From: an uncultured bacterium
GTDB lineage: Bacteria > Zixibacteria > MSB-5A5 > CAIYYT01
DNA length: 64,000 nucleotides
Assembly: GCA_903930455.1 (NCBI GenBank)
Contig: CAIYYT010000235.1
Location: forward strand, 771-64,770
Direction of reading: 5' to 3'
Part shown: positions 1 to 64,000 of the stretch, piece after piece
How positions within the stretch are numbered: the stretch's first letter is position 1
How the letters are laid out: every line of letters begins with the position of its first letter
Made by a program: the position numbers and the translations under genes
The notes under the pieces: model-generated
Database searches by the model: none
The model's input: only the letters and a program-made list of their open reading frames with translations
Told to the model about the DNA's origin: nothing

Positions 1-96
1 ATCCGAATGCGGAAGTTTATCTCTGTTCACCCGATGTAGCTGCAGCCAGCGCAATAGTCGGTGTTATCGCTGATCCAAGAAACGGAGGTCGTTAAG

Positions 97-594
97 ATGG
101 GAAAAGTCGTTCTCAAAATTGGTGATGATGTTTCTACCGATATCATTTATCCCGGCAGATTCATGGCGACCGTTTTGCCAACGGAAACGCCGCAGTATGC
201 TTTCGTCGACAATTCCTATTTCAACAAGAAGCTAAAAGCGAACGAAGTGCCCAAGGGGAGCTTTATTATCGCAGGGCGGAACTTCGGCTGCGGATCGTCC
301 CGAGAGCAGGCGGCATCGTGTCTCCACGGTTGGGGACTCATTATCGTAGCAAAGCACTTTGCCAGGATCTTCCTGCAGAATTCCATCAACCTCGGCTTGC
401 CGATGCTTATCTGTCCCGCAATCGAGGCGGATGAGGGTGACGAGATGGAGATCAAGGGCGAAATGATACGCAACGTGACCAAGGGCAAAGAATTTGCGAT
501 CCAGCCGCTCCCCAAAGCACGTCAGGCGATCATTGACGCCGGCGGTTTGATTCCGTATACCCGTGCGCTGCTGATCAAACGGGCGGGAAAATAG
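97..594 (+). CDS. leuD: 3-isopropylmalate dehydratase small subunit-like (aconitase-family swivel domain, LeuD type)
   Basis: A GGAGG RBS at ~83-87 precedes ATG 97 (the ORF track opens earlier, at 61). Motifs GDDVSTDIIYPGRF and GRNFGCGSSREQA are typical of LeuD/homoaconitase small subunits. The upstream partner leuC would lie off-window. Confidence 0.8.
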   Translation: MGKVVLKIGDDVSTDIIYPGRFMATVLPTETPQYAFVDNSYFNKKLKANEVPKGSFIIAGRNFGCGSSREQAASCLHGWGLIIVAKHFARIFLQNSINLGLPMLICPAIEADEGDEMEIKGEMIRNVTKGKEFAIQPLPKARQAIIDAGGLIPYTRALLIKRAGK

Positions 595-610
595 TCTCAT
601 CAGACGAAAT

Positions 611-637
611 GGGGCCTGCCGACGCAGGCCCCTATTT
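611..637 (+). terminator. Rho-independent terminator after the leuD-like gene
   Basis: Perfect 9-bp stem GGGGCCTGC/GCAGGCCCC with a 4-nt loop (cgac), followed by TATTT. Confidence 0.7.
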
Positions 638-711
638 GAATATTCACCCCATCGTGAATCATTTTCGAATTCCCTTGACAACAAAGATGCGTAGGTATAT
701 ATAGTGGGGAT

Positions 712-785
<74 letters not shown>

Positions 786-863
786 TTACAAATTGTCTCC
801 CAAGCACTTAGCGATTTCCCTTCATCTCCAGCACATGGAAAAAACCTTCGGATTTCAAGGAGT

Positions 864-1814
864 GTGGGAATGTTCCATCTCAGACATGTGCAAGGATTGT
901 ACGACTTGGTCGATAAAAAAAACATGGGGCCAAACAATTGGAAAATATACATCGATGCGTTTCTGTTCGGTTGCAAGGTCAACAACCTGACGGAAAACTC
1001 GATCTCAAGCTACGCTGAACGCCTCGGGTATCTCGTGCGGCATCTGACCGAAAAGGGGATTGATATTGAAGACGTCACTAGGGCACATCTGCAGGAATAC
1101 ATCTGCTCGATGATGGTCAAGCTCAGCGACGCCACGGTCAACGGCCGCATTCAGGCGATGCAACGCTTCTGGAACTACCTCACTGAAGAAGGAATCTGGA
1201 CGAAGCCGAACCCGATGCACAAGATCAAACGCGTCAAGGCAGAGAAGAAACTCAAGGAAGTCATCACTGAGGATCAAATTGCCGAGGTAGTCGGGGCCGC
1301 CAACAAGAAGACTTTTGCTGGCCATCGCAACGTCACTATGCTGATGATGTTTTTTGACACGATGATCCGGCGCAACGAACTGATCACGCTGACTATTGAA
1401 AACGTCGACTTAAAGGCAGGTCTGATTCGGGTCTTCGGCAAAGGGCGAAAATGGCGGGAAGTTGCAATGGGCTCGCGCATGACGAAGATTCTGCACTTTT
1501 ATCTGGCACGCTTTCGCAATGGCATCCCAGGTGATCTGGTCTTTTGCACGAAAGATGGAAAGGCGCTTGATAAGGATAATGTCCGGCATATTGTGCATCG
1601 TATGGGACAGAAGGTCGGGATCCACATCCATCCGCATCTGCTCAGACACTCCGCCGCGACCTGGTTTGTACGACATGGTGGCTCTCCTGCAATTCTGCAG
1701 CGAATCATGGGGCATACCAGCCCAGTCGTGACAGCGGGATACACCCACTTGAATAGCCAAGATATGGTCGATGCATACCAGAAGTACAGTCCGGCAAACA
1801 GTGTCAGGATTTGA
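864..1814 (+). CDS. Tyrosine recombinase/integrase (XerC/D-like, phage integrase family)
   Basis: The C-terminal catalytic region reads HLLRHSAATWFVRHGGSPAILQRIMGHTSPVVTAGYTHL (R-H-R-Y type). An N-terminal SAM-like core-binding region is present. It lies immediately 3' of the tRNA. An alternative start is ATG 924. Confidence 0.85.
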   Translation: MGMFHLRHVQGLYDLVDKKNMGPNNWKIYIDAFLFGCKVNNLTENSISSYAERLGYLVRHLTEKGIDIEDVTRAHLQEYICSMMVKLSDATVNGRIQAMQRFWNYLTEEGIWTKPNPMHKIKRVKAEKKLKEVITEDQIAEVVGAANKKTFAGHRNVTMLMMFFDTMIRRNELITLTIENVDLKAGLIRVFGKGRKWREVAMGSRMTKILHFYLARFRNGIPGDLVFCTKDGKALDKDNVRHIVHRMGQKVGIHIHPHLLRHSAATWFVRHGGSPAILQRIMGHTSPVVTAGYTHLNSQDMVDAYQKYSPANSVRI

Positions 1815-2128
1815 TGAATCTCCGGGGTGACTCGGAGTAGCACAGTAACAGTTAGGCGGATGCTGTTTCAATGCGACGCATTGTCGCACAATAACTTATG
1901 GCAACTGATTCAGCCGGTCAGTGATTGTGTCAGAGGGTCTCCAGTTATGATCCTCTCGCGCGACAGGTCCATCGTTTTTCACATCGCGCCGTAAGTGAAT
2001 CTACAATCTGCTGCCTGAAATCACAAGATAGATTACTTGGCACCCGTTCTTTTTTCCTCGCCACCAAGACTCCAGTCATTTCTGGATTGTTGCAGGGATA
2101 CACACTTCTTGAAACAAGAGATATCAAA

Positions 2129-2803
2129 ATGTTGTATGTCTCTCCTGATGAATTTAGTATTCTCAAAGCCAGATGTAGAATCGAAAGACAGATCAGTAAG
2201 AAGTTCTTGTTTCTTTGCTGTTTGACAAGTCTAGACGATTGCGAGGTCACGCGTGTGAGAGTATCCGTTTCCGGAAGCCATTCAACAGGGAAGACTTCAC
2301 TTTGCGAAAACACCAGTGTGCTTCTCGCTGGCAGCTGTCGAAGTGAAGTAGCAATAATCAGAGAAGTTGCCAGAGATCTGATCTCTGCAGGCATACCACT
2401 CAACAAAGACGCTACAACCGATTCGTATGTGATCTACATCAGGATGCAGTTAGAGAGGGAACGAATGACAAGTGCGAGTACAGTGCTCAGTGATCGCTCG
2501 CTGGTCGATCTCCTAGCTTACATAAGGGCGATCAATAACCCAACCATCTCGAAGGACTTCATTGGAATGGTTGAAGAAGTTGTGCGAGTAGAATCAGGCT
2601 ATTTCGATTTATATTGCTATTTGCCAATTGAGTTTCCCTTAATCGAGGACAACACAAGAATTGTAGACTTTGGCTATCAAAAACAGGTCGACAACTGCTT
2701 GAAAGAAATTCTGGAAGGTTTTGGGCTGAAACACGTATCCTTACATGGAAGTCTACAAGAGCGCTGTGCCAATCTTGTAAAACTATTAGCAATTGGCACC
2801 TGA
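2129..2803 (+). CDS. AAA_28/NadR-like P-loop nucleoside kinase-like ATPase
   Basis: Walker A is GSHSTGKTSL. Downstream pattern EVAIIREVARDLISAGIPL...DRSLVDLLAYIRA matches the AAA_28 (NadR ribosylnicotinamide kinase-like) architecture. The ORF extends upstream to 1925 with no clear start. A GTG at 2255 is also possible. Confidence 0.55.
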   Translation: MLYVSPDEFSILKARCRIERQISKKFLFLCCLTSLDDCEVTRVRVSVSGSHSTGKTSLCENTSVLLAGSCRSEVAIIREVARDLISAGIPLNKDATTDSYVIYIRMQLERERMTSASTVLSDRSLVDLLAYIRAINNPTISKDFIGMVEEVVRVESGYFDLYCYLPIEFPLIEDNTRIVDFGYQKQVDNCLKEILEGFGLKHVSLHGSLQERCANLVKLLAIGT

Positions 2804-2924
2804 AGTAATTTGCATCTTGGAAGTCATTCTCTTGCTCCGACTAGGCTTGGGGAAGTAAAAGCTAACTAGTCAATCATTCAAAGTTTTTGCTTGACAGCCA
2901 TAGCTCACTGATTCATAATTACTT

Positions 2925-3521
2925 ATGGTTCTTAGGCCTCAGAACAAGAAAATAGCGGATAGCTCAACTGACATGGTGATTCTGCTGGAAAATACGGATC
3001 CCGGAACCAATGCAGGGAGCGAATCTTGTTCACTTATGACTCACGATCTCTTTCAGAAAAACACACTTAAGATTTATTTTGCTGGTTCAATCCGTGGAGG
3101 TAGGGAGTTTGTCCGAGTCTACGAAACGATCGTAAAGACTCTAGAGAACTTCGGTCATTTTGTTTTGACGAAGCATGTCGCCGACGGTTCACTCTCAGCC
3201 GAAACAGACCACAGCGACCCGGTCGACGTCTATTCACGAGACATGAAATGGCTACGTGCCGCTGATCTGGTTGTTGCGGAAGTTACAGTACCTAGTCTCG
3301 GAGTCGGTTATGAACTCGGAATGGCAACATCTCTAAGAAAACCGACCCTATGCTTGTACCACGAGAGCAAGGATTTGTCAGCACTTTCAAACCTCATACG
3401 CGGAGTGCGAGAACCCGAATTCTCTGTTCGTCTTTACGAATCAGACACGCAGGTCGAGATAATAATCAGTGAGTTCCTTGAATCTTGCTCCGCGGATAAG
3501 GCCGAAACCCCGCCTAAGTGA
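2925..3521 (+). CDS. DNPH1/Rcl-like 2'-deoxynucleoside 5'-phosphate N-hydrolase (nucleoside 2-deoxyribosyltransferase superfamily; MilB/BlsM-like)
   Basis: IYFAGSIRGGREF and VVAEVTVPSLGVGYELGMA...KPTLCLY are near-identical in pattern to DNPH1 (IYFCGSIRGGR...VVAEVTQPSLGVGYELG). An alternative start is ATG 3036 (MTHDLFQK...). Confidence 0.8.
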   Translation: MVLRPQNKKIADSSTDMVILLENTDPGTNAGSESCSLMTHDLFQKNTLKIYFAGSIRGGREFVRVYETIVKTLENFGHFVLTKHVADGSLSAETDHSDPVDVYSRDMKWLRAADLVVAEVTVPSLGVGYELGMATSLRKPTLCLYHESKDLSALSNLIRGVREPEFSVRLYESDTQVEIIISEFLESCSADKAETPPK

Positions 3522-3525
3522 TAGG

Positions 3526-3936
3526 CTACGAATTGCCTCGGGACAATCGAGGCAGGATTTCGGTTTTCAGAAGTGGAGACAAATCATTTCTATTTGAATC
3601 GATATCTGTCCAGATTATTTCTTCGATCTCGCTTTGAGGTGACGAACACCCAATTATCTCGCCTGAATAGGTTACTAGCACCAACTCCGCGGCTTCGGAC
3701 GCGGCTGGTCCCGTGCACGTGCAAAATGGTTTGATAGAGCCCTGATCGACCTCGACGCCTAGCTCTTCATCGATCTCGCGAATCAGACAGGCAAGATCAG
3801 ACTCCCCGAGATTGGGTTTTCCACCTGGCAAAATCAGGTGTTCGCTATTACGTTTTCGGACCAGAAGAATCCTTCGATCTCTTACGACAATGAGGCCAAT
3901 TTTCGTAATTCGCATCCTATTCATGAGTCCTATCAC
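3526..3936 (-). CDS. NUDIX hydrolase
   Basis: Nudix box GGKPNLGESDLACLIREIDEELGVEV (GX5EX7REUXEEXGU). The 4-bp overlap with the upstream gene suggests an operon. Confidence 0.8.
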   Translation of the reverse strand: MIGLMNRMRITKIGLIVVRDRRILLVRKRNSEHLILPGGKPNLGESDLACLIREIDEELGVEVDQGSIKPFCTCTGPAASEAAELVLVTYSGEIIGCSSPQSEIEEIIWTDIDSNRNDLSPLLKTEILPRLSRGNS

Positions 3937-4706
3937 TCGCTAGGAAAATCAATGACGGATTCAAGACAGGAGGCAACTGCATCACCTAATTGACTGTCGA
4001 TATCGTCTTTCCAGCGTACGCTTGGAGACGATTTCATTTCGGCAATCTGTTCATAAGAACGATTGCACACCAACAGCGCGCCCGCTTTCTTTTCTTTCAA
4101 GCTCACTATAACAAAAATCGGGGCACATTCCAACTCGATGCCTAATACGCCGCGGTCACGCCAATAATCGTAGTCAGCAATGCTGAGTGAACTGTAATAT
4201 GAGTTTTTGGTCAAGATCATTCCTCTGTGATACGTATGTCGGGCTGCATCTAGAGAAGCTCCCAATCTTGTCTGAATCTCATTTGATGGGACTGAGGGAT
4301 AGTTTAGTGATACGTATCCCTCCGACGTGCCGTCTTCTCGGACGAAACCAGTAGGGATGACGAAATCTCCAACCCTCATGGTGTCGGAAATTCCCCCAAC
4401 GCTTCCAAGCTTGCAGAATGAATCTACTCCGAGCCCGATTAGTTCATGCACCATAATACTCGTAGCAAGCGGGCCAATTCCGGTGACACCTATGAGAACA
4501 GTTCTACCGCGATAGACAGCTTCATGGATCTCAAATTGGCTGTGAATTCCAAGACATGTCATGCTATCGCAGTGACGGCTTATGATTTGTGCATATCTCG
4601 TGTTGTGGACTAATATGGCACTTGCAGAGTGACGTCCGCTCCTGTCGATTTCGAAATGAAATGGGATATCCTTTTGCACTCTATAATTGTGTCGCGAAAT
4701 CGTCAA
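3933..4706 (-). CDS. PNP_UDP_1 family nucleoside phosphorylase/nucleosidase (purine/uridine phosphorylase or MTA nucleosidase-like)
   Basis: The fold signature VLIGVTGIGP...GSVGGISDTMRVGDFVIPTGFVRED...GIELECAPIF is typical of the PNP/MTAN family. Confidence 0.65.
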   Translation of the reverse strand: MTISRHNYRVQKDIPFHFEIDRSGRHSASAILVHNTRYAQIISRHCDSMTCLGIHSQFEIHEAVYRGRTVLIGVTGIGPLATSIMVHELIGLGVDSFCKLGSVGGISDTMRVGDFVIPTGFVREDGTSEGYVSLNYPSVPSNEIQTRLGASLDAARHTYHRGMILTKNSYYSSLSIADYDYWRDRGVLGIELECAPIFVIVSLKEKKAGALLVCNRSYEQIAEMKSSPSVRWKDDIDSQLGDAVASCLESVIDFPSE

Positions 4707-5313
4707 GTAGGCGCTCCTTCAACTCGTCGCTCGACACCAAACGGTGAGGGACTTCGATTGCACGTGTCTCAATCATACAGACATCGGTGAACATCAATTC
4801 CTCTATGGCAACAAGCCCATTGGTTCTGGCTGATAGACCTGATGTAAGTAGATCAATAACAAAGTCAACTTCAGGCAGGTAAGCAACGGCTTCGGCAGCT
4901 CCTTTGATCTGGATGATACGGCAATCGGTCAACCCTTTTCTCTCAAGATACTCAGAACAAAGATGGGGATATTCCGTGGCAATAGTAGCTCCGTTGGAAA
5001 GAATGTGACTCGAGTTCTCTCGGCAACATAAGGCTATTCGTGACTGGCGCAGCGAAAGTTTCTCAATGATGTTGACATGAGATTTCGATTCACAGATGCA
5101 GTCAAACCCGCACAGTCCATAGTGTACGAATCCTCGGGTGACCATCGCCGGAATATCCCATCCCCTCAAAAGGAACATCCTTGTACGATCCGAAAAGAAT
5201 GTGAGTCGACTGTCCGTGTGATCTAGGTCTAATCCGAGGAGCGTGATGACCGGACCATGGAGCTTACTAGGGTACGATGGAATAGCAACCCTTAGACTAG
5301 TGTTTATCACCAA
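4681..5313 (-). CDS. HisG-like ATP phosphoribosyltransferase-family protein (short form, type IV PRTase)
   Basis: LRVAIPS..., WDIPAMVTRGFVHYGLCGFDCICE and LPEVDFVIDLLTSGLSARTNGLVAI align with the short-form HisG motifs (LKLAIPKG; DVPTYLVHGVADIGFCGTD; DLIVDITETGRTLKENNL). It sits in a non-histidine context. Confidence 0.65.
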   Translation of the reverse strand: MVINTSLRVAIPSYPSKLHGPVITLLGLDLDHTDSRLTFFSDRTRMFLLRGWDIPAMVTRGFVHYGLCGFDCICESKSHVNIIEKLSLRQSRIALCCRENSSHILSNGATIATEYPHLCSEYLERKGLTDCRIIQIKGAAEAVAYLPEVDFVIDLLTSGLSARTNGLVAIEELMFTDVCMIETRAIEVPHRLVSSDELKERLLDDFATQL

Positions 5314-6271
5314 GCTCCTTTCTCAGCTTAGTAGTAAATGCTGTGACTGCGGAAATCTTCTGTTTCCCTCGAAGCCATGTAACAGGCGAATCCACGAACG
5401 GAAAGATAAGCGACAGGGGAACAAGTACCCCAGCTCCAATCAACGTTACGCCAGTCAGCAAAGTGTTTTTCACCGTATCAATTAACACGCTTTTCATTGA
5501 AAGTTTCGACTGGACCAAATCACCGACTTCTCGGTAGTATCCGTCGAACAACTCACTGACTATACGTCCAAGTTCTTGCTGCTGAATTGATCCATTGCTA
5601 AACGCATTCGTGTGTTTAAGGACCTCATCTCTGAATTTCTGGTGGTGCAAATTTAGATCGATAATCTGGTCCGCGCCCAAGACACTGAGCGTAGGCAGCT
5701 TTTGTCCGACAAGGAATTCGGACACCACTCGTTCTTCGATGTTTTGATAGGACCCTAACGATCTTAATCCGAGAAGGCTATCCATTTCGTTGGGATTGTA
5801 GACGACCCTATCGGATTGGAAATACTGCGAAAGAAAGCAGGGCCATAGAGCGTTACGGAAATAGACCATTTCAGTTGTGCTATGGCTAATGCGTTTGTGA
5901 TCTTTGTCTAAGAGATTTGCACGTTCAATCCTCTGTCGGACTGTATCGGTTACAGAGTCATAGAATTGAACATAAGCGTCATTATCGATGGACTGGATCT
6001 CGATGTCATTAGAAAGAACTCTCTTAGTCGCTTTAAGGATGCCAAGCCCCGGATATTGCCAAAGGACAATTCTTCTGGCTTCGATGAGAGGATTGAGAGT
6101 CCCAATAATTCTCTTCCTTGCATCTTTAGGTATTCCAGGTGCTAACTGCAACGATGCAGGCACAAGCACAACGTCGGCAAACGTCACAACGCTTTGCAGA
6201 ATTCTTTCATACTCATTTAAGCCGATGTAAGCAGTATCTGCCAAGAGTATTTTGAAGGGGGCTTTCGTCAC
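5297..6271 (-). CDS. Hypothetical protein with hydrophobic C-terminal segment, co-operonic with the nucleotide enzymes
   Basis: A 324-aa ORF with no motif recognised. The C-terminal TLLTGVTLIGAGVLVPLSLIFPF looks like a membrane anchor. Start and stop overlap the neighbouring genes. Confidence 0.5.
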   Translation of the reverse strand: MTKAPFKILLADTAYIGLNEYERILQSVVTFADVVLVPASLQLAPGIPKDARKRIIGTLNPLIEARRIVLWQYPGLGILKATKRVLSNDIEIQSIDNDAYVQFYDSVTDTVRQRIERANLLDKDHKRISHSTTEMVYFRNALWPCFLSQYFQSDRVVYNPNEMDSLLGLRSLGSYQNIEERVVSEFLVGQKLPTLSVLGADQIIDLNLHHQKFRDEVLKHTNAFSNGSIQQQELGRIVSELFDGYYREVGDLVQSKLSMKSVLIDTVKNTLLTGVTLIGAGVLVPLSLIFPFVDSPVTWLRGKQKISAVTAFTTKLRKELGDKH

Positions 6272-6897
6272 TTCTCTCCCAAACGCATCCTTACGTAGGC
6301 CAGGTCATGCTGATAAATGTGGTAGTCCCCAACAACATGAGAGTAGTTTCCAGGCGTGAGACGGAGCCGTGTTGCTTCCTGCCTCAGCAAACGACTAAAT
6401 GCTATCATATCCGGATAGGCCGAATTCCAAGCATCATTACTTCGAAGATAGACCGAAAGGTGCAGTGTTTTCCCTTCGCGTATGAAATGGCAATATATCA
6501 TTCCAGGTGGCTCGCTCGACCTGAAATCTGTTGCCGGATTCCAGAAAACAAGAATTGCTCGTCGTGTTGAAGGATTGTCACTTAATTCCCTTCGAACCCA
6601 ATCTAGTTGTGACAAGGAATCATCAGCTTCGGAAAGCATTCGGTCTCTCAGAATATGTACGTTAGGGCCGCCTCGACAAACATGATCAGAGTATTGGTCC
6701 AAGTACTCGGAACCCCACACGGAGAGCCTCGATTGCTCAAGGTGATCCTGGAGTTTATTTATCAGAAGACACAGGTTTAGAATTCGGGTAGTCAGCATGC
6801 CTGATGGAGCTGCCGAATATCGTCCAGAACTTGCAGCCAACATGCCGATACTCTTCTCCCACACGCGCGCAATACTATTACCCTTGATGACTTTCAC
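6268..6897 (-). CDS. Thymidylate synthase-family protein, short form (dUMP/dCMP/CMP hydroxymethylase-like)
   Basis: RRAILVFWNP (compare RRIIVSAWNV), MIYCHF (catalytic Cys-His), SVYLRSNDAWNSAYPDMIAFSRLL (compare [21 protein letters not shown]) and GDYHIYQHD (compare GDAHIY). At 209 aa it is shorter than ThyA by a truncated N-terminus. Confidence 0.75.
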   Translation of the reverse strand: MKVIKGNSIARVWEKSIGMLAASSGRYSAAPSGMLTTRILNLCLLINKLQDHLEQSRLSVWGSEYLDQYSDHVCRGGPNVHILRDRMLSEADDSLSQLDWVRRELSDNPSTRRAILVFWNPATDFRSSEPPGMIYCHFIREGKTLHLSVYLRSNDAWNSAYPDMIAFSRLLRQEATRLRLTPGNYSHVVGDYHIYQHDLAYVRMRLGEK

Positions 6898-7067
6898 TTA
6901 ACCCAAATCCTTTGTGGAATGCCATTCATTTTATTGGGCCTTTCTTTCGATGAAACTACTTTGGAGCATCTCAAAAATCAAGGACTTTCATGAGTGATTC
7001 TGAGGCAGGTGCGAAATCTCATGGCGACTTGATCCCGATTCCTTCATCGAACAGTCGCCCATTACGC

Positions 7068-7460
7068 TCAGGTGGTCATAGACGCCTTGGATTCTACCAT
7101 ACTTCCAGGAGCCCCTTGCTGCCGCGCTGAATAAGCTTCGGATCTTTATTCAGCTTGATCATCAAAGCCTCAACTGAGTCAATAACGGCGTGGTGCACGA
7201 CTGTTACCCATGTTCTGAGGTCCTGGTGAATCAGAATGTTCTTAGGAGCGGAGAGCGCGTCAGCCTAGCCAGTCATCTTCTCCGCTGCCCATTTCTTCAA
7301 GAAAACCGGCTGGACTGTCAGAAATCGGCAACAGCCCAAGTGCACGCTGCAATCGGAATACCAATATACATGTGACAGGTCCGGAATGGGTTTGGGTCAA
7401 CGACGAAGAACTCGCGCCTGACTTTCGCAAACCATCCAAAACTCTTTACTTCTTCAACAG
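7068..7460 (-). pseudogene. Degenerate tandem copy of the 3' part of the 7732-8241 gene
   Basis: Nucleotides 7068-7460 align by eye with 7729-8100. Shared strings include ccaggaNcccttgct, ggtcctggtg and ctttacttcttcaa. The frame is broken by in-frame stops, and no long ORF survives. Confidence 0.55.
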
Positions 7461-7731
7461 ACAACGAGCATTCACCCAGAATGCGAGCCTCTTGTAGCCT
7501 CTTCTAGATGTCTGAAAGCACACTCTGGGCTTGACTTGATACGTGGTCGACAAGCATCGGCCGCAGGGGTCATCAAGAGAAGCAGCGTCTAAAATGTATT
7601 CAACCTCTTATCGGCTGCTCAGCGACATTTTACCGAAACCCGTCAATCAATCATTGACATAGCAGTTCCTTGCGACATGGTCATTTGCATTAAGGCATTA
7701 ATTTTGATTCTAGAATCGGTCATGACGGTTC

Positions 7732-8241
7732 TTACCATACCTCCAGGAACCCCTTGCTTCCACGTTGTAGGAGCTTCGGATCCATGCTCAAGTTCTTCAG
7801 CAGCGCATCTACCGAGTCGACGACGCAATGGTGAACGACCGTGACCCAGGCTCGCAGGTCCTGGTGCACCAAGATATTCTGCGGCGCGGACAACGCGTCG
7901 GCAGCTCCCGTCAGTTTCGCAGACGCCCATTTCTTCAGAAACCCCGGCTCGACTGTGAGGAACCGGCAGCAGTCTAAGTGACTGCCGTAGTCGCGAACAC
8001 CTATGTACATGTGGTAGTCGTGAAACTGGTCAAGACTCACGATGAGGAACTCGCGCCGAACTTTGGCAAAGAACCCCGAGCTCTTTACTTCTTCAAGTTC
8101 CCACGTGCAGCCACCTGGGAAATTCGATGCTGAAAGCCTAGCCTTGATGTGGTCCAAAAGCCAACGACCGTTTCCGGCAGCGTTGTCGACGATCATACTC
8201 CACTCGTTGAGAATTGATTCTTCCTTCAATGTGACGGCCAT
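7732..8241 (-). CDS. Hypothetical protein (169 aa)
   Basis: Intact ORF. A decayed paralogous fragment lies immediately downstream. No recognisable domain. Confidence 0.5.
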   Translation of the reverse strand: MAVTLKEESILNEWSMIVDNAAGNGRWLLDHIKARLSASNFPGGCTWELEEVKSSGFFAKVRREFLIVSLDQFHDYHMYIGVRDYGSHLDCCRFLTVEPGFLKKWASAKLTGAADALSAPQNILVHQDLRAWVTVVHHCVVDSVDALLKNLSMDPKLLQRGSKGFLEVW

Positions 8242-8276
8242 TTGCTTTCCTCTCCCTAGCCCTTAACGTATGGTGG

Positions 8277-9161
8277 TTACCCGATGCGGTAAGTCGTGTT
8301 GTCCTCTGAATCAATCGACTTCCAAATCGGGGTGAATACAATGTCCGGTGTGATTTTGTCCTCCGTCGTTACCCAGAGGAATCGTTTTGCTTTTGGTGGA
8401 ACGTCCATCTCTGTTGATGCTCGCCTGATGTTCTGCAACCTCGCTTGCGTTGGCGTGACGATGAGCGTCCGGAAGCCCTTGAATCCCTCAACGGCAAAGT
8501 CCCTCGCGTAACGTTGGTACTTGCCATCCACAAGATAGCTGGCGTAGAAACGTAGGCACTTCAGTACGCCCTTCCTGGGATCGGCCACGACCTCAGTTCC
8601 TCGGTCAATTTCCAAGAAGAATAGAGCCGCTCTTCCATCCTTTTCCAAGGCAAAGACGCCATCTGGCGTGTGTGATACCTGTTCACGCTCATTTGCAACA
8701 TCGCAGATCACATCCTTGATGTACTTCATCACCCCACCCTTCTCGGTTTTCTCACCGTAGTAGTCGGGGATGAATCCGACCAGACGGACCGGAGACTTCT
8801 CGCAGGCCTGCCGCACCGCAATCCGGAAATCATTGATGGCAAGGAAGTGGCGCATGAAGTAGTAGTCCTTCGGCTTCTCCTTGGCCTCATTCCACTTCAG
8901 GTCATTACGGTCAACGCCCAGTGCGCCCGCTACCACTTCGAGTCCCTTCGCCGTCAAGCTGAAGATACCCTCATCGATATTCGCGACATTGAACCCGCTG
9001 ATGCACCCGTCGCGTTTGAGAACTTTGGTCCGTCGGTACGCTGTCTGGAGTGACGGGAAGTGCAAACGCTGGACTTGGCTGATCGTCAGGTAGCGGTGCT
9101 TGTAGATATCGACCAGCAACGCGACGTCTCGCTTCATCATCTTGACGACACCGGCGGTCAT
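8277..9161 (-). CDS. Replication-relaxation (Replic_Relax) family protein
   Basis: An N-terminal wHTH-like region and the hallmark FLEIDRGTE motif. Its ATG overlaps the stop of the upstream ATPase gene (ATGA), indicating translational coupling. Confidence 0.65.
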   Translation of the reverse strand: MTAGVVKMMKRDVALLVDIYKHRYLTISQVQRLHFPSLQTAYRRTKVLKRDGCISGFNVANIDEGIFSLTAKGLEVVAGALGVDRNDLKWNEAKEKPKDYYFMRHFLAINDFRIAVRQACEKSPVRLVGFIPDYYGEKTEKGGVMKYIKDVICDVANEREQVSHTPDGVFALEKDGRAALFFLEIDRGTEVVADPRKGVLKCLRFYASYLVDGKYQRYARDFAVEGFKGFRTLIVTPTQARLQNIRRASTEMDVPPKAKRFLWVTTEDKITPDIVFTPIWKSIDSEDNTTYRIG

Positions 9162-10792
9162 TCAAAGACTCCTTCTGGATCGATACCAGCTAGAGGATCG
9201 CGACCAGATTCGGACTGCGGTGGTGGCGTCTGCTCGGACTTTCGCAGACGCGGAATGCCAAACTGCGCTCGTGACCGCTCGATCACTGCTTTCGCGCTTT
9301 CAGAATTCGGCTCTACATCTACCAACGGTACACGCATAGGAAACGTGCTCTGGCCGATCCGGCAGTACGCGTCGCCGACTCGCAGGCGCACGAGCTCCTC
9401 CGGCGGCAGCGGTTCAACATCGTAGTCGTATTGGGTCAGGAATTCGTGCGAGAGACGCGACGCGTCTGCTTGTGATACCTGGAAACTCACCATGGTCGAG
9501 ACATTGCCAAAGATCTCGCGTAAGAGCTCTGGTGGTAACTGGCCAGTCTGTTGGTGAGCCAAGATTAGCCCGAGTCGGTACTTCCGTGCCCGTGACAGAA
9601 TCTTTTCATACGACGTTGACGCAGTGCCACAGAAGTTCTGGAACTCATCCAAATACAGATAGAAGGGACGGCGTTCTCCCTTGGCGACATTTGCCCGACT
9701 CATGGTCGCCGTCTGAAACTTCGACACGATGAGTTGGCCGATCAGCTGGCTGGCGGCTTCCCCGAGGATGCCATCCGATAGGTTGAATAGCAGAATCTTT
9801 CCACTGTCCATGGCCCGGCGAATGTTCAGGAGCCTGTGCTGAGCTTCTTCCTTGGTCAACGTCGTGTGCAAAGGTGGGCAGAGGCAGTTACGGGCGAATT
9901 TTGCCCCGACGATCCTTCCGATACGGTTGGTGATCGGCAGGTGGGATTCCTTCGGGAACTGTGGGTAGACCTGTTTGAAGAATCGCCGCGTGCGGTCGTC
10001 TGCCGTTGTCTCAATAATTTCGTCCCGAAGCTTGGTTTCGTGCCGGTCGAGCAGCGTCTCTATGTCGAGCAGTGTCGACCCCGGCCGCTCGATCAGCGCG
10101 TACAGCGTATGCCGAAGAATCTCATCCATCCGGGGGCCGCCTTCGCCCACAACGCGCTGGAGGATGGTGAAGGTCTCGTCAACGTGCAGGTCCACGTCCT
10201 CACCAGCATCGATATGCAGGGGGTTCAGGACGACTGGACACTCGATATCCGCTGGGTTGAAATAGATGACATCATCAGTGCGGTGTTCCGGAATGAATGG
10301 TAGCAGTTCATCAGTCAGCAATTCATACTCCGGCGCGAGAACCCCGATGCCGTGCCCTGCGTGCATGTCCTGCAAGATCATGTACCGCAGGAAATTCGTC
10401 TTGCCATACCCCGACTTGCCGATGACGTAGGCGTGCTTGTCGCGCAGTTCGTCAGGTAGGATGACCGGCACCCCGTAGTCTGAACCTTGGTATCCAAGCT
10501 CGAGGCCCTGCGTGCTGAACATCTTGCTGGCGATGCGACCTCGTAAGTCCTCAGCGGACATGCCGGAAGCAATCATGGTGCGGAGATCCTCTCGCGAAAC
10601 AACCGAGCGCGCCAAATATCCATAGTTATTGGCGAAGTAACGGACGACGTCCTCGCACTCATCCAAGCGTCGATTCTCTGCTTCGTCTCGCTCTCTTTTC
10701 TCTCTGCGTTGTTGTTCAGCGCTCCGGCTTTGCAGTCGCACCGCTGCAAAAATCAGGATGCCGATCAGGGCGATTCCGAGCAGGATTTCCAA
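9158..10792 (-). CDS. VirD4/TraD/TraG-like type IV coupling protein-family ATPase (N-terminal TM anchor)
   Basis: An N-terminal hydrophobic helix, Walker A GKSGYGKTNFL, and YLYLDEFQNF/ARKYRLGLILAHQ C-terminal motifs typical of T4CP/TraG-D_C. A paralogue lies at 43403-44680. Confidence 0.65.
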   Translation of the reverse strand: MEILLGIALIGILIFAAVRLQSRSAEQQRREKRERDEAENRRLDECEDVVRYFANNYGYLARSVVSREDLRTMIASGMSAEDLRGRIASKMFSTQGLELGYQGSDYGVPVILPDELRDKHAYVIGKSGYGKTNFLRYMILQDMHAGHGIGVLAPEYELLTDELLPFIPEHRTDDVIYFNPADIECPVVLNPLHIDAGEDVDLHVDETFTILQRVVGEGGPRMDEILRHTLYALIERPGSTLLDIETLLDRHETKLRDEIIETTADDRTRRFFKQVYPQFPKESHLPITNRIGRIVGAKFARNCLCPPLHTTLTKEEAQHRLLNIRRAMDSGKILLFNLSDGILGEAASQLIGQLIVSKFQTATMSRANVAKGERRPFYLYLDEFQNFCGTASTSYEKILSRARKYRLGLILAHQQTGQLPPELLREIFGNVSTMVSFQVSQADASRLSHEFLTQYDYDVEPLPPEELVRLRVGDAYCRIGQSTFPMRVPLVDVEPNSESAKAVIERSRAQFGIPRLRKSEQTPPPQSESGRDPLAGIDPEGVFE

Positions 10793-11118
10793 AGGATGCC
10801 TCCCTAATGGGTGTATAGGCAGAGTGTATATCTTCTGTAGATCGGCTGTAGATTGACGTTCTACACCCTTATCGCCACACCCTGATGCCTAAGAGCTACT
10901 TAATTATTCTTTGTTCACCCAACTAAACCCGTCTTTTCGACGGTTGTACCACTGCCGCCTACTTAGGCAGATGATGATATGTCACAATTGCCAGGTTCTT
11001 GTTGACAGAGTTGCTTGAATGCGCGACCTTCACAAGACCTATGGGAGGTAAGTTGCTGTTGGACCTCATGTAATCGTGGAAAAGTACAGACAGATCATTG
11101 AAAGGTGAGGACGCTGGA

Positions 11119-11892
11119 ATGGGAGAGAAACTTAGGATTTTTGTAGAGAGAAATCTCAAGCTAGTGAATCTCATCGTGCTTTTGGTTGGCATTCTTCTCA
11201 TGGTAATTGGATTGCTATTGGGCAAGGCTAGTCCTTCTGTTGCCTTGGTAATGGTAGGTGTTGGGAGCTCGGTCGTGGCAAGCGCTCTTGTTTTCTACCT
11301 CTCCAGCTTTATGTTGGTTCGTCAATTGGAGGTTCAAGATATTGTGTCGGAATGGGGACTTGTAGCGGTCTACAGAACTCGCGCGGAAATGAATCAGAAG
11401 AGTAATCAATATTTGGGAAAGGCTAAGGGTAAGCTGGATATTATCGCATTCGGACTGCGTTCACTGCGCGACAATATGTCCTCTGTAATTGAGGAGAGAG
11501 TCAAGTCGGGTCTCTCGATTAGAATACTGACGATTGACCCCAATTCGACCGTCGTGAGTTTAAGGGAGATAGACGAACAGCAGTCTGACGGATCGATCAA
11601 GAAGACTATCTGTGATCTCGCATCTTGGGTGTCACAAATTCGCGCACATCAGGCGAGTGGCTCTCAGGTGGAGATTAGGTTCTATAATGCGTTGCCTCAG
11701 GATTTCTATTACCGGGTAGACGACCATTTATTTGTCGGCCCGTACCTGTTTGGAAAGACTAGTCAGCAGACTATTTCTTACGAGTTTAGGTCCGGCTCTC
11801 TCGGGTTTGACTATTGGACTGAGTATTTTGATTCATTGTGGTCGAACAGGAATTTCTCGGTGATTCATGAAGAATTCGGCAAAAGTGCGTGA
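11119..11892 (+). CDS. 2TM membrane protein with ~200-aa C-terminal soluble domain of unknown function
   Basis: Two N-terminal hydrophobic helices. An AAAGGTGAGGA RBS precedes ATG 11119 (the ORF track starts at TTG 11098). A distant paralogue lies at 22694-23536. Its 3' end overlaps the radical SAM gene. Confidence 0.55.
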   Translation: MGEKLRIFVERNLKLVNLIVLLVGILLMVIGLLLGKASPSVALVMVGVGSSVVASALVFYLSSFMLVRQLEVQDIVSEWGLVAVYRTRAEMNQKSNQYLGKAKGKLDIIAFGLRSLRDNMSSVIEERVKSGLSIRILTIDPNSTVVSLREIDEQQSDGSIKKTICDLASWVSQIRAHQASGSQVEIRFYNALPQDFYYRVDDHLFVGPYLFGKTSQQTISYEFRSGSLGFDYWTEYFDSLWSNRNFSVIHEEFGKSA

Positions 11893-12832
11893 TAGTGAGA
11901 TCCTCTCTGTGGATCGTCGGACACAAAGTGAGATGTTACCCGAATACTCGGATGGCCGATTTTTCATAAGCCCAGTGTTGGGTTGTTCTGCTCATTGCAG
12001 CTACTGTTATATCTACAGTGAAGGATTTGGGTCCAACGTCTGCAAGAATCCGCTTTCTATTGGGCGACTGATTTCTTGGCTTGAATCTCATGAGCGATTT
12101 CGTCTAGGGCGTAAGGGATCAATACTCTCTGTCGGTGCCTGGGGAGATCCATTTGCTCCTGAGGTTTCTGTTGAGGTGACTCTTGAATTGATTCGCCAAC
12201 TTTCGGCTCTAGGAAATCCCATTCAACTTATTACGAAATACCCTATTACTGAAGATGTACTGGATGCCCTGGCCAAAGTCTCGCTGTATCGGGGCCACTT
12301 GTTGTTTTCAACGTCGATCGTATCCATTACAAACTGGCAATCGATTGATCCGAAAGTATCATCCCCAGAAAATAGATTGAAAATGCTTGCGCGAATGGAA
12401 AACCGCCAAATTCCAACGAACTTGATGATCAAACCATTTCTGCGTGGCATTACTGACATTGACACCGTCATCTTTAAGCGTGAATTGATGCTAAACCGCG
12501 TAACGAGTTGTGTGGTTGGCGTGCTCTATTGGAACGCCAAGATAGCTGAACGAATCTATGGTTCTACTCACGACCATAATACCTTCACGAAGATGCTGAG
12601 GAATCGGATATTGGATCACGGACTCGTCTGTCGACCTGCTTCCATTTACAGAACGTTCTCTGGAGAGGCTATGGATGGGTTTTGTGCTGAGTTGATGGAT
12701 GCTGGTATCCGCGTTTTTAAGAACGCGTCTTGCGTCAGTGCATGGTTGACGGACACAAGACATGTGAGTGGACTAAGGCAATCCGATCCGTTAGGACTCT
12801 GCGTGAATTGCGAAAACGCTGCTTGCCAATAA
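11867..12832 (+). CDS. Radical SAM protein, SplB/COG1533 (DNA photolyase-like) family
   Basis: SPVLGCSAHCSYCYIYS matches the COG1533 CxxxCxxC cluster (PY.GCSHGCIYCYA). An alternative start is ATG 11933. Confidence 0.7.
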   Translation: MKNSAKVRDSEILSVDRRTQSEMLPEYSDGRFFISPVLGCSAHCSYCYIYSEGFGSNVCKNPLSIGRLISWLESHERFRLGRKGSILSVGAWGDPFAPEVSVEVTLELIRQLSALGNPIQLITKYPITEDVLDALAKVSLYRGHLLFSTSIVSITNWQSIDPKVSSPENRLKMLARMENRQIPTNLMIKPFLRGITDIDTVIFKRELMLNRVTSCVVGVLYWNAKIAERIYGSTHDHNTFTKMLRNRILDHGLVCRPASIYRTFSGEAMDGFCAELMDAGIRVFKNASCVSAWLTDTRHVSGLRQSDPLGLCVNCENAACQ

Positions 12833-12901
12833 CTACCGCCTTTGGTATTTTTACGGTTAGAAGGTGAACCGATCACTAAGGACATTTCAAGCAAGAGCTT
12901 T

Positions 12902-13555
12902 ATGCGCAAGACAGATGTGATAAAGAAGACAGTCATTCATGTTCGCAGTCTGCAGCAGCAGGAGAGTACTGGGCACGATTGGTGGCACACCCACAGAGTC
13001 TGGCAGATGGCCAAGAAAATAGGTCGGATAGAGAAAGCCGACCTATTAGTTGTTCAGTTATCTGCGCTGCTGCATGACGTTGCAGACTGGAAATCACACG
13101 AAGGCGACTTCGAAGTTGGTGCCAGGGAGGCACGAACGTGGCTCTCGCGATTCAGTCTTGATCCCAAATGCATTGACCATATCTGCTGGATAGTACAGTC
13201 CATTTCATTCAAAGGTGTTGCCGCCAAACGGAGCGATCTAACGCTCGAAGCGATGGTGGTTCAGGATTCAGATCGATTGGATGCGCTTGGAGCAATCGGA
13301 ATCGCCAGAACATTTGCCTACGGTGGAAGCAAGGGGCGGGCCATATATGATCCAAGTGTTCGTCCAGTGAAGCATAAGACGGTCAAGTCGTATGTCGACA
13401 ATAAGAGTCCATCTATTAACCACTTCTATGAGAAACTTCTGCTTCTGAAGACGCGAATGCATACAGAGACTGCTCGCCGTATTGCTTCGAACCGCGATCA
13501 GATCATTCGTGACTTCTTGAGAGAATTCTACGATGAATGGCGGGGTAGGAAATAA
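12902..13555 (+). CDS. HD-domain phosphohydrolase
   Basis: H..H at WWHTHRV and HD at ALLHDVAD, then DSDRLDALGAIGIAR. The ORF could start earlier at 12842. Confidence 0.75.
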   Translation: MRKTDVIKKTVIHVRSLQQQESTGHDWWHTHRVWQMAKKIGRIEKADLLVVQLSALLHDVADWKSHEGDFEVGAREARTWLSRFSLDPKCIDHICWIVQSISFKGVAAKRSDLTLEAMVVQDSDRLDALGAIGIARTFAYGGSKGRAIYDPSVRPVKHKTVKSYVDNKSPSINHFYEKLLLLKTRMHTETARRIASNRDQIIRDFLREFYDEWRGRK

Positions 13556-13626
13556 ACTCTGATAAGAAATCGTCTCGGCTCACCTCAGATGTGTGCAACA
13601 GTAGGATTCATATATAACCACGCGCA

Positions 13627-14634
13627 TCAATACCGCTGAACAATTTCGCTCCCGCCACCCGGCAGACGAGGGCAGCCCTCATCCGCCGGGCCCGGAGGTT
13701 CCTTAGAGCTAGCATCAGGGTTCTGGTCAGCGCACAGGTGGTGTTCCTGGCGCTGTCGGGAGCGGTAAAAGGAAGGCACAGGCAGCGGGCATGACGATAC
13801 AGGGCCGCCCTGTTCGGAAATGGTTTGCCAATTTGCAGCAAAGAGTTTTTCCGGAGTGCTAAACGAGACCGCAGAGGAATCAGTGCAGGCAATCAGGTCT
13901 GGACACGAGGAGTAGGCACGCAGATTCTGGAGCTTGTGTTTGACATGTTCAAGCCGCTTCTGCGTTGTCGTTACCAGCAGAACTCGAAACGACCGGATAC
14001 CGAATCGTCGTTGGGGAGCTTTCTGCTGCCAGAGCCAGTGGTACCCCGCGCATTTCGCGGCAATGCGTCCCAGATCGGTCGTCCCTCGGTCGATTTCGAG
14101 GAAATAGGTGTATGCGCGCCGTTGATGGTGCAGGGTGAACATAGCGTCAGGGATGATCGGCGTTGTCTGGGTTATTACCGGATATCGCGGCGCCGCAACC
14201 ATCTTCAGTTTCCGCCCCTGCGTCCAGGATGAGAGGTTGAGATCGTTTGCCATGCGCACTGCCAACAGCAGACAGATGCGGAAATCGTTGATCCGTTCGC
14301 TGTGCTCACTGAATGAACCTAGTTTGCTCACTGGGACACGGTCTTGAGATTTAAGGTTAGGCAAAATCCGTTGCCCTCTTCGCGAAAGTGCGTAGAGATA
14401 TTGTGACGATCCCTCGCCGAGCCGCGTCGGTCGTACCACACGAGCCAGCAGGCCGTGCCTCCAGAGTTGCGCAAGTCGCTTGCGCGTTCGGTGGAGCGAC
14501 TGGAAAAACAAATGGCAAACCTGAACAGTTGTGAGCACGCGGTAGTCCCTGAGCGCGCAGAAGAGTTCGCGGTCACGGTCAGTGACTTGAATAGGTCGCA
14601 GCTTGTTCGTCGATGTTTTATTGGGAGACGTCAT
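13627..14634 (-). CDS. Replication-relaxation (Replic_Relax) family protein, second copy
   Basis: FLEIDRGTT motif and an N-terminal wHTH-like region. It is a paralogue of 8277-9161. The C-terminal tail may be over-extended. Confidence 0.6.
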   Translation of the reverse strand: MTSPNKTSTNKLRPIQVTDRDRELFCALRDYRVLTTVQVCHLFFQSLHRTRKRLAQLWRHGLLARVVRPTRLGEGSSQYLYALSRRGQRILPNLKSQDRVPVSKLGSFSEHSERINDFRICLLLAVRMANDLNLSSWTQGRKLKMVAAPRYPVITQTTPIIPDAMFTLHHQRRAYTYFLEIDRGTTDLGRIAAKCAGYHWLWQQKAPQRRFGIRSFRVLLVTTTQKRLEHVKHKLQNLRAYSSCPDLIACTDSSAVSFSTPEKLFAANWQTISEQGGPVSSCPLPVPSFYRSRQRQEHHLCADQNPDASSKEPPGPADEGCPRLPGGGSEIVQRY

Positions 14635-15142
14635 AGGCTGAGAGTTTGCTTTGTTTGGCTATTGCCAGGTATGTGAGCCCCACGGCGACGGCGTCAAACA
14701 TGTTCTGGTAGTATCGCTCGCGCCAACGGCGATTGGAGCCGAAATACGTGCGCAACTCGGGGAATTGTGCGCAGATAGCCTTCGCGATCGCGCGCTTCGT
14801 TGCCCGTCCGTCTCCTGTGACCTCTTTCTTGATAGTGTTGGGTGCGAACTCGTAGACTGTTACACCGTGCCTTCTGGCGATTGCCCTAATCTGTTGAATC
14901 GCGATCATTGCCGGCAGATTCTGTTGAATTTGGGGGAAGTTGTTCGTCGCGATAACAACTATTTCCGGAGTCCTCTCTGTCAGAAGCCGATTCATGGTTT
15001 GCGTGAACACATCTACTGGCCTTCTGTTTGGTCGGCGCATTGATTTCACACCATGATCGACAAGCTCCCTGCCGATAAAGTGCGCAATGCCGATTTCCCG
15101 AAGACCAGGGTCGATGGCAAGTAGGCTAGCTTGGTTCTTCAT
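14618..15142 (-). CDS. RuvC-like Holliday junction resolvase-family nuclease
   Basis: LLAIDPGLREIGIA (D-x-G start), IKKEVTGDGRATKRAIAKAI (compare RuvC KQAVTGYGKADKEQV). Start taken at the internal Met (MKNQASLL); the ORF track begins at 15253. Confidence 0.6.
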   Translation of the reverse strand: MKNQASLLAIDPGLREIGIAHFIGRELVDHGVKSMRRPNRRPVDVFTQTMNRLLTERTPEIVVIATNNFPQIQQNLPAMIAIQQIRAIARRHGVTVYEFAPNTIKKEVTGDGRATKRAIAKAICAQFPELRTYFGSNRRWRERYYQNMFDAVAVGLTYLAIAKQSKLSAYDVSQ

Positions 15143-15452
15143 ATTTGTGAATGAGGTAGATAAATAGAGCGCGGCGAGATTTCTTGATACGCCACGGTGG
15201 CGTCGACTGCGCCGCGCGGAAAGCCCGGTACACGATGGCGTGAGTGTGGGCACTGCAGACCTGACGGTAGAACGATAGACGAACTTCGTCTCCGAACTCT
15301 CTGGCGATTTCCAGCGCGAGCGCGTCAGCCTGAGTTTTGGGGATGAATGGTATTGGTCGAGTACTAGTCATGGGTCTGAGAGGGTTGTGATCGCTGTTTG
15401 GTGAGGATGTCATTACGTATTGAGTCAAAGAGATCGAAGAACAGAATTTCAA
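15126..15452 (-). CDS. Hypothetical small protein
   Basis: ORF only. Start uncertain; internal Met codons are available. Confidence 0.35.
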   Translation of the reverse strand: MKFCSSISLTQYVMTSSPNSDHNPLRPMTSTRPIPFIPKTQADALALEIAREFGDEVRLSFYRQVCSAHTHAIVYRAFRAAQSTPPWRIKKSRRALFIYLIHKYEEPS

Positions 15453-15645
15453 CGGGGCACTTAATGATTGCGGATAGCTTGAGAGCGTTTACCAGCGTAG
15501 GCAGTTTTCGACCCTTTTCCCAATGTGAGAGGTGTGAGACACTTCTTAATCCCACGAGCGGTGCGATCTGACACAGCTTGAGATTCTGCCGTCTGCGATA
15601 GCGACGGATCTGATTCGGGAGGGTTTTGTGTTTGCTCTTTGACAT
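15364..15645 (-). CDS. XRE-family HTH transcriptional regulator
   Basis: QIRRYRRRQNLKLCQIAPLVGLRSVSHLSHWEKGRKLPTLVNALKLSAIIKCPVEILF is a classic HTH_3 pattern. Start taken at the internal Met. A paralogue lies at 20910-21164. Confidence 0.7.
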   Translation of the reverse strand: MSKSKHKTLPNQIRRYRRRQNLKLCQIAPLVGLRSVSHLSHWEKGRKLPTLVNALKLSAIIKCPVEILFFDLFDSIRNDILTKQRSQPSQTHD

Positions 15646-15805
15646 GGATGTAATTGCGTGCGATGTCACTGTATGTGGGGATGAAAATCCGTTCAATTGC
15701 CGAAAGCGGCAACATCGTGTGGATATGAGGGAGGAAAACTGGTGAAACATCCAGTAGAACTGGGCATCCGAACAAAAACCGAACACTGCGAACAAAAAAA
15801 TATCG

Positions 15806-16411
15806 CTACCGCTTGTGCAGGCGTAAAATCGCTGTCACCTTTCCTTGAATCTTCAGGCGCTTCACGAAGATTGGCTTCATGGATGCGTTTGCTGGCTGAA
15901 GGCGGATGCGGGCTTTTTCCTTATACACGCGTTTCAGCGTCGCTGTGTTGTCTTCAAGCAGGGCGACAGCGATTTCACCGTTGTTGACGACTGGCTGGGG
16001 TTTGATGATTACAAGATCACCGTCCATGATGTGATCGTCAATCATGCTGTCCCCTCTAACCTTGAGCGCAAATGCCCCAGGTCTGGCGGCCGACTTTGGC
16101 AATGTTAGCGGATCTTCGGGAATTTGGATTGCCTCAATGGGAGAGCCTGCGGCAATCGCTCCGACCACTGGCACAGATACGAGATTCCCACGGTCAATAG
16201 TATCCTCCAGCAATTGAATCCCTCGCGCTGTCCCGTCAACACGAATCCACCCCTTTCTCTTGAGGGTTGCGAGGTGGTCGTGGACGGTTCCAATTGCAGA
16301 CTTCGTGAGCTTGGTCAAATCGCGGATACTTGGCATGTATCCTCTGAACTTGCTATAGGTCCGAATAGCATCGAGCACCCGCTTTTGCTTGGGGGTGAGA
16401 GGTTGTTCCAT
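15806..16411 (-). CDS. lexA: LexA repressor (S24 peptidase)
   Basis: N-terminal DNA-binding region LTPKQKRVLDAIRTY...GYMPSIRDL. Cleavage site VVGAIAAGSP (Ala-Gly). Catalytic Ser in RGDSM and Lys in ATLKRVYK. Start taken at MEQPL. Confidence 0.85.
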   Translation of the reverse strand: MEQPLTPKQKRVLDAIRTYSKFRGYMPSIRDLTKLTKSAIGTVHDHLATLKRKGWIRVDGTARGIQLLEDTIDRGNLVSVPVVGAIAAGSPIEAIQIPEDPLTLPKSAARPGAFALKVRGDSMIDDHIMDGDLVIIKPQPVVNNGEIAVALLEDNTATLKRVYKEKARIRLQPANASMKPIFVKRLKIQGKVTAILRLHKR

Positions 16412-16555
16412 AGGGAGATTCAGTCTACCGAACGATAGCCGAACGGTCAAGGCGGGGTTATCCACAAGCAATCGCGGCAGTGCCTGAGCGCACCCCGTCG
16501 TTGTCGACGGGATACGCTCACCATGATTCGTTCCGGGTATGGTCCGGCAACGCGA

Positions 16556-17302
16556 CTACTTGAGAAACCAAGTATTGTGCAGGTTCGCAGCGTCAGCCGG
16601 GAGCAGCGTCTCCTCAGTGACCATCTGCGGGAAGGAATCGAAAAGCGACCGCGGAGTGTTTGCGAAAATCCACTCGAAGGTGGCTTTCTTCGTCGGGTTA
16701 TTGGCGGCGTCAACCTCTGTCGTGACGTCGTAGAGGGAGAAGGTGATCGTCTTCGCGGTCACCAGCACTGACTTGGTCGTGTCGCCGCTAAGCTGCGGCA
16801 AGCAGGGTGGCCCCATGATGATCAGGTCGAGCGAGCCCTGCGGCAGGATCACCGCCTTCAAGAGATCATCCTGGGTACGCGTATTCAAGGGCAGGCTCTT
16901 GCCGTCGGCGACGAAGGAAACAAGGCTGCCAGCGAAGCGGAGCACGTGCGTCATGTGGTTGGTGACGTGCAGCTGAAAGGTCAAGCTATCCGGCTTGAAG
17001 AGGTAGCCAGCCGGGTCGTCCGTGATAACGTACTTCACACCGTTTCCGACGCTCACCGAAAACAGTCCTTTCGGCTTCTCCCGTACCGTTTTGTGGTAGA
17101 CAACGTGCCACTCAAAGGGTACAGGCACGAGCTTGATCGTCACCCCATCCTTCGTCTGCTCCCAAGAATAGCCCGCCACGGTGTCGAGGACCACCATCTG
17201 CCCACCGAGCGGAATCTGTTTCGGCGGTTGCTCTTTCTTGCCTCCGAGCAAGAGGAACGCCGAAGTCGCAACAACGACAAGTAGGAGTAGGGACTTCTTC
17301 AT
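16556..17302 (-). CDS. Secreted hypothetical protein
   Basis: Signal peptide MKKSLLLLVVVATSAFLLLGG. No catalytic motif recognised. Confidence 0.55.
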   Translation of the reverse strand: MKKSLLLLVVVATSAFLLLGGKKEQPPKQIPLGGQMVVLDTVAGYSWEQTKDGVTIKLVPVPFEWHVVYHKTVREKPKGLFSVSVGNGVKYVITDDPAGYLFKPDSLTFQLHVTNHMTHVLRFAGSLVSFVADGKSLPLNTRTQDDLLKAVILPQGSLDLIIMGPPCLPQLSGDTTKSVLVTAKTITFSLYDVTTEVDAANNPTKKATFEWIFANTPRSLFDSFPQMVTEETLLPADAANLHNTWFLK

Positions 17303-17399
17303 GCGCGCCTCCCTGCGTCCTGCTTGCGAGACTCGCGTGCGCGGAGTGCCAGCGAACATGCCTTCGGTTCCTGTGCCTGGGTCTGCTCCAACTGTGAGT

Positions 17400-18212
17400 T
17401 CATTCAACCTCCTTCGTGGTTTGTTTCTGCTTCTGCGCTGACGGCTGCACGGAGCACTCCGTCCTGCTACTTATGATTCTTCCGCAATGATGCTGGCGTC
17501 CGGCTAAAGGGATTGTGCCAGTCTGCTGCTGTGGAAATAGTCGCCGCAACGTCACCTCGTAGTTGTGCTGCACGTCGGCGAGACACTCGGTGCCGTACAG
17601 GTCCCACGTCGTCTTCACTGACGCGTGGCCGAGGATCTTCGAGAGCGACTCCACCGATCCGCGAACCTGCTTCCAGTGCCTGGCGAAGCTGTGGCGGAGC
17701 AGGTGGCACGTCACTAATGCGTACTTCGGATTCGGATTGCTCACGCCGGCGCGTACTCCGGCCTGAGCCACGATCCTGTTGACTTGGCGCGCACTGAGCG
17801 CACCACCGGTGCGCGACCGGAAGAGCGTACCTTGCGGTTCCGGCGCAAGGACAACCAGTGCCTCGGCGAGTTCGCGGCGCACCGGGACCTGGCGCGTCTT
17901 ATTCCCTTTTGCGCTTCGAATCACGATCAAGTTCCTCGCTGTATCGACATCACACATCTTCAATGCAGCCGCTTCACAACGCCGCATGCCAGTCTCGACC
18001 AGGAGTTGTATGAGAAGCCGGTCACGCGGACACGACGCTGCCGCGATCAAACGTTCCAGTTCCGCAAGGGAGAGGTGGTACTCCGCGTTCGAGAGCTGGT
18101 GGGTCGCTCTCACGAGCGAACGATTGAAAGGTCTGGTGAACCTGCGGAATACGCCGGTAAGCGACAAAAGCAACCGGCCTATCAAACTACGGGTCGAGGT
18201 CGAGTGTCTCAC
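17400..18212 (-). CDS. Tyrosine recombinase, catalytic domain only (FimB/FimE-like architecture or truncated integrase)
   Basis: HLLRHSFARHWKQVRGSVESLSKILGHASVKTTWDLYG (R..H..R..Y). No core-binding domain. The start codon is GTG at 18210-18212, 3 bp from an inverted repeat. Confidence 0.65.
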   Translation of the reverse strand: MRHSTSTRSLIGRLLLSLTGVFRRFTRPFNRSLVRATHQLSNAEYHLSLAELERLIAAASCPRDRLLIQLLVETGMRRCEAAALKMCDVDTARNLIVIRSAKGNKTRQVPVRRELAEALVVLAPEPQGTLFRSRTGGALSARQVNRIVAQAGVRAGVSNPNPKYALVTCHLLRHSFARHWKQVRGSVESLSKILGHASVKTTWDLYGTECLADVQHNYEVTLRRLFPQQQTGTIPLAGRQHHCGRIISSRTECSVQPSAQKQKQTTKEVE

Positions 18213-18214
18213 TC

Positions 18215-18229
18215 TTGCAGAAGTGGGAC
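18215..18229. repeat. Inverted repeat, left arm (ttgcagaagtgggac)
   Basis: Perfect 15-bp reverse complement of 18426-18440. The 196-bp spacer lies between the two recombinase genes. Confidence 0.8.
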
Positions 18230-18425
18230 ATTGGTTGAAGGGTCTGGGATTCTGTAATGCCGGGGATTTTGCCTGAAGCTGGTTGTTATTCAGATGGATA
18301 GAAGGTTAGGACCGGTGATATTCAGCACACCCTTGACGAACAGTGATGATCTGATAGAGTTGAAGCCAAAGTGGCAAAAGTACCGTAAATGCTTGAAATT
18401 GGAGGAGTTATGCGCAGCTAGAAAC

Positions 18426-18440
18426 GTCCCACTTCTGCAA
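18426..18440. repeat. Inverted repeat, right arm (gtcccacttctgcaa)
   Basis: Perfect reverse complement of 18215-18229. A related direct motif (ggacatt.g..g.ttctgt.aat) follows each arm. Confidence 0.8.
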
Positions 18441-18671
18441 ATGTAGGACATTCGTGGGTTCTGTCAATCGAATTTTCGTACTTTCTGCGAAAGTTTCTCC
18501 TAAAAGATACGTTACAGATGGCAGTCTCTCAACTTCATTGAATTCCGCGGGGCAACTTTTCCATCCTTTTCAATGACCGACGAGTTCGTTTACTCTCAAT
18601 TGAGTTCGAGTAATCTCCCGTTTGTATCACTCGCCCCAATTTGATCTAAGGTTCTCTAAGGTCCCAACCCT

Positions 18672-20462
18672 ATGCAAAGAGCCATTGTCTATTGCCGTGT
18701 CTCGACCGAAGAGCAAGCCGAGGACGGTCACCACTCGCTCGCCGCGCAAGAGTCGCTCTGCCGACGCTGCGCTTCTGAAAAGCAATTTGAGATTGTTGAA
18801 GTTTTCCGCGATCCCGGCAAGAGCGCTACTACGATGAACCGGCCAGGACTGCAAGACGCGCTTGCTCGCTGCCAGTCGGATCATTCTATCAAGGCCGTCT
18901 TCGTACAAGACACAGATCGGCTTGCTCGAAATACAAAGGATCATCTCACTATTCGAGCAATGCTCAAGAAGCACGACGTGCGACTCATTTCGGTATCACA
19001 ACCAATGCTTGAAGATAGCGCCGAAGGCATGATGATTGACACTATCATCGCGAGCGTGAATCAGTTTCAATCTGATATCACTTCCCGCAAGACCATGAAA
19101 GGGCTTGAGGAAAAAGTCAGAAACGGCGGCTGGCCAGCGCTCGCTCCAGTAGGCTACAAGAATGTTGGCGTGGGACCTGAGGGCCAATCCCGAATCGTTG
19201 TCGTTGACAATGAATCGGCTCCTCTCGTGCAAAAACTGTTCCGATCGTATGCAACCGGTAACTATTCCGCGCGAGAACTTAATGACATCTTCTACAAACA
19301 AGGTCTCCGGTCCCGAACCGGAAGGAAGCTCCAAGACAGCAAGATCTTCGACATGCTTGAAAACAAATTCTATCTTGGTGAGGTACGCTGGGGCGGAATC
19401 GTCGCCAAAGGACAACATGAACCATTGATTGATGCCAGTCTATTCGCGGCTGTAAAGGCGGTCTTGATGGCACACGGTGGTAACAGAAGTAGAAAGCGAA
19501 AGCACGATTTCCTACTCCGTGGCTATCTCTTCTGCGGCAGTTGCGGCGGGCGGCTAATTGGCGAGAAGCATATTCTGAAGGGAGTAGCCTACTATCGTTG
19601 TCACAAGCGCGGCGGCTGTGAACCGTTGTGTTCAGCCCCTGAACTGGAATCAGAAGTTGCTGACCTATTCAGTCATTTGCAGCCTTCTCCTGGGCTCCTC
19701 AAGGCAACGGAGACAGCCTTGCGGGCACGCGCTAATGCTCATAAGAGTAACTTTGAAGCCGAGCGATCTTCGCTTCTGAAGCGAAAAGCTGTTGTTGATA
19801 CAAAGCTGCACAAGCTGGAAAGCAAATGGCTTGACGGGCTTCTTGATGATGCTGATTTCAAGAGGCTCCGCGTCGATCTTAAGAAACTGCAATCGGATAT
19901 GGAGAACCAAATTGCTGGTATGGAATCGAAAAGATCACTGGACTATGATGCCCTCGCAGAAGTTGTTGCCTTCGCACGCGATCTTGGGAACTCATACTCA
20001 AGAATCCCAGATCATCTCAAGAGATTGTTGCTGAAGTTTGCTTGGGAAAGACTTGAGGTTGCCAATAGGCAAATCACAGTGGCTCTCCCGACGATGCTGT
20101 TCCGTAGTCTTAGCAATTTTGAGGAAGGCTCTCCTCGGGGAACACAGAAACCCGTCCAATATGAACGGGCTTCTATGCAAGGGGGTGACTGTCACCCCAC
20201 ACGGTTCCCAATGAACCAAGACTTGGTTCGATTAGGCACCGAGTGGGGTCGCAAGCCAACACATAATCGTCCAGAGAAAACGCAAGAAGTTCCTTTTGCA
20301 GGCAACATTTCCGACCTCATGCAGCTCCTTGATTCTGATCCAGGCTACATTCAGCATGTCCTGACTCTCTTTGCGGAGATTCGGGATGGGATGAAGGCGT
20401 GGAAGGAAGGTTTGAATTCTTCCGATCCTGTCTCTGTCGATGCCAAATCCATTGCTCGATGA
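18672..20462 (+). CDS. Large serine recombinase (resolvase/invertase N-terminal domain, recombinase domain and zinc ribbon)
   Basis: Catalytic N-terminus AIVYCRVSTEEQ, a recombinase domain, and a zinc-ribbon (YLFCGSCGG...YYRCHKRGGC) followed by a coiled-coil. Confidence 0.85.
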   Translation: MQRAIVYCRVSTEEQAEDGHHSLAAQESLCRRCASEKQFEIVEVFRDPGKSATTMNRPGLQDALARCQSDHSIKAVFVQDTDRLARNTKDHLTIRAMLKKHDVRLISVSQPMLEDSAEGMMIDTIIASVNQFQSDITSRKTMKGLEEKVRNGGWPALAPVGYKNVGVGPEGQSRIVVVDNESAPLVQKLFRSYATGNYSARELNDIFYKQGLRSRTGRKLQDSKIFDMLENKFYLGEVRWGGIVAKGQHEPLIDASLFAAVKAVLMAHGGNRSRKRKHDFLLRGYLFCGSCGGRLIGEKHILKGVAYYRCHKRGGCEPLCSAPELESEVADLFSHLQPSPGLLKATETALRARANAHKSNFEAERSSLLKRKAVVDTKLHKLESKWLDGLLDDADFKRLRVDLKKLQSDMENQIAGMESKRSLDYDALAEVVAFARDLGNSYSRIPDHLKRLLLKFAWERLEVANRQITVALPTMLFRSLSNFEEGSPRGTQKPVQYERASMQGGDCHPTRFPMNQDLVRLGTEWGRKPTHNRPEKTQEVPFAGNISDLMQLLDSDPGYIQHVLTLFAEIRDGMKAWKEGLNSSDPVSVDAKSIAR

Positions 20463-20652
20463 TATCGGCCAACTGCTCTGCCCCGCGTTGGAGGATTGAC
20501 TCATCAGATTCGATGTTCTCAATTCCCAGCATGTGGGGATTGTAACCAACGCTCGAATATTTGAAAGGGAGGAATAGTTACCGATTGAGGCAAGTGATGG
20601 GGATAACAAAGGGTTTGACGGAATTTCTCCTCTTCGCTACCCTAAGTAAGCT

Positions 20653-20904
20653 ATGCTCACAAGTGAAGACATAAAAAATATCGTTGCGGCGGAGCGTGAA
20701 GTCTTCGCGACTAGGGCTGACCTCGAACAGGTCGGAGAGAACCTGCGCGCCGACTTCGCTAAGCTCATGGAGTCTGTTGATGCCTATAGCAAGAAGGCCG
20801 ATACATTCTTCCAGGAACTCGTAGTCGCTACGCACCGCATCGACCGCCACGATAAGTGGATTCACAAGATCGCCGAGAAACTCGGGGTGGCCTTGGAATA
20901 CTAA
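20653..20904 (+). CDS. Hypothetical small protein (83 aa)
   Basis: ORF only. Confidence 0.35.
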   Translation: MLTSEDIKNIVAAEREVFATRADLEQVGENLRADFAKLMESVDAYSKKADTFFQELVVATHRIDRHDKWIHKIAEKLGVALEY

Positions 20905-20909
20905 GGTAG

Positions 20910-21164
20910 TCAGTAGGCCCAGCGCGTGGGACATGGATGGAAGTCAGGGTAACGTCTAGCCGGCAGCTTCGCCATCTGTTTGCGAACCTCTTTTCGGATT
21001 TCTTTGAATTGCTCCAAGAAAAGGATTTCTACGGGACAGCCGAGGGCGGCGGAAATGGCCAAAGCTGATTCGAGTAGCGGTGTGACATTGCCATGTTCCC
21101 ACTTGCTAACGGAAATTTGCCCTCGACCCACAATCGAAGCGAGTTCCGTGGAGCGGAGGAACAT
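20910..21164 (-). CDS. XRE-family HTH transcriptional regulator (paralogue of 15364-15645)
   Basis: LASIVGRGQISVSKWEHGNVTPLLESALAISAALGCPVEILF shares the CPVEILF tail with the other copy. Confidence 0.65.
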   Translation of the reverse strand: MFLRSTELASIVGRGQISVSKWEHGNVTPLLESALAISAALGCPVEILFLEQFKEIRKEVRKQMAKLPARRYPDFHPCPTRWAY

Positions 21165-21268
21165 GCGGCGACGATAGCACTTGATAGAGTTCGGGAAACA
21201 CCTGTTGGTCGTACGAAGCATAATTATAGAGTATTCGTTAATTCGAGATCACTGACGGGCCTGGTGAT

Positions 21269-22222
21269 TCATCTCACACGTCCAGTAGAAAGAAACAGTT
21301 GGAGATGCGTAGCGAAGTCCCAAACAGCTAAACGGTCTTCAGTGTTCATCCCAAGTGTCTTGAAGACGATGACCTCTGTGAGGTCCTCGAAGAATCTCAT
21401 ATATTCATCAACTCCCCAATCAAGCGAGGCATAAGGACTACTCACTGGGAGCAACTTCATCCAGGGTTCCGCGTACGGTCGGTCAATGGGTAGCTGCCCG
21501 TTGTGCGCAAGCTGATTCCGAAGCACATAGAGAATATTCTTGGATAGTCCGTTTTCCTTGTGAGTAAGAAAGATGGTCTTATTAATCGCGCCAGGCCAAA
21601 AGTGTTCCAGAAGTTTGGCTACGATTTCGTGAAGATTGTTGCTTTCTTTCTGAAATATCCTCGTATAAAGAAATTCCCAAATGACAAAATAAGCAAGTAC
21701 GCGCGATTCGGAGTTACCAACGTTGCTCGAATTGAGGAGCATCCTGATATGAAACCCATTCTTGAACTTAGCGCACCACGCTTGATCTTGCAGCATACCA
21801 ATTGCGTCAGAACAATCTTCGGCCAACTGTCGCTTGTCGTGGCTCACCATACGAAGGTGGTTTGCTGCTGCGACGGGAAAATCTCGATCCTCCCACCGCC
21901 TGGAATGCAATACCCAGTTAGCACCTGTTAGTACAGACCCAATCATGAGTATGTCGTGCAGTAACTTGGCCTTTCTATATTTGTCTGGAGCCCAGTAATA
22001 GCGACGGTTACAGTTAATAATCGCATCCTGCTGCTTACCGTGCCAGACTACATAGGCGTTTCGTCTGATCTTACGATTGTCGCGAGAGGCCATTATCGAT
22101 GTGTAGACGCGTCCAGATTGTTCTGGCTTGGCAAGGGAATGAAAGGTGTATCCGACAACAGAAAACGGTTGAAAGAAAGAGTTACTGCTGCCGACTAGTA
22201 CATTACACAAGTATTGTTTCAT
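21269..22222 (-). CDS. Hypothetical protein, possible Abi/HEPN-like
   Basis: LRNQLAHNG gives an Rx4H HEPN-type motif. It lies adjacent to an XRE regulator. Weak, motif-level only. Confidence 0.3.
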   Translation of the reverse strand: MKQYLCNVLVGSSNSFFQPFSVVGYTFHSLAKPEQSGRVYTSIMASRDNRKIRRNAYVVWHGKQQDAIINCNRRYYWAPDKYRKAKLLHDILMIGSVLTGANWVLHSRRWEDRDFPVAAANHLRMVSHDKRQLAEDCSDAIGMLQDQAWCAKFKNGFHIRMLLNSSNVGNSESRVLAYFVIWEFLYTRIFQKESNNLHEIVAKLLEHFWPGAINKTIFLTHKENGLSKNILYVLRNQLAHNGQLPIDRPYAEPWMKLLPVSSPYASLDWGVDEYMRFFEDLTEVIVFKTLGMNTEDRLAVWDFATHLQLFLSTGRVR

Positions 22223-22693
22223 AGCCGAGTCCGATTAGTTGGATGACTGAAACCTCTATAATATAATAGGTTAAGAATTAGCTGACCGCATTTGCAGGTA
22301 TTATTCTCTCCTTGTTTTTGAAACAAATCAAGCTCCACATTGAAGCTTGTATTCAGAAAGTAATACCCAATTGACACGATCTGCAACAGGAGTACGTCTA
22401 GATCGCAGAGAGAAATTGTTGTGAAGGAAGGAAATAACACCAATATATTATGTTGGTATTAGTCGATAGGGACTGACAACCGAGGCTCTCCACGAGGAGA
22501 TCAAGTCCGGCACCAGCAAGGGATGTGGCAAATGCTCATCAACCTAGTAGCGGTAAGAGGCCTCCGCTGTCTCGACACTTCCCGTGGACCACTGGAGTTA
22601 AGTATCCCTGACGGCCATCGGCCTGGCAGCGAGTACTAGTCATAATTGACTATGAGAATGGCATTTGTATATTAACTTGGAAGCGGAGGAGCA

Positions 22694-23536
22694 ATGTTGA
22701 GGAAGCCAAAGTTAGCAGTCACGATGAAAAGGAAATTGCTGCAGATCTTAGTGGCGATTGCGAAGCGTTGGAAGGAAATCTCACTGTTGATATGCGTTCT
22801 GGGTGCTCTGCTCAGCTACGCGATACCACCCTTGAGAAAGCATACTAATGCATTCCTCGTGCTTTGCGCAATTGTGGTCGTGCAATTGGTCCTCGATATT
22901 AGGCAAATTGTCTCGAAATCACCGTTGCCCGCGAAGTATACTTCCTTACATGAGGCGATTACAGACATTGACACGGCTATGAGAAAGGCGATGGCTAAGA
23001 AACGCAAGAAGCCATTAGAAATTCGTATAGTTGCAGGACGCACGATGACCGTTGCAAACATGCTGAAGACACTGGGCGAGGATGTAAGAGTCGGCAGGCT
23101 TCTTTGCCGAGAAACGAAGGTCATGCTGTTTTGTGTGGATCCAAGCTTTGCAATGAATCTGGATTTGTCGATTGTAAGAGATAAGGATGCATTCCAAAGG
23201 AATATGGGCATCTACGCGGCCACAATCGAATCCAATTGTAAGACGCTGGCGCAATTCAACTTGGACGAAGAGTGCAAGAGACAGGGACTCTCTTTTGAGG
23301 TCGTCCATTACAAATTTATGCCGACGTTTTTCTCATTTCTAATTGGGAATGAGTTGTTGTATTGGGGAAGCTATACGTGGGATGATGTTCGCCAAGACTT
23401 TGATGGGCCAATTAACCCCTGCTTTCGAGTTGACCACAGCAACGAATTCTTTGTGGACACTTACGAATGGCAGTATAATAGAACTGAGTTTTTGTGGTCG
23501 CTTGCCAAAAGAGAAGAAGAAACGCTCAGTGCATAG
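22694..23536 (+). CDS. 2TM membrane protein with C-terminal soluble domain (distant paralogue of 11119-11892)
   Basis: Two N-terminal TM helices. The soluble domain shares the spacing of hydrophobic/Gly/Asp-Pro patterns with the first copy. Confidence 0.5.
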   Translation: MLRKPKLAVTMKRKLLQILVAIAKRWKEISLLICVLGALLSYAIPPLRKHTNAFLVLCAIVVVQLVLDIRQIVSKSPLPAKYTSLHEAITDIDTAMRKAMAKKRKKPLEIRIVAGRTMTVANMLKTLGEDVRVGRLLCRETKVMLFCVDPSFAMNLDLSIVRDKDAFQRNMGIYAATIESNCKTLAQFNLDEECKRQGLSFEVVHYKFMPTFFSFLIGNELLYWGSYTWDDVRQDFDGPINPCFRVDHSNEFFVDTYEWQYNRTEFLWSLAKREEETLSA

Positions 23537-23553
23537 AATTCGAATCCACCTAT

Positions 23554-24471
23554 ATGACAGGTAAAATCGACTTGAGATCAGTCTTACCCTACGACTCTTC
23601 AAGCCAACGTCGATTCCGCTCATCAACCGGAATCGAAAAGGCTGCAGTCGGGAGCACCTACTGGCAGAGTCGTGCTAAACACTACGAGGAATACTCCTCT
23701 TGGTGTCGAGATCTTGGTCTTTTTGCCAAATGCACAGAACCTTTGAAAAGCTTGGGTGAAGCATCTCGATGCCTCGATCTCGGAGGAGGAACTGGTTGGG
23801 TCGCGCGTCATGACAATGAACTGACGGGTCGACAATGGACCGTCTTGGATCAGTGCGCAGACTATGGGAAGTACATTCGCCCCCCAATCACTTTTGTGGT
23901 CGGTGATGCGCACAGAACACGATTTCCGAATTCTTCTTTCGATTTCATACTAGCGAGGTCACTCCTTCACTATGTGGACTGCCCACGCGTACTTGCAGAA
24001 GCTCGTCGACTTCTTTGCTCAAAAGGAACACTAGTCGTTGCACAGAAGATATTAGCGTACAGGGGAAGCGAGTCTGAATGGTTCAGCGAACTTGATCGGC
24101 TGAAGCGCCCCGAACCCACGAAGGCTTGGAGTGCTAAGCAACTCTTGATTGCTATTACCTCGGCAGGATACATTCTTCACAAAGTATCATTCTTGACAAT
24201 GCCTCGCAAAATAATGGTACGAGAGTGGTTCGAATCCGGCGGTAAGCTCTCAAACCCCAATCAACATAGGATAAACAAACTATTCCGTACGGCTCCGAAA
24301 TCGGTAAGAAATTACCTGAAATTGAACTTCACTGACGACGAAATATCTTATCTGGAACAATGGATGGTAGTTGCCTGTCAGCCATTGACTAGCGAAGCCG
24401 TATACAAGGCTACTAAGAGTAGACTTCCTCGCGGGCGCACGCACGGCGTATTGCATGGGCTGCAACTGTAA
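23554..24471 (+). CDS. Class I SAM-dependent methyltransferase
   Basis: Motif I is CLDLGGGTGWV and the post-I acidic residue VLDQ. Motif IV-like is FDFILARSLLHYV. Confidence 0.7.
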   Translation: MTGKIDLRSVLPYDSSSQRRFRSSTGIEKAAVGSTYWQSRAKHYEEYSSWCRDLGLFAKCTEPLKSLGEASRCLDLGGGTGWVARHDNELTGRQWTVLDQCADYGKYIRPPITFVVGDAHRTRFPNSSFDFILARSLLHYVDCPRVLAEARRLLCSKGTLVVAQKILAYRGSESEWFSELDRLKRPEPTKAWSAKQLLIAITSAGYILHKVSFLTMPRKIMVREWFESGGKLSNPNQHRINKLFRTAPKSVRNYLKLNFTDDEISYLEQWMVVACQPLTSEAVYKATKSRLPRGRTHGVLHGLQL

Positions 24472-24582
24472 TGCTTCTGGCAATAGTGGCATTGCTTTCG
24501 CTCGCTTGACTGGTGACGATGCCCCGGTTGATCTGTCAGTTGTGTTGTGGAAAAAACCAGACGTCTCCATTGCGTTGTCACC

Positions 24583-26124
24583 TCACCGCGCGGTGTAAGA
24601 TAAATGAATGTCTGCAGTAACCTGCTTACCCGACAGAATCGCGTCTCGGTTATCAAAGATGAGGTAGTACTTCGCCGGTTTCGGGAATTTGTAGTCGAGG
24701 TCAAAGAGCGTCACCTTGTCGGAACCAAAGAGCTCGGTAGCCTTGTTGCCATTCGCCCAATTCACGTAGTTCACCTCGTCCATGATGTGGAATTTGATGT
24801 CGTTGCGTGAGCCTCCGGAAGCGAGGAATCTTCCTTTTAGCGTCGGGTTCTTGGTTGTCGCCTGAGCGAGGTCCAATATCCGTGCCACGTATTGTCCGGC
24901 TCCGATATTCATGGATTCCACCCAGACCGGCATCGTGAGCTGCGGCGGCGGCAAAGCAGACACGTAATTCTTGATCCAGTCGAACTGATCGGCGTCTACA
25001 GTCAAGCCATCTGCATCGATTTCGGACAACTCAACCGAAACGTTCTCCTGTCGCTCACTGGGTTTCGGGTGCGTAGCTCCCCATTGGTCGAGAGTACTAC
25101 CGCTTGATCCTGGAAGCTTCTTGAAGGTGTCGAATAGGGTGAGCATACCGTGGGGATCAAATCCAGCCTGATACATATTGTAGAAGCCAAGGAGGTCTGC
25201 TTCCCGTTCATCATCGCGGCTGTACTTCATCAGGGCAAAGAACGCAACTGCACCCCCAGCTTCCTTAAGGCTCTGCACCCATCTGTTGTGAGCCTGGTTG
25301 AGAAGGATGCCGCTTGCTTCGATGATGCCCGTGTAGAGGAGTCGCTTGGAGAGCTGCTGGCTCGTATGGTTCCCGACGTTGTGCCCGATCTCATGAGCCA
25401 GAACTCCTGCAAGCTCAGCCTCTGATCCAAGCTTTTCCAGGAGACCTCGGTAGATGAATATCATGCCACCGCCAACGGTGAAAGCGTTGACCTCGTCGCT
25501 ATTGATGGCTTTGCAGGCATAGACGGTTCCGGGTTGCTTGCTGAACTTGCCGATGTACTTGGTTAGGCTGTCCAGGTAGCCATCAACGATGGGATTGCTG
25601 AGCATTGGTGCCTGTTGCTCGATTTCGGCGGCGCTGACTTCTGCCAGTTGAAAGATCGTGGAGGAATCCAACAAGTTGAATCCCGATGCGTAGTCGAGAC
25701 GGTCAACGTTCAATACACTTGGGTTGAAGCAGAAAGACTTGATTGAAGCAACGGGAATAGATCGCTTGTCTCCGCGTACGGTCGAGCTCACCTGAAACTT
25801 TTTGCGATCCATCTTTGAAATCAGGGCCGGAATTTCTGAGCCGCTTCTGTATCGAATTCGGTCGCCAGCTATTGAGTCGGTTGGACAATTGCAGTCCAAC
25901 AAAGTAGTATCGAACGCAATCGACGAGATCTTGGCAATACGCCACGTCTCTTTTTGATCATTGCTTTTGAATTCAAACCGGAATTTCTTGTCGTCGTATT
26001 TGATGAATTCGTAGACACCGCTAATGTTGTCTCTGAAGGACACTCGTACAAACAATTTGTCCTTCGCAGCACAGTGATTCGCAGCAGAGACAAGAACTAG
26101 CCCTATGATTATTGGGATTCGCAT
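24583..26124 (-). CDS. M48-family zinc metallopeptidase (secreted/periplasmic)
   Basis: Signal peptide MRIPIIIGLVLVSAANHCAA. HEIGHNVGNH HExxH motif and downstream SRDDEREADLLG (Glu ligand). Confidence 0.75.
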   Translation of the reverse strand: MRIPIIIGLVLVSAANHCAAKDKLFVRVSFRDNISGVYEFIKYDDKKFRFEFKSNDQKETWRIAKISSIAFDTTLLDCNCPTDSIAGDRIRYRSGSEIPALISKMDRKKFQVSSTVRGDKRSIPVASIKSFCFNPSVLNVDRLDYASGFNLLDSSTIFQLAEVSAAEIEQQAPMLSNPIVDGYLDSLTKYIGKFSKQPGTVYACKAINSDEVNAFTVGGGMIFIYRGLLEKLGSEAELAGVLAHEIGHNVGNHTSQQLSKRLLYTGIIEASGILLNQAHNRWVQSLKEAGGAVAFFALMKYSRDDEREADLLGFYNMYQAGFDPHGMLTLFDTFKKLPGSSGSTLDQWGATHPKPSERQENVSVELSEIDADGLTVDADQFDWIKNYVSALPPPQLTMPVWVESMNIGAGQYVARILDLAQATTKNPTLKGRFLASGGSRNDIKFHIMDEVNYVNWANGNKATELFGSDKVTLFDLDYKFPKPAKYYLIFDNRDAILSGKQVTADIHLSYTAR

Positions 26125-26232
26125 GCTGTTATACTCCCCTAGATTGGTATATGATCTTCCCACGACAAAGTGTCGTAAGTCAGGAGCCCTGGCCTCTTGA
26201 CCTACAAGACCGTACTATCAATCCACCTCCAG

Positions 26233-26751
26233 TCATCCGCCATATGTAAAGAACCACGCCTGTAGCTTCTTGTCCGGCCCTATGCCACAAATGCAGTGGC
26301 CGCCATATTTGTTTCTGAGGAGTTCACCATATATGAAGTAAGTTGGCGGATTATCCGCTACAACTGGTATGATAAGAACCGTGCCAGTGTCAGGTTGGAT
26401 TAAGCCGTTCTTGTTTCGTTGCAAGTCCGACAGAAGGTAGATTTTCGTGTAATCAAGATTCACGCCTTGAAAGACTATTCTCCCATTCGCCTTAAGCACT
26501 GGCCACGTGACCGCATCCCCTAAACGCTCAGTTCCCTTGAACCCCCCATTGTGCTGCGGAATTAGACCAAGAAACTCTGATTCGGCTTGGTAGTCGAAAC
26601 CCTGAAGGAGAACATACGGCTCGCCCGGGTTCTTTACAAATACTCCGACCATTGGCGGTGGTCCGTCCCCGCAGCCAAGTATTGTAGCAGTCAGGATCGC
26701 AGCCGCCAGAAGGCTTGTGCTGCTTCGACAAGATATGAGTAAACGTAGCAT
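26233..26751 (-). CDS. Lipoprotein, hypothetical
   Basis: Lipobox LLAAAILTATILGCG. Confidence 0.55.
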   Translation of the reverse strand: MLRLLISCRSSTSLLAAAILTATILGCGDGPPPMVGVFVKNPGEPYVLLQGFDYQAESEFLGLIPQHNGGFKGTERLGDAVTWPVLKANGRIVFQGVNLDYTKIYLLSDLQRNKNGLIQPDTGTVLIIPVVADNPPTYFIYGELLRNKYGGHCICGIGPDKKLQAWFFTYGG

Positions 26752-27000
26752 AGCTCACCCTCCATATGGCGTTTTCGGCGGTTTAACCTTCCCACGAAAG
26801 CGTGGACACATGCACAAAATAGGAAGCCGCTTTTTCGAAGTCAAGCGGGCTTTTGTAGCCCTACGTCATAGATCAGCAGTCCTGTGTTCTTGACCTCAAA
26901 ACACCATCGCCAAAGATGATTTTATGATCTCGTCAAAATTGTGAGTAGGATAGGTGTGAGAATTCACGGATACCGCCTCACCATTGAATTCACTTAGCAT

Positions 27001-27276
27001 TTATCGGGGATCTCGCTGCCCACGTGGAAATCTCCACGGATCGATTACCCATGGCATGAGATCCGCCTTCATGGTGTTGCAGCGTACGCACGCAGGTACG
27101 AGGTTTCTCAACTGGTCAGCGCCGTTCCTAGAAAACGGAATGAAGTGGTCAATATGCCATGCTCCTCGTGCGCCAACTCTGCCGTGATTCTGAAACGACA
27201 GCCGCTTGCCACAGTAATAACAGTACCCGTTTGTCCGGTCGTACACCAGGTTGATCTCAATCTCACGTTCGGTCAC
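27001..27276 (-). CDS. HNH endonuclease
   Basis: CYYCGKRL...HIDHFIPFSRNG...NLVPACVRCNTMK (C-x2-C...H-N...H...C-x2-C). Confidence 0.8.
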   Translation of the reverse strand: MTEREIEINLVYDRTNGYCYYCGKRLSFQNHGRVGARGAWHIDHFIPFSRNGADQLRNLVPACVRCNTMKADLMPWVIDPWRFPRGQRDPR

Positions 27277-27470
27277 GTTTTCTCTCCTATCGTCAGCACA
27301 CAGGGAAGTTGGACAGTGCTTTTCTCCTAATCAAGGTAATAAAGCGCGCGGCGGTGAAAAGTTGGTATAGCTCATTATTCCAAATCGTTGCCGGATTCTG
27401 AGCAGTTGCTGCCTTTGTGAGAGCGTAGCTTGAGGCTCTCTCGTCGGGATGGATTTTTCCGAACGTTCGG

Positions 27471-28301
27471 TTACTCGGGAAATATCTTAGTGAGAAGCTC
27501 CCGCAACTCCAACAGAACGCTTTCGAATGTTGGCAGATTGTCAACTTGATGCGCCAATCCGCGCTCCCAGAACGGGGCTGCTTCATTGACCCGATCAGGC
27601 GCAAAGAAATCCTCGACGACAGGGAGTGTTATTTCTTTGAATTCACATTTCTTTTCCAATATACCGAGCGTGTCATCGATGACAATGTCTTTCTTGTGCT
27701 GCTTCAGTAGAATCCAGACGTCATAGTAATCCCGACTCTTCCCGCGCTGGAGGATACTCCTGAGTTTCTCTGCGACAATTTCCTCAAGTGAGTACACTGA
27801 TAGTCGTGCATCGATGTCGTCCGTGTAGTCTCGGTGGACGAGTCTGCTGTTGGATGACGTAATAATCTTCTCGTCGAAAGCGATGTCTACACGAATGTTG
27901 TTCTTCTGGCCACTGGCTTTGCGTAAGGGACCATCGTAGCCAAGCTTGAGCTGCACGCTTGTGAGTGTGTCGCCCGTTTTCGGATACTGCGAATACTCGA
28001 TAACCCGCATTGGAACTCCAAATAGCCGTGTGGCATTTTCAGTTGTCGTCTGAAAGATCGCCTTGATTTTCTTTGGTTTCAAGATAACCCGGGAGGTGAA
28101 ATCCAAATCTTCTGAGAATCGCCACTCTGGGAAGTAGCACTTTTTGAGTGCTGTTCCACCCTTGAAGAGCAAGGACTTTTGCACCTGCTCGCTCTGCGAC
28201 AGAGCCATGAGGGCTTTCGAAAGCACGTAGTCCTTCTCCACGATGCCGGGGTCGATCTTGGCTTGCGCTGCCTTGGTGCGGATTTCCGTAGGGTCGATCA
28301 T
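27471..28301 (-). CDS. AbiEii/AbiGii-family nucleotidyltransferase toxin (type IV TA / abortive infection)
   Basis: EKDYVLSKAL...LFKGGTALKKCY...RFSEDLDF is the DUF1814/AbiEii signature. Confidence 0.75.
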   Translation of the reverse strand: MIDPTEIRTKAAQAKIDPGIVEKDYVLSKALMALSQSEQVQKSLLFKGGTALKKCYFPEWRFSEDLDFTSRVILKPKKIKAIFQTTTENATRLFGVPMRVIEYSQYPKTGDTLTSVQLKLGYDGPLRKASGQKNNIRVDIAFDEKIITSSNSRLVHRDYTDDIDARLSVYSLEEIVAEKLRSILQRGKSRDYYDVWILLKQHKKDIVIDDTLGILEKKCEFKEITLPVVEDFFAPDRVNEAAPFWERGLAHQVDNLPTFESVLLELRELLTKIFPE

Positions 28302-28305
28302 AAAC

Positions 28306-29127
28306 TCAAGTCAGTCGCCAGTCAGTAAGACTTTTGGGGGTTACGTTTACGCGGACATGCCAATCAGCACAGATGAAACCAGTTTTGTTCTTGTTTGGGT
28401 CCAACAGCACAATGCTCGGTGTAACTAGCTTGAGTGCTTCTTTACGCGATCTGGCAGTCCAGAGGTCGAGGGTGTCAAGAAGAAATCCCAAACGCTTGAT
28501 AATCGAGACGTTTTCCATACGGACAGCATAGTCAACCACGGTTTCAAGGTTGGTGTCTTTCCTTCCGTTCCAAATGCCTTTGGCCACCTCGACGATCTCA
28601 CCACAATAGCGGGGCTGGTCGAGACAGTCGGCAATAGTCTTCTCTTTGTCAGCGACGGCAATTTTGCGGGTATCTACCCAATGCTCTGAAAACCCAAAAA
28701 AACGAGATTCTTTTAAGCGAACGAAGCGAATGGCGATTCCCTTAAGTTCTAACGGCAACTTCATTCTCTGCGTAGCAACATAGATCGTGCGTGACGGTTG
28801 TTCCGTCCAGCCGTAGAACTGCAGCGCTGTCCAGTAGCTCACGTAGTAGGGCTTGATCAGCTGGGAGGCGATGATAATACCTTCCTCTGTGTATTCTCCG
28901 GTCTTCCAAGCTGCAGGGGGAATGACCAAGTATTTCGCTTTCTCGATGCGAAGGAGTTTCTGCTTTTCGACAAGCCTATGAACGATCTGTGAGACCGTCT
29001 TGTTGCCAAACCCAAGCAGGCGGGCTGCTTCCTCAACAGAGAAAACCTTCAGCCCACTACTGCCGATGGTTGCGATGAGTTCTGCCTCCTGAGAACCTAT
29101 TCCGGTCATCTTTTTACGATTTATCAT
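28306..29127 (-). CDS. AbiEi-family antitoxin/transcriptional regulator
   Basis: An N-terminal wHTH (FSVEEAARLLGFGNKTVSQIVHRLVEKQKLLRIEKAKYLV) and a C-terminal AbiEi domain, with a 4-bp gap to AbiEii. Start taken at MINRKK. Confidence 0.7.
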   Translation of the reverse strand: MINRKKMTGIGSQEAELIATIGSSGLKVFSVEEAARLLGFGNKTVSQIVHRLVEKQKLLRIEKAKYLVIPPAAWKTGEYTEEGIIIASQLIKPYYVSYWTALQFYGWTEQPSRTIYVATQRMKLPLELKGIAIRFVRLKESRFFGFSEHWVDTRKIAVADKEKTIADCLDQPRYCGEIVEVAKGIWNGRKDTNLETVVDYAVRMENVSIIKRLGFLLDTLDLWTARSRKEALKLVTPSIVLLDPNKNKTGFICADWHVRVNVTPKSLTDWRLT

Positions 29128-29818
29128 TATTGCCTCAACGACAACAATCATAAACCGATGAAATCTGGTTGTCAAGTATAATTTGCCACAGAAAGAGGGC
29201 TTGAAATCAGAAGACTCCAAGCCCTTGCAAAAAACTTCGCCTTTCCCTGATTTGGTTTTGAAAAGGGCTGATTTGGCTGCGCCTTCAGCTGAGCAGTACA
29301 CCGGCCCCGCGCTCCAGGTCCACACGCCAGTTAGCTACAAGCAGAGTGCAGGAGTACGGAGTTAAGGGCTGCCCAGTGCGTGAATACCTCCTCGCCTTCC
29401 CGGAGTCCGGTGTTCCAGACAGCTTCGATTTTGTTTCCGGCCCAGAGACAATCATCAAGTTAGCCGTTCTCATCGACTCGGGCCACGGGATAATCCGAAT
29501 AGCGACCTCCAATGGTGATTTAAGCAAGTCAGTTACCACTCTTAGTGCGAAAACCGTCTGTCCCTCAAGTCTCCTCCGGAAGGGATTAACAAATTCTGGA
29601 AAGATGCAAACAGACTGAAGAACATTCCTCCAATTTCTGAAGAAATCAAGACCAGAAAATGATTGCCACTACTCAATCCATCTCTTAGTTTTCGGCACAC
29701 TTCGTCCGACTTGAATTGACGACGTACAGACCATGAAGGGGGAGATGAGTTCAGTAGAACGTGCTGCGAAATTGAAACAGGAGAGACAAGTTTACTGTAT
29801 ACTCTAGGAGAGGTAGGG

Positions 29819-31552
29819 ATGCTAGAACAGATAAGACAAGAAATTGTGAACGATCCATACTATCAACAGAACTTTGCCAACGATGGAGAGCGGTTCGTTG
29901 CATGGTATTTGAGACGTGTGCTACTCAGAGATGCAATCGCTACGCGCGACGACATCACTGATGGACAGAACGATAAGCAGATGGACGCCGTCATTGTCGA
30001 CGACGAGGATCGGAAAATCCTGATAATTCAGGGCAAATTCATCACCTCCAATCAGGTAGATTCCGAGCCACTCCGGGAGATCTTAGGAGCTTGGGTTCGT
30101 CTGCAGGACCTGCACTCGCTGCAGCAAGACTGCAACGAGAAACTGAAACTCAAACTTGAGGCAGTTCGTAAGGCACTTGATGATGAATACCGAGTCGAGT
30201 TTGTACTCTTGACGACTGGAACACTCACAGACGCTGCGAAGGCTGATTTGAAAGTGTTCGGAGACAAACTTGAAGATTTCGAGGAACTCTCAGCAAGCCT
30301 CCAGCTAGTTGATACGGAGGTTCTCGAAACGCAGCTAGCTGAAGCGGAAGCACAAGAACTGCCTTCGCTTGAACACGTTCTGACTACAGACCCCCAAAAG
30401 ACACTGGTCACGGAGCTTCAGGGGACCAAGACGATAGTAACAATCCTCCCACTTAAGGAGTGCCTGCGCATTCCTGGAATCACGGACGGCCGCTTATTTC
30501 GCAAGAATGTCCGGCAGTCACTTGGCGCGAACAATAGAGTCAACAAGTCGCTCCGAGCGACCATAAACGGCGAACGAGTTCGTGACTTCTTCTATTACCA
30601 CAACGGGATCACGGCAATCTGCGATTCTGCCATTTATTCACCTGAAAGTGGTACCCTCACCGTCAAGGGACTAAGCGTTGTAAATGGCTGCCAATCGCTT
30701 TCCACAATTTACTCCGTATCTGAACGAGTTCGGGCAACCGAGGCGAAAGATGCTCACATACTCTTCCGTTTCTATGAGATTCCGGATCGGGCGCTCGCTG
30801 ACCGAATCAGTATCAATACGAATTCACAAAGTGCAGTTAAGCCACGGGATCTTCGTAGTAATGACAAGGTCATGATGGGTCTGAAGCGAGCATTCGAAAC
30901 GCGCTATGCTGATGGCTTCTTCATGACGAAGCGGGGCGAGGAACGACCAGCGGACAAAGACGCTCAGAAATCGGTTGACGTAGCAGTGTTGGCCAAAATG
31001 CTGATGGCTTGGCATTGTCAACGGCCAAACATTTCTTACAACGAGAAGAAGTTGTTCGATGAGTATTACAAGACACTCTTTCACACCGGCTATAACCCTG
31101 CTTCGATTTTGGCTCTTCTGACCTGGCTAAACGCTATCGACAACGCGTGGCCGAATCTAGCTCTCAATGATGTGTTAAAAGCCGGGCGGTCGAACGTAAA
31201 ATTCCACGTGCTTTTCTCCGTCTCGTCTATTTTCGCGGCAGTGAACAAGCAGCCCATGCTCGTTGTGGACCCAAGCTCTACGATGATGGCAGCGGAGAAT
31301 CCGAGTGATGTCTTGCCCTTAGCAGCAAACTGCGTTGAGAACGCTCTTCAGAGCGCTCTCAACCAAGCGCAAATGAGTGGCAAGGTGTTTAGTCCTCAGA
31401 ACTGGTTGAAGAGTAACGCAAGTGTCCAAGGAGAAACTCTGGTTGCCGGTACAGTGGCTGGCTTGCTTCACAGCTTCCCCAACGGGAAGGCTTTGATGGA
31501 ACTCCTTCAAGTTCCTGCCGCGGCAATGTCAAACCGGTGGTCGGCAGACTAG
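29819..31552 (+). CDS. AIPR-family abortive infection protein
   Basis: FYYHNGITAICDSAIYSPESGTLTVKGLSVVNGCQS matches the AIPR INGxQT core. ~577 aa is typical. Confidence 0.7.
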   Translation: MLEQIRQEIVNDPYYQQNFANDGERFVAWYLRRVLLRDAIATRDDITDGQNDKQMDAVIVDDEDRKILIIQGKFITSNQVDSEPLREILGAWVRLQDLHSLQQDCNEKLKLKLEAVRKALDDEYRVEFVLLTTGTLTDAAKADLKVFGDKLEDFEELSASLQLVDTEVLETQLAEAEAQELPSLEHVLTTDPQKTLVTELQGTKTIVTILPLKECLRIPGITDGRLFRKNVRQSLGANNRVNKSLRATINGERVRDFFYYHNGITAICDSAIYSPESGTLTVKGLSVVNGCQSLSTIYSVSERVRATEAKDAHILFRFYEIPDRALADRISINTNSQSAVKPRDLRSNDKVMMGLKRAFETRYADGFFMTKRGEERPADKDAQKSVDVAVLAKMLMAWHCQRPNISYNEKKLFDEYYKTLFHTGYNPASILALLTWLNAIDNAWPNLALNDVLKAGRSNVKFHVLFSVSSIFAAVNKQPMLVVDPSSTMMAAENPSDVLPLAANCVENALQSALNQAQMSGKVFSPQNWLKSNASVQGETLVAGTVAGLLHSFPNGKALMELLQVPAAAMSNRWSAD

Positions 31553-32070
31553 GCAGAGAGGAGTGTCAGTTTGGAACGGTATTCCGCGCCCGGTAGATGT
31601 GGATAAACGTCACCTGTCAGGTCCGGGTACAGAAAATGAAGCATATTCTGGTTGGGATGATTTCAATTGATTGTGAAAGGGCAACTGCAAGCGGTCGGAC
31701 AAACGCGTCTACAATTGTGGACTGTAGAGGAAGGAAGAATTCTCTCAATTGCCGAACTCGACCATGAGTGTAGATAACCTGTAGGCTAGCACAGGATATT
31801 GAATGCTATTCTGGGAGAAGGGTTAGGAGCGAGTTTTGATAGGTTTGCTTGACATTCCAAAGGGTGGGTCGAGGAACTGGACTTGAGAATGAGGGAAAAG
31901 CTACTCATCCAGGCAACTAAGTATTGAAGGTTACAGGGTTGGAATGGTAATGCCTCTCCTTTTCCACGGCGCTAAACCATACAGAACAAATTGTTCGCAG
32001 ATGGTACTACTGTGGAGAATCTTCAGTGCCTGAACGGCATTCACATACCGACTCTACGTTCTGTTTGTTC

Positions 32071-33972
32071 CTATTTTAGAAGGATCATCTTCTTTGAATC
32101 AATCAAGGTCTTGTTTACGGTGAGTCTACAGATGTAAACTCCGCTCGAGACGTCGTGCCCGTTTCTATCACAGCCGTTCCAATTGACATAATGAGAACCG
32201 GCCAATTGCCTCTGCTGAATCAACGCTACCACTGTCTGCCCTGCAAGATTATAGACTGAGATATCAATGTGAGCATTCGTTCGTAGCTGATAGCTTATCA
32301 TCGTTGAGGAGTTAAAAGGATTGGGGTAGTTTTGATTCAGCGAGAAATCGGTAGGGACCGTGCTCTCGTCGTCTGCTACATCTGTTGGCGGTGTCTTAAG
32401 CTCAAGAATGATTTCATCAAGATAGATGGTGGCTCCTTGAGGATTCTGGCTGTAATTTGTAACCCATACGAATCCCCCTATAACCATACTGAGATTTCGG
32501 CCAGTTAGTTCGATGGAGCGCTCTTCCCATTCCTTTTTCAGCGTGATGATGCCGGTAGTGCAAGGTCCGTAAGAGTCGCTGTAGGTCAGATTGGGATCAT
32601 AAATCCCGCCTGTCTTGAATTCAGCTTTTTCCCCTCCATTTTTCCCTCTCACACGAAACTTCAGTTTTACCGAATCGCTCGAACCTATGCACTCAGAAAG
32701 ATCGTAGCCTGGGTAGGCACCCCAGTTATTAACCGGGAACTGCCAATAGATCCCGCCCCATTGTCCAGGAGAAGGCTTGTAGGAAATTCGTATGCAACTG
32801 CTTCCTGCGAAGGGATTTTCCGTGCACAGCTCGTCTATTATGTCAATCGGATTGATGGTTGAATCATTCTCTGTCAAAGTCGCAAGTTCACCCATCCAAC
32901 CACTAGAGAAGAAGCTATTCGAAGAATCGCACCCATCATGATAGACATACAATGGGAAGCATGCCTTTGTAGGCTTGACTACTCTAGGTTGTCTGCTCAT
33001 GCCATTCTGCGCTTCATCCGGAATAAGATCCTTCAGAAGAGGTTTCGGTGACCCACTTGAGTAATATAAACCCCAATGCGGTCCAGTCTCGCCTTCGAGT
33101 TTGCTTTTCCATTTCTCGTCGAAAGCCCCAAAATAGAAGTAGCCGATGTGGTTGCTACTAGCCATCGAGACAAAATCAGAAAGATATCGTTTCTGATTCT
33201 CTTCGCTTGGAATTGCATTACCAAGAATTTTGCCCTGCGATGGCCAACCAGCTTCACCAATGACCAGAGTCTTATCTGGATATCGTGTCCTTAGTGCATT
33301 CCATTTCTCCAATACATAGTTTGCGCCCTGTTCGACTGTAGTTCCAACCCAATAGGGGTAAATGTGAACAAATAGGACATCAACAGCTTGTGCCAGTGCT
33401 GGGTGTTCAAGCCAGACATCCCAGGTCTCGGCTGAGGCAACAGGTAAGCTTGTTGAGTCTCTTACTCTTGATATGAACTCAATTAGTCCTTGTTCGGATA
33501 TATCTTTTCTAAGTAGAACTTCATTCCCGACGATCAAACCTTTCACGTGGGTTAGGTTCGACTTTGCTATTCGAATTAAGTTCTTCATCTGTCGTTCGTT
33601 CTCACACACATCAATTGAAATCCAGGCTCCTGGGTAACAATCAATCCCGAGCTGTTCACACAGAAAAGGTATCTGCTCCAAATTACCTGTAACCCCATAC
33701 GTGCGGATCGAATTTGTCAGATTCTTGATAAACGCGATGTCTTCTGAAAGCTCGCCAATTGTAGGCGGGATACCAGCATCTGGATTCTCATTGTCCCGAT
33801 ACGGGCTGTAGCATAATCCGGCAAACTTCACTGTATTAGCGTTTGATTCTGATTTCGTTGCGGTTCCCAGCCGCATACTTAAAGGGGTGTCCTCAGGCCT
33901 TGATGACGAGGGACCTCCGAGAAACAACATTGCCGCGGCAAGCAACAATACGGAATGGAATTGGGCTGTCAT
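32071..33972 (-). CDS. Secreted glycoside hydrolase (GH17/GH5-like (beta/alpha)8) with Por/T9SS C-terminal sorting domain
   Basis: Signal peptide MTAQFHSVLLLAAAMLFLG. GLCYSPY...IVGNEVLL are glycosidase-like. The C-terminal NYPNPFNSSTMISYQL...SVYNLAGQTVV...GSHYVNWNG...SGVYICRL is a classic T9SS CTD. Confidence 0.7.
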   Translation of the reverse strand: MTAQFHSVLLLAAAMLFLGGPSSSRPEDTPLSMRLGTATKSESNANTVKFAGLCYSPYRDNENPDAGIPPTIGELSEDIAFIKNLTNSIRTYGVTGNLEQIPFLCEQLGIDCYPGAWISIDVCENERQMKNLIRIAKSNLTHVKGLIVGNEVLLRKDISEQGLIEFISRVRDSTSLPVASAETWDVWLEHPALAQAVDVLFVHIYPYWVGTTVEQGANYVLEKWNALRTRYPDKTLVIGEAGWPSQGKILGNAIPSEENQKRYLSDFVSMASSNHIGYFYFGAFDEKWKSKLEGETGPHWGLYYSSGSPKPLLKDLIPDEAQNGMSRQPRVVKPTKACFPLYVYHDGCDSSNSFFSSGWMGELATLTENDSTINPIDIIDELCTENPFAGSSCIRISYKPSPGQWGGIYWQFPVNNWGAYPGYDLSECIGSSDSVKLKFRVRGKNGGEKAEFKTGGIYDPNLTYSDSYGPCTTGIITLKKEWEERSIELTGRNLSMVIGGFVWVTNYSQNPQGATIYLDEIILELKTPPTDVADDESTVPTDFSLNQNYPNPFNSSTMISYQLRTNAHIDISVYNLAGQTVVALIQQRQLAGSHYVNWNGCDRNGHDVSSGVYICRLTVNKTLIDSKKMILLK

Positions 33973-34019
33973 CGTTTCCTCCTTGTCTTGATACGCAAGC
34001 GTATAAACGCGAATCACTT

Positions 34020-35159
34020 TCAAATTAAGCATGTCATGTTTAGCCTAATCAAAAAGAGCCATCTATCTTCTGATTCAAGAGACAGTGGAACCTTGAGACT
34101 CTCCTGATAAACCGTGTACACCAACATGAACTGAATTCCAAGTTTGAGATCTTTCACTGCAGTTCTTTCGAAGTCGATGCCACCGAACCATTCTATTTCC
34201 TTTAGCTCTCCCAGATCACGAGCCTGTTGGACTTGTCGTTCACCGAACCTATCCCAGCCTTGTTCTGATTGAAGGTCGATTCTCTGGGGAAGTATTGTGT
34301 TCGTGCCCAGAACGATTCGAGAGATGATTTCTTTGTTCTCTCCAAAGTATAAGGCCGGATAAGTCAGAAAAATCGGCAGACTAAAACTACTTCTGTCCAA
34401 GAACTGCTTCTTTCTTGATTCCACTGAATAGTAAATCATAGCTTTCCCGAAATACTCAGGGCGGATATAGTCCTTTCTAAAGTAATTCTGGCCCTCAACC
34501 TTTTCGGAGTGCCGAATCGAGGAGGTTCTGACGGCGACATTTATGATTCCCCAGAAAGAAATGAAGATGTCAATATTTGCCCTATACCCTACTTCAATAC
34601 GTACAGCGTTCTCGTGAACTAGATAATTATCCAGCACATTCGGTGGCAGGATTTCGGTCGAGCGATCTCTGAGGTCATCCGGGTGTGGGGGAACGGTTCT
34701 TATATCACTGGGCACATTTCCCAGGAGTACATGATCACTTCCCTCGACCCCGAACCCCAGTCCCAGACCTATGGCATACCCTCTTCTACCTTTGATATAG
34801 TCGTTTAGCTGCAGAAAGCCCCACTTGGGACAGTACATCACAAATTCAGTGTAGTTCGAAGAGACAAGCGTATCCTTGGTTGTGTAGCCGCGCGAACCGT
34901 TCTTCATGCGATAACCGACAAGTACACCGGTGATCGAGATTTCTCTGCCAACTCCAATGTCCTTCATTTCGAAGTACACTCTGCCATCGTCATCAGTCAA
35001 ACGAGGGGCGAATTCCCACCCTGCAATCGTGACTTTTACATCTCTCAAGGGTTGCTGCTTATCGTCAATAGCTCTGATTATCAGGAGGCTTTGACCGAAA
35101 CAGTTGGGGAAACTCCAACATATGATGCAGATTAGCGCAGCCAGACCAACGCGTTTCAT
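34020..35159 (-). CDS. Secreted/outer-membrane protein with N-terminal carboxypeptidase-regulatory-like domain
   Basis: Signal peptide, then VKVTIAGWEF...TDDDGRVYFE (CarbopepD_reg-like), then a beta-rich region. Confidence 0.5.
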   Translation of the reverse strand: MKRVGLAALICIICWSFPNCFGQSLLIIRAIDDKQQPLRDVKVTIAGWEFAPRLTDDDGRVYFEMKDIGVGREISITGVLVGYRMKNGSRGYTTKDTLVSSNYTEFVMYCPKWGFLQLNDYIKGRRGYAIGLGLGFGVEGSDHVLLGNVPSDIRTVPPHPDDLRDRSTEILPPNVLDNYLVHENAVRIEVGYRANIDIFISFWGIINVAVRTSSIRHSEKVEGQNYFRKDYIRPEYFGKAMIYYSVESRKKQFLDRSSFSLPIFLTYPALYFGENKEIISRIVLGTNTILPQRIDLQSEQGWDRFGERQVQQARDLGELKEIEWFGGIDFERTAVKDLKLGIQFMLVYTVYQESLKVPLSLESEDRWLFLIRLNMTCLI

Positions 35160-35160
35160 C

Positions 35161-35961
35161 CTATTCGCCCTTTTCTAATACTTGCTCAATGTTAAAGTTG
35201 GGTGGTCTTAAGGAACTACTACTTTCCTTATATCCAGGTTTCGTGAAAATCAATTTCACAACAGAACCAGCGTCTGCCGGAACTCTGAGTTTGAAGTTGC
35301 CGTATGCGTCTGATGTGTCTCTGACGGAACCGTCAAGGATCGAAACCAGCACTCCCTCAAGTGGAAATGTACTTCCATCTGCACGGGCTGTAATGCGGCC
35401 TGATAATATCGATAAATCGGGAACTTCTCTTATTTGCTTCTTCTCAGTTTCCGCCCGTTCTAAACTAGTCTCGAGGGTCACCTTCTGTGATGTCAATTCA
35501 TCAATTCGTTTCTGATCTATCTGTGCGTTTGCTCGCTCCTTTTCGAGTGCTAAGTGAATTGATTCAAGCTCGGCCGTGATAACCCTAATCACCGAATCCT
35601 GTTGAGTGGCTATTGTCTTAATTTTGGCACGAAGCAGAGCCTCTTGCTCTTTAGCTAAAGCTTCTCGATTTTTGGCTTCCGCCAGCAGAGACTCCGCTTT
35701 GGCTCTTTCAATAAGTGCCTCCTCCTTCTGGGCCGCTGCCAGTCTTATGTTAATTTCTGCTAGAGGCACGAGCACACTTATCGCCCAAGCCACAATCAGT
35801 GCCGTTGCAACCAAAAGAGCTATGGTCCTAGTCCACGCATCATACCATCTCTGTCTTACCCGTTTCTCAATTTCGAGGCGTTCTACTTCAAGTTTTCTAA
35901 TCTCGCCTTGTATCCGTTCCCGCTCCAGTTCTTCAAGAGTTTTGTCGTTTCGCTCTGCCAT
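35161..35961 (-). CDS. Membrane-anchored coiled-coil protein with C-terminal carboxypeptidase-regulatory-like domain
   Basis: One TM helix (IALLVATALIVAWAISVLVPLA), a long E/A/K-rich coiled-coil, and a C-terminal ITARADGSTFPLEGVLVSILDGSVRDTSDAYGNFKL. Confidence 0.5.
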   Translation of the reverse strand: MAERNDKTLEELERERIQGEIRKLEVERLEIEKRVRQRWYDAWTRTIALLVATALIVAWAISVLVPLAEINIRLAAAQKEEALIERAKAESLLAEAKNREALAKEQEALLRAKIKTIATQQDSVIRVITAELESIHLALEKERANAQIDQKRIDELTSQKVTLETSLERAETEKKQIREVPDLSILSGRITARADGSTFPLEGVLVSILDGSVRDTSDAYGNFKLRVPADAGSVVKLIFTKPGYKESSSSLRPPNFNIEQVLEKGE

Positions 35962-36510
35962 TTTTCTCGCTCCACTCTAACACAAGAGAAACAACTGTCC
36001 CTGTTTCTCGCGCTGTCGCAAATCCCTGCTGACTGCAACTAGGTAGGTCAAGCTCCAAGTGTCTGTGAATTGCTTTACGTCAAGGTGTCGTGCCCAAAAC
36101 GGACTTGACTTGCGTCGCCAAACCAGATTGGACAGCTTGTAATGAAATTTAAGAAACAGCAGGGCTGTAGTCAATCTTTTTCTGAAAGTATGATGTATCA
36201 AAAACAGCATAGAGGATATTAGCTATGACAGCTTATCGACTCCACGATTGACATACACCTCTCGCTAACATTTTGCTAACAGACTTAGCTAAAATACCAT
36301 GAAATAGGGGACAACACCGGACAAATCGGACTTGCGTAAGCTCTTGGCGCTGTTACAGTTTGTTGTCCGGTGCTGCCTACTGGTTGGGCGGCAGGACAGG
36401 CGCATGACCCGAAGGTTTGCTTCTTGTCGCAGACAAGCATCATAATTTCACCGCAGAATGACCGAGACTAGGAAATGTGTCCGGAAGGATTGAGTCCTTA
36501 ATCTCGCCAT

Positions 36511-36540
36511 ATAAAAAACCAGTCGACTGTTGTCGACTGG
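36511..36540 (-). terminator. Rho-independent terminator downstream of 36554-37126
   Basis: 9-bp stem CCAGTCGAC/GTCGACTGG with a 4-nt loop, adjacent to an A6 run (U-tract on the minus strand). Confidence 0.6.
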
Positions 36541-36553
36541 CTGTGAATGTTCG

Positions 36554-37126
36554 TTACCCGGCATCTACTCCGAGCATATGTAGTTTGATTTGTGTTTCTC
36601 TACTTCTCCTTTCTTCGAACGTAGTGTAGGTTTCCTGTTTGTGTTTCCAAGGTGGTGACCATTTCTCTTCGTCATGCCCGAGAAGGAAGCTCTCAGGGTT
36701 CACAACGTCTGCTATAGCGATTAATCCTTCAATCCGCCCTGACATGACTGCAGTTACTGCTGTTTGTGGAAATCTGAAGGATTCTCCTAATTGCTCCTTT
36801 TTCAGCCACTCAACCAGGTTGTGGATTAAACTTGGAGCCCAGAAGATCTCTAACCCGCAAACATTGTATACCTGATGGGCAGTTGAGATAATCGCCTGCC
36901 CGCCTGAGACAGTGAGCACGCTGAAAGGCATGTCTTGTTCATGGTACTCAGAGATGAAATCTTTGACGTCGACTGGCTCGTCCGTAGCAAAGTAGGCCTT
37001 CAGAATCTCCTTACATCGCGGGCAAATGAAGCCCGAAAGCAGAGGACGGCGTAATTCACTCTGTTGGTTACCATTGTCCCTGAATACTATTTCTCTTCCT
37101 TCAATTCGCATGCTCACTTTCCACAC
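36554..37126 (-). CDS. Hypothetical protein (190 aa), co-transcribed with the methyltransferase-helicase
   Basis: ORF overlapping the stop of the upstream gene by 13 nt. C-x2-C (CPRC) is present. No family recognised. Confidence 0.45.
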   Translation of the reverse strand: MWKVSMRIEGREIVFRDNGNQQSELRRPLLSGFICPRCKEILKAYFATDEPVDVKDFISEYHEQDMPFSVLTVSGGQAIISTAHQVYNVCGLEIFWAPSLIHNLVEWLKKEQLGESFRFPQTAVTAVMSGRIEGLIAIADVVNPESFLLGHDEEKWSPPWKHKQETYTTFEERRSRETQIKLHMLGVDAG

Positions 37127-40100
37127 TCCTTTCTTTTGAGCATCTCATTGACGAAGTCCCGGATTGAGAGTGGGTGCACCTTTTCGGTTTGCATCTTGTG
37201 GTCAATGGCCTCATTGATAGCTGCTTGCTTCAGATAGAGCAATTCGTACATGTCCTCATCAATGGTACCTTTAGACAACAGATAGGTAACCTGTACCGAC
37301 TGTTCCTGAGAGATTCGGAGCAACCTTCCTTCAGCTTGGACCATCGAACTCGGGCACCAGTCAAGGTCGGTCATAAGAGCGTGGTTTGCCCGGGTAAGAG
37401 TCTGTCCAAGATTCATGGCGAGAAGTCCCGCGACAAGTGCCTTTGGTTCAGGCTGTTTCTGGAACTCCTCAATAACTTCGTTGCGGACATCGATGGGTGT
37501 CGACCCAATCAGCAGAGGTGCCTTCAATGTGCCTGAGATCAATATCGCGTTAGGGTTGTAGCCGGTGAATATGACTGCCTTGTTATTCTGAGGAATATTC
37601 TCCAGAATGTCATTCAGTGCTTTGTGCTTGTTGGTAAGCCTTCCTCTGAACGCCGGTCCACCATCTTCTCCTGTGAATATGTGCGGACAAGTAGCGGCCT
37701 GACGAAGTTTCCAGAGCTGCCCGAGAATAGCAGCATTCTTCATGGTGTAATTGGCGTCGCGCTCTTCAAGCTCTAGCTGCTCCCTATACCACTCCACAAA
37801 GTTCTCATACCACCAGTCATAGACAGCTTTCTGGTCGACATCCATTTCCACCATGATGACTTTGACCTCCTTCGCCGGCAACTGGATCGATTGTTTGACC
37901 ATCGGGTCATCGACCAACCTTCTTATGACTTTCGGGCCCATCAGCTGCCAGAATGCGGGAAGGTTGTTCACTTTTGGCACCATCTTCTTCTTGCCCTGGA
38001 TACGATCTTGATATTCATCCGAAACGTATTCGTAGGTAGCGAATTGGCTAATAAACCTTTTCGCTCCTCCACGCCAGGGGTATGGAAATCCCGGCGATCC
38101 GCCGCCAAAGCACCAGTGAAGTTGCCAAAACATATCCGGGACGTACCCTTTGATCAGTGTACCTGTAAGAAGAAGCTTCCGCTTGGCCTTCAGGGACGAA
38201 ACTGCCTGAGAACGCAAGCTATTCTTTGTCTTCATCATCTGGCTCTCATCGACAATGATCATGCCCCAGGTCCTCCGTTTCAGCCTCTTGACAAGCGACG
38301 GAATCCAAGCACGATCAACATAGCCACACGATCTACAACCGTGCCCTGACCACGCTTCACTCTTGCATTGCGGGCAGACTAAAGCTCCCGTTCTTCGCCA
38401 GCCACAAATACAGCATTCGCCTCTGACTGTCTTGCCACAGGAAGGACAGACGATCGGATCGAGCGAGGCAACTCCTTGCCGGCTCAGCTTCTCGTACGAC
38501 ACAATAGTAAACCGCGACGTGTTTTCTATGTCCCTGGCAGATTTGATGACAGCTACACTGTCAATGCCCAGCTTCGCCAACTCGTCCGTCCAGACTTTGA
38601 CTAGGCGAGAAAGACAAATGACGAGCACTCGTCGGCTGCCGGCAATCAGGGCCGTGGCTATGGACGTACGTGTCTTACCGAGCCCCATGTCATAGAGAAG
38701 CGCGTTAAACGGCTTGCACGCCAGACGCGCAGCATCCATTTGCTGGTACTCGAAAAGGAAAGGTGACAGGCCCAACAAATCCAGTTTGCGTCGGTTTACT
38801 CCGTATGCATCGGGGATGTGGTCTTGGAGTAACGGGGAAGAAGACTCCTTGTACTGAGCTTTGCGCTTTTTCTTGATTTTTGGTGGCTCTGAGTAGGTCT
38901 GATAGACAAACTGTTGCCTTTGCCACCAGCGACGCTTACGAGCTATCCAATGAGCAAGCCCGGTATCGTATTGCCAGTTGATCTGATATGCCTCAAGCAA
39001 ATCAAGGACCTTAGGCTTGTTCGCAGAAGTATAGAACGCGCTCAACGATATAAGTTCCTGATACGGATCATCATCACGCCAATGGTCCTTTGAACAACGT
39101 ACTTCACGGATTTCTGCCAGCTTCAATGCTGTGAGGATATCGCCGGAGAAAGGAATGACAGAATATCGGCCTTTCTTGAGAAGAAGACCTTCGGCTGAGG
39201 ACGAATCTGCCGGTTTCTCTTTTGCTATCGAGACGACATTCAGTGAGTTCTTTCGCTCCGGCTCAACCGGACCGAGGTCTCGAATTTCAGCCGCAAAGGC
39301 AAGAGCGTCGACGTAGGATTGTTCTGCAAACCAGGCATTCCTGACTCGGGCAAAGCAGCCCTCATCTCCACTGCCATTTGCAGGAAGAAGGTCGCTAGCG
39401 CCAACGACAATTCTGAACGCGGGCCGGTCAGGTGCAGGCAACTTCCGCATGACCAGCAGAGTCGTCCTTGCTTCGACCCCCTGCTCCTTGAAGGTCTCTT
39501 TTGGCAGGTCAATTTCTGCTGCTATTCTGGTCTGGCCGCGATACCAGCGACGAAAAGACACCATGTCGGGTCGCTTCAGCGAGCCTTTTGGTAATATGAC
39601 CGCAAGGTATCCCGACGGCATCACCGCCCGAATCGCTAATTCCAGACAAGCAACGTGTGACAGAATCTTCCCGCCGAAACCCACGAGATCAAGCTTGAGA
39701 TTCGTCTTCCAGTTCAGCCCAAAAGGCGGGTTGAGCAGGGCATAATGAAACTGATTCTCAAACAGATACTCCAAGCAGTCACCTTGGATTACAGTCTGAC
39801 CGGGGAAAAGCGCTCGTGCCACAAGACACGCTTCTTCCTGGAACTCGATACCAGTAGCATAACAACCTTGCGGAAGGTGCCAGAACATCGCTCCGTGTCC
39901 GCAGGTGTTATCAAGAACTCTGGCTCCCTTTGGAATGGACAACATGTCTACCATGAGTTTTGTAACTGAGGCAGGTGTGAAGTACTGGCCCAGCGCCTTA
40001 TGTGAGGCTGCCAGGAAGTTCTCCCCTTCTTCTTTTTCCAGGAGCCCTCCAACTCCAGTGTAGAGTCGAAAGACTTCCTCTCGATCAAATGCACCTGAGG

Positions 40101-40251
40101 AGACCAGTTCCAATGCTTGTGTGTTGTCGTGGCGGCGCTTTGCCTTTAGATCACACGGTTGATCCTCGTTGCGCCTTTGCCCCCCAGGTGGACCAGTCGT
40201 TACTTGACTGACCCAAAGTGATAGTTGCAGCTCATGTGTATGTTGCGACAC
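37114..40251 (-). CDS. Fused N6-adenine DNA methyltransferase / SNF2-family helicase with inserted zinc ribbon
   Basis: N-terminal region: GARVLDNTCGHGAMF (motif I) and LLNPPFG (NPPF motif IV). C-terminal region: DMGLGKTRTSIA (SNF2 motif I), VDESQMMK (DExx) and a helicase-C region. Zinc ribbon: CPSCGKT...CCICGW...CPQCKS...CRSCG. Confidence 0.8.
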   Translation of the reverse strand: MSQHTHELQLSLWVSQVTTGPPGGQRRNEDQPCDLKAKRRHDNTQALELVSSGAFDREEVFRLYTGVGGLLEKEEGENFLAASHKALGQYFTPASVTKLMVDMLSIPKGARVLDNTCGHGAMFWHLPQGCYATGIEFQEEACLVARALFPGQTVIQGDCLEYLFENQFHYALLNPPFGLNWKTNLKLDLVGFGGKILSHVACLELAIRAVMPSGYLAVILPKGSLKRPDMVSFRRWYRGQTRIAAEIDLPKETFKEQGVEARTTLLVMRKLPAPDRPAFRIVVGASDLLPANGSGDEGCFARVRNAWFAEQSYVDALAFAAEIRDLGPVEPERKNSLNVVSIAKEKPADSSSAEGLLLKKGRYSVIPFSGDILTALKLAEIREVRCSKDHWRDDDPYQELISLSAFYTSANKPKVLDLLEAYQINWQYDTGLAHWIARKRRWWQRQQFVYQTYSEPPKIKKKRKAQYKESSSPLLQDHIPDAYGVNRRKLDLLGLSPFLFEYQQMDAARLACKPFNALLYDMGLGKTRTSIATALIAGSRRVLVICLSRLVKVWTDELAKLGIDSVAVIKSARDIENTSRFTIVSYEKLSRQGVASLDPIVCPSCGKTVRGECCICGWRRTGALVCPQCKSEAWSGHGCRSCGYVDRAWIPSLVKRLKRRTWGMIIVDESQMMKTKNSLRSQAVSSLKAKRKLLLTGTLIKGYVPDMFWQLHWCFGGGSPGFPYPWRGGAKRFISQFATYEYVSDEYQDRIQGKKKMVPKVNNLPAFWQLMGPKVIRRLVDDPMVKQSIQLPAKEVKVIMVEMDVDQKAVYDWWYENFVEWYREQLELEERDANYTMKNAAILGQLWKLRQAATCPHIFTGEDGGPAFRGRLTNKHKALNDILENIPQNNKAVIFTGYNPNAILISGTLKAPLLIGSTPIDVRNEVIEEFQKQPEPKALVAGLLAMNLGQTLTRANHALMTDLDWCPSSMVQAEGRLLRISQEQSVQVTYLLSKGTIDEDMYELLYLKQAAINEAIDHKMQTEKVHPLSIRDFVNEMLKRKECGK

Positions 40252-40579
40252 AGGTATTCTCCTTTCTTCGCAGTCATTGGCGTTGTTACTAGCCTGAAGG
40301 CTTTTGCTGTGATTCGTGATGCCTGAGTGGGTGGAGTGATGCTAAGTCATTGAGGGCTATCTTGTGGTTCTGTCATCTTCCAGTTCCCCAGAACGAAAGC
40401 GCAATTGTGGGACTGTGGATGATACAGGGCTCTTTTTGAGACAAGGAAGTTCTCTGTTAGTATCTTTTCGCAGTTCGCTCAGAGTCTCCCTCAAAGTTTC
40501 AGGCATTTCGCTCGCAATTGTGAGGAAAACGTCACTTCTCGTATGCAGGCTATCTGTTCGAGAAAGTCAGCGAGTACTG

Positions 40580-40609
40580 AGAAAGAGTAAGAGGGCTTGA
40601 ATTCGATTC
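40580..40609. terminator. Strong hairpin (possible bidirectional terminator)
   Basis: 11-bp perfect stem GAGGGCTTGAA/TTCAAGCCCTC with an 8-nt loop. On the minus-strand transcript it is followed by a T-rich run, ~70 nt downstream of the DUF932 gene. Confidence 0.5.
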
Positions 40610-40679
40610 TTCAAGCCCTCGCGAACGTGCATTGCCCTTCCCATTCCATACTTTCAAAGGTGCTGCAGTCTAGTTTTGC

Positions 40680-41744
40680 TCAATTAAGCAGAGCGCCTGC
40701 CCGGCGTTCGAGGTTTACTCGTTTATCCGCAAACGGCAGAGTCCGGGCAAATGCGGTCAGACCCTGGGTCAGACCCCAACGGGTGGTCACATCTTCGCCT
40801 TCTGCAAGACCAACGTTCCAAGCGCTCGTGAGTTCATTTTTGGTGAACGGCAGCTGCTTATTCGAATACATTACCTCCTCAAGCGTAGCTCCGAGACGAT
40901 CATTCATCGCCTGCGTGACTGAGTCTCTAATGCGATCATCGAGATTTCGGTTCTCGACAAATGTGTTTAGGACCGGGATCGCGTCGCGATAGAATCGGGA
41001 AAGCGCCCGATTGCGATGAACGATTTTCAGTTCCTGCACCTCTTCGGCTCCCCAGACAATGTGATTACCGCAGATGAAGTTGTACAAGAATATCGTGAGA
41101 CCGAACGTCGCCGAACCAGTCTCAGAGTTCCAGAGGAAGAACCCCTTGCCGAGCCGTGCATTTCCGACTTCGACCGGATGTTCGTCGTTGATGAGAAAGA
41201 CGAACATATCCCGATCGGAAGCGTAGAGGCCTGCAGAGCCAGCCTTGGAATCTGGTGGATGCCAGTTCGTGTCTCTAACGGCTTCCAGAAGCTCCGAAAT
41301 GACATCGTAGTCCCATATGCGGCCGTAGGTAGTGCTGGTAAAAGCAGAGACGGCGTTGCTGAAACTGCTTTCATCGGACTCGGGGCTGTCGTCTTTCCTT
41401 ATGAGTAGCTTCGCTTCGCCGCCCGCCTTTGCCATGCCGTATTCGAGGCACTGCACAGCCATGTCTGCTGACAGAGTTCTCAAGTATCCAGCCGGAGCCC
41501 TCACTTGCTGGCACAGTTGTGAAAACGACCAGTTGGTGAGTGCGGAGTGCGGAACGTGGCCGTTCAGGAACATTCCGCCGCCGTGCGTTGCATGAAGTCG
41601 CAAATCTCGCAATGCATAGATCTCTTCCAGTGCGTTACGCTTGCGTCTTCCGGTGAATTCGAGGATCTCGTCAAGTGACTTGAAACGTTCATCTAGTGGC
41701 CTCTTCACCCATTGCTTGTGGGCGTCGATGAGAATCGTGGACAT
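40680..41744 (-). CDS. DUF932/DUF945-type phage/plasmid-like protein
   Basis: GLYASDRDMFVF...GKGFFLWNSETGSATFGLTIFLYNFICGNHIVWG resembles the DUF932 family common in ICEs. Start taken at MSTILID. Confidence 0.6.
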   Translation of the reverse strand: MSTILIDAHKQWVKRPLDERFKSLDEILEFTGRRKRNALEEIYALRDLRLHATHGGGMFLNGHVPHSALTNWSFSQLCQQVRAPAGYLRTLSADMAVQCLEYGMAKAGGEAKLLIRKDDSPESDESSFSNAVSAFTSTTYGRIWDYDVISELLEAVRDTNWHPPDSKAGSAGLYASDRDMFVFLINDEHPVEVGNARLGKGFFLWNSETGSATFGLTIFLYNFICGNHIVWGAEEVQELKIVHRNRALSRFYRDAIPVLNTFVENRNLDDRIRDSVTQAMNDRLGATLEEVMYSNKQLPFTKNELTSAWNVGLAEGEDVTTRWGLTQGLTAFARTLPFADKRVNLERRAGALLN

Positions 41745-41767
41745 AGTGTTTTGCTCCTTTCTTGGAA

Positions 41768-42532
41768 TCATCCACGCCATTTCTGGCAAACATCAAAGTA
41801 CTCGCAGCTAGGGCACAGCCATCCGGCACTTGGGTAGAAATGTCCAGAGTGAATGCCCTCGATCACGCGCTTGGCCAGGTGAAAGAAACGAACCTTGTCG
41901 TTCTGATCCCGGAAGACTTCGAAGCTATGCAGTTGTGGTTTCTTAGTCTTCGTGAGGATGTCGAGACGAAGATTTGGCTCGCGTTTCCGTAGCCAGCTGA
42001 AGGCATAGGCGTATGCGGTGAGTTGGAGATGCTGGGTGATAGTTGTGAGGTCGTACACTTTGGCAGCTGTCTTTAGCTCCACCACTGTGTCGCCTTCTTC
42101 CAGAAGATCGAAGTAGCCGTCCAGCGGAAGATCAATTCTCTCGCCCGTCTCTAGGTCAACAAGGGGTACTCGGAAACCTTGCTCGACCGCTTTCGGCGTT
42201 GTCCCTTTGTATTCTTTGACGTATACGGCAAGAAGCTCTTTGCCCTTGTCAATCAGAGAGCTGAGATCGTCTCCGTTCTTGAAGCGAATTTCATCCACAG
42301 CTTGCGCATTCAAATCAGCTTCGAATACCGATGCAATATCCTGCCATTCGCGATTTCGCTCGGCCTGCCGTTCCTTATGCCACCATTCGATGGCTGAGTG
42401 GATGGCACTGCCGAATGCGAGTTCAGCGGCTTTGAAAGGCTTTGGCAATTTGTCGATGTAGTTGAACCGGTATTTCAGCGGGCACAACAGGTACAGATTG
42501 ATCTGTGAAACGGAAATGTGGTCCCGCATCAC
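41768..42532 (-). CDS. PD-(D/E)XK nuclease, Cas4/RecB/YqaJ-like (PDDEXK_1)
   Basis: N-terminal SVSQINLYLLCPLKYRF, ELKT (catalytic E-x-K), and a C-terminal Cys cluster YPSAGWLCPSCEYFDVC. Confidence 0.7.
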   Translation of the reverse strand: MMRDHISVSQINLYLLCPLKYRFNYIDKLPKPFKAAELAFGSAIHSAIEWWHKERQAERNREWQDIASVFEADLNAQAVDEIRFKNGDDLSSLIDKGKELLAVYVKEYKGTTPKAVEQGFRVPLVDLETGERIDLPLDGYFDLLEEGDTVVELKTAAKVYDLTTITQHLQLTAYAYAFSWLRKREPNLRLDILTKTKKPQLHSFEVFRDQNDKVRFFHLAKRVIEGIHSGHFYPSAGWLCPSCEYFDVCQKWRG

Positions 42533-43236
42533 GCTGGCACTCCTTCCAAGCCGACATTCAGAATGTGGTCGATCAGGGTGCTGGCGTCAGGTTTTGAGGC
42601 ATCCTTGAGGGACTCCACGCCGAGCGTCCGCTTCAGGTAGTCGTGGGCATCATCGCCAGTGACCCCACGTTCGGCAAGTAGGCGGAACAAATAGCGACGT
42701 TGATTTTCGGTCATGGGCTCGTCTGGTGGACCCTGGCTGGAGTGATGGCTGTTTCCGTTGCTGTCGGAACCATCGTTGCCGTTTCCCCCGGCTGCCGTCG
42801 CGGCTGCACCCCTCGTCCCATTTCCATGGCCGTTATCCCCAGCGCCGTTGGTGAACTCATCAGTCAGTTCTTCGAGGGCAATAACGCCGACGTTCACAGC
42901 GTCCCGCAAGGCCCTCGCCTTGGCGCGGGTAAATGCCATGCGGATGATGTGCGGAGCAATGATGGCGTCGACGTTGTTGGGGTTGGCATCCCCGCACTCG
43001 GTGAATACCCCTTTTTCTGTCACCACTTTCGCCATAGAAATCGCGGTCATTTCGTTGTCCGCGGAAGGGGCTTGCAGAAGCTTGGTTTCGATCTCTTTCA
43101 AGCCTTCCTGGTGGGCGCGATTGAGCAAGCCAGCGTAAGTGACAACCTCTTTGGTCGCCACAACCCGGCCTTGGCGGTCCTTGATCTCGATGGTCGTGAC
43201 CAAGTTCGACTGGGTGGTCATGAGACCTCCTCTCAT
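42529..43236 (-). CDS. Hypothetical protein with Gly/Asn-rich linker, possible ssDNA-annealing partner of the nuclease
   Basis: A ~120-aa N-terminal domain, a low-complexity NGAGDNGHGNGTRGAAATAAGGNGNDGSDSNGN linker, and a conserved-looking C-terminal helical domain. The SSAP assignment is by context only. An internal start at 43221 is possible. Confidence 0.35.
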   Translation of the reverse strand: MRGGLMTTQSNLVTTIEIKDRQGRVVATKEVVTYAGLLNRAHQEGLKEIETKLLQAPSADNEMTAISMAKVVTEKGVFTECGDANPNNVDAIIAPHIIRMAFTRAKARALRDAVNVGVIALEELTDEFTNGAGDNGHGNGTRGAAATAAGGNGNDGSDSNGNSHHSSQGPPDEPMTENQRRYLFRLLAERGVTGDDAHDYLKRTLGVESLKDASKPDASTLIDHILNVGLEGVPA

Positions 43237-43402
43237 TTGTTTGTTTTGGTGTCTAAATTGGGAAAGGACTGGGGTGGAAAGTGAAACCTTTACAGACCAC
43301 CTTCGAGAGGGAGCGTACAGGTCTCATAGACGCAATCAATTGCCTGCAGAGGCAACTTTTCCGCACTGACGAAGCGAGAACCTCTCGGCTAACCTGAAAA
43401 CC

Positions 43403-44680
43403 ATGACGAATAGAGAACTCCTCATCCTCGGAGAGACAAACTACCGCAATGACCGAAAGCGGTTCGGTATACTCAAAGAAGATCGCCGGCGACATATGTA
43501 TATCGTTGGCAAGACAGGCATGGGGAAGTCTACACTTCTACTGAACTGCATTGTGCAGGATATTCAGCGCGGGAACGGCGTCGCAGTACTTGACCCGCAT
43601 GGTGACCTTGTGGAGCGCGTCTTGGACTACATCCCGCCGAAACGGATTAACGAAACAATCTATTTCAATCCCGCTGACACCGAGTACCCGATTGCCTTCA
43701 ACCCTCTGTATCACAAAGATGTGTTTCAAGGACACCTTGTGGCCTCGGGTCTGATTCAGGTCTTTAGGAAGATCTGGGCTGATTCCTGGGGACCACGGCT
43801 GGAGTATGTCCTGCGGAATGCAATTCTGGCGCTCCTGGAGAATCCCGGCAACACGTTGCTTGGCATTCCTCGGTTATTGACCGATGATTTGTTTCGCCAG
43901 AAGATCATTAGAGGTGTCAAGGATCCGATTGTGCGGAACTTCTGGGAAGTGGAGTTTGAGCAATATCCCAAGGTCTTCCGGACCGAAACAATCTCACCTA
44001 TTCAGAACAAAGTTGGGCAGTTTCTGTCAACGCCGATCATTCGCAATATTGTCGGGCAGACGAAAGCAAAGTTCGACCTTAGCGATGTACTTGATTCAGG
44101 CAAGATTCTGCTGATGAATCTTTCCAAAGGTAAGATTGGCGAGGATAATTCTTCGCTCCTCGGCGCGCTGATGATTACGCAAATCCACTTGGCCGCTGTC
44201 AAGCGGGCTTCGATGCCTGAAGAGAGACGGCGCGATTTCTACTTGTATGTTGACGAACTGCAATCGTTCGTGACGGAGGACTTTCCTTCGATATTATCAG
44301 AGGCACGAAAGTACCGACTCTGCGTGATTGCCTCGAATCAATTTATCTCGCAATTGCCTGAATCAATTTCAGCATCACTACTTGGAAACGTAGGGACACT
44401 GATATCGTTCACTGTTGGATTTGAAGATGCGGAAACTCTTTCCCATGAGCTTGACTCTGTGTTCAGTGCTGATGATCTCCGGGGATTGCCGAGATACAAT
44501 GTTTACTTGAAGCTATCGATTGGAGGATCTACCTCACGCTCATTTAGTGGCGAGACCTTGCCACCATATCCGGCGAGCTTCCGATCAGGGACAGCGAGAG
44601 TCATTGAGCAGAGTCGCCAAAGGTACTGCTTGGGATGCACGCACGCGGACAGCAAGATCAGGAAGTGGATTGCAGGCTGA
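43403..44680 (+). CDS. VirD4/TraD-like coupling-protein-family ATPase, soluble paralogue of 9158-10792
   Basis: Walker A GKTGMGKSTLL. Shared motifs with the first copy: IYFNPAD, GKILLMNLS, FYLYVDELQSF, ARKYRLCVIASNQ. Confidence 0.65.
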   Translation: MTNRELLILGETNYRNDRKRFGILKEDRRRHMYIVGKTGMGKSTLLLNCIVQDIQRGNGVAVLDPHGDLVERVLDYIPPKRINETIYFNPADTEYPIAFNPLYHKDVFQGHLVASGLIQVFRKIWADSWGPRLEYVLRNAILALLENPGNTLLGIPRLLTDDLFRQKIIRGVKDPIVRNFWEVEFEQYPKVFRTETISPIQNKVGQFLSTPIIRNIVGQTKAKFDLSDVLDSGKILLMNLSKGKIGEDNSSLLGALMITQIHLAAVKRASMPEERRRDFYLYVDELQSFVTEDFPSILSEARKYRLCVIASNQFISQLPESISASLLGNVGTLISFTVGFEDAETLSHELDSVFSADDLRGLPRYNVYLKLSIGGSTSRSFSGETLPPYPASFRSGTARVIEQSRQRYCLGCTHADSKIRKWIAG

Positions 44681-44691
44681 CCACGCTCTCG

Positions 44692-46821
44692 TTACAGGCT
44701 TAGCAGATAGGATATTTTGCCGAAAACAATCTCGGAGTCCTTTGCGAACGTTTGCTCCCCATTGTCGTAACCGGAGTTGTAGGCAAGATAGAATGTGCTT
44801 CCAGGAAGGAACGTGTATCCAAGCAGAAGATTGGCAGTGAAGTAGTCAGATTCGCTATTCCACTGAAGGAAGGCCCTGATGAACAGGTCGCTTGAGGAAT
44901 TGTAGGCACCCTGCAATACTCCAATCCATTGACTAAGTGTCCTGGTGCCGCCTCTCTCGACATACTGGCACACGTGATTGATCGAGGGAGACACTTCGAC
45001 CCTTGGACTTGGTCTCAGACTAAGGGAGAGTGATTCCTCTCGCTGCCACACGGTCTGGGCATTCCAGTAGTCAAGCGCTTGTCCTTCGGCAACCTGCGCC
45101 GAGGAGGTGAAGTACTTTGTGGGATTTGCGGAAACGCTCACGTAGTAGTCATACGTGTCATGGCTAGTTTTCTCCCAGAGGGTCTGATTTCTCCGCGTAC
45201 CGAATTCCGCCGTGACGTTTCCACTGAATTCGGTAGTCAGCCGGACATATCCTCCACGATCCAATGGAGAGCCCAAGTACAACTCTGCAAGAGAGTAGCG
45301 TCCGTACGGCGTGACACGTCTGAGCCAGCCATTGTTAACTTGCCAAGTATATGACACAGAGCCAAGGTGTTCCCTGTATGATACGGGCTCCATATCGAGG
45401 CCACTGTACATTGGCGTAACAAAACCCGAAGCTGCCTCAAAACGGCTTTCCTGAAATCGGTATGAATAGAGCAGATTCCAGTTGTTCCTGCCGAAATTCA
45501 CGGAAGAGTTGCCGATCCATGTGAGTCTACCGTTAGTATTTGAGAAGCTTTTGGCAGCCTGTCCTTCGAATAGGATGCTCTTGTGAATGATTCTCCAGTC
45601 GACTGCCGCTACCCGGTTGTGGCGTCCATCTGTTTCTTTGGCCGTGCCAATGAAGCCGATCCTTGACTGTGCCAAGATATCCCGCTCCAGTCTGACGACA
45701 CCGAAATGCTCTTTTTCAGACAAGCCCTGATTGTCATTGAGAGCGTACAGTCCACCGATTCCGTACTTGCCAAGTTTGCCGCTTACTTTGAGTCCGACCA
45801 ACGGTTTTGAAATCCTGCGACTGTAGAAGAGATCTTCCGGAGTGTCGAATATGTCCATTCGTTCGAGGAAGAATGGTCTCTTCTCCTGCAAGTAAAGCTC
45901 ATACGGTCCCAGATTGATCTGATCGATGTCTGCCTCAACTTGACCGAAGTCGGGGTTGGCGGTCAAATCCGCGACCAGGCTCGTATTCAGGGCGTATTTG
46001 AGGTCACCACCAAATTCAACTTGTCGTCGCGATCCATCCCCCTTGTCACTCTTGACGGTGAGGTATGGAAGCACGGTTGCTCGCTGTCCTGCTGATATTC
46101 CCGTGATTCCACGCAACTCGGCGGTCCGCGAGAGGAAATTGTTGTCCACGACCCTGAAGGGTACATATGTGGACATTTCGCCTCTCTGGGTGATCTGTCT
46201 CATAAGCTGGAATCGCCAGGTCTGCATGCTGCTGTTTGGGAATCTGATTGACTCCAAGGGAATGGCCAACTCAGTCTGCCAGCCCGAGTCGGTCATAACT
46301 GACCTGGAGGACCAGATTCCATCCCAACTTGGATCGTCGCGATCTCCGAACTGCAGCAAGTCGGCCTGGATTCCGTATGGATTGACGACAAACTCGTACC
46401 CGGAACGCATGTCGTTGTACGTGTTCAGAAGCAGCATGATCCAATCGTCACCAAAGACTGCATCTCGGTTGTCTATATTAGCAGTGATTTGCCTGGGGTC
46501 TGAATGGAAGCATAAGGCAGCGAAGTACAGATTGTGCTCGTCATAGGCGAAATAGCAGACTGTCTTCTCGCTAGATGGCTTTCCTTGATCGGGTTTCCAC
46601 TGTGTGAAACCTGTTACCGCGGATGCCTGCTGCCAGCACAGTTCATCCAAGGTGCCATCGACGTTTACAGGAGTTGATGCTCTGATGGCGGTCACGGCAA
46701 GCCTGTCCAGCGCCACAGAGTTTGTATCGCTTGCGCGGCTCGTGCTTGCCGGAATGACGATGACAACAGTCAATACCGAAATCGCTAATTGTCGGACGGT
46801 TTGCGCTTTTATCATGTTCAT
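44692..46821 (-). CDS. Large secreted protein, probable outer-membrane beta-barrel (DUF5916/CBM9-like guess)
   Basis: Signal peptide. A ~700-aa beta-rich sequence with alternating aromatic patterns. C-terminus ends ...FGKISYLLSL. Confidence 0.45.
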   Translation of the reverse strand: MNMIKAQTVRQLAISVLTVVIVIPASTSRASDTNSVALDRLAVTAIRASTPVNVDGTLDELCWQQASAVTGFTQWKPDQGKPSSEKTVCYFAYDEHNLYFAALCFHSDPRQITANIDNRDAVFGDDWIMLLLNTYNDMRSGYEFVVNPYGIQADLLQFGDRDDPSWDGIWSSRSVMTDSGWQTELAIPLESIRFPNSSMQTWRFQLMRQITQRGEMSTYVPFRVVDNNFLSRTAELRGITGISAGQRATVLPYLTVKSDKGDGSRRQVEFGGDLKYALNTSLVADLTANPDFGQVEADIDQINLGPYELYLQEKRPFFLERMDIFDTPEDLFYSRRISKPLVGLKVSGKLGKYGIGGLYALNDNQGLSEKEHFGVVRLERDILAQSRIGFIGTAKETDGRHNRVAAVDWRIIHKSILFEGQAAKSFSNTNGRLTWIGNSSVNFGRNNWNLLYSYRFQESRFEAASGFVTPMYSGLDMEPVSYREHLGSVSYTWQVNNGWLRRVTPYGRYSLAELYLGSPLDRGGYVRLTTEFSGNVTAEFGTRRNQTLWEKTSHDTYDYYVSVSANPTKYFTSSAQVAEGQALDYWNAQTVWQREESLSLSLRPSPRVEVSPSINHVCQYVERGGTRTLSQWIGVLQGAYNSSSDLFIRAFLQWNSESDYFTANLLLGYTFLPGSTFYLAYNSGYDNGEQTFAKDSEIVFGKISYLLSL

Positions 46822-46879
46822 TTCAATTCTCCCTAGTGACTAACAGAACTGGTAGCTGAGACAGAGCGCCAATATGGCA

Positions 46880-48097
46880 TCAGGCGCTGACTTCTGCTGT
46901 GCTTGCTGGAATGCACACGAACCGTGAAGCAAGCAACGCCGCGCAACAGACAATTATCCCTGCGCCGACATAGACGGCCCGAATCCCAACGATGTCCGCA
47001 AGAATTCCGCCTGCGCCCATGGACAGAAGCTGGCTGAGTTGCCCGAGCACGCCCATCGTCGCGAACGTTCGACCCATGACGGCTTCATGTACATGTTTCT
47101 GAAGCACGGTATCGATAGTAATTGAGAGGAGCGTTTGAGAGACGCCGACAATCGCGAAAAGAACCAGGGCAATCCATGCATACGAACAAAGGGAGATGAG
47201 AAGCAGAGACAAACCTAACGCTATGTATGCAGATCGCAAGACGGCTTCCTCGCTGAGCCTGCCGCGAAACCAGGTGACAAAAGCACCAACGAAGCTGCCT
47301 ACGGCGGTTGCGGAGATGATCATGCCGTACAAAGCGTCACTGCCATTGAGCAATTCCTTCACGAATATGACGGCCAGTACAACGATAGCGCCCGCGCCAA
47401 GCTGCATACCCGCGTCAGTAACTAGCACCCATTTCACGAGGCTGTTGCTCCGTATCTGTCTAAATCCCTCAATTGCATCGAGCCAAGGAGCCTTCATGCT
47501 CTTCCACTCGCGTCTCTCGTGCTGAGTCTGCGGGATTGGAATCGATAAGATGACAACGGCCGAAATGAAATAGGTCACGGTGTTGAAAACGCAGACGAAA
47601 GTGAATCCGAACTGAGCATACATGATCCCCGCCAAGCCCGGACCGACAATTCTCACTAGCTGACTGCTCATTTCTCTTAGTGAATTCGCCTCCAATAAGG
47701 CTTTCTTCCCAAGAATCATGGGCAGCGACGCTGAGTAAGCAGGGCTGAAAAAAAGCCCCACCAGAGTAGAAGCAAATACGATCACGTAGAAAGCGGGAAT
47801 ACTGGGAGTAAACGCCATGATCAGGAAAAGCAATGCTCGAACAACGTCAGAGATCACCATTACCCATTTACGGCTATATCGGTCTACGATTACTCCCGCA
47901 AAAACGCCAATGACTACGGAAGGAATGGCCATGGCGATCTCGAGGAATCCGACTGCTGCTCCAGAGCGTGTTTTGTCGTAGACATACAGGCTGAGCGCAA
48001 TCAGGTTGATCAGCGTGCCGAGTTGTGACTGAGTCAATCCGATCCACAGTCTCAAGAACTGTCTGTTGGATACCAACAGGCCTATTCGCTCACGCAT
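46880..48097 (-). CDS. MFS transporter (probable exporter of the RiPP product)
   Basis: 12 predicted TM segments and an MFS motif-like DRYSRKW between TM2 and TM3. Confidence 0.75.
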   Translation of the reverse strand: MRERIGLLVSNRQFLRLWIGLTQSQLGTLINLIALSLYVYDKTRSGAAVGFLEIAMAIPSVVIGVFAGVIVDRYSRKWVMVISDVVRALLFLIMAFTPSIPAFYVIVFASTLVGLFFSPAYSASLPMILGKKALLEANSLREMSSQLVRIVGPGLAGIMYAQFGFTFVCVFNTVTYFISAVVILSIPIPQTQHERREWKSMKAPWLDAIEGFRQIRSNSLVKWVLVTDAGMQLGAGAIVVLAVIFVKELLNGSDALYGMIISATAVGSFVGAFVTWFRGRLSEEAVLRSAYIALGLSLLLISLCSYAWIALVLFAIVGVSQTLLSITIDTVLQKHVHEAVMGRTFATMGVLGQLSQLLSMGAGGILADIVGIRAVYVGAGIIVCCAALLASRFVCIPASTAEVSA

Positions 48098-48105
48098 TCC
48101 GTCAC

Positions 48106-48462
48106 CTAGACCGTGTCTTCGTCCGCAGCAGAATACTCGCCAGAACCATCGTCTGCAAGTATCCTGATGATTCCGGCAACGCGCAGTTGACTAACGAATT
48201 CTCTGGTATCCTGCTCAAGCGCAGCTCGTGTTTGTTGCTGACCAAACAGGTCCTCCATCCTTTTGAGCAGGTCACTGAGGGAAACGGCGGTACGTGATCC
48301 GACGCCTGCTATGGACTTCCAGATTTCGATTCCCGCGGCGGACTTGATTGCCGCTTCCTTGCTCTCGCCTCGCCTGTTGAAGATCTTGATCGCGCCCAGC
48401 TTGTCCTGTGACCAGCGTATATGGCGTTCAACTTGCATCAACACTGTACGCACTCCTTGCAT
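48106..48462 (-). CDS. PqqD-family protein (RiPP recognition element)
   Basis: A ~100-aa protein with a PqqD-like pattern (IWKSIAGVGSRTAVSLSDLLKRMEDLF...EFVSQL). It overlaps the radical SAM gene by 25 nt. Confidence 0.6.
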   Translation of the reverse strand: MQGVRTVLMQVERHIRWSQDKLGAIKIFNRRGESKEAAIKSAAGIEIWKSIAGVGSRTAVSLSDLLKRMEDLFGQQQTRAALEQDTREFVSQLRVAGIIRILADDGSGEYSAADEDTV

Positions 48463-49568
48463 TCAAACGGACCATGGCCGTTTCGTTTCCCCTCTGCGAT
48501 GTACTGGTCGAACTGCCTGCATTCAGTGTTCACGCCCTCGCCATATCTAGCTACGTCCAATGGACACGGCTCGCAAGTCTCAAACAGCGGACAGTCCTTG
48601 CAGTAAGGTAGATGCTCATACAGGGCACCATAGTGTGCGAATGTATAGAACGATTTCAAGTACTCGGAGTCAACTATTTCCTCAAACGTGTGCCTGGCCA
48701 CACTAAGTTCTTGATGCTGAACGGCACCGTGAAGAATGTCGAGCGGAAAGTCAGAGCAGTAGTTACAGGGAGACACCAGGCCATCTGCGCGAATGTACAT
48801 CGTCTCGGAGCCCGCGGGGCAGTACCGATCCACCTGCAGTTTGAGTCCATATTTCTCGTTCAAGAGGTGTCGTATCCGGGGAGAACCAAAGTTGAGAACC
48901 GAGATGTCGATTGCTCGTTCCTGTGCCATTAGCCGGGCAATCTGATGGAGGCAGTCCCATGTCTGCTCGCGACTCGGAAGGAATGCCCTCGCCTCTTCAT
49001 GCAGCGCCTTCAACGCATCGAAGCTAACGAAATCAAGGCTCTGCGACTTGGCCAGTGTGACAATAGGGGTGATCTCCGCAATGTTTGCTTGATTGATGGT
49101 GCACTGAATGCCAATCTGGGACGTGCAGCCCTTCTCGTGGAAGTACTTTGAGAGCCTTCCGAGGCAGCCGACGGACTTTTCGAAGGAACCCTTTCCTCTG
49201 AGGCAGTCGTTGGATGCTGGCGTCGCGCCATCAATGCTGAAGGCAATCTGACTGGGAGCGATCTCCGCCAGGTCTACGATTGTCTCGTCGTCGAGCAGAA
49301 TTCCGTTTGTTGCCACATTGCAGCAAATTCCTGTGCCCTGGGCGTATCTCAGAATCTCAAGCATGTCTTGACGGGCGAACGGTTCTCCACCTAGAAACTG
49401 GATGTGCTCGACTTCGTCTCTCGGGAGTGTTTGGAGGAATGCGAGTATGTCTGACGTTGACAAGTCGCCAGTTTTCGCGGCCACTCCGGCGGCATCATAG
49501 AGTCGAAAGTTATAACAATGTTTGCACGACAGATTGCACTTGCTCGTTATATCCCAAGCAATGATCAT
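48438..49568 (-). CDS. Radical SAM/SPASM-domain peptide maturase
   Basis: N-terminal CNLSCKHCY (CxxxCxxC). C-terminal Cys-rich SPASM-like region CPAGSETMYIRADGLVSPCNYC...YCKDCPLFETCEPCPLD. Confidence 0.8.
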   Translation of the reverse strand: MIIAWDITSKCNLSCKHCYNFRLYDAAGVAAKTGDLSTSDILAFLQTLPRDEVEHIQFLGGEPFARQDMLEILRYAQGTGICCNVATNGILLDDETIVDLAEIAPSQIAFSIDGATPASNDCLRGKGSFEKSVGCLGRLSKYFHEKGCTSQIGIQCTINQANIAEITPIVTLAKSQSLDFVSFDALKALHEEARAFLPSREQTWDCLHQIARLMAQERAIDISVLNFGSPRIRHLLNEKYGLKLQVDRYCPAGSETMYIRADGLVSPCNYCSDFPLDILHGAVQHQELSVARHTFEEIVDSEYLKSFYTFAHYGALYEHLPYCKDCPLFETCEPCPLDVARYGEGVNTECRQFDQYIAEGKRNGHGPFECKECVQC

Positions 49569-49593
49569 TAGTCTCCCTTCAATTGCGGCCTCA

Positions 49594-49621
49594 GACTAAC
49601 CGGGGATGCGCAAGAGAGCAT
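49594..49621 (-). promoter_or_regulatory. Intergenic stem-loop between precursor and maturase genes (attenuator/processing hairpin)
   Basis: Perfect 10-bp stem CCGGGGATGC/GCATCCCCGG with an 8-nt loop and no U-tract. The position is typical for precursor:enzyme stoichiometry control in RiPP operons. Confidence 0.45.
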
Positions 49622-49673
49622 CCCCGGCTGCACTCAGTGTTCGTATCGTTGGAAGCCCAGAGAGCTCTCCACC

Positions 49674-49775
49674 TCGGTGTTAGTTTGCCTGGCCCGCGCA
49701 GTTGAGACACACCACATTACCCCTCCGGGCCTTTGGTCGTGCGTCCTTTGGCACCAACAGTTCTGGTTTCTCGTA
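49674..49775 (-). CDS. RiPP precursor peptide, 33 aa (MMYEKPELLVPKDARPKARRGNVVCLNCAGQAN)
   Basis: This small ORF is below the ORF-track cutoff. A consensus RBS AAAGGAGGTG sits 9 nt upstream of ATG. The C-terminal core CLNCAG carries two Cys. It lies immediately upstream of the rSAM/SPASM, PqqD and MFS genes. Confidence 0.65.
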
Positions 49776-49924
49776 CATCATTTCTTTTTCACCTCCTTTC
49801 GTGACCGTTATGGTTCTTGTGGTGCACCACAGAACCATGGATTGTGTCTATCATTTCATCCGGATTCAAGCTGCTCCTTAGCTCATCAAAGAAGCTTCAA
49901 ACGTCGACTAACTACCGATCACAC

Positions 49925-49939
49925 TCCGTAGCGAACTCC
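49925..49939 (-). promoter_or_regulatory. Sigma54-type (-24/-12) promoter candidate upstream of the precursor peptide
   Basis: The minus strand reads TGGCACGGAGTTCGC against consensus TGGCACG-N4-TTGC, with one mismatch in the -12 element and the GC retained. It lies ~150 nt upstream of the precursor ATG and downstream of the sigma54 activator gene. Confidence 0.5.
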
Positions 49940-49940
49940 G

Positions 49941-49959
49941 TGCCAAGACAAAATTACAT
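49941..49959. promoter_or_regulatory. Perfect palindrome GACAAAAT-tac-ATTTTGTC (overlapping TGTCGACA) next to the sigma54 promoter
   Basis: Seen directly: 8-bp inverted repeat with a 3-bp spacer. Candidate regulator or IHF-type site. Confidence 0.4.
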
Positions 49960-50171
49960 TTTGTCGACACATGCTAAGTCAAAGGTTAGCAATAGAATTG
50001 GGTGATTTGCCAGTTACGGAAATTGAATCGGCGGTCCGACAAAAGCGTGATTTCCGCAGATTGCTCCGTTAGTGTCAGTGAACCAGCGGGTAAAGCTATG
50101 AGGGATAGAACGATAGTTCCGTGAACAAAACCGTTAGCGGCTGCTCGGAGTGTGAAGGCATCAAGCCAGAA

Positions 50172-52343
50172 TCACTTGCTGATTCCGTGCTTTTGTAACC
50201 AATCCCGGAAAGTCGACAATGGCACGCCCAAGTCCCGCGCTGCGCGAGTCTGGTTGTCGTTGTTGCGCTTCAGAGCCGCCAGCATCCGATCCTTTCTGGA
50301 TAGTCCAGGTTGCTCTGCTATCAAAGTCCCAAGAGCGGCAAGAAAGCCGTGGAAGTCCTTCGGTGGAGATAGGGCTGCGGCCAGAGACACTAAGTTCTCG
50401 ATTTCCCTTACATTCCCTGGCCAATGATAGCCGTGCAACTCGCCAAGTAGTTCGGCCAGGTCGTTCCCGTCTATCGACTCAGGTGCAAGCCCTTCGTCGG
50501 CAAGAAATTGTTCCACGAGCGGCACCAGATCCTCGGGCCGTTCACGAAGCGGCGGCAGATGATGATGCACCTTGCTGAACCGATGCCAGAGGTCCACTCT
50601 GAACGAACCGTCCCTAATCATGTCGTCGATATTACGGTTGGTTAGCGCAAGAAAGCGGATGTCGATTGAACGCTCGCGTTTTTCTCCCAATGGCAGAATT
50701 CTCTTCTTGTCTACGACTCGAAGAAGCTTGGCCTGGATGATCGGCGGAATCTCACCGATTTCGTCAAAGCAGAACGTGCCGCCGTCTGCTTCTTCTATCA
50801 TTCCCGTTTGGTCCGCAGTCGCACCAGAGTGAACACCTTTGCGGCAGCCAAAGAGCAACGACTCCACCAGAGTCTCAGGGAGATTGGCGCAATTGACAAT
50901 ACGGAAAGGCTTGTCGCGCCTGGGAGAAATGTCATGCATGTGCCGCGCCAGGAGTTCCTTGCCGGTACCGGTCTCGCCCGTGATCATCACATTCTGTTCA
51001 CCGTTCCGGAGTCGATAGGCCAATTCGAGAAGCTTCAACATCTTATTGTTCTTGGTTACGATGAGGGGAACTGTCTCGCGGAATTCTTCACTGCGATGCT
51101 TTCGATGCCCTGATTTTGAAATCGCGACCTTGGCAACCGCCTTCTCCACCTGTGCCACTCGCTTGGGAACATCCAACTCGGTAAACAGTGTCTTGGCCTG
51201 GTGGAGACGCTCTTTCTTTGTCTCGGCGTCAAGACAGCCCGCTTCCCCTGCCGCCAGATAAGTCACCGCCAGTTCATATCGCGCGCCATGGCGGGTAAGA
51301 ATCTCCACCGACTTGCCGAAGTGTTCGCTGGCCAACTGAGCGTCGTCGCGTTTGTCTGAGAGCAGAGCCAGAGCGCGGTGCAAAGCACCCAACTCAACCA
51401 ATTCCTTCGTCTTGGTGATGGCTGCTTCGGCTTTGACCGCTGTTTCCATCGCCTTGGAGAAATCGCCCTCGGCGATATAGACATCAGTCAGCATTCGCAG
51501 GGTTTGTGCCATCGCCGAAGCGGTCGGTTCCGGCATCGCAAAGACTTGCTTGTAGTATTCCTTGGCTTTGCTGTGGTTCCCATGGAAATACTCGTTTAGT
51601 CCGAGGTACTCGAGACAGACAGCGTTGTCGCGCGACTGGCCAACATCCAGGAAATATCGTTGCGAATCCAAGAGGAGCTCGTGGGCCCGTTGGTAGTTCA
51701 GGCGGTAAAGATCCAGCATCCCTCGGAAAAGATTAACATATGCCTTATCAGCTGCGCCCAAGTCTTCTGAATCAAAACCGTCAAGAGCTGCTTGGATTCT
51801 ACCAAAATCACCGAGCAAAAATGAGACTCGGCACAGGTTGAATTCACAAGTCCTCATTTGGGTCAGCATATTATGATCTTTGCAGAACTGAAGGGCTTCT
51901 TCGAGTACGTCAAGCGATTGATGGAGATTGCCGCCCAGGAAGTGAAGTCCGGCGAGATTCATTAGCGCTGTAGCTGCTGACCGGTGATCGTCGACTCTCT
52001 TGAAAAAAACATACGATTCTACGTACGCTTCACGGGCTTCTGATGCTCTCCCCTGTTGCTGGTAGATGCGTCCGAAGTACAGTTTTATCGATGCGAAAAG
52101 TGAGTGATCGGCTGAACTCTTGGCGACTGGGGATACCTGTTCCAAGGTCTCAAGGGTCGACTGATACTGACCAGTGTGGTACTGGCACTGGGCTCGCATG
52201 AACTTGAGACGCAGGATATCAGCATCAGGTCTGTCACTCTTCTCAAGTTGGGTGAGGTCTAGAAGCGACAGAGCTTCTTGATACCGTTTTTCGGAGACCA
52301 AGTACTTTACTTGCTGTATCTCGGCTTCAAGCACCGAACTCAT
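50172..52343 (-). CDS. Sigma54-dependent transcriptional activator with N-terminal TPR repeats (bEBP, AAA+ and Fis-type HTH)
   Basis: TPR-like repeats fill the N-terminal half. The AAA+ region reads VMITGETGTGKELLARHMH with a GAFTGA-like GVHSGA loop. The C-terminus is an HTH (RAARDLGVPLSTFRDWLQKHGI). Start assigned to ATG 52343 (AAGAGGGG RBS). The ORF is open to 52490. Confidence 0.75.
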   Translation of the reverse strand: MSSVLEAEIQQVKYLVSEKRYQEALSLLDLTQLEKSDRPDADILRLKFMRAQCQYHTGQYQSTLETLEQVSPVAKSSADHSLFASIKLYFGRIYQQQGRASEAREAYVESYVFFKRVDDHRSAATALMNLAGLHFLGGNLHQSLDVLEEALQFCKDHNMLTQMRTCEFNLCRVSFLLGDFGRIQAALDGFDSEDLGAADKAYVNLFRGMLDLYRLNYQRAHELLLDSQRYFLDVGQSRDNAVCLEYLGLNEYFHGNHSKAKEYYKQVFAMPEPTASAMAQTLRMLTDVYIAEGDFSKAMETAVKAEAAITKTKELVELGALHRALALLSDKRDDAQLASEHFGKSVEILTRHGARYELAVTYLAAGEAGCLDAETKKERLHQAKTLFTELDVPKRVAQVEKAVAKVAISKSGHRKHRSEEFRETVPLIVTKNNKMLKLLELAYRLRNGEQNVMITGETGTGKELLARHMHDISPRRDKPFRIVNCANLPETLVESLLFGCRKGVHSGATADQTGMIEEADGGTFCFDEIGEIPPIIQAKLLRVVDKKRILPLGEKRERSIDIRFLALTNRNIDDMIRDGSFRVDLWHRFSKVHHHLPPLRERPEDLVPLVEQFLADEGLAPESIDGNDLAELLGELHGYHWPGNVREIENLVSLAAALSPPKDFHGFLAALGTLIAEQPGLSRKDRMLAALKRNNDNQTRAARDLGVPLSTFRDWLQKHGISK

Positions 52344-52359
52344 TTCGTGCCCCTCTTGG

Positions 52360-52707
52360 TCAAATGGCGTCCTCGTTCCAGCCATGGTCTCTGGCAATAT
52401 CTGTCCAGGGCTTGTGCGGATCGGTGCCGCTTTTCTGAGGCTCGTCTGGAATCGGCGGCTTGCCTTCCACGATTGTGAAAGGTAGACCAAACCAACTGCG
52501 GAAGCAGTACTTCAGGATGGAAATAATCGTCTTCCCAGTCGGAGCCGGCATACTCGTCTCTGGCGATGCAAGTGTCGGCTTGACCTGGCTGATTGCGTGC
52601 GCACATTCCTTGGGTGAGTGCACCTTGCCGTCCGCCAACAAGGGCGTGCAAAGGACCAACATCCCGATGAGGACCAACGGGATAAAACAATGGACCATCT
52701 TTCTCAT
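52360..52707 (-). CDS. Small secreted protein, hypothetical
   Basis: Signal peptide MRKMVHCFIPLVLIGMLVLCTPLLADG. ~115 aa. Confidence 0.4.
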   Translation of the reverse strand: MRKMVHCFIPLVLIGMLVLCTPLLADGKVHSPKECAHAISQVKPTLASPETSMPAPTGKTIISILKYCFRSWFGLPFTIVEGKPPIPDEPQKSGTDPHKPWTDIARDHGWNEDAI

Positions 52708-53330
52708 TGAATTTCTACTCACTCTCCTGAATTGAGGGCACACCAAAATACACCAATGCAGCAACTGCGCCAAAAGTGCTACAGCCTCCCCAGACTAACA
52801 GCGCCGATCCAAATGTCCGAGCTAGCACGATGCCCTCCGGCCATTACTTGGTTCCTGCCCCGTCATATGTACACCCAATGCTAGCAACTAAATGTCTCCT
52901 TTCGTGTTGTCAAGCTTTTTCTGGGCTATTTTCAAGGAATTTGCCGAATATGCGTGACAGAGGCCCGGCGATTTTAGGCTCAATCTGGGCGGCACCTGGC
53001 CTAGATTCCCAGTTGTGCTGTCGGGTTGAATCGACTGCGGACGGCATGACTCTTTTCGCTCGACACAAAGGCGAATCGCTATGCAATCGACAGGGACGAA
53101 TGCTGAGGGATTATGCGCAACAACAGCGGGCTTTCTTGATATGGATTAGCTGCTATGAATTGAATTTTTGTTGCATCTAGAGCAATAGAGTGCTTTATTG
53201 CGTCCGTCAGAGTGCTGGAGCTGAAGAAGTGTGTGACCTTCGGATTTTGCTTCTGGTAGGGAAAAGCAAGGAAGCTAAGTTATTGGTAGACAAGCGAATT
53301 GTAAATAGAGATTTGAAAAATCGACCTTGA

Positions 53331-53374
53331 GGCTCATAACCCGAAGGTCGCAGGTTCAAATCCTGCCCCCGCTA
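53331..53374. repeat. Direct repeat (attR core): displaced 3' half of tRNA-fMet, followed by CCA
   Basis: 44 bp identical to 742-785. Here the repeat continues gctaCCA, matching a native tRNA 3' end. There is no 5' half upstream. Confidence 0.85.
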
Positions 53375-54534
53375 CCAAACCTAAGCCCTTGAAGAGCAAC
53401 ACCTTCAGGGGCTTCATTATAGACAGTGGAGTCTTGGTTGGCGGGTTCTTCTAACAATCTTCTAACAGAATTGCCGAAAACTGTTTGATCTAACCTCCGC
53501 GCCGCCTCTTTGTGCGTGCCGGGGAAGAGATGTCCGTAACGGTCCAGCGTCGTCTTGGCCGAACTATGGCCCAGCTGCGACTGCACGAACTTGATATCCT
53601 CTCCCTGCGCGATCAGAAGCGATGCGTAGGTATGCCTCAGGTCATGGAAGCGTATTCGTCGTATCCCAGCTCTGTCGAGTGTCGGCAGGAACTGCCGCTT
53701 GACGAGATTATCAGGGTCGAGTGGACCACCATTCACATCGCAGAAAACCAGATCTAACTCAGTGGATTTACTAACAGTGCGGTGATACATGAGAGTCCGA
53801 CTCAACAGCGGCGACAGCATGATCCGTCGGATCGAATACGCCGATTTCGGTGTCTGAAAAGTACCTCGATACAGCGATCGCCGCACACTGATCTGGGACG
53901 AATTCCAGTCGATATCGCCCCACTTCAACGCCATCAACTCGCCGCGGCGCATTCCTGTCAATACGGCGGTCATGAACAGTGGCTGATAGCGCGAATCCGC
54001 ATGCTCCAGGAACAGGCAGACTTCTTCGGGTAAAAGAAAGTCCATCTCTTCCATCTCAACACGCGGGCGTTTCACGTACGTTGCCGGATTGCTGCGCAGA
54101 TACCTCCATTCAACTGCGTGTTCCAGCATTTCCTTCAGCGGGACCAATATGTTCACTACCGACTTCGGACTGAGGCCGTCAATCCTGATCTTTCTCGCAA
54201 GTAGGCGCTGGATGTCGGAACCGGAAATCTGATGCAGCCATAGCTTGCCCAGAGAAGGTAAGAGATGACGCCGCGTAATCGCTTCATAACTAACAAACGT
54301 TGACTGCTTGACACTCACTTTCGCATAGTCTTGCAGCCACATCTCAGCGAACTCCGCAAACGTCGCCTTCTTGAGCTCGGCAACAGCTTCCTCGTAGACT
54401 TCGGTAACCCGCCTGACGAGCAAGCGTTCAGCTCTTTTCTTGCTCGGTCCTGCGGATTCCCATCGTTGACGGCCGTTTACTCGATAAACGGCATACCAAC
54501 ATCCAGCGCGTTCAACAACGCTTCCTTTTGCCAT
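53356..54534 (-). CDS. Tyrosine integrase (phage type, with N-terminal arm-binding domain)
   Basis: AGGAGGTG RBS before ATG 54534. N-terminal GSVVERAGCWYAVYRVNGRQRWE is an AP2-like arm-binding domain. The catalytic region reads HDLRHTYASLLIAQGEDIKFVQSQLGHSSAKTTLDRYGHL. The last codons lie inside the 44-bp att repeat. Confidence 0.85.
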   Translation of the reverse strand: MAKGSVVERAGCWYAVYRVNGRQRWESAGPSKKRAERLLVRRVTEVYEEAVAELKKATFAEFAEMWLQDYAKVSVKQSTFVSYEAITRRHLLPSLGKLWLHQISGSDIQRLLARKIRIDGLSPKSVVNILVPLKEMLEHAVEWRYLRSNPATYVKRPRVEMEEMDFLLPEEVCLFLEHADSRYQPLFMTAVLTGMRRGELMALKWGDIDWNSSQISVRRSLYRGTFQTPKSAYSIRRIMLSPLLSRTLMYHRTVSKSTELDLVFCDVNGGPLDPDNLVKRQFLPTLDRAGIRRIRFHDLRHTYASLLIAQGEDIKFVQSQLGHSSAKTTLDRYGHLFPGTHKEAARRLDQTVFGNSVRRLLEEPANQDSTVYNEAPEGVALQGLRFGSGGRI

Positions 54535-54819
54535 TTGCTTTTCACCTCCTTTCAGTCTGGCATGGCTATAAGGTTTAAGGGCCTGGAGTTCATTGCAGTG
54601 CCTAGCGAAGTCACAGCGCAGCGATTGCAGCGAGACCGAGACCGAAGGTCGGTTGGCAACTAAAAACCGCGTTGCCAGATACGATACTGCAGAACGGCTG
54701 ACAAAATCTGGCCGGTGCGATGCGTTCGAAAAAGCACTCATTATGAAGCAACATACGGCAATTCTCCCGCGATTTCAAGTGCTGTTTGCCCTTTGGTGAT
54801 TCTGACTGCCGGCGCAGTA

Positions 54820-55008
54820 TCATTTGGCTCCTCCTTTGGACTTCGCCTTTAGATATTCGAGTACTTCCTTTTCAAGAAACCTCACGTACTTGCCAAATTT
54901 GTAGTGAGGAATCTGTTCGGTGCCGTTTTTCCGGGTGCGGTCATATATCCATGTCACTGGAACCCTCAGGCGTTTGGCCAACTCATTGATGTCGAGATAC
55001 GTGTCCAT
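54820..55008 (-). CDS. Excisionase/AlpA-family HTH DNA-binding protein
   Basis: YLDINELAKRLRVPVTWIYDRTRKNG...IPHYKFGKYVRF is an Xis/AlpA-like HTH_17 pattern. It is adjacent to the integrase. Confidence 0.65.
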   Translation of the reverse strand: MDTYLDINELAKRLRVPVTWIYDRTRKNGTEQIPHYKFGKYVRFLEKEVLEYLKAKSKGGAK

Positions 55009-55015
55009 CGTCTCT

Positions 55016-55630
55016 TCAATCTGCGTCTGTCTTGCGATGCCAGCATATAGTGATCGAGATAAAGTGACACCAGTTGTTGGTGACTTGGTGTTTTCCGAGT
55101 GGGGCTTTGACGAGGTTTCCAAGTTTGCCTGTTTCGATGTGGTCTTGTTTGGGGAAGATCTCGTGACTTGGGCTGATTTCCTGTCCCAGTGCTCTGACGA
55201 TTCGGTTTGGGTAGGGTTTGTCGAAGAATATCCAGATGTGGTAGCCTTTTTTTCCGGAGAATTCGGTCAGACATGGAATCCTCAACTGGCTGACGCGCTG
55301 TTGTACCTTGCGGAGTTCGGCTTCGTCCAAAGTGTCGATGTCGATGCAAAGCCACTTGGTGGTACTGTCTGGTGAGGAGTGAAGGCTGATGGTTTTGCTG
55401 CCTTGTGGGTGGTCTGCTTTGATGGCGTCGGTTATTGGTTCTCGGATGACGGTGTAGCCGCCGTTGCCAGCTATTTGTAGTGGGTAGCAGTCTTCGCGCT
55501 GGATGAAGCGTTGGCGAAATAGGTTGATGATATCTTGACTCGGTGTTGTTGTCATTTGTTCCATTTCCTCCCTACTGACTCTCAAGCGGATGGTTTGGTG
55601 CTTCGGTTTCAGATCGGAGCACTTAGCCAC
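55016..55630 (-). CDS. Primase-polymerase (Prim-Pol/AEP) domain protein
   Basis: WLCIDIDTLDEAE (DxD) and SGKKGYHIWIFF (sGxGyHhW motif). The N-terminal boundary is uncertain. Confidence 0.6.
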   Translation of the reverse strand: MAKCSDLKPKHQTIRLRVSREEMEQMTTTPSQDIINLFRQRFIQREDCYPLQIAGNGGYTVIREPITDAIKADHPQGSKTISLHSSPDSTTKWLCIDIDTLDEAELRKVQQRVSQLRIPCLTEFSGKKGYHIWIFFDKPYPNRIVRALGQEISPSHEIFPKQDHIETGKLGNLVKAPLGKHQVTNNWCHFISITICWHRKTDAD

Positions 55631-56138
55631 CTGCTTTGTTGTGTTTGCTTTTAGACTTGGCCGGCGCTCTGGAGTAGCGCTATCAAGTCTTGATATGTGT
55701 TGGTGAAGCGAGACGGGTTGGACTCGCGAATCACTTTAAGTAGTGAGTCCCCGAAAAGCTTTATCAAGTGGGTGACTATCTGCTTCTGCAGTGGCCAATC
55801 GGTGGGATTGATGAGATTGGTTGTGCGCCATTCGATCAGCCGGATGAGTGTTCAAGAGGTGGGCGTATCCCGAGTTGGGGGAAAGCTTCACTGAACAGTT
55901 TGCGTTGGAGCGAATCTGTCAGCTAAAGCTTCTGCCCCCTTGAGAGAATGGGTCTGGTTTCCGGTGACTCGGAGGTTTTCGATTATTGTGTGGCATTGTG
56001 GTAGATAGCGCGTTGGAGAGATTGTTGACACCGTTTTCCGGCTTTCCAAATGGGTAAACTGTGGGAAGATCACGAATAGCAGACTGTAAAGGCTTCTGCA
56101 GCCAAACACAGGAAAAAAAGACAAAGGAACTCGAGTTA

Positions 56139-56336
56139 CTACTGGTAAGCCTCCTCTAAATAAACTGGATAATCATCATAGCAGAAGTCTGGGTACCAGA
56201 TGTCGCGTCTTAGTTCCTCCTCAGGGGAGGTGTCTGGTTCGTACTCTAGTCGTATCTTGCGTCGTTGGAGTAGGCTGGCTACTTGTCGTTCTCCCTGGCT
56301 TCGATATTGCTGGTTGAGCTTGTTTTCGAGCGTCAT
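56139..56336 (-). CDS. Hypothetical small protein
   Basis: ORF. Its start overlaps the stop of the upstream gene by 4 nt. Confidence 0.35.
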   Translation of the reverse strand: MTLENKLNQQYRSQGERQVASLLQRRKIRLEYEPDTSPEEELRRDIWYPDFCYDDYPVYLEEAYQ

Positions 56337-57415
56337 TTTGTGAGTTTGTTCATGATTTCGACTTCTCCTCGTGTGAGGCGTAGTAGCTGCTTTTGGACGT
56401 TTCTGAGTTTGTCGAGCAAGTTTTGTAATTCGTCTTGCAGTCTTTGTGCTTGGATTAGGTAGGTTATGGCTTGTTTCGCGTTGCTGTGTCCCAATTCGTT
56501 CAACGCCAAGTTTAGGTTTCGTTGGAATTCTTGGTGGTATTGTTCTATGCGTTTTTCGATGAGTTGGATGGCTTGGTTGGCCATTATGCTTTGTCGTTCA
56601 ACTTGGATGGCTTCCTTGAGGAGTCGTTGGTTGTCTGGCGTGAGTTGGTTGTAGGTTTGCGAGAGCCGTGTGAATCCTGCGATATCCCACTGCTCGAGTT
56701 TCTGGTTGATGACTTTGAGCTGGTTCATGGAGCGACTGAGTTCGCTGTCCTGTCTTTGAAGGTCTGATAGTACTTCTCTTATGGCTGGGGCCGTCGTTGG
56801 CGTGATGCCTTTGGTCTTGAGTACGTCGATGACGGTTTTGATGTCTCGTCCGATGACTTTTTCGGTTTTGGCTGCTTGCTTTTCTTCCTTAGTGGATTGT
56901 TCAGTGAGATTTTCCCTTTCCCGATACTTTCCGGTGTCGGGCTTTGGGGCAGTTTTCTGCGTCGCTTTGCCGGTGAGGTCGATTTCGGACAGTACGTCTT
57001 TGCCTGATGGGAAGTGGCTTTTGGCCTTCATGACGAGCATGACGATTAATACTGGTATGGTTATGAGTACTGCGGAATCAACCCAGGCTGCGAATTGGTT
57101 GCTTTGCGCCCATTGGTAGATTTCGGGGAATGTGGCTCTGGTGAGGAAGTACGTAATGATAAAAGCAGCGAGTCCCGAGGTGGCGGTGTTTCCGCCGATG
57201 TGCTTGATGAAGATGAATACTGTTAGTGCGACGAGGCTGAGCAAGATGACTGCCGCAAGCGGGGCGAGGTTTCCGAGTCTGAATCCGGTCGTGTAGGAGA
57301 AGACCGTCATGGCAATGCTGAGGATAACTGCAATGCCGGAATTGATCATCTTTCCTTCTTTTCCCGGAAACTTCTTTGAAAGAACGAACCGCGAAAGGCC
57401 TGTGAAGATGATCAA
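56333..57415 (-). CDS. Polytopic membrane protein with C-terminal coiled-coil
   Basis: 4-5 TM segments in the first ~150 aa, then a K/E/Q-rich coiled-coil. Confidence 0.5.
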   Translation of the reverse strand: MIIFTGLSRFVLSKKFPGKEGKMINSGIAVILSIAMTVFSYTTGFRLGNLAPLAAVILLSLVALTVFIFIKHIGGNTATSGLAAFIITYFLTRATFPEIYQWAQSNQFAAWVDSAVLITIPVLIVMLVMKAKSHFPSGKDVLSEIDLTGKATQKTAPKPDTGKYRERENLTEQSTKEEKQAAKTEKVIGRDIKTVIDVLKTKGITPTTAPAIREVLSDLQRQDSELSRSMNQLKVINQKLEQWDIAGFTRLSQTYNQLTPDNQRLLKEAIQVERQSIMANQAIQLIEKRIEQYHQEFQRNLNLALNELGHSNAKQAITYLIQAQRLQDELQNLLDKLRNVQKQLLRLTRGEVEIMNKLTK

Positions 57416-57536
57416 GTAAACGACGAAATCGATGAAAGTGCTGTATTGCTGATATGTTGATGCGATGTTGATGTCTCGGAATGGTTGAAGTATGGTTTCG
57501 AGCGGATTCGCGATGTTGGATTCACCTCGTGGTTTT

Positions 57537-58730
57537 TTATTGTAGTGCTTCGAGTAGTCTGTTGATGCAGTTGTTTTTGGTTTCTTCAGGCATGGTGAGC
57601 GTGATGCGCTTGGACTTTTTCTTGAGAGTTTTGAGCCAGCCAGTATCGGCGTAGATCAATCCCATGTCACTGAAGTAGATCAAGAAGTTGCGGACCATGC
57701 GGTCAGTTAGGGGTGTGTATTTGTATTTGTGGCAGTGCTGGGTGTAGTCTTTGTAGATGTCTTCTGAAGGAATAATCCGCTTCGAGTTGAGCAGTATTGA
57801 TAGGAAGAGGATTTTTTGGTGTGTGGGTAGGGCGCCAACTATTCCAGTGTAGGCTTCGCTTTCTCCACGCTCCTGGGCTTCCTCAAAGATGCTCAGCGGA
57901 ATGGTCGGGAGCCTTCTTTCGATGGCGACGAGTGCACAGTAATACAACAGCTTCAAGGCTTCTCTTGCGTCTCCTCTCTTTGTTGTTTCTGCGGCGGCGA
58001 TCTTTTCGAGCAGTCCTTCTCCTATGACGTTGGGTTTGAAGCAGTAGTTGATTCTGTCTTGCATGATTTTGAGCAGGTCTTGGGCGTTGTAGGGAGTGAA
58101 GATGATCTTGTTGCGTCCAAAGCTGCTCGTGACTCTGGGTTTGATGTAGTTGGAAACGTTTACGTCATTGGAAATAATGATTGTAGTGACACGACTGGAA
58201 ACAAAGTCGTTAATGCGGCTAAGCAGGTAGAGAATGTCGTCTCCAGACTGCTTGAGCGTGTGGTCGATCTCATCCAAGACGATCAACAAATTCATCTTCT
58301 CCCTGTTCAAGTACTCTTTGAATTCATCAATCAACTTGGCTCGATTCCACCCGACTCGAGGAATCTTGCGATCCGGGTTCAGGATCTTGAGAGTGCTGGA
58401 TAGGATGGTGGCGTCGGTCTTGTTCTCCTCGCAGTTGATGTAGACCGTCTTGAGGTTGACTCCTCTTTTTTCTGCTTCTGTTTCCAGCTTGCAAGTGATG
58501 TCGAGGGTCAGCGCCGTCTTGCCAGTACCTGGGAAACCGTAGATGAACAAGTTGCTGGCTGCCTGATTCAGAAGAATCGGGCTGAGTTGGATGACGAGGT
58601 CGTTGTGCTGTTTCTCGCGATGAATGAACTTGCCCGACGGTGGCTTGAGCTGAAAGAGAGCCTGTTGGTTAACGAGAAGCCTGTTTTCCGCTGTGTCCTT
58701 GAATTCCAAAAGGGAAATACATATCACCAC
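57537..58730 (-). CDS. Orc1/Cdc6-like AAA+ ATPase with C-terminal winged helix
   Basis: LFIYGFPGTGKTA (Walker A), LLIVLDEIDHT (Walker B) and a sensor region. The length and arrangement resemble archaeal Orc1/Cdc6. It is unusual in bacteria. Confidence 0.6.
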   Translation of the reverse strand: MVICISLLEFKDTAENRLLVNQQALFQLKPPSGKFIHREKQHNDLVIQLSPILLNQAASNLFIYGFPGTGKTALTLDITCKLETEAEKRGVNLKTVYINCEENKTDATILSSTLKILNPDRKIPRVGWNRAKLIDEFKEYLNREKMNLLIVLDEIDHTLKQSGDDILYLLSRINDFVSSRVTTIIISNDVNVSNYIKPRVTSSFGRNKIIFTPYNAQDLLKIMQDRINYCFKPNVIGEGLLEKIAAAETTKRGDAREALKLLYYCALVAIERRLPTIPLSIFEEAQERGESEAYTGIVGALPTHQKILFLSILLNSKRIIPSEDIYKDYTQHCHKYKYTPLTDRMVRNFLIYFSDMGLIYADTGWLKTLKKKSKRITLTMPEETKNNCINRLLEALQ

Positions 58731-59075
58731 AATTGTCAGAACACCGCTCCCTTATATAGTTTTCCATCTCAGACAAGATTTCCATTCCCGCCCATTGGTG
58801 GGAGGCCCAGAACTCGATTTCGTTGTCAGCGATCACAATCTGATCATGCCGGCCAACTATGAGATTGATTTGAAGACACTGAGGGAGTTTTCGCAATGGC
58901 TTGGCTGACCATTTATTTTCCATATGGAAGGAATTGACTTGGGACACAATAGCTAATACTGGCGTCGACTCGTAGGTTGGAAAAGCACTGGCACTGACAT
59001 CGACTTCCTCTATGTCGGGACTGGTAAGGGTGATCCAGGCAGGGTTGTTCGCGCTCTAGTGTAGTGCCATACCTA

Positions 59076-62042
59076 TCAGACAATCAACACAGCGTCAGAG
59101 CCGTCCTCGCCCTTTTTGAGGGCTAAAATGGCCGGGAACTTGCTGGAATCCGCAGTTGGCGCAGGTTTCAAACCTTTGAGCATCTTGTATACGTTCTTGG
59201 CATTTGACGTCCTGATGAGAAGGCTGATGTTTTCCGATTTTACCGGAAAGGTACTGTTGCTATCCGTAGTGAGGGTTTTGGTGGCGGTGATGACTTCCTG
59301 GACGAATGCCTCATAAGTACCTTTGTAAACGATTTCTGGCAGGACCCAACGGTTTCTCAGATAGCTGATGTGTTTCTTGAGGTAGTTGAAGGCTAGAGGG
59401 CCGGCGCCAGCATATCTGATGATGGCGCAAAGCCAGGAACAGGGATACTCGCGGATGAAGCCCGTGCCGCTTCCTGCTTCCGACGATGGGTAAAATGGAG
59501 GTTTCTTAGTGGATTGTGTCAGTTTCTCGATGCGAATGGACTGCAGCAGAACACCATGCCCGGTCACAACCACCTTCTTAGCTCTTTGGATGATCATCGT
59601 TCTCGATAGCCACAGCCGAAGCTTAAGCTCTATTGAAACGCTCTGGGATGTGTCTTTGGCGATTTGGTCAAAGAGGGTCTTGGCATCGGTCCCTCGTTCA
59701 GTATCCTGATTCGACGAGCGTGAGAACAGTCGTAGTCCAAGCTTTCTGGTTGCCACGGTTTTCGGATCTGGTGGTTCAGCAAGCGCTTCCAGCTGTTTTT
59801 GCTGGGTACTCTCCAGGTGCACCTTTTCGTCGAGAAGGGCTTTGGCAATGGCGGGCAGGAATGGCTTTAGTTGTGTCGAAGTGGTCCCGCTGGTCGCAGA
59901 CTTCTTGTCAGAGAAGTCGAATTCCTTGGTGCTCTTGATTGTTAGGTCGTAAGCGTTTTTTGTTAAACCAAAGGAGACACAGTTTGACAGTTTGTACTCT
60001 ATCTTTTGGCCTTGACCACTGGCTAAGGGGACAAGGTTTTCCATTGATAGCCGTCTGATGCAATTGTGACAGTCATATTTTGGCGAATAAGTGCAACTTC
60101 GTTTTTCCCGAGTGTCGCCGTCGAATTTTTCACGGAGAAGCTTGACTCCCCTTTTGGTATTCCATTCGGCGTCGGAGGCGTATTTAACCTTGGGCCGTTT
60201 TCCAGTCTTCTTGTCATCGAAGGGAAGGCCTGCCCAGTGTTTGAAACCGTCAACAGTTTCCTGCCGTGGAGTATATTGTGATCCGCCCCAGCCTCGGGAG
60301 TAGGCCCACGACCTGTTTGGGTCTCCCTTTACGGGCACAGTTCGGGTGCGTTCGGCGTCAAAGACGTGTTTTCCTCCTGTGTTGCTCCAGTCAACTCCCA
60401 TCAGGACTATTCGCTTGATTCCGAGGTGGTTGTCGGCCCAGGGTCGCCAGGCATTGATGACATGTTTTCCTCCAGATTCATGACCCATGACGGACACGAT
60501 AAGCTTGTCCGGAACAGTATCACCGTGTCCTGAAGTGAACTCCTGGGTGGATTCTCGCAGAATCTGAACGAAAGTCTTGTCTTCTTTCACCGTTAATTCG
60601 TCATTGATCGGGACGCGAAAAACCCCCTTACCCTTCAGGGGGGCGTCAACGCCAATCATGTGCTTGATATAGAGTGCGGTTTCCCAATCTACTGCGGAGT
60701 AATGTTTGAGTTGTTCCTCGTAAGTTCCCGCTTCTGGGGCCTTAGTCTGGTAAAATGTGTTTAGCCTTTCGACCAAGACTTGGGTCTTTCTCAAGCAGAT
60801 GTAAAGATCGTTTCTCAGTTTGATCAGGGCCTCAAGGTGCGATTGGCGGTTTTTGAGGATTTTCTCGCGCAGCTTGTCGCTGCCTTCAGCAGCATTTCCT
60901 GATTCAGCTGTGCTCTCTTTGAGTTTCCGTATGTCCAGACGAATCCAGTTTATACCATCCAGGGCATGGTCGAGTTGAACCAACCGGTTGTTGGTTTCGA
61001 CAAGGAATTGCTGCAGAGAGGCAATATTGTTTTCAACCTTATCAGGAACGATCTTCTCAAGCTTCACGGCGCTGAATTTTGTCCCGCTCTGGTATGAGGA
61101 AGTGCTGTTACCCAATGTGGATGAGCCTTTTTCCGATGTCTCCGCGGCATCTTGGCAAAGTGATTTCAGCTCAGACTGGTAGTCAGGCTGCTTGGCCTGC
61201 CCCAATTCTTTACGGTTGAGTATCTTATCAAGTCCTTTGGTTGCGCCTGCAATCCGCTGACATGCTCCTTTGATGGGCAGGGTCAGATCAAGCTTTAGGG
61301 TGCGAGATTTTGGCTGCGCCTGTTTGGTGCAGGCTGTCTTTAGTTGCGCGGTAATGCTTTTAAGGAACGACTCGATGCTAATGTAGACCCGTTTGGACTT
61401 CTGGTCGACTTTGGTACCGGCGATGATGGCGGCAAATTTCGTAAAGGCAGCCTGGCTCTCCCCTGGATAGGCAAGAGAATTGTCGTAAATGATTTTCCCC
61501 TTGGCCTCCAATTTCTTGGGTTTCTCTGTATAAAGGGTCTTCCTCGTGTCAATTTCGACACCATAGCGAAAGTGCAGGTCCCATTTCAGCGCCAATACTG
61601 CGCCTGCCAGATGCCAGTGGAATTTGCCCCATTCCTCTTCGGCCATAAAGCGGCCGAATGGCTCGTAGTAACCTAGGCGCATTAAGTCTACTTTCAACTC
61701 GAACACGTAGTGGTTCTTACCCGGGCGCACCTTTCCTTCGTAGGTTTGGGTGGCATCATCGTCACCAAACGCTAACTGGTATTCTCCGTAAGGTAGGCGC
61801 GTCATAGCAAGGGCCAGTGTCCCAGCGGGCCTACGGGCCTGAGCGGTCGGGACTTTGTCTTTGTCCTTTGCTTCAATCAGTTCTAAGCCGCACTGGTTGC
61901 ACTTTGGTTTGCCCGAGCCAGGCGATAGGTTGACTTCGATGCAGTGTCCTTGGCGGTTGGCAGCGGAGTTGATACAGTCGGGGTTTGGGCAGAAATAACA
62001 GCTCTCACCGGACATAAGATCCCCTGTCGCTACGGTTCTCAA
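59076..62042 (-). CDS. Large (988 aa) protein: N-terminal zinc ribbon, peptidoglycan-binding-like repeat, coiled-coil, lysozyme/transglycosylase-like region
   Basis: CYFCPNPDC...CNQCG zinc ribbon. LKVDLMRLGYYEPFGRF...AVLALKWDLHF resembles PG_binding_1. VMGHESGGKHVINAW...GIKRIVLMGVD is a lytic-transglycosylase-like E-S motif. Function is inferred loosely. Confidence 0.4.
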   Translation of the reverse strand: MRTVATGDLMSGESCYFCPNPDCINSAANRQGHCIEVNLSPGSGKPKCNQCGLELIEAKDKDKVPTAQARRPAGTLALAMTRLPYGEYQLAFGDDDATQTYEGKVRPGKNHYVFELKVDLMRLGYYEPFGRFMAEEEWGKFHWHLAGAVLALKWDLHFRYGVEIDTRKTLYTEKPKKLEAKGKIIYDNSLAYPGESQAAFTKFAAIIAGTKVDQKSKRVYISIESFLKSITAQLKTACTKQAQPKSRTLKLDLTLPIKGACQRIAGATKGLDKILNRKELGQAKQPDYQSELKSLCQDAAETSEKGSSTLGNSTSSYQSGTKFSAVKLEKIVPDKVENNIASLQQFLVETNNRLVQLDHALDGINWIRLDIRKLKESTAESGNAAEGSDKLREKILKNRQSHLEALIKLRNDLYICLRKTQVLVERLNTFYQTKAPEAGTYEEQLKHYSAVDWETALYIKHMIGVDAPLKGKGVFRVPINDELTVKEDKTFVQILRESTQEFTSGHGDTVPDKLIVSVMGHESGGKHVINAWRPWADNHLGIKRIVLMGVDWSNTGGKHVFDAERTRTVPVKGDPNRSWAYSRGWGGSQYTPRQETVDGFKHWAGLPFDDKKTGKRPKVKYASDAEWNTKRGVKLLREKFDGDTREKRSCTYSPKYDCHNCIRRLSMENLVPLASGQGQKIEYKLSNCVSFGLTKNAYDLTIKSTKEFDFSDKKSATSGTTSTQLKPFLPAIAKALLDEKVHLESTQQKQLEALAEPPDPKTVATRKLGLRLFSRSSNQDTERGTDAKTLFDQIAKDTSQSVSIELKLRLWLSRTMIIQRAKKVVVTGHGVLLQSIRIEKLTQSTKKPPFYPSSEAGSGTGFIREYPCSWLCAIIRYAGAGPLAFNYLKKHISYLRNRWVLPEIVYKGTYEAFVQEVITATKTLTTDSNSTFPVKSENISLLIRTSNAKNVYKMLKGLKPAPTADSSKFPAILALKKGEDGSDAVLIV

Positions 62043-62050
62043 CGGCTGTT

Positions 62051-62677
62051 TCAGGCGGCAGCATCTGGCGTTGCCTCTTGTTGGTCAGAAGTCTCTTCCG
62101 AGGACTCAGATTCCTCTTCTGGTTCTTCTTCGAAGTCTTCTGAGGTGTCTTCTTCTTCCACGCAGTCTACTTCTTCGTATTCGATGTTCTCGTCAGCCTC
62201 TTCCAGTTCATCATAGAATTCAAGATCATCTTCTGCAAGGTCTTCTAGCTCGACATCCTCTTCATAGTCCTCGTCTGTCAGATCCTCTTCCCATAGCTCT
62301 TCTTCGACGCTGATGAGCTCATCCGGATGGTCGGGAATATAAGTGGCATTTTCCTCGGCTGAATCATCTACGAGGGATTGCTCAAACTTTGTTCGCTCTT
62401 CTTCGTTGAGCACTCTTATTACCCGGCCGTCGGCAAGTTCGATTTGGACGTCGGCGTTGAGATCGACGCTTTCTTTCAACCATCCTTCTTCGTCCGTCTT
62501 GCCTTTGATCTCCTTGGAACCAGCAGTCAATGTGTATTCACAGTCTGCCTGGGGTTCTCCCGCGCAGTCGACGACGCGAACTTTGAGGCGCGTATCGTAC
62601 GTAAAGGTATACTTGTTTCCAGACGACAACTTTGCTTCCGAGGAATTCAAGCTAATGTGCTTCTCGTCCTTATTCAC
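62051..62677 (-). CDS. Highly acidic protein (D/E-rich C-terminal half)
   Basis: A ~90-aa N-terminal beta-rich domain followed by a ~110-aa run that is >50% Asp/Glu. Confidence 0.45.
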   Translation of the reverse strand: MNKDEKHISLNSSEAKLSSGNKYTFTYDTRLKVRVVDCAGEPQADCEYTLTAGSKEIKGKTDEEGWLKESVDLNADVQIELADGRVIRVLNEEERTKFEQSLVDDSAEENATYIPDHPDELISVEEELWEEDLTDEDYEEDVELEDLAEDDLEFYDELEEADENIEYEEVDCVEEEDTSEDFEEEPEEESESSEETSDQQEATPDAAA

Positions 62678-63485
62678 GTTCTTCCTCTCTTTCAGTCACC
62701 TGCCACTCCGCTCTGGATAGATTGACTTGGATAGTGGAGCGGTAAGATTCCGTTGACTTGGAAGCTTCGTCTTCATCTCGAGAGGGTAGCACTTGGCTAT
62801 GATAACGATAGGCAAGTCTGACAGATGATCCCCATTTTTCCAGCGGAAGTCCTTCGGTCTGCATGGTGATTGATGTAATGAGGGAATCGAAAGGATCTTG
62901 GGAATATTCTCTGAGAGTGTGAGCGAGTCTCGTAAACCCTATAAGGGTTTTCTTCTGTTGAAGGCTGAGAATTAGGATCATCTGGCCGCTGGCCAACCAG
63001 GTCCAAGGTTCGGTGTCATCTGCTTCGACAAAGTTAGCCTGCTTGGTCTCGTCCGTCTGATAGTTAAAGGAGAATTGACAGATGGCTTCTTGATTTCCAT
63101 CGCCGTCAATGTCCTGCAATATGATTCTCACATCCTTTAGTTCTGATGCTGGCATGTAATTGAACACTTCATTGACGGCCTCTTCTGTGTAGAGTCCGAA
63201 ATAGCTGAGTTCGAGTTTCTCTATGGTGCCGCCAGAGGCCACTAAGCAGCAGAAGAGCTCTTCCCCCGTGCTGCCGATAAACACTAGCTGATCGCCAATC
63301 GCGATGAGTTGTCCGTCCTGAACCGAGGTCGCAGCAGGAGTCGTCTGACTGGTATGGTTTTGCGAATAGACGGGTGGGGCTAGAATTAGCAGCCCCCAAA
63401 GAAACAAGCAGATCAATCGTCTGCCATTGCCCAGGAGGAGCTTTCTGCTTGGTGTATGTCGAGCACCTGGCATACTCTTTGCCAT
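62670..63485 (-). CDS. Secreted hypothetical protein
   Basis: Signal peptide ...LICLFLWGLLILAPPVYSQ. Confidence 0.45.
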   Translation of the reverse strand: MAKSMPGARHTPSRKLLLGNGRRLICLFLWGLLILAPPVYSQNHTSQTTPAATSVQDGQLIAIGDQLVFIGSTGEELFCCLVASGGTIEKLELSYFGLYTEEAVNEVFNYMPASELKDVRIILQDIDGDGNQEAICQFSFNYQTDETKQANFVEADDTEPWTWLASGQMILILSLQQKKTLIGFTRLAHTLREYSQDPFDSLITSITMQTEGLPLEKWGSSVRLAYRYHSQVLPSRDEDEASKSTESYRSTIQVNLSRAEWQVTEREEERE

Positions 63486-64000
63486 GAACCTCCGTGAAAC
63501 TAAAATAAGCTAACAATTACTGTTTCCTCGTCAAGGGCTTCTTGGTCGAATAATCGTTTGAAATTCTGTATGTGGCCTCCGCGTGCCAGAGAACAAGGTG
63601 TGGGCAGTTTTGAGCGAAGTCAAAGGTGCGTCTTCTACAGGACGAATTCGGAAAAGCAGAAGAGGCCTACTTAGTAAGTCTGGTGAAGGTATAGTGGAGA
63701 GCGCATACGCCAAGTTCGGCCTATGAGCGAAACGTTTACGTTGTGAGAATCTTCCCCACTATTAGATCGATCTCATCCATGAGGGTCTTGAGATGCCCCC
63801 GGACCGCAGCACGTTGTCGGGCAAGTGACTTTTGGAGAGTCGCGGAGGCGACAAAATCGGCGGCGGCTTGATGCGCCTCAGCCGAGAGCACCGCGAGCCG
63901 TGAATGAAGCTTGTTGGTCGATTGGTATAGGGGTATCGGAAGCTCGAGTACCTTTTTGTGAACGTGACGCTCTCCCTGAAGACCCATTGACTGGAAAGGC

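Follow-up and report, generated by a model that had tools for sequence, protein, structure and literature searches.

The window, a 64,000-nt stretch of DNA, encodes on its minus strand a protein that, judged by its motifs and homology, fits the DarB-like methylase-helicase dyad of mobile elements in a standalone form. Its gene and that of a small partner, p190, form a terminator-bounded two-gene operon, and this cassette lies with a backbone of DNA-processing genes inside a 52.6-kb integrated mobile island that carries 44-bp tRNA-Met repeats at both ends. We give an even chance to the reading that the fusion serves counter-restriction, through a protective methylation of the element's DNA that is coupled to translocation. 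The features are summarized in Table 1, and residues follow the ORF numbering.

Table 1. Features of the island, the fusion-p190 cassette and the adjoining backbone.
Feature	Position	Strand	Basis or detail
attL, 3′ end of tRNA-Met; left island boundary	742..785	+	tRNA at 711-786
Terminator-like hairpin, end of fusion-p190 operon	36517..36542	-	11-bp stem then TTTTAT
p190 partner gene, 187 aa from GTG at 37117	36554..37117	-	ORF extends to 37126 (190 aa)
LPD36-like/N6-adenine DNA methylase/SNF2 ATPase fusion gene, 1045 aa	37114..40251	-	ORF, translation, Pfam
SNF2 (SWI2/SNF2) ATPase, both RecA-like lobes, residues 501-1045	37117..38751	-	Pfam SNF2-rel_dom and Helicase_C
Zinc-ribbon insertion in SNF2 lobe 1, between motifs I and II, residues 602-642	38326..38448	-	four Cys pairs
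Conserved middle domain at target-recognition-domain position, residues 355-500	38752..39189	-	mean pairwise identity 0.52
Hypervariable, indel-rich linker, residues 274-354	39190..39432	-	mean pairwise identity 0.28
Predicted gamma-class N6-adenine DNA methylase catalytic domain, residues 79-273	39433..40017	-	Pfam N6_Mtase, motifs
LPD36-like N-terminal segment with YTGxGGL (GXGU motif), residues 38-78	40018..40140	-	motif and alignment
Terminator-like hairpin after DUF932, between backbone operon and cassette	40591..40620	-	conserved in relative L025
DUF932 protein, backbone gene, 354 aa from ATG	40680..41744	-	Pfam DUF932, phrog_1362
Cas4/RecB-like PD-(D/E)XK exonuclease, backbone gene, 253 aa	41768..42529	-	PDDEXK_1 E 1.2e-29 (ORF 41768-42532)
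Redβ/Rad52-like single-strand annealing protein, backbone gene, 230 aa	42529..43221	-	
Soluble TrwB/VirD4/FtsK-HerA-like ATPase, backbone gene, 425 aa	43403..44680	+	TrwB_AAD_bind E 1.1e-13
attR, perfect 44-nt repeat of tRNA-Met 3′ end; right island boundary	53331..53374	+	

The first-pass annotation had described one ORF of 1045 aa that joins an NPPF-type N6-adenine methylase to a complete SNF2 ATPase, and the domain searches bear this out. N6_Mtase (51.9 bits), SNF2-rel_dom (residues 518–854; 62.1 bits) and Helicase_C (residues 875–980; 36.6 bits) exceed their curated Pfam cut-offs of 20.4, 24.9 and 23.5, respectively. The methylase motifs GQYFTP (88–93), VLDNTCGHG (112–120) and NPPF (174–177) are present, as are the SNF2 motifs GLGKT (523–527), DESQ (668–671), TGT (696–698) and QAEGRLLRISQ (972–982). 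The gene starts with GTG, 7 nt after a Shine-Dalgarno-like AAGGAG. Among solved structures, the N-terminal part is closest to the DNA adenine methylase M.TaqI (E 2.4e-7), with Type I HsdM subunits next, which upholds the initial assignment of this region to a DNA methylase; we classify it by homology as a TaqI/EcoKI-like N6-adenine DNA methylase. The segment ahead of it fits an LPD36-like module by motif and alignment. Y64, T65, G66, G68, G69 and L70 of its version of the GXGU motif, as defined in PMC5512222, are invariant in the alignment of relatives, and PHROG profiles reach into the segment, with coverage starting from residue 8 or 37.

The best PDB match of the SNF2 part is the Sulfolobus SNF2/Rad54-like core 1z63 (E 1.4e-21), and its strongest family match is phrog_62 'DNA helicase' (E 5.4e-71), a family that phage genes labelled 'DNA helicase' or 'helicase' also match. 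The internal zinc ribbon with four Cys pairs, proposed earlier, is likewise found (C602-x2-C605, C614-x-C616, C626-x2-C629 and C639-x2-C642), and all 11 aligned sequences keep its eight cysteines. The Burkholderia and Methanomethylovorans relatives lack the insertion, and those from Solirubrobacterales have part of it. The middle domain returns no match in a Pfam search and is weakly alignable to the plasmid relatives. SNF2 motifs I, II, III and VI do not vary among relatives; the methylase, SNF2 and zinc-ribbon motifs are all invariant in 10 full-length relatives of 60–92% identity, with a mean pairwise identity of 0.67 in the methylase, 0.73–0.79 in the SNF2 region outside the zinc ribbon and 0.59 within the ribbon. 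The fusion gene is under purifying selection (dN/dS = 0.135 against the 92% relative, L025, over a gapless 3138-nt alignment).

The GTG start of p190 overlaps the TGA stop of the fusion (GTGA), and in all the related loci that were read p190 is the next gene downstream of the fusion. It is a small Cys/His-containing protein with a conserved CxxC...H...C pattern, a dN/dS of 0.27 and a predicted structure of pLDDT 46. The family is very small, with only 25 cluster representatives found among 1.84 billion, and a p190-like domain also occurs fused to DUF6573, a family present on 251 plasmids, 147 of them conjugative. DNA similarity to L025 ends at 36513, beside the hairpin that closes the operon.

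Phages and plasmids are known to carry the same pairing of methylase and SNF2 motor, with a presumed role in guarding incoming DNA against restriction. In phages and conjugative elements it has been described as the 'LPD36–adenine methylase–SWI2/SNF2 dyad', with P1 DarB as its archetype; the defining features are GXGU in LPD36, TP and NPP(Y/F) motifs and SWI2/SNF2 at the C-terminus, and a counter-restriction role has been proposed for it (Iyer et al. 2017, PMC5512222). The fusion shares the domain order, YTGxGGL before the methylase, TP and NPPF, the C-terminal SWI2/SNF2 and the location on a mobile element. Its LPD36-like and methylase part matches phrog_24008 ('helicase', a profile of 1006 positions; E 6.7e-31), phrog_1685, phrog_11801 and the DarB-like phrog_10089 (E 2.6e-8), and tblastn matches the methylase part to 'DarB-like antirestriction' proteins of phages Parlo, JC1 and Skulduggery. 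The DarB-like anti-restriction option named in the first-pass annotation thus gains support from homology, both in these matches and in the published LPD36-methylase-SWI2/SNF2 architecture (PMC5512222). However, identity to annotated DarB-like proteins is only ~26% and confined to the methylase, and dyad-bearing polyvalent proteins span 2000 to >4000 aa, whereas the fusion stands alone at 1045 aa. The clade-specific zinc ribbon in SNF2 lobe 1 and the obligate small partner further set it apart.

Closer counterparts in layout are found on phages and plasmids. BPT24_034 of Tenacibaculum phage pT24 (1001 aa, annotated 'helicase'), which unlike the fusion is a phage gene, has a similar size and the same three-part layout; it shares 29% identity over the LPD36-like and methylase parts (E 2e-22), with YTGDGGL aligned, and its SNF2 part can be aligned with 19% identity (E 2e-5), while segment 602–642 of the fusion remains unaligned. 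SNF2-related proteins of conjugative Burkholderia/Caballeronia plasmids (e.g. WP_062174943.1) and WP_342664122.1 of the archaeal megaplasmid pMETHO01 of Methanomethylovorans are collinear over the full length at 24–29% identity and share all catalytic residues, but lack the zinc-ribbon insertion, a clear GXGG motif and an adjacent p190. A p190 homologue is encoded 7 kb downstream on pMETHO01 (HMM E 8.9e-12), and the neighbours of the Burkholderia relatives differ, with PRTRC and DUF1173 genes.

An integrase gene (864–1814) lies beside attL, and the island carries integrases, Replic_Relax/T4CP-like pairs and the defence genes AbiE (AbiEi/Eii) and AbiU. The neighbours named in the first-pass annotation are all present, but their order was read in reverse: transcription on the minus strand runs from PD-(D/E)XK through DUF932 and the fusion to the 190-aa protein. 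That annotation had also missed the minus-strand location, the operon shared with the 190-aa gene, and the fact that DUF932 and PD-(D/E)XK are part of a separate backbone within an integrated island. The slot downstream of DUF932 is occupied by genuine defence genes in relatives, namely Avs2 (E 8.7e-178) in L019 and a system of HKD+SNF2 (DrmD-like, E 1.9e-36), a Type IIG-like methylase and a kinase in L021/L022; DUF932 relatives of 58–61% identity occupy the same position in these loci. From slot position alone, a defence role is as plausible as counter-restriction.

A compact restriction-modification or BREX/DISARM-type defence cassette would have the methylase mark self, the SNF2 motor scan, and p190 or a recruited nuclease block or destroy unmethylated invader DNA, possibly with help from the adjoining FtsK/HerA-like ATPase and Cas4-like nuclease as a 'capture' system; HerA/FtsK-anchored capture systems have been proposed (PMC12839542). 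We regard this reading, including its sequence of steps, as unlikely, at a probability well short of that of counter-restriction. In its favour, besides the slot occupants, AbiEi/Eii and AbiU lie nearby in the window, and defence genes are also near in L004, L005, L006 and L008. The SNF2 part matches ZorD, DpdE and DrmD models and the methylase matches MAD2, yet these are generic-domain matches far under the equivalog cut-offs (ZorD 47.8 against 1500; MAD2 63.6 against 720; DrmD of DISARM 24 bits against 610), and the methylase falls in the DarB-like clade of phages and plasmids. Pfam, defence-model and PHROG searches detected no nuclease domain in cis with the fusion or in p190. The PD-(D/E)XK gene pairs with the annealing protein, is widespread without the fusion and is absent beside the cassette in L006/L007. 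An indel-rich linker is found rather than a fast-evolving domain of the target-recognition type.

The fusion also does not fit as a member of DISARM, BREX, MADS, Zorya or Type I/ISP restriction-modification. The DISARM/BREX option raised at first falls away here: no DUF1998, PLD, PglX, PglZ or BrxC was found by Pfam among ORFs of at least 100 aa from 16556 to 63485, at least 20 kb on either side. Class 1 DISARM (DrmD SNF2 and DrmMI) and BREX-related/Hma-type systems (N6 methylase and SNF2-nuclease) pair the same activities, but on separate proteins, and need DrmA/B/C or a helicase-fused nuclease, none of which is present here; a system of this kind occupies the equivalent slot in L021 (PMC12839542). 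Type ISP enzymes of the LlaGI/LlaBIII type combine an SF2 DNA translocase and a gamma-class adenine methylase in a single polypeptide, with an N-terminal Mrr-like nuclease, a C-terminal target-recognition domain and the motor before the methylase. In contrast, the fusion has no detected nuclease domain and places the methylase before the motor.

The four-gene backbone (annealing protein, exonuclease, DUF932 and divergent ATPase) is separate from the cassette and widespread. The DUF932 ORF (40680–41789) scores 23.2 bits against a Pfam cut-off of 23 and matches phrog_1362 with E 4.7e-24; its length in public gene calls is 354 aa. The exonuclease also matches PHROG exonuclease families 1218 and 69 and Cas4 models. 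Its gene comes right after that of the annealing protein, whose N-terminal domain is Rad52/Redβ-like and whose C-terminal three-helix domain is Redβ-like; the two genes resemble the 'SynExo' pairs of lambda Red (Redβ and Exo). The ATPase gene (phrog_5156 E 1.8e-51) diverges from the annealing-protein operon, is the gene immediately upstream of the fusion in L003, L004, L005 and L008, and has a 35% paralogue at 9158–10792 adjoining a Replic_Relax gene. In all nine related contexts that were read, the cassette is joined to one or more backbone genes, in three different arrangements, which speaks for a functional link with the backbone and against carriage as random cargo.

In a further reading, the motor would primarily be a Rad54-like accessory that serves the annealing protein and exonuclease in recombination or replication, acting in branch migration, annealing or fork remodelling of element DNA, with the methylase marking new or recombined DNA. 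The cassette adjoins the annealing protein in most contexts, its neighbour is Redβ-like, and both the Rad54-like PDB match and the phrog_62 match of the motor agree with this. However, the backbone is common without the fusion and so does not need the motor; a related SNF2 occurs in just 3 of the 68 phage contigs carrying the annealing-protein domain; and the tight fusion to a DarB-type methylase and the p190 partner are left unexplained. We consider it improbable, more so than a defence role.

Counter-restriction is favoured by the fusion being an orphan methylase on a mobile element, with no restriction partner evident. The role of the methylase domain in P1 DarB has itself been deduced rather than observed. 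DarB travels inside the virion, from which it is injected, whereas neither a virion nor a type IV secretion context is there to deliver the fusion; the island carries no capsid genes and no mating-pore genes, which leaves a DarB-like delivery or early expression unexplained and counts against counter-restriction. We infer that DNA is the substrate, that methylation is coupled to translocation in the service of counter-restriction, and that p190 has a part in it. The SNF2 motor would track along the element's duplex DNA using ATP, the tethered methylase would lay down N6-methyladenine as the motor moves, and bound host proteins may also be displaced. The translationally coupled, putatively zinc-binding p190 would be a dedicated partner in regulation or targeting. 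The cassette would ride on a backbone that handles incoming DNA with its T4CP/FtsK-like ATPase, Redβ-like annealing protein, Cas4-like exonuclease and DUF932 protein. Once methylated in this way, the element's DNA would escape the restriction systems of the recipient as the island is transferred to, or re-established in, a new cell.

The first-pass annotation had described the 1045-aa fusion as an N6-adenine methylase and an SNF2 ATPase with an internal zinc ribbon in a single ORF. At the N-terminus, Pfam finds N6_Mtase (51.9 bits; curated cut-off 20.4), and SNF2-rel_dom (residues 518-854) and Helicase_C (residues 875-980) also exceed their curated cut-offs. SNF2 motifs I, II, III and VI are intact. 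Ten full-length relatives (60-92% identity, all metagenomic) keep every motif and cysteine residue listed in the table below, which confirms the description. Compared with its 92% relative in the related locus L025, the fusion gene shows a dN/dS of 0.135 over a gapless 3138-nt alignment. Among solved structures, M.TaqI, a DNA adenine methylase, lies nearest to the methylase half (E 2.4e-7), with Type I HsdM subunits next; this argues against an RNA or protein methylase at the N-terminus and upholds the assignment to DNA. The SNF2 half matches the Sulfolobus SNF2/Rad54-like core (PDB code: 1z63; E 1.4e-21) and eukaryotic remodellers, and no Pfam family matches the middle region (residues 355-500).

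Coordinates of the features discussed: nucleotides of the window, or residues (aa) of the fusion in ORF numbering
Feature	Position	Detail
Fusion gene	37114-40251	minus strand; GTG start, 7 nt after AAGGAG
Methylase motifs (aa)	88-93; 112-120; 174-177	GQYFTP (FTP 91-93); VLDNTCGHG; NPPF
SNF2 motifs (aa)	523-527; 668-671; 696-698; 972-982	GLGKT; DESQ; TGT; QAEGRLLRISQ
Zinc ribbon (aa)	601-645	between SNF2 motifs I and II; C602-x2-C605, C614-x-C616, C626-x2-C629, C639-x2-C642; mean pairwise identity 0.59
N-terminal tail (aa)	2-37	mean pairwise identity 0.20
LPD36-like segment + methylase (aa)	38-77 + 78-272	mean pairwise identity 0.67
Indel-rich linker (aa)	~273-354	mean pairwise identity 0.28
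Middle domain (aa)	~354-500	mean pairwise identity 0.52
SNF2 regions minus zinc ribbon		mean pairwise identity 0.73-0.79
Terminator-like hairpin just after DUF932	40620-40591	conserved in L025
Terminator-like hairpin just after p190	36542-36517	
CACAATTGCG copies within 430 bp upstream of fusion, minus strand	40400-40409, 40513-40522	-
Annealing protein gene	42529-43221	minus strand
tRNA-Met; its repeat	711-786; 742-785	
Right-hand copy of repeat	53331-53374	
Island integrase	864-1814	plus strand
Nucleotide-metabolism-like cluster	1925-6897	
77-nt direct repeat	7400-7476 + 8039-8115	75% identity
Replic_Relax genes	within 8277-10792 and 13627-14634	
RuvC-like nuclease	14618-15253	
LexA-like S24 repressor	15806-16471	
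AbiEi/AbiEii + AIPR/AbiU	27471-31552	
RiPP-like set and TPR-sigma54 activator	46880-49568 and 50172-52490	
Second tyrosine integrase	53356-54741	minus strand
Putative second element	55016-62042	also holds a 360-aa unknown and a 988-aa protein without Pfam match
AEP primase domain, 'TOTE conflict system' type	55016-55630	in putative second element
ORC/Cdc6-like AAA+ ATPase	57537-58730	in putative second element

The architecture corresponds to the 'DNA methylase-helicase dyad', which combines LPD36 (a domain of some four helices that bears a GXGU motif), an EcoKI/TaqI-like adenine methylase (carrying NPP(Y/F) and, N-terminally, a TP motif) and a C-terminal SWI2/SNF2 ATPase (Iyer et al., 2017, PMC5512222). 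The dyad, whose archetype is P1 DarB, is found widely in proteins of phages and conjugative elements, also outside polyvalent proteins, and counter-restriction is its proposed role, the protein being delivered along with the DNA or made early (PMC5512222). Like the dyad, the fusion contains a gamma-class adenine methylase with invariant FTP and NPPF, to which an ATPase of the SWI2/SNF2 clade is joined C-terminally, and it resides on a mobile element, an island with tRNA-Met repeats, integrases, and Replic_Relax and T4CP-like genes. Just upstream of the methylase, YTGxGGL (residues 64-70) is invariant. The putative LPD36-like assignment is made from this motif and its alignment to YTGDGGL of a 1001-aa 'helicase' of Tenacibaculum phage pT24, together with PHROG profiles that reach N-terminal of the methylase; the motif is absent in plasmid relatives. 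The pT24 protein is 29% identical to the fusion over the YTGDGGL segment and methylase (E 2e-22) and 19% identical in the SNF2 part. Read from sequence, the testable defining features of the dyad other than LPD36 are present in the fusion, and LPD36 is a putative assignment by motif and alignment.

phrog_62 'DNA helicase' spans the motor (E 5.4e-71), and phrog_24008, phrog_1685, phrog_11801 and the DarB-like phrog_10089 extend from about residue 8 or 37 to about residue 275. In tblastn, the N-terminal 244 residues match phage genes annotated as N-6 DNA methylase, helicase and 'DarB-like antirestriction protein'. These family matches point to phage and mobile-element proteins rather than defence proteins. 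Collinear full-length relatives with 24-29% identity occur on conjugative Burkholderia/Caballeronia plasmids, on the Methanomethylovorans megaplasmid pMETHO01 and in Solirubrobacterales MAGs; the zinc ribbon is absent in the plasmid relatives and partial in the actinobacterial ones, which indicates that it is specific to the clade of the fusion. Megablast of window positions 36000-42000 found no match among plasmids. No close relative appeared in IMG/VR, where matches cover the SNF2 part only (21-42% identity), or among GTDB species genomes, where the best are 24-31% identical (Caldithrix 30%). The architecture of the fusion is already known, and the clade-specific extras are the zinc-ribbon insertion, the small partner p190 and the association with a backbone of DNA-handling genes.

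The neighbours named in the first-pass annotation (a 190-aa gene, DUF932 and PD-(D/E)XK) are indeed present, whereas their order has to be corrected: transcription runs from PD-(D/E)XK through DUF932 and the fusion to the 190-aa gene. The start of this last gene, p190, is most likely the GTG at 37117, which overlaps the TGA stop of the fusion as GTGA and yields 187 aa. A p190 homologue directly follows the fusion gene in every related locus read. Because hairpins stand on both sides and DNA similarity between the window and L025 stops at 36513, fusion and p190 form a self-contained two-gene cassette; a hairpin precedes the fusion gene also in L003, L008 and L009. In these three loci, a conserved 54-aa ORF (MYSPK...LVNQAV.DFL; L003 9751-9915, L008 9737-9901, L009 907-1071), absent from the window, lies between the ATPase and fusion genes, with a hairpin after it; on visual inspection it resembles a small ribbon-helix-helix regulator. 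The window contains three copies of CACAATTGCG where 0.22 would be expected; L025, the 92% relative, does not conserve it, and we do not claim it as an operator.

p190 has a dN/dS of 0.27 and a conserved CxxC...H...C pattern, and it matches nothing in Pfam, NCBIfam, PHROG or PADLOC. Its AlphaFold2 model (5 sequences; pLDDT 45.7, pTM 0.31) is too poor to use. When 1.84 billion representatives were searched exhaustively with HMMER, only 25 relatives turned up, two of which (P0164 and P0169) carry a C-terminal DUF6573, with no other informative domain in the set. DUF6573, a domain of small plasmid proteins, is present on 251 plasmids, 147 of them conjugative; we found no mention of it in the literature. 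pMETHO01 carries a p190 homologue (HMM E 8.9e-12) 7 kb from its fusion homologue. On this Methanomethylovorans plasmid (L001 18955-19611), the p190 domain is a separate gene that overlaps an HD-domain gene.

Upstream of the cassette, the annealing protein gene overlaps a Cas4-like PDDEXK_1 gene and is followed, after this pair, by DUF932, and a soluble TrwB/VirD4/FtsK-HerA-like ATPase (425 aa; phrog_5156, E 1.8e-51) is divergently transcribed; PHROG matches exist for these backbone genes. The annealing protein (230 aa) was modelled at pLDDT 62, and in Foldseek against viral models it finds proteins annotated SSAP, RecT, Bet, ERF and Rad52; profile search against PDB sequences gave chance-level matches only, for this protein and for p190. 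A Redβ/Rad52-superfamily annealing-protein fold and an adjoining exonuclease gene are both present, and the two genes constitute a Red-like annealing-protein/exonuclease pair. The annealing-protein family has 1324 matches, with named relatives mostly in Zixibacteria MAGs. Its N-terminal domain is common among viral contigs, and the phage contigs that bear it lack the remaining backbone genes. Identical proteins are present in metagenome contigs from ENA, NCBI and Logan.

The cassette follows DUF932 in the window, in L025 and in a 23-kb ENA contig, the ATPase in L003, L004, L005, L008 and probably L009, and the annealing protein in L006/L007. That the motor serves the Red-like recombination pair is one reading of this neighbourhood, which we consider improbable; the backbone is frequent without the fusion, and L019 and L021/L022 share it at 55-69% identity (ATPase / annealing protein - exonuclease - DUF932). 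There, DUF932 is followed by Avs2 in L019 (12880-16779; E 8.7e-178) and by HTH, HKD+SNF2 (DrmD-like), Type IIG-like methylase and Ser/Thr kinase genes in L021 (12797-20741; also L022). It may be that the four-gene backbone marks a hotspot for defence genes downstream of DUF932. Synonymous divergence from L025 is 0.70 in the exonuclease gene and 0.30 in fusion plus p190, a difference by which the cassette may have been exchanged more recently than the backbone.

The suggested DISARM/BREX-like membership does not hold, with core components missing and defence models scoring far under their cut-offs. In DISARM, the core genes DrmA (helicase), DrmB (DUF1998) and DrmC (PLD) accompany DrmD/DrmMI; Pfam found neither DUF1998 nor PLD among the large ORFs in 16556-63485, and the NCBIfam DrmD model reaches 24.1 bits, where its cut-off is 610. 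BREX/BR/Hma systems have a PglX-type methylase with PglZ, BrxC or BrxB, or an SNF2 helicase-nuclease fusion; none of these domains is present in the fusion or its neighbours, and HmaA matches only a short stretch of the C-terminal lobe (residues 914-1019, E 2e-9). Zorya combines ZorA/ZorB/ZorC with the SNF2-nuclease ZorD; ZorABC are absent, and ZorD models match the SNF2 core only (NCBIfam 47.8 bits against 1500). Type I/ISP restriction-modification requires a nuclease domain and an HsdS subunit or target-recognition domain, and nuclease and Methylase_S domains are absent in fusion and p190. In MADS, MAD6, MAD7 and MAD8 are mandatory and the methylase is MAD2 (bioRxiv 10.1101/2023.03.30.534895). 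Partial domain matches link the fusion to mad2 (E 1.8e-20) and the neighbouring ATPase to mad8 (E 2.3e-16); mad6 and mad7 are unmatched among the scanned proteins, NCBIfam MAD2 scores 63.6 bits against 720, and the pT24 dyad matches mad2 equally. The ZorD, DpdE, DrmD and MAD2 models match generic cores only, the scores for ZorD, DrmD and MAD2 being far under the NCBIfam equivalog cut-offs. Membership in all these systems fails because core components are missing. The main competing reading, a restriction-modification-like defence role for the cassette, for which its place in a slot occupied elsewhere by defence genes could speak, appears unlikely.

The last 44 nt of tRNA-Met recur perfectly downstream, which defines the bounds of a 52.6-kb integrated island. 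An integrase adjoins the tRNA, and further recombinases lie inside. One of the two Replic_Relax genes is coupled to a 544-aa T4CP-like ATPase, a 35% identical paralogue of the backbone ATPase; the 77-nt direct repeat lies just upstream of this pair, and the LexA-like repressor and RuvC-like nuclease genes lie next to the other Replic_Relax gene. L009 carries the same set of Replic_Relax, DUF8128 (T4CP-like) and integrase beside its cassette. None of the large ORFs scanned proved to be a capsid, terminase or VirB4-type gene. Inside the island, AbiEi/AbiEii (E 2e-75, 5.9e-76) and AIPR/AbiU (E 1.8e-38) are located 5-10 kb from the cassette; L004 and L005 likewise have AbiE genes close to their cassettes, and L008 has an AbiEi-methylase fusion. 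The cluster adjoining the island integrase encodes an AAA_28 ATPase, a nucleoside 2-deoxyribosyltransferase, a PNP_UDP phosphorylase, a HisG-like phosphoribosyltransferase, a 324-aa unknown and a thymidylate-synthase-like protein, and could be a nucleotide-depletion or DNA-modification module for defence or counter-defence. The RiPP-like set, also within the island, as is the TPR-sigma54 activator, comprises a radical SAM/SPASM enzyme, a PqqD-like protein and an MFS transporter. A second tyrosine integrase gene ends within the right-hand repeat. This suggests that another element is inserted in tandem and reaches the window end or beyond.

We favour, at roughly even chances, the reading that the fusion is a standalone DarB-like dyad on an integrative mobile element, which would protect element DNA from restriction with p190 as a dedicated partner. 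This reading is preferred because the methylase and LPD36-like part belong to that clade, a nuclease or restriction partner is absent, relatives occur on plasmids and in phages, and the cassette is constantly attached to a DNA-handling backbone. Following the logic published for the dyad, the SNF2 motor would move along duplex DNA while the tethered methylase modifies adenines, and element DNA would thereby be shielded from restriction on entering or re-establishing in a cell; p190 would act as the partner of the fusion in this process. Against the DarB-like reading, a delivery route is not evident, and in relatives genuine defence genes occupy the position that follows DUF932. The cassette might instead constitute a methylation-based defence system not described before, perhaps acting together with the soluble FtsK/TrwB-like ATPase and Cas4-like nuclease, in which one polypeptide marks self DNA and motors, and the backbone would be a new carrier with a downstream defence hotspot (Avs2, HKD-SNF2/methylase/kinase, or the cassette); we regard this as unlikely.

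Methylase-SNF2 dyads are among the commonest modules of phages and conjugative elements. To our knowledge, P1 DarB is the sole case that has been studied, and a standalone dyad never has been. If it is merely another DarB-like gene, the fusion is ordinary for a mobile island. Its clade would offer a tractable model: it is compact and terminator-bounded, the motifs of both enzymes are intact, the zinc-ribbon insertion is well delimited and there is just one dedicated partner. It could address whether the motor makes methylation processive or non-specific, whether incoming DNA is protected from restriction and what p190 contributes. A cassette in a defence-holding slot is also a test case for separating defence from counter-defence cargo on one carrier. 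The fusion is ordinary as an architecture and would be a clean model for an unstudied, very common mobile-element module.

Follow-up and report, generated by a model that had tools for sequence, protein, structure and literature searches.

The closest described counterparts of the gene cluster reported here are radical SAM/SPASM-dependent RiPP systems: the streptococcal RaS-RiPP pair NxxcA/NxxcB, the ranthipeptides, the sactipeptides and PqqA/PqqD/PqqE. In the first of these, NxxcB joins a cysteine thiol, bound to an auxiliary cluster, to the beta-carbon of an asparagine three residues upstream (PMC9389541).

Within the window (the whole 64,000-nucleotide stretch of DNA analysed), we find a cluster in which a TPR/sigma54 activator is followed by a sigma54-type promoter, a 33-aa precursor, a stem-loop, a radical SAM/SPASM enzyme, a PqqD-like protein, an MFS exporter and a DUF5916 protein (Table 1), an order found again in relatives by sequence comparison. 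The gene cluster is genuine, was undescribed until now and belongs to a well-known kind of system; its regulation, outer-membrane partner and mobile-island setting are what is unusual about it. With a probability of roughly 75%, we read it as a RiPP operon of an unnamed and very rare family, which an element integrated at tRNA-Met carries as cargo at its distal end, and it is very probably a RiPP operon in which the 33-aa peptide is the enzyme's substrate. The absence of a leader peptidase gene from the cluster counts against this reading. Every element listed in the initial annotation of this DNA is present, and the recurrence of the precursor ORF, promoter-like element and hairpin at homologous loci makes them more than chance occurrences. 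The precursor, radical SAM, PqqD, MFS and activator genes were rightly grouped there, but the extent was drawn too short, since the DUF5916 barrel gene is also included.

Table 1. Coordinates of the cluster and of the surrounding mobile element in the window.
Feature	Position	Strand	Evidence or remark
attL, left copy of 44-bp direct repeat (3' end of tRNA-Met)	742..785	+	perfect repeat
Integrase	864-1814		beside attL
DUF5916/CBM9 protein, 709 aa	44692..46821	-	Pfam DUF5916, CBM9_1
MFS_3 (DHA3/EntS-like) exporter, 405 aa	46880..48097	-	Pfam MFS_1, MFS_3; NCBIfam TIGR00900, 223 bits
Discrete PqqD-like RiPP recognition element, 110 aa	48106..48438	-	Pfam PqqD, 23.3 bits vs cut-off 23.4
Radical SAM/SPASM peptide maturase, 376 aa	48438..49568	-	Pfam Radical_SAM 66 bits, SPASM 27.5 bits
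Stem-loop, GC-rich, without U tract	49600..49627	-	perfect 10 bp, 8-nt loop
Precursor peptide gene, 33 aa	49680..49781 (stop included)	-	ORF and homologous ORFs
Sigma54-type -24/-12 element TGGCACGGAGTTCGCT	49930..49945	-	GG-N10-GC, canonical spacing
Palindrome GACAAAAT-GTA-ATTTTGTC	49947..49965		abuts -24 element
Sigma54 enhancer-binding activator	50172..52343	-	Sigma54_activat 181 bits, TPR_12 60 bits, TPR_MalT, AAA_lid_14, HTH_8
Small signal-peptide ORF	52360..52704	-	overlaps activator gene start
attR, right copy of 44-bp repeat	53331..53374	+	cluster just inside
Second integrase	53356-54741	-	starts tandem element

The precursor gene encodes MMYEKPELLVPKDARPKARRGNVVCLNCAGQAN, with the leader M-M-Y-E-K-P-E-L-L and the core G-N-V-V-C-L-N-C-A-G-Q-A-N, and a GAAAGGAGGTGA ribosome-binding site, conserved ahead of the homologous precursor ORFs, stands 8 nt ahead of its ATG. 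This ORF and its ribosome-binding site had already been recognized, at coordinates (49674-49775) that were 6 nt off. A homologous ORF of 33-38 aa lies upstream of every radical SAM/SPASM relative with upstream sequence, giving 12 distinct peptides in two subfamilies (L001, L002, L004, L015 and L039-L042; the distant L017, L020, L043 and L044), so that the lack of conservation beside homologous enzymes that would have spoken against the peptide is not seen. Residues P6, L8, N22, C25 and C28 are invariant and use synonymous codons across the homologues, and the family shares a leader motif, aromatic-x-x-P-x-L, and a C-terminal core motif, N-x-x-C-x-x-C. No curated precursor family matches the peptide, and its exact sequence is missing among 15 billion proteins, in keeping with its description as unannotated; one assembly calls a 52-aa extended version of the ORF.

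The enzyme directly downstream carries the cluster motif C11-x3-C15-x2-C18 (CxxxCxxC), and seven C-terminal SPASM cysteines are conserved in its family; together with the Pfam matches, these bear out the earlier identification of a radical SAM/SPASM enzyme with a Cys-rich C-terminus. The family comprises about 5 clusters in 1.84 billion representatives. No NCBIfam model reaches its cut-off with the maturase and no curated family is matched, and the proposed sactipeptide/ranthipeptide architecture holds as a combination of radical SAM/SPASM enzyme, PqqD and short Cys peptide but not as membership of a named maturase family. In the AF2 model (pLDDT 89.7), the best PDB folds are SuiB, ChlB, anSME, SkfB, PqqE and CteB (identity at most 21%); the closest structural neighbours are peptide-modifying SPASM enzymes. 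The chemistries of these neighbours differ (C-C for SuiB and PqqE, oxidation for anSME, thioether for SkfB and CteB), which counts against a specific assignment.

The enzyme would use 5'-deoxyadenosyl radical chemistry and auxiliary Fe-S clusters to cross-link the precursor core, the likeliest product bearing one or two thioethers from Cys25 and Cys28 to carbon atoms of neighbouring residues. We give even odds to a Cys-based thioether in the product. Asn22 is proposed as its acceptor only tentatively; it is favoured because it is invariant and lies at i-3 from Cys25, as in the Asn-Cys beta-thioether of NxxcB. The same RiPP operon might instead encode an enzyme that forms a C-C or C-O cross-link, epimerises a residue or oxidises cysteine, leaving the CxxC pair free, for example as a metal- or redox-active site of a secreted peptide; CxxC is well established as a motif that binds metals and takes part in redox reactions. 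The best structural match, SuiB, is a Lys-Trp C-C cross-linker, with anSME and PqqE scoring about equally, and the enzyme approaches no thioether-maturase model in NCBIfam. We nevertheless consider chemistry other than a thioether unlikely, as invariance in the core is confined to N, C and C, the aromatic, Lys, Glu or Tyr residues used by known C-C/C-O cross-linkers not being conserved, a thioether precedent at an NxxC motif exists (PMC9389541), and an unrelated Clo7bot/CefB-like (ranthipeptide-type) cluster, L062, acts on a closely similar core, NGVCGICC. Far less probable is that the radical SAM protein serves small-molecule or cofactor metabolism (AhbD/NirJ-, tungsten-cofactor- or sulfatase-maturase-like) beside an irrelevant small ORF. 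NCBIfam does rank AhbD, the tungsten cofactor maturase and NirJ highest for it, and these N-terminal matches to SPASM enzymes with substrates other than peptides count against the RiPP reading, but they reach at most 98 of 500 bits, far under cut-off, and mostly cover residues 2-185, the generic radical SAM half. Classification as a sulfatase maturase or other non-peptide enzyme, raised as a possible refutation in the initial annotation, was not obtained; no sulfatase gene occurs among the annotated ORFs and no haem or tungsten genes in the cluster, and a PqqD-like recognition element and a co-evolving peptide ORF stand beside the enzyme in every locus.

In order to assess the promoter, a sigma54-type element was counted where at least 10 of 12 positions agreed upstream of the precursor in 10 non-redundant loci. 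Such elements occur in seven of the ten against 0.41 expected (~17-fold; Poisson P ~3e-7); L001, L002 and L015 have no good -24/-12 match, which counts against the promoter. In the window, the element lies 164 nt ahead of the precursor ATG, and its one-mismatch matches number 3 in 64 kb vs 0.5 expected. It had been described with an N5 spacer; its presence stands, the correct form being TGGCAC-N4-TTCGC. The adjoining palindrome is, from its sequence, a candidate regulator-binding site, and in L043 and L017, too, GACA/TGTC palindromes come before the sigma54-like promoters. The activator (723 aa as called in public assemblies) combines a ~430-aa N-terminal TPR domain (MalT-like) with AAA+ and Fis-type HTH domains and, upon a signal sensed by the TPR domain, would open the promoter. 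Its Pfam domains agree with the sigma54 activator and long TPR sensor previously noted upstream, and in L001, L002, L004 and L015 an orthologue again precedes the cluster, with partial copies in L040 and the P0004 contig.

Promoter enrichment and the recurring activator thus favour the enhancer-dependent control proposed earlier, but such activation is not assured here, because the L1 loop of the window's activator reads GVHSGA whereas its homologues have GAFTGA or GSFTGA. In PspF, F85 and T86 of this loop contact sigma54, and substitutions there abolish open-complex formation (PMC3467059). Every population copy examined carries this variant, and the -12 element also deviates, with TCGC instead of TTGC. 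Both features count against a working operon and fit a cluster that is silent or decaying here, its activator being unable to engage sigma54 and the peptide either not made or made from another promoter only. We regard this as quite improbable: all seven genes are intact and 99.8% identical across independent assemblies with zero frameshifts, the operon retains its precursor, ribosome-binding site, hairpin and promoter, the T-to-S change is conservative, and L039 likewise has a TCGC -12 element.

Between precursor and maturase, CCGGGGATGC (49618-49627) pairs with GCATCCCCGG (49600-49609), confirming the perfect 10-bp hairpin seen earlier, and a 10-16 bp stem-loop is equally placed in 10 of the 11 loci folded, with sequences that differ between the two subfamilies. 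No canonical terminator was found. The stem-loop may raise the precursor transcript relative to the enzyme transcript; the missing U tract counts against this.

The PqqD-like gene, whose start overlaps the radical SAM stop (alternative starts 48444 and 48462), falls just under the Pfam cut-off in the window, but four of eight family members match PqqD (best E 8.8e-9) and its top PDB sequence matches are lasso-peptide PqqD chaperones, which upholds the recognition element noted downstream of the enzyme. It would bind the precursor leader and present the core to the enzyme. The MFS transporter was also correctly placed, and its gene comes next in all loci with sufficient sequence. Downstream of it, in the window as in L001, L015, L017, L043 and L044, is the DUF5916 gene; its absence from the 4.4 kb downstream of the L002 MFS gene counts against its membership. 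Its product, with a signal peptide, a CBM9-like sandwich and a large beta-barrel, is modelled as a large outer-membrane-type barrel (AF2 pLDDT 87.9; Foldseek matches to LptD, TonB-dependent transporters and ushers). The closest orthologues stand behind ABC exporters in other radical SAM peptide clusters, one of which is accompanied by a sigma54 activator and has NGVCGICC as its core. The protein may well be an outer-membrane export component that partners the exporter, in which case the product would cross the inner membrane through the MFS pump and then leave via the barrel.

The perfect 44-bp repeats and the integrase substantiate the mobile island noted earlier. The element, bounded by these repeats of the 3' end of tRNA-Met (711-786), spans 52.6 kb, with the cluster at its far end. 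The small signal-peptide ORF beside the activator gene is matched by an equally placed ORF of ~100 aa, likewise with a signal peptide, in L002 and L004 at just 19-24% identity, and is a possible accessory of uncertain membership.

Among known systems, PqqA/PqqD/PqqE is likewise built from three parts, a short peptide, a separate PqqD and a radical SAM/SPASM enzyme, and the window's leader, aromatic-x-x-P-x-(L/F), presumably resembles the PqqA N-terminus. It differs in the PqqE-model score of the window's enzyme (63 of 381 bits, NCBIfam), a core without Glu-x3-Tyr, and exporters in place of cofactor-finishing enzymes, with no pqqB/C/F. The sactipeptides (AlbA, SkfB, StsB and others) likewise pair Cys donors with a radical SAM/SPASM enzyme, and SkfB is the top PDB sequence match of the maturase family profile (E 2e-18, radical SAM half only), but the enzyme reaches only 78 of 625 bits with the StsB model and 55 of 300 with SkfB (NCBIfam). 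The usual sactipeptide hairpin with C-terminal acceptors is impossible because just 5-6 residues follow the last Cys. With the ranthipeptides (PapA/PapB, SCIFF/CteB, Clo7bot, CefB), the cluster shares a short Cys precursor, a radical SAM/SPASM enzyme, RRE-dependent recognition and a dedicated exporter, and L062, from a related metagenome, combines an almost identical core with a sigma54 activator and a DUF5916 orthologue. The window's enzyme, in contrast, has no fused N-terminal RRE, and is only ~22% identical to that of L062 over 140 residues; its 25 best NCBIfam matches, every one far under cut-off, include no ranthipeptide model. Finally, NxxcA/NxxcB shares the N-x-x-C motif, invariant here in 12/12 peptides, and the maturase class, a likeness by motif and description. 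The window differs in that its RRE is a separate protein, its motif is extended to NxxCxxC, a TPR/sigma54 activator takes the place of shp/rgg quorum sensing, its host belongs to an uncultivated diderm lineage that has relatives in Zixibacteria, and the system includes an outer-membrane component.

The small open reading frame initially proposed as a peptide precursor is a real gene, kept beside homologous radical SAM (rSAM)/SPASM genes as 12 distinct ORFs with conservation at the protein level; the lack of conservation that the initial annotation had named as refuting it is therefore not observed. It is present as claimed and carries a ribosome-binding site (GAAAGGAGGTGA, 8 nt 5' of the ATG in the minus-strand reading of 49300-50200), but the coordinates first assigned to it, 49674-49775, are 6 nt too low. 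In the DNA around relatives of the enzyme, a 33-38 aa ORF was found in the same place at every locus with upstream sequence; in a distant subfamily of homologous loci from other assemblies (L017, L020, L043 and L044), whose enzymes are 32-33% identical, it is a 35-aa ORF, MKKWQTPTLLDFDVSPWENIHVGNGFCVVCSSGSD. Alignment of the 12 distinct peptides shows P6, L8, N22, C25 and C28 to be invariant, with a leader motif of aromatic-x-x-P-x-L and a core of N-x-x-C-x-x-C, usually with a Gly before it. The codons for each of these invariant residues differ synonymously between loci, and selection is therefore acting at the protein level; the ribosome-binding site, GAAAGGAG(G/A)TGA, is also kept across homologous loci. 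Family size was counted from DNA loci only. The exact 33-aa sequence was not found among 15 billion proteins, a 52-aa extended version of the ORF was called in one assembly, and no NCBIfam or Pfam precursor model matched any of the 12 peptides (NCBIfam scan at E up to 10). Two loci with enzymes 29-32% identical (L018 and L007) were handled as a different family because a matching small ORF is absent; a long ORF of methyltransferase-like appearance lies upstream instead.

Features of the peptide cluster and of the mobile elements surrounding it
Feature	Coordinates	Strand	Location and details
tRNA-Met	711-786		Left end of island
Perfect 44-nt repeat of tRNA-Met 3' end	742-785 and 53331-53374		Bounds element
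Tyrosine integrase	864-1814		Adjoins tRNA-Met
Imperfect 77-nt direct repeat	7400-7476 and 8039-8115		75% identity, 639 nt apart
TrwB/TraD-like ATPases (two)	9158-10792 and 43403-44680		Island; NCBIfam/Pfam
Serine recombinase	18672-20462		Island; NCBIfam/Pfam
AIPR abortive-infection protein	29819-31552		Island; NCBIfam/Pfam
GH17-like protein	32071-34032	minus	Type IX secretion C-terminal sorting domain
SNF2 helicase-N6-methylase fusion	37114-40251		Island; NCBIfam/Pfam
DUF5916 protein, 709 aa	44692-46821	minus	Directly after MFS gene; Pfam DUF5916 and weak CBM9 match
MFS transporter	46880-48097	minus	Downstream of PqqD-like gene
PqqD-like protein, 110 aa	48106-48438	minus	Adjoins enzyme gene; Pfam PqqD 23.3 bits
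rSAM/SPASM protein, 376 aa	48438-49568	minus	Downstream of precursor; Pfam Radical_SAM 66 bits, SPASM 27.5 bits (cut-off 21.5)
Hairpin	49618-49627 (CCGGGGATGC) with 49600-49609 (GCATCCCCGG)	minus (reading)	Between precursor and enzyme
Precursor gene, 33 aa	49680-49781	minus	ATG at 49781, stop at 49680; encodes MMYEKPELLVPKDARPKARRGNVVCLNCAGQAN; minus-strand reading and ORF listing
-24/-12-like element TGGCACGGAGTTCGCT	49930-49945	minus	164 nt before precursor ATG; canonical GG-N10-GC spacing
Palindrome GACAAAAT-GTA-ATTTTGTC	49947-49965		Abuts -24 element
Activator, 723 aa	50172-52343	minus	Upstream of precursor; TPR repeats, sigma54-interaction AAA+ domain (181 bits), Fis-type HTH
Small signal-peptide ORF	52360-52704	minus	Overlaps activator gene start
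Second tyrosine integrase	53356-54741		Right of repeat; start probably 54534, behind strong GGAGGTGA ribosome-binding site
AEP-TOTE primase	55016-55630		Tandem element
Cdc6-like AAA+ ATPase	57537-58730		Tandem element
988-aa ORF	59076-62042		Tandem element; no Pfam match

The rSAM/SPASM enzyme, PqqD-like RiPP recognition element (RRE) and MFS transporter initially described downstream of the precursor were all located there by ORF listing and Pfam. The enzyme contains the rSAM cluster motif CxxxCxxC (C11-x3-C15-x2-C18) and a SPASM domain carrying the Cys ligands of a pair of auxiliary clusters, seven SPASM cysteines being invariant in the family (C250, C268, C323, C326, C332, C335 and C350), and its fold also matches SPASM enzymes. 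The AlphaFold model (pLDDT 89.7) superposes best on SuiB (TM 0.68), followed by ChlB, BlsE, anSME, SkfB, PqqE and CteB (all at or below 21% identity), which as a predicted structure points to a SPASM enzyme of the type that modifies peptides; the fold is silent on chemistry. Relatives are scarce: 5.8 billion clustered proteins contain nine that are 42-50% identical, and when 1.84 billion representatives were searched exhaustively with HMMER, four scored above 300 bits and one reached 277 bits, with other SPASM proteins forming a continuum below. The family is known from uncultivated bacteria only, its single named relative being a Zixibacteria genome. Run against viral contigs, the enzyme profile hit only distant rSAM proteins (at most 35% identity), so there is no phage link for the enzyme.

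No NCBIfam model is near its cut-off for the enzyme among the best 25 of 75 matches. The highest, AhbD (98/500 bits) and the tungsten-cofactor maturase (96/380), followed by ScmE, NirJ, GeoRSP, WgkB, MftC and StsB, span mostly the generic N-terminal half, and the closest sequence neighbours outside the family are likewise unclassified. The reading of the enzyme as an anaerobic sulfatase maturase, against which the initial annotation had weighed its own proposal, could draw on the anSME fold at TM 0.68, a similarity common to all SPASM enzymes; it was rejected because the best 25 NCBIfam matches do not include the anSME model and no cognate sulfatase is present among the annotated ORFs. A haem-enzyme reading was rejected on the NCBIfam scores together with the fold comparison, and genes of sulfatase, haem or PQQ type are absent from the cluster and from those island ORFs that were scanned.

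The recognition protein of the window lies at the PqqD threshold (cut-off 23.4 bits); a PqqD match is obtained in 4/8 of its orthologues (best E 8.8e-9), and among PDB sequences, PqqD chaperones of lasso peptides come nearest. The transporter falls in the MFS_3/DHA3 exporter group, with EntS, Mef and, weakly, the 'ryptide' exporter (NCBIfam). Absent from the original list of cluster parts is the DUF5916 gene, which is counted in the cluster here because its homologues stand behind exporters in both subfamilies and in other rSAM clusters, and because its model is a barrel. Homologues follow the MFS gene in L001 and L015 of the core family and in L017, L043 and L044 of the distant subfamily, and none was found in the sequence examined of L002, a Zixibacteria locus. 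The two closest placeable orthologues, at 47% and 43% identity, lie immediately behind an ABC transporter in clusters (L062 1-7013; L063 3343-10130) with Cys-rich small ORFs and an unrelated 460-aa rSAM enzyme of the Clo7bot/TIGR04463/CefB type, scoring 294 bits (L062) and 266 bits (L063) with the Clo7bot model. The L062 cluster begins with a sigma54 activator, and its precursor terminus, LNGVCGICCVTLTQ, is NxxCxxC again; its core, NGVCGICC, thus has this motif in common with the window family, the maturases being unrelated.

The AlphaFold model of the DUF5916 protein (pLDDT 87.9) comprises, besides a signal peptide, a sandwich resembling CBM9 and a ~22-strand barrel. Foldseek matches are to LptD, TonB-dependent transporters and ushers (TM 0.3-0.4), and for the N-domain to a Bacteroides CBM-like protein; a PDB sequence search and a literature search for DUF5916 returned nothing. 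The protein is probably the outer-membrane leg of export, in which the peptide would leave through the MFS pump and then through the DUF5916 barrel. This gives DUF5916 a first functional context, as a predicted outer-membrane barrel found repeatedly behind peptide exporters.

The arms of the hairpin originally noticed between precursor and maturase do pair, and a stem-loop of 10-16 bp separates these genes in 10/11 loci, its sequence differing between the two subfamilies. No U tract follows any of these stem-loops, and in a terminator consensus scan of 44.5-53.4 kb the window hairpin was not a canonical terminator. In lantibiotic and bacteriocin operons, it is well known that partial termination or transcript stabilisation lifts the precursor above the enzyme. 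By analogy, we assume that partial termination or stabilisation at the stem-loop of this cluster would likewise leave more precursor than enzyme transcript.

Control by sigma54 and a TPR activator, as first suggested, holds for the promoter element, the activator domains and the enrichment at homologous loci, but the GAFTGA loop expected of such an activator is missing. The promoter element fits the sigma54 consensus at 11/12 positions, and matches to TGGCACG-N4-TTGCW with one mismatch number 3 in 64 kb vs 0.5 expected. A count of coding-strand elements with at least 10/12 consensus positions, GG and GC fixed, in the 800 nt ahead of the precursor gave hits at 7/10 non-redundant loci and a density of 0.90 per kb, vs 0.05 per kb in the remainder of these sequences (Poisson P about 3e-7). 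A sigma70 consensus scan of 44.5-53.4 kb gave nothing near the precursor on the operon strand. With Rfam, neither the complete window nor the leader region yielded anything but the tRNA, and the 140-nt 5' UTR showed neither a riboswitch nor another known RNA. The HTH_8 match of the activator (19.6 bits) is slightly below its cut-off of 22. Upstream of the cluster, orthologues of the TPR/sigma54 activator are encoded in L001, L002, L004 and L015, with partial occurrences in L040 and in a further compared sequence, the P0004 contig, so that such activators are recurrently paired with such peptide clusters. In the L047 locus, an apparently truncated activator and MFS were considered as decay and proved to be scaffold gaps instead.

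The sigma54-contact loop of the window activator (residues ~497-508) reads LFGCRKGVHSGA, with GVHSGA in place of GAFTGA, and every population copy examined has this variant; the orthologues have GAFTGA in L001 and L004 and GSFTGA in L002. Sigma54 region I is contacted in PspF by Phe and Thr of the GAFTGA loop (PMC3467059), and because of the deviating loop sigma54 activation, as predicted from sequence, is not assured in the window's genome. Palindromes of the GACA/TGTC type occur immediately upstream of sigma54-like promoters in the window (49947-49965), in L043 (~500-650, where two GCGACAAAAATGTCGC palindromes lie ahead of the promoter) and in L017 (~4280-4430), and are candidate activator-binding sites. 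In the distant subfamily, named for its WQTPTLL motif, the regulator beside the precursor is a 167-aa GerE-type protein and not a TPR/sigma54 activator (L043 684-1187; L044 619-1122), with a near-consensus sigma54 promoter, TGGCACAGATTTTGCT, ahead of its gene. ORFs of ~100 aa with a signal peptide occupy a position equivalent to that of the small window ORF in L002 and L004, at just 19-24% identity.

The cluster does sit inside a mobile island, as initially proposed, and makes up the final 8.6 kb before the right-hand copy of the perfect 44-bp repeat that bounds a tRNA-integrated element with an integrase beside its tRNA-Met. The surroundings of the identical enzyme are the same in 18/18 contigs read. 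In relatives such as L002, mobility genes are lacking within 6 kb, so the island location is real yet lineage-specific. Further island content includes a PD-(D/E)XK nuclease, DUF932, an M48 peptidase and, close to the integrase, genes of nucleoside metabolism, and the cargo (864-44680) is by appearance rich in defence and mobility genes. To the right of the repeat a second mobile element lies in tandem (53356-64000). The type IX sorting domain of the GH17-like protein indicates a host of the FCB group, which fits the sole named relative being from Zixibacteria. The position of the cluster as cargo on an integrative element suggests horizontal movement of such peptide systems.

In total, the finding is real and the earlier interpretation stands, with the DUF5916 protein added and with the GAFTGA deviation and the inferred chemistry as its qualifications. 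Both the enzyme and the precursor family are unnamed and very rare, and their regulatory, envelope and mobile-element context is unusual; our literature search found no paper tying ranthipeptides to sigma54 or RiPPs to Zixibacteria. Clusters of rSAM/SPASM enzymes and peptides rank among the main sources of new peptide chemistry. RRE-associated enzymes number nearly 15,000 and uncharacterised rSAM peptide clusters number thousands (PMC10288494), and the window cluster falls outside every curated family of enzymes or precursors. With NxxCxxC as minimal invariant core, its precursor offers a compact substrate open to direct test.

A bolder and, in our estimate, improbable reading is that the modified peptide would be a secreted signal and not a toxin, exported through the MFS and DUF5916 proteins and sensed, whole or as a fragment, through the activator's MalT-like TPR domain, inducing its own precursor operon. 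Its logic is analogous to that of the RRNPP/Rgg TPR systems over streptococcal rSAM peptides, here built on an enhancer-binding protein. If true, a diderm bacterium of the FCB group would possess a peptide-based quorum-sensing loop carried on a mobile island, and DUF5916, with thousands of members, would be an outer-membrane peptide conduit.

The CxxxCxxC motif, the SPASM domain, the adjacent RRE and the co-occurring short precursor are all present, and by its sequence this architecture is predicted to work like an RRE-dependent radical SAM RiPP pathway in which the rSAM enzyme modifies the peptide. The sactipeptide/ranthipeptide architecture named in the initial annotation holds for the rSAM/SPASM enzyme, the RRE and the Cys-containing precursor, but the maturase lies outside the known sactisynthase and ranthipeptide clades. 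Unlike sactipeptide maturases, it scores 78/625 bits with StsB and 55/300 with SkfB, with no other sactisynthase model close, and unlike the ranthipeptide clade it has none of PapB, SCIFF, Clo7bot or CefB among its best 25 of 75 NCBIfam matches. It also differs from PqqADE, with PqqE at 63/381 bits, a precursor core without Glu-x3-Tyr, and MFS and DUF5916 genes as neighbours; the precursor leader presumably resembles the PqqA N-terminus. The window enzyme could conceivably install a modification other than a thioether. Within the core, invariance is limited to one Asn and two Cys at i, i+3 and i+6. In streptococcal NxxcB, the SPASM enzyme holds the Cys thiol on an auxiliary cluster and takes the beta-hydrogen from the Asn that precedes this Cys by three residues, yielding a beta-thioether (PMC9389541). 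A streptococcal model related to NxxcB, WgkB, gives the window enzyme 87/650 bits. Given this precedent and the Asn-Cys spacing, an NxxcB-like beta-thioether at the invariant Asn and Cys is our favoured model by analogy. As in the NxxC beta-thioether RaS-RiPPs, N22 and C25 are invariant in the window family (12/12 peptides), and by precursor motif and described mechanism NxxcB is its closest mechanistic precedent.

Follow-up and report, generated by a model that had tools for sequence, protein, structure and literature searches.

A canonical, strongly selected Orc1/Cdc6 protein circulates on a mobile island in Zixibacteria/Ignavibacteria-type bacteria, together with a conserved DNA motif and two fixed partner proteins. 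Initiators of this family are the hallmark of replication in archaea and eukaryotes; their bacterial counterparts are DnaA or plasmid Rep proteins. The explanation that we prefer for the 64,000-nt stretch of DNA analysed here (the window) is a tRNA-integrating cargo island of such bacteria, built on a core operon whose orc1 gene is of archaeal (DPANN-like) initiator descent, intact and under very strong purifying selection. According to this explanation, the region from 53,332 to beyond 64,000 is the integrase-proximal half of a mosaic integrative island that sits in tandem after another one at a tRNA-Met gene. The island family would share one layout: backbone, hot spot 1, an orc1/membrane/endonuclease operon, hot spot 2, a primase-polymerase (PrimPol), excisionase (xis), integrase (int) and attachment site (att). 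Taken as a single package, we give this explanation about an even chance of being correct. It would be a concrete example of core replication machinery passing between domains via mobile elements. We take the host to be bacterial because the window holds a sigma-54 activator, T9SS-tailed proteins and a LexA-like protein, and because relatives of the island are found in Zixibacteria and Ignavibacteria MAGs.

The orc1 gene (57537..58730, minus strand) encodes a 397-aa AAA+ protein with an ATPase domain, a lid and a C-terminal winged helix. It scores 273.8 bits against the curated NCBIfam model TIGR02928 (cut-off 181.3, E 1.9e-81), matches the Pfam families PF13401, PF00004, PF22703 (2.7e-9) and PF09079 (4.2e-9), Cdc6_lid and Cdc6_C included, and aligns end to end over residues 20-362 with Sulfolobus Orc1-1 (PDB 2qby_A, 2.6e-44). 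The Walker A (GFPGTGKTA) and Walker B (LIVLDEID) motifs, the ISND and GDAR stretches and the winged helix are all kept in an alignment of 17 relatives; we take ISND to be at the sensor-1 position, and GDAR presumably marks sensor 2. An IstB-like or DnaA-like ATPase was rejected, as the best IstB model reaches E 0.0087 against the value given above for the Orc1/Cdc6 model. The preliminary description of this DNA had assigned the protein to Orc1/Cdc6 rather than to a common bacterial family, and this assignment holds.

The nearest outgroup of the bacterial Orc1 proteins is formed by DPANN archaeal Orc1 sequences (41-49% identity), and a neighbour-joining tree places the bacterial clade as sister to the DPANN clade. 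At least one of these DPANN relatives is a chromosomal initiator, a Nanoarchaeota gene located among ribosomal/translation genes whose product is 48% identical to the island protein. In the wing of the winged helix, the island Orc1 and its DPANN sister clade have GWL, and most archaeal Orc1 proteins have a GR..GRT-type sequence. The dN/dS ratio of orc1 is 0.04-0.05 at dS 0.6-1.0. With archaeal Orc1 (Sulfolobus Orc1-1 and DPANN), the island protein shares the full-length AAA+/lid/winged-helix architecture, the ATPase motifs and a gene-adjacent repeat element in which the GGAAA half of the origin recognition box (ORB) core is present. It differs in being carried by a bacterial mobile island without MCM or any other archaeal replication gene, and in having membrane/coiled-coil and nuclease operon partners, which are absent at the archaeal chromosomal orc1 copy examined. 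Archaeal Orc1 normally acts by MCM loading. Neither the window nor L001 nor any of the related loci examined encodes MCM, a DnaB-like helicase or another replicative helicase.

Upstream of orc1 by about 55 nt is a cis-element (58753..58784, minus strand) in which two direct GGAAA repeats, spaced 18 nt, precede a TATATA box. The strict GGAAA-N-GGAAA-TATA composite has 19 matches in both strands of ~0.5 Mb, every one of them upstream of orc1 in the correct orientation, and it persists in loci whose flanks no longer align. The Nanoarchaeota relative carries ACGGAAA repeats and TTTATATA upstream of its own orc1. Further out, 187-199 nt upstream of the gene, is the dyad TTCCATATGGAAA (58917..58929, minus strand), which resembles the archaeal ORB core (consensus CTTCCAGTGGAAACGAAAGGGGT; PMC4153887). 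It is the single match in 64 kb, with 0.07 expected and one match reached in 5 of 100 shuffles, and a degenerate version is shared by one related locus only (L014). A search for an AT-rich unwinding element or an ORB array gave nothing clear, and the ORB-like dyad is a single site.

A gene of the p360 type, encoding a membrane/coiled-coil protein, directly follows orc1 in all 26 related loci, and a small endonuclease gene is third in the operon wherever the sequence reaches, except in L037; the ends of the operon genes overlap or abut. In the window, p360 (56333..57514, minus strand) is 360 aa long if read from a TTG at 57415; as judged by alignment with L008, L009 and L010, it probably starts at an ATC (57514), which would give 393 aa. 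A hydropathy scan revealed 4-5 hydrophobic helices in the N-terminal part and a C-terminal helical half of ~200 aa. The protein has no Pfam, PHROG or NCBIfam match, and its one PADLOC match is marginal (AriB, E 0.0069). The evolution of p360 is much faster than that of Orc1; L024 is one example, with p360 54% identical and Orc1 93%. The endonuclease gene has decayed in the window (55945..56336, minus strand, detected with tblastn) to a 65-aa ORF (56139-56336) and a displaced remnant (55945-56016). It is also truncated in L012, L022, L023 and L038. Intact relatives are 130-141 aa long and match PHROG_9019 ('Holliday junction resolvase', 8.9e-11) and further endonuclease PHROGs. Tight operon organisation, a fast-evolving membrane protein, a nuclease and defence neighbours would also be expected of a defence system.

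The PrimPol gene (55016..55630, minus strand) has a GTG start and encodes 204 aa consisting of an AEP domain only. Its product matches Pfam AEP-TOTE (PF22548) at 1.1e-25 (91 bits, cut-off 27), a PHROG annotated 'DNA primase' at 1.9e-21 and PADLOC PrimPol at 2.8e-20; the match to NCBIfam PrimPol_Msp (3.8e-29) is under that model's cut-off. The sequences CIDIDT and GYHIW in the translation supply the acidic DxD and the conserved His motif. PrimPol contains no helicase, helix bundle/PriCT or zinc-finger domain, and the AEP match ends 12 residues before the C-terminus; in the L023 relative, a separate 162-aa ORF has a faint PriCT_1 match only (E 0.042). PrimPol may be dispensable, because it is AEP-only here, frameshifted in L023 and cut to 40 codons in L038, the only further loci with this gene. 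Its dN/dS ratio is 0.14-0.18. Homology in the gene stops at 55,062 with L023 and at 55,512 with L038, and its 3' end (~55,062) is a recombination breakpoint with related elements. A TOTE conflict system (TPR, OB, TBP, Effector; PMC12458937) was considered and rejected, since the TPR-CSD/OB and TBP partners are absent and the neighbours of the AEP gene are xis, int and the orc1 trio.

All island genes from 53,332 to 64,000 lie on the minus strand, among them the integrase, excisionase, PrimPol, Orc1/Cdc6, 988-aa and acidic protein ORFs, which are located where the preliminary description had placed them; it had left out the two genes between PrimPol and Orc1 and a type IIG restriction-modification (RM) gene. 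The tyrosine integrase (53356..54534, minus strand; Pfam Phage_integrase 2.3e-24, Phage_int_SAM_3, PHROG_1 6.8e-78) has 392 aa from MAKGS, the product called on public contigs, and its ORF is open up to 54741. Next to it is a gene for a 62-aa excisionase-type HTH protein (54820..55008, minus strand; HTH_17 1.7e-9, TIGR01764 'excise' 2.8e-6, PHROG_66), likewise called on public contigs. Both genes adjoin a tRNA-derived direct repeat in the order xis, int, att, and the final 7 integrase codons overlap the repeat. This repeat, identified by sequence comparison, is a 45-nt copy of the 3' part of tRNA-Met, from the anticodon loop to the acceptor end (53332..53376, plus strand); the intact tRNA-Met gene is at 711-786. 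ARAGORN and Rfam detect the intact gene and not the copy. The 21-nt core of the repeat occurs 2 times in the window, against 0.01 expected. The left att is real, and the 45-nt copy is the int-proximal attachment-site junction of the island. Int and Xis would integrate and excise the island at this tRNA-derived site. In L023, the same orc1 trio and PrimPol are accompanied by an integrase that is only 33% identical and lies beside tRNA-Leu.

A search for the right-hand att repeat, as had been suggested earlier, yielded no copy within 9.5 kb beyond the window. The far end of the island lies further out, because backbone homology with L015 is still present at window-equivalent position 73,484. No excised form of the island was observed, and no phage-derived genes were recognised in it.

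Hot spot 1 is occupied in this island by an 8.5-kb cassette encoding a type IIG RM enzyme and the proteins p271, p208 and p988. Its boundaries are sharp: the DNA homology shared with L012 and L015 is interrupted at ~58,787 and ~67,245. The RM gene is the first of the cassette and continues past the window; its 3' end is at 63736..64000 (minus strand), and the whole MmeI-like protein of 1065 aa is encoded at 6553-9750 of L001 (PADLOC REase_MTase_IIG, 1.7e-85). Relatives carry in the same position a type I RM system, a DruE helicase, or an HKD-Snf2 helicase with a IIG methyltransferase, and the cassette with the methyltransferase is absent from most orc1-trio loci. Across loci, the identifiable neighbours are RM systems of types I and IIG, DruE, an Avs-like STAND protein, SIR2-HerA and nSTAND3. 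Hot spot 2 is at ~55,850, where L010 holds an 8.2-kb insertion at exactly this point; its edge is marked by a conserved non-coding block (55845..55960, minus strand) with a near-invariant hairpin of ~50 nt. By this comparison, p988 is swappable cargo and not part of the core operon. A functional tie of the 988-aa and acidic proteins to Orc1 and PrimPol is not supported: the two lie in a separate cassette, and relatives have other cargo in its place. Hot spot 1 would hold exchangeable weapons, here the type IIG RM enzyme and the p271-p208-p988 module. The orc1 trio flags two cargo hot spots in which, for phyla that have received little study, new genes for defence and attack could be sought.

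Integrated archaeal plasmids and proviruses, including those of a study of thaumarchaeal iMGEs, reportedly encode Orc1/Cdc6 and/or PrimPol. The island resembles them in its tyrosine integrase at a tRNA-derived att, its Orc1/Cdc6-type protein and its AEP primase-polymerase, but its host is bacterial and its cargo consists of bacterial defence systems. In bacteria, tRNA-integrating, sequentially inserted elements with defence cargo are known (PMC12458937). With these satellite-like tRNA islands and with P4-like hot spots, our island shares tandem insertion at one tRNA gene, int and xis at one end, a small replication module and, at fixed hot spots, sizeable defence cargo that can be exchanged; those elements, however, have an HUH rolling-circle endonuclease or the P4 alpha primase-helicase in place of the Orc1 operon and PrimPol. 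GMT islands are outlined in a preprint as mobile elements rich in defensive and offensive tools (10.1101/2023.03.28.534373). BREX (BrxC, BrxD, DUF499; PMC12839542) also has an ORC/Cdc6-clade AAA+ protein near a PglX-like/type IIG methyltransferase in a defence context, but BrxC has 1200-1300 aa, extra domains and a divergent sequence, compared with 397 aa for the island Orc1. Membership in BREX was rejected because PglZ, BrxA, BrxB and BrxL are absent and the methyltransferase is matched best by REase_MTase_IIG, with PglX at only 4.1e-10.

We propose that Orc1 binds the GGAAA repeats beside its own gene and would serve as an initiator and/or autoregulator that maintains the excised form of the island; PrimPol, together with the host's helicase and polymerase, would assist it. 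This step is an inference, since the island encodes no helicase. Of the self-replicating integrative plasmid of the preliminary description, the integrated element is supported. Self-replication is not, there being neither a helicase nor MCM in any locus examined and PrimPol being AEP-only. A more specific and tentative proposal, to which we give clearly less than an even chance, is that bacterial islands captured a complete DPANN-like initiator, possibly with its GGAAA/TATA control region, and now employ it in an obligate unit of three proteins, with no MCM. If true, this would represent either a module of a new kind for bacterial replicon initiation or membrane-tethered maintenance, or a defence system of a new, Orc1-based type. 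What job an archaeal initiator does in a bacterial cell without MCM, be it bacterial helicase recruitment, regulation or foreign-DNA sensing, is a testable question.

Two other roles for Orc1 have to be weighed against that of initiator and/or autoregulator. The trio could be an anti-phage or anti-plasmid (abortive infection) system in which Orc1 senses invading DNA or a replication intermediate and activates the membrane/coiled-coil effector and/or the nuclease, its replication role having been lost and the island being a defence island; we regard this, as a whole, as rather unlikely. The tight linkage of the three genes (the nuclease is missing in L037) and their translational coupling, the conflict-protein pattern in which p360 outpaces Orc1, the fact that all identifiable neighbours are defence systems, the role of ORC/Cdc6-clade ATPases at the core of BREX and its relatives (PMC12839542), and the absence of a helicase for replication all speak for it. 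Yet the trio is constant and the flanking defence systems are exchanged on both sides, and the trio is therefore backbone-like rather than cargo-like. Orc1 itself is a compact canonical initiator close to a chromosomal archaeal Orc1, unlike BrxC/DUF499, and has its own conserved upstream repeats, as in orc1-adjacent origins or operators. The nuclease is truncated in several copies in which Orc1 is still strongly selected, and no PADLOC-DB v2 model matches the three proteins of the trio, p988, p208 or p271, beyond weak P-loop matches for Orc1 (E at least 3.7e-4) and the marginal one for p360. Still more doubtful is a role of Orc1 as the element's regulatory switch, a DNA-damage- or signal-responsive transcription factor for excision or induction and not a replication initiator. 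The position of the GGAAA repeats, immediately upstream of the TATA-like box, is that of an operator/promoter rather than an origin, the lack of an encoded helicase fits as well, and there is a documented precedent in Orf8 of haloarchaeal virus SNJ2, an Orc1/Cdc6 homologue borne by a mobile element and outlined in PMC10123103 as a lysogeny-induction regulator. This role, however, leaves the obligatory membrane protein and nuclease partners unexplained, no gene nearby was recognised as encoding a repressor or antirepressor, and autoregulation and origin binding are compatible in archaeal Orc1.

The largest cargo gene, p988 (59076..62042, minus strand), encodes 988 aa, or 979 aa from position 62015 as given by gene callers. 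Its product contains, in order, an N-terminal Cys4 zinc ribbon, a PG_binding_1-like domain, a long helical region, a lytic-transglycosylase-like domain with a Cys-rich insert, and a C-terminal domain. A zinc ribbon, a peptidoglycan-binding-like repeat, a coiled coil and an H-E-S region had previously been read from the single sequence, and family alignments reveal that these features are conserved. Two zinc-ribbon Cys residues are invariant and two nearly invariant among 29 aligned members, and all four are invariant in the 8 closest; the PG_binding_1-like motif is kept in the family, one homologue matching Pfam PG_binding_1 at 1.3e-9; the helical/coiled-coil region spans approximately residues 190-440; and the H-E-S-G motif is invariant in the closest members, with its Glu invariant family-wide. 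The catalytic domain has a lysozyme-like fold with the predicted catalytic Glu at a helix end. In this invariant Glu-Ser, p988 resembles GH23 enzymes (MltE, MltF, Slt70), phiKZ gp144 and the T6SS muramidase effector Tse3. GLMQ and AYNxG are motifs of GH23 enzymes, and p988 has GWGxxQ and YAGxG at analogous positions. As in endolysins that combine PG_binding_1 with a transglycosylase, the PG_binding_1-like domain is N-terminal to the catalytic domain. Compared with all of these proteins, however, p988 is far larger (979 aa), has an extra zinc ribbon, a ~250-aa helical region, the Cys-rich insert and the C-terminal domain, and lacks a Pfam SLT match, as do 28 homologues. It is not the routine housekeeping murein hydrolase that had been considered as an alternative.

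Directly upstream of p988 is the gene for p208 (62051..62677, minus strand), which has a conserved N-terminal domain of ~95 aa followed by an Asp/Glu-rich tail; with 75 Asp and Glu among 208 residues, the protein is as acidic as first described. The next gene (62670..63485, minus strand) encodes p271, in which a hydropathy scan finds a single hydrophobic segment (signal or anchor) at the N-terminus. The closest p988 homologues, in L016 and L017, are located among genes for ClpV, TssB, TssC, Hcp, VgrG, TssE and PAAR, and in both of these T6SS loci a p208-like gene (49% identity in L016, 36% in L017) precedes the p988 homologue, as in the window. L016 also encodes a weak p271 homologue (21% identity, 2.5e-12). 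The earlier suggestion of a cell-wall-remodelling transfer protein is unlikely, because these homologues are found in T6SS clusters and not in conjugation loci. p988 would be a peptidoglycan enzyme of the lytic-transglycosylase type and, because its relatives occur in T6SS clusters, most likely a T6SS-delivered cell-wall toxin, for which p208 may be the adaptor and p271 is a candidate envelope or immunity partner.

It is less probable, and in our judgement unlikely, that the three proteins are instead a cell-envelope accessory for host secretion or envelope machinery, for example opening peptidoglycan for T6SS assembly. Distant family members adjoin OmpA/PG_binding_1 proteins with no T6SS genes in view (L018), and L017_1087 has an OmpA-like N-terminus, both in keeping with such an accessory. 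On the other hand, neither p988 nor its homologues have a signal peptide or transmembrane segment and they therefore have no Sec route to their own cell wall, L017 already has a separate FHA-SLT protein, and the module in the window is mobile cargo beside an RM enzyme, with no T6SS or secretion genes in the surrounding 74 kb. As a presumed T6SS toxin or otherwise, the 979-aa protein defines a rare, undescribed zinc-ribbon/peptidoglycan-binding/lytic-transglycosylase family linked to type VI secretion, with 54 representatives among 1.84 billion.

The minus-strand gene series between 53,356 and 64,000 belongs to a well-supported family of mosaic islands that integrate at tRNA genes and combine a constant trio (orc1, a membrane/coiled-coil gene and a small endonuclease gene, in one operon) with two hot spots for cargo and an exchangeable integrase/excisionase end. 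Every gene here is on the minus strand, with families assigned by Pfam, PHROGs, PADLOC and NCBIfam. Read as transcribed, the series opens with the 3' terminus of a large gene leaving the window (63,736-64,000), followed by p271, a protein with an N-terminal hydrophobic segment (62,670-63,485), the acidic p208 (62,051-62,677), the 979- or 988-aa protein p988 (59,076-62,015, or to 62,042), Orc1/Cdc6 (57,537-58,730; Pfam, NCBIfam), the membrane/coiled-coil protein p360 (56,333-57,415, start probably 57,514) and a 65-aa ORF representing a cut-down nuclease gene (56,139-56,336). After an ORF-free stretch of about 500 nt come PrimPol (55,016-55,630), an excisionase (54,820-55,008) and, last, a tyrosine integrase (53,356-54,534). 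Directly after the integrase stop, and overlapping the last seven codons of the integrase, 45 nt duplicate the 3' portion of tRNA-Met (53,332-53,376); the intact tRNA-Met gene is located at 711-786. Because the 52.6 kb between the two (786-53,331) are filled by another mosaic island with its own integrase, the term 'second element' in the preliminary description is fair for our series, which forms part of a tandem array at a single tRNA gene.

The AAA+ protein had been called Orc1/Cdc6-like, with a common bacterial ATPase, for example an IstB-like or DnaA-like one, named as the alternative. It is a true Orc1/Cdc6, scoring 273.8 bits against TIGR02928 (cut-off 181.3), carrying a lid and a C-terminal winged helix of the Cdc6 type, and aligning end to end with Sulfolobus Orc1-1 (PDB 2qby_A, E 2.6e-44); the IstB alternative falls because the best IstB model reaches an E value of only 0.0087. 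Its closest relatives (59-97% identity) are found in metagenomes, Zixibacteria and Ignavibacteria MAGs, two contigs of one unclassified MAG and one unclassified 'bacterium' MAG. A group at 41-49% identity includes Nanoarchaeota and Woesearchaeota proteins, encoded on contigs of 0.3-1.1 Mb, and other archaeal Orc1 proteins are 30-37% identical. The Nanoarchaeota orc1 is set among genes for aIF5B, a ribosomal protein, eRF1 and prefoldin and is therefore a chromosomal initiator. In a neighbour-joining tree, the bacterial clade is sister to this DPANN clade. Members of the bacterial clade keep both Walker motifs (A and B), the winged helix, an ISND stretch taken to be the sensor-1 position and a GDAR stretch, whose assignment is likewise presumed. 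The dN/dS of Orc1 is 0.04-0.05 against six relatives (dS 0.6-1.0). In these bacteria, Orc1 is functional and its ancestry is archaeal.

We surveyed the trio in 26 related loci from genomes and metagenomes. A homologue of p360 is encoded directly after orc1 in 26 of 26, and a small protein of 130-141 aa comes next wherever the contig is long enough, L037 being the sole exception at the threshold used. This protein matches endonuclease PHROGs (phrog_9019, 8.9e-11). Its gene is reduced to 65 codons in the window and in four relatives (L012, L022, L023 and L038), and a displaced nuclease remnant is present at 55,945-56,016. p360 consists of four to five hydrophobic helices followed by approximately 200 helical residues and has no match in any library, including Pfam and PHROG. 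It diverges far faster than Orc1 (54% versus 93% identity in L024), with dN/dS of 0.10-0.18. Three further backbone genes, p147, p133 and p242, have no Pfam or PHROG match. In the window's p360 gene (57,415-57,514), no ATG, GTG or TTG occurs at the start position of the homologues, an ATC at 57,514, preceded by GGTGA, aligns with their Met, and use of the TTG at 57,415 would remove the first hydrophobic helix. The most divergent trio locus (L009 1-5,000, 59% identity) adjoins genes for a ClpB/ClpV-like ATPase, a sigma-54 activator and an nSTAND3 protein.

Approximately 55 nt upstream of the orc1 start (58,753-58,784), two GGAAA repeats spaced 18 nt apart are followed by a TATATA box. On both strands of about 0.5 Mb, this composite pattern has 19 matches, and 19 of 19 precede orc1 in the correct orientation, including loci whose flanking nucleotides can no longer be aligned. 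The Nanoarchaeota orc1 has, in the same upstream place (L011 5,822-6,000), four ACGGAAA repeats and then directly TTTATATA, a layout identical to that of the bacterial GGAAA repeats and TATATA. Farther upstream in the window, 187-199 nt from orc1, is a dyad, TTCCATATGGAAA, which resembles the archaeal ORB core, CTTCCAGTGGAAAC (PMC4153887, PMC4164010); TTCCATATGGAAA has a single match in 64 kb versus 0.07 expected, and 5 of 100 shuffles give one match. We read the region upstream of orc1 as a putative Orc1 binding region, which may be an operator, an origin or both. Repeat finding in intergenic regions gave no convincing iteron or ORB arrays, and no AT-rich unwinding element was found in these regions.

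DNA homology to related loci ends sharply at about 58,787, 55 nt upstream of orc1, and restarts at about 67,245. The intervening 8.46 kb, corresponding to hot spot 1, contain the genes for a type IIG restriction-modification (RM) enzyme, p271, p208 and p988. This position holds a type I RM system in L012, a DruE-type helicase in L013, an HKD-Snf2 helicase together with a IIG/PglX-like methyltransferase in L014, and almost nothing in L015 and L022. p988 is thus cargo and does not belong to the core. A BREX-like reading of Orc1 plus the IIG methyltransferase was rejected because the methyltransferase is cassette cargo missing from most trio loci. Hot spot 2 starts at about 55,850, where L010 has an 8.2-kb insertion, beside an imperfect but almost invariant hairpin of some 50 nt (approximately 55,878-55,930, minus strand) located just downstream of the nuclease gene. 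The hairpin is kept in L010, L013 and L014, whose flanks diverge; it has no Rfam match and may serve as a terminator or recombination site or belong to an origin. Distinct copies of the trio, each with different neighbouring cargo, share single samples (L012 and L014; L020-L024; L026-L037): one MAG (bin-0053) has two, and single metagenomes have them on 5 and 10 different contigs.

A public metagenome scaffold encoding identical proteins, L001, extends the window by 9.5 kb (window coordinate = 73,486 minus L001 coordinate). The gene leaving the window codes for a 1065-aa MmeI-like type IIG RM enzyme (PADLOC 1.7e-85), and farther out are small unknown genes and genes for a metallophosphatase, a response regulator and a PilZ protein. 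A search for the right-hand att repeat that had been proposed beyond the window revealed neither a tRNA repeat (up to 3 mismatches) nor any long direct repeat in these 9.5 kb. Homology to a related locus has not stopped where L001 terminates, which places the island's far end farther out. We found no evidence for a phage identity; in a scan of IMG/VR, no viral contig encoded an Orc1 relative.

The integration end has a modular build, and its PrimPol gene is eroding. L023 has the same trio and a PrimPol 90% identical to that of the window, with a frameshifted AEP domain. Its homology to the window stops at 55,062, within the 3' end of the PrimPol gene, and is followed by a 162-aa ORF with a faint PriCT_1 match, another excisionase, a 33%-identical integrase and an intact tRNA-Leu; in L038, 40 PrimPol codons are left before yet another integrase. 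The window's PrimPol keeps the catalytic motifs and ends right after the AEP domain. Although truncated or frameshifted in relatives, PrimPol is not a neutral pseudogene, given its dN/dS of 0.14-0.18. The Pfam name 'AEP-TOTE' hints at a TOTE conflict system, a reading that was rejected because none of the TPR, OB and TBP partner genes was found. In L023 (13,771-14,926), 7 nt separate the integrase stop from the 5' end of the intact tRNA-Leu(CAA), and thus this island lies 5' of its tRNA, opposite to the arrangement in the window. Synonymous divergence between the window and L023 is 0.82 for orc1 and 0.15-0.39 for the nuclease remnant and PrimPol; such unequal values indicate that backbone segments differ in history and point to recombination. 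The PrimPol ORF is uncalled on all public contigs with this sequence, an opposite-strand ORF of 112-151 aa being called instead.

p988 had no sequence match in the libraries or PDB: a word-index homology search gave no match, whether run with the 979-aa protein by itself or with its family alignment, and PDB searches with the protein and the family profile returned only coiled-coil noise. An exhaustive HMMER search identified a small family, with 54 representatives among 1.84 billion sequences, for which a limited literature search found no description. Conserved columns include a Cys4 ribbon, a PG_binding_1-like motif (one member matches Pfam PG_binding_1 at 1.3e-9), the motifs HESG, GxDW and SRGWGxxQxT, a CxxC-containing insert and the motif PCSW..YAGxG. 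In AlphaFold2 models, the PG-binding-like region and the catalytic region are predicted with confidence (pLDDT 75-95), and no signal peptide or TM segment was detected. The two closest full-length homologues (33-36% identity; L016 and L017) are located inside type VI secretion system (T6SS) clusters with ClpV, TssB, TssC, Hcp, VgrG, TssE and PAAR, one of which also has FHA, PpkA and PppA-type genes. Both loci encode a p208 homologue directly upstream of the p988 homologue, and L016 also a weak p271 homologue. No T6SS genes are present in the window or L001. The best reading of the p988 module is a putative orphan T6SS cell-wall toxin cargo beside an RM enzyme; one preprint describes mobile elements that carry many defensive as well as offensive tools (10.1101/2023.03.28.534373). 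Possibly, p988 is instead an envelope accessory; a more distant family member adjoins an OmpA/PG_binding_1 protein. In the T6SS loci, PAAR and adjacent proteins of 288-308 aa (L016 1,141-6,611; L017 8,631-9,497) have repeated domains of about 60 aa with faint prealbumin/CarboxypepD_reg-like matches and a sequence pattern resembling the conserved p208 N-terminal domain.

This island family parallels the satellite-like defence islands of other bacteria (PMC12458937). Its trio would serve element maintenance, with Orc1 acting as initiator and/or autoregulator. We favour this role because the trio behaves like backbone, Orc1 is a compact canonical initiator under very strong constraint, and cognate-looking repeats are kept. 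The obligatory membrane and nuclease partners, the defence-rich surroundings and the failure to find a helicase would also fit a trio that is itself a defence system, which we consider rather unlikely. A further idea, improbable in our judgement, is that Orc1 is a regulatory switch, for which the archaeal virus SNJ2 offers a precedent (PMC10123103). In a limited literature search, which is not proof of absence, we found no account of a bacterial mobile island whose conserved core is a canonical Orc1/Cdc6 operon of archaeal type.

The neighbouring island (786-53,331) encodes its own integrase (864-1,814), a serine recombinase (18,672-20,462), a LexA-like peptidase, AbiEii (AbiE), AIPR, a PDDEXK nuclease, a TrwB/DUF87 ATPase and a 1045-aa SNF2 plus N6-methyltransferase protein. 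Within it, at approximately 2,900-13,600, a nucleotide-metabolism gene cluster adjoins two Replic_Relax genes. With genes for nucleoside deoxyribosyltransferase, NUDIX, PNP_UDP_1, HisG-like, thymidylate-synthase-like, radical SAM and HD proteins, this cluster resembles a module for DNA base modification or nucleotide depletion.
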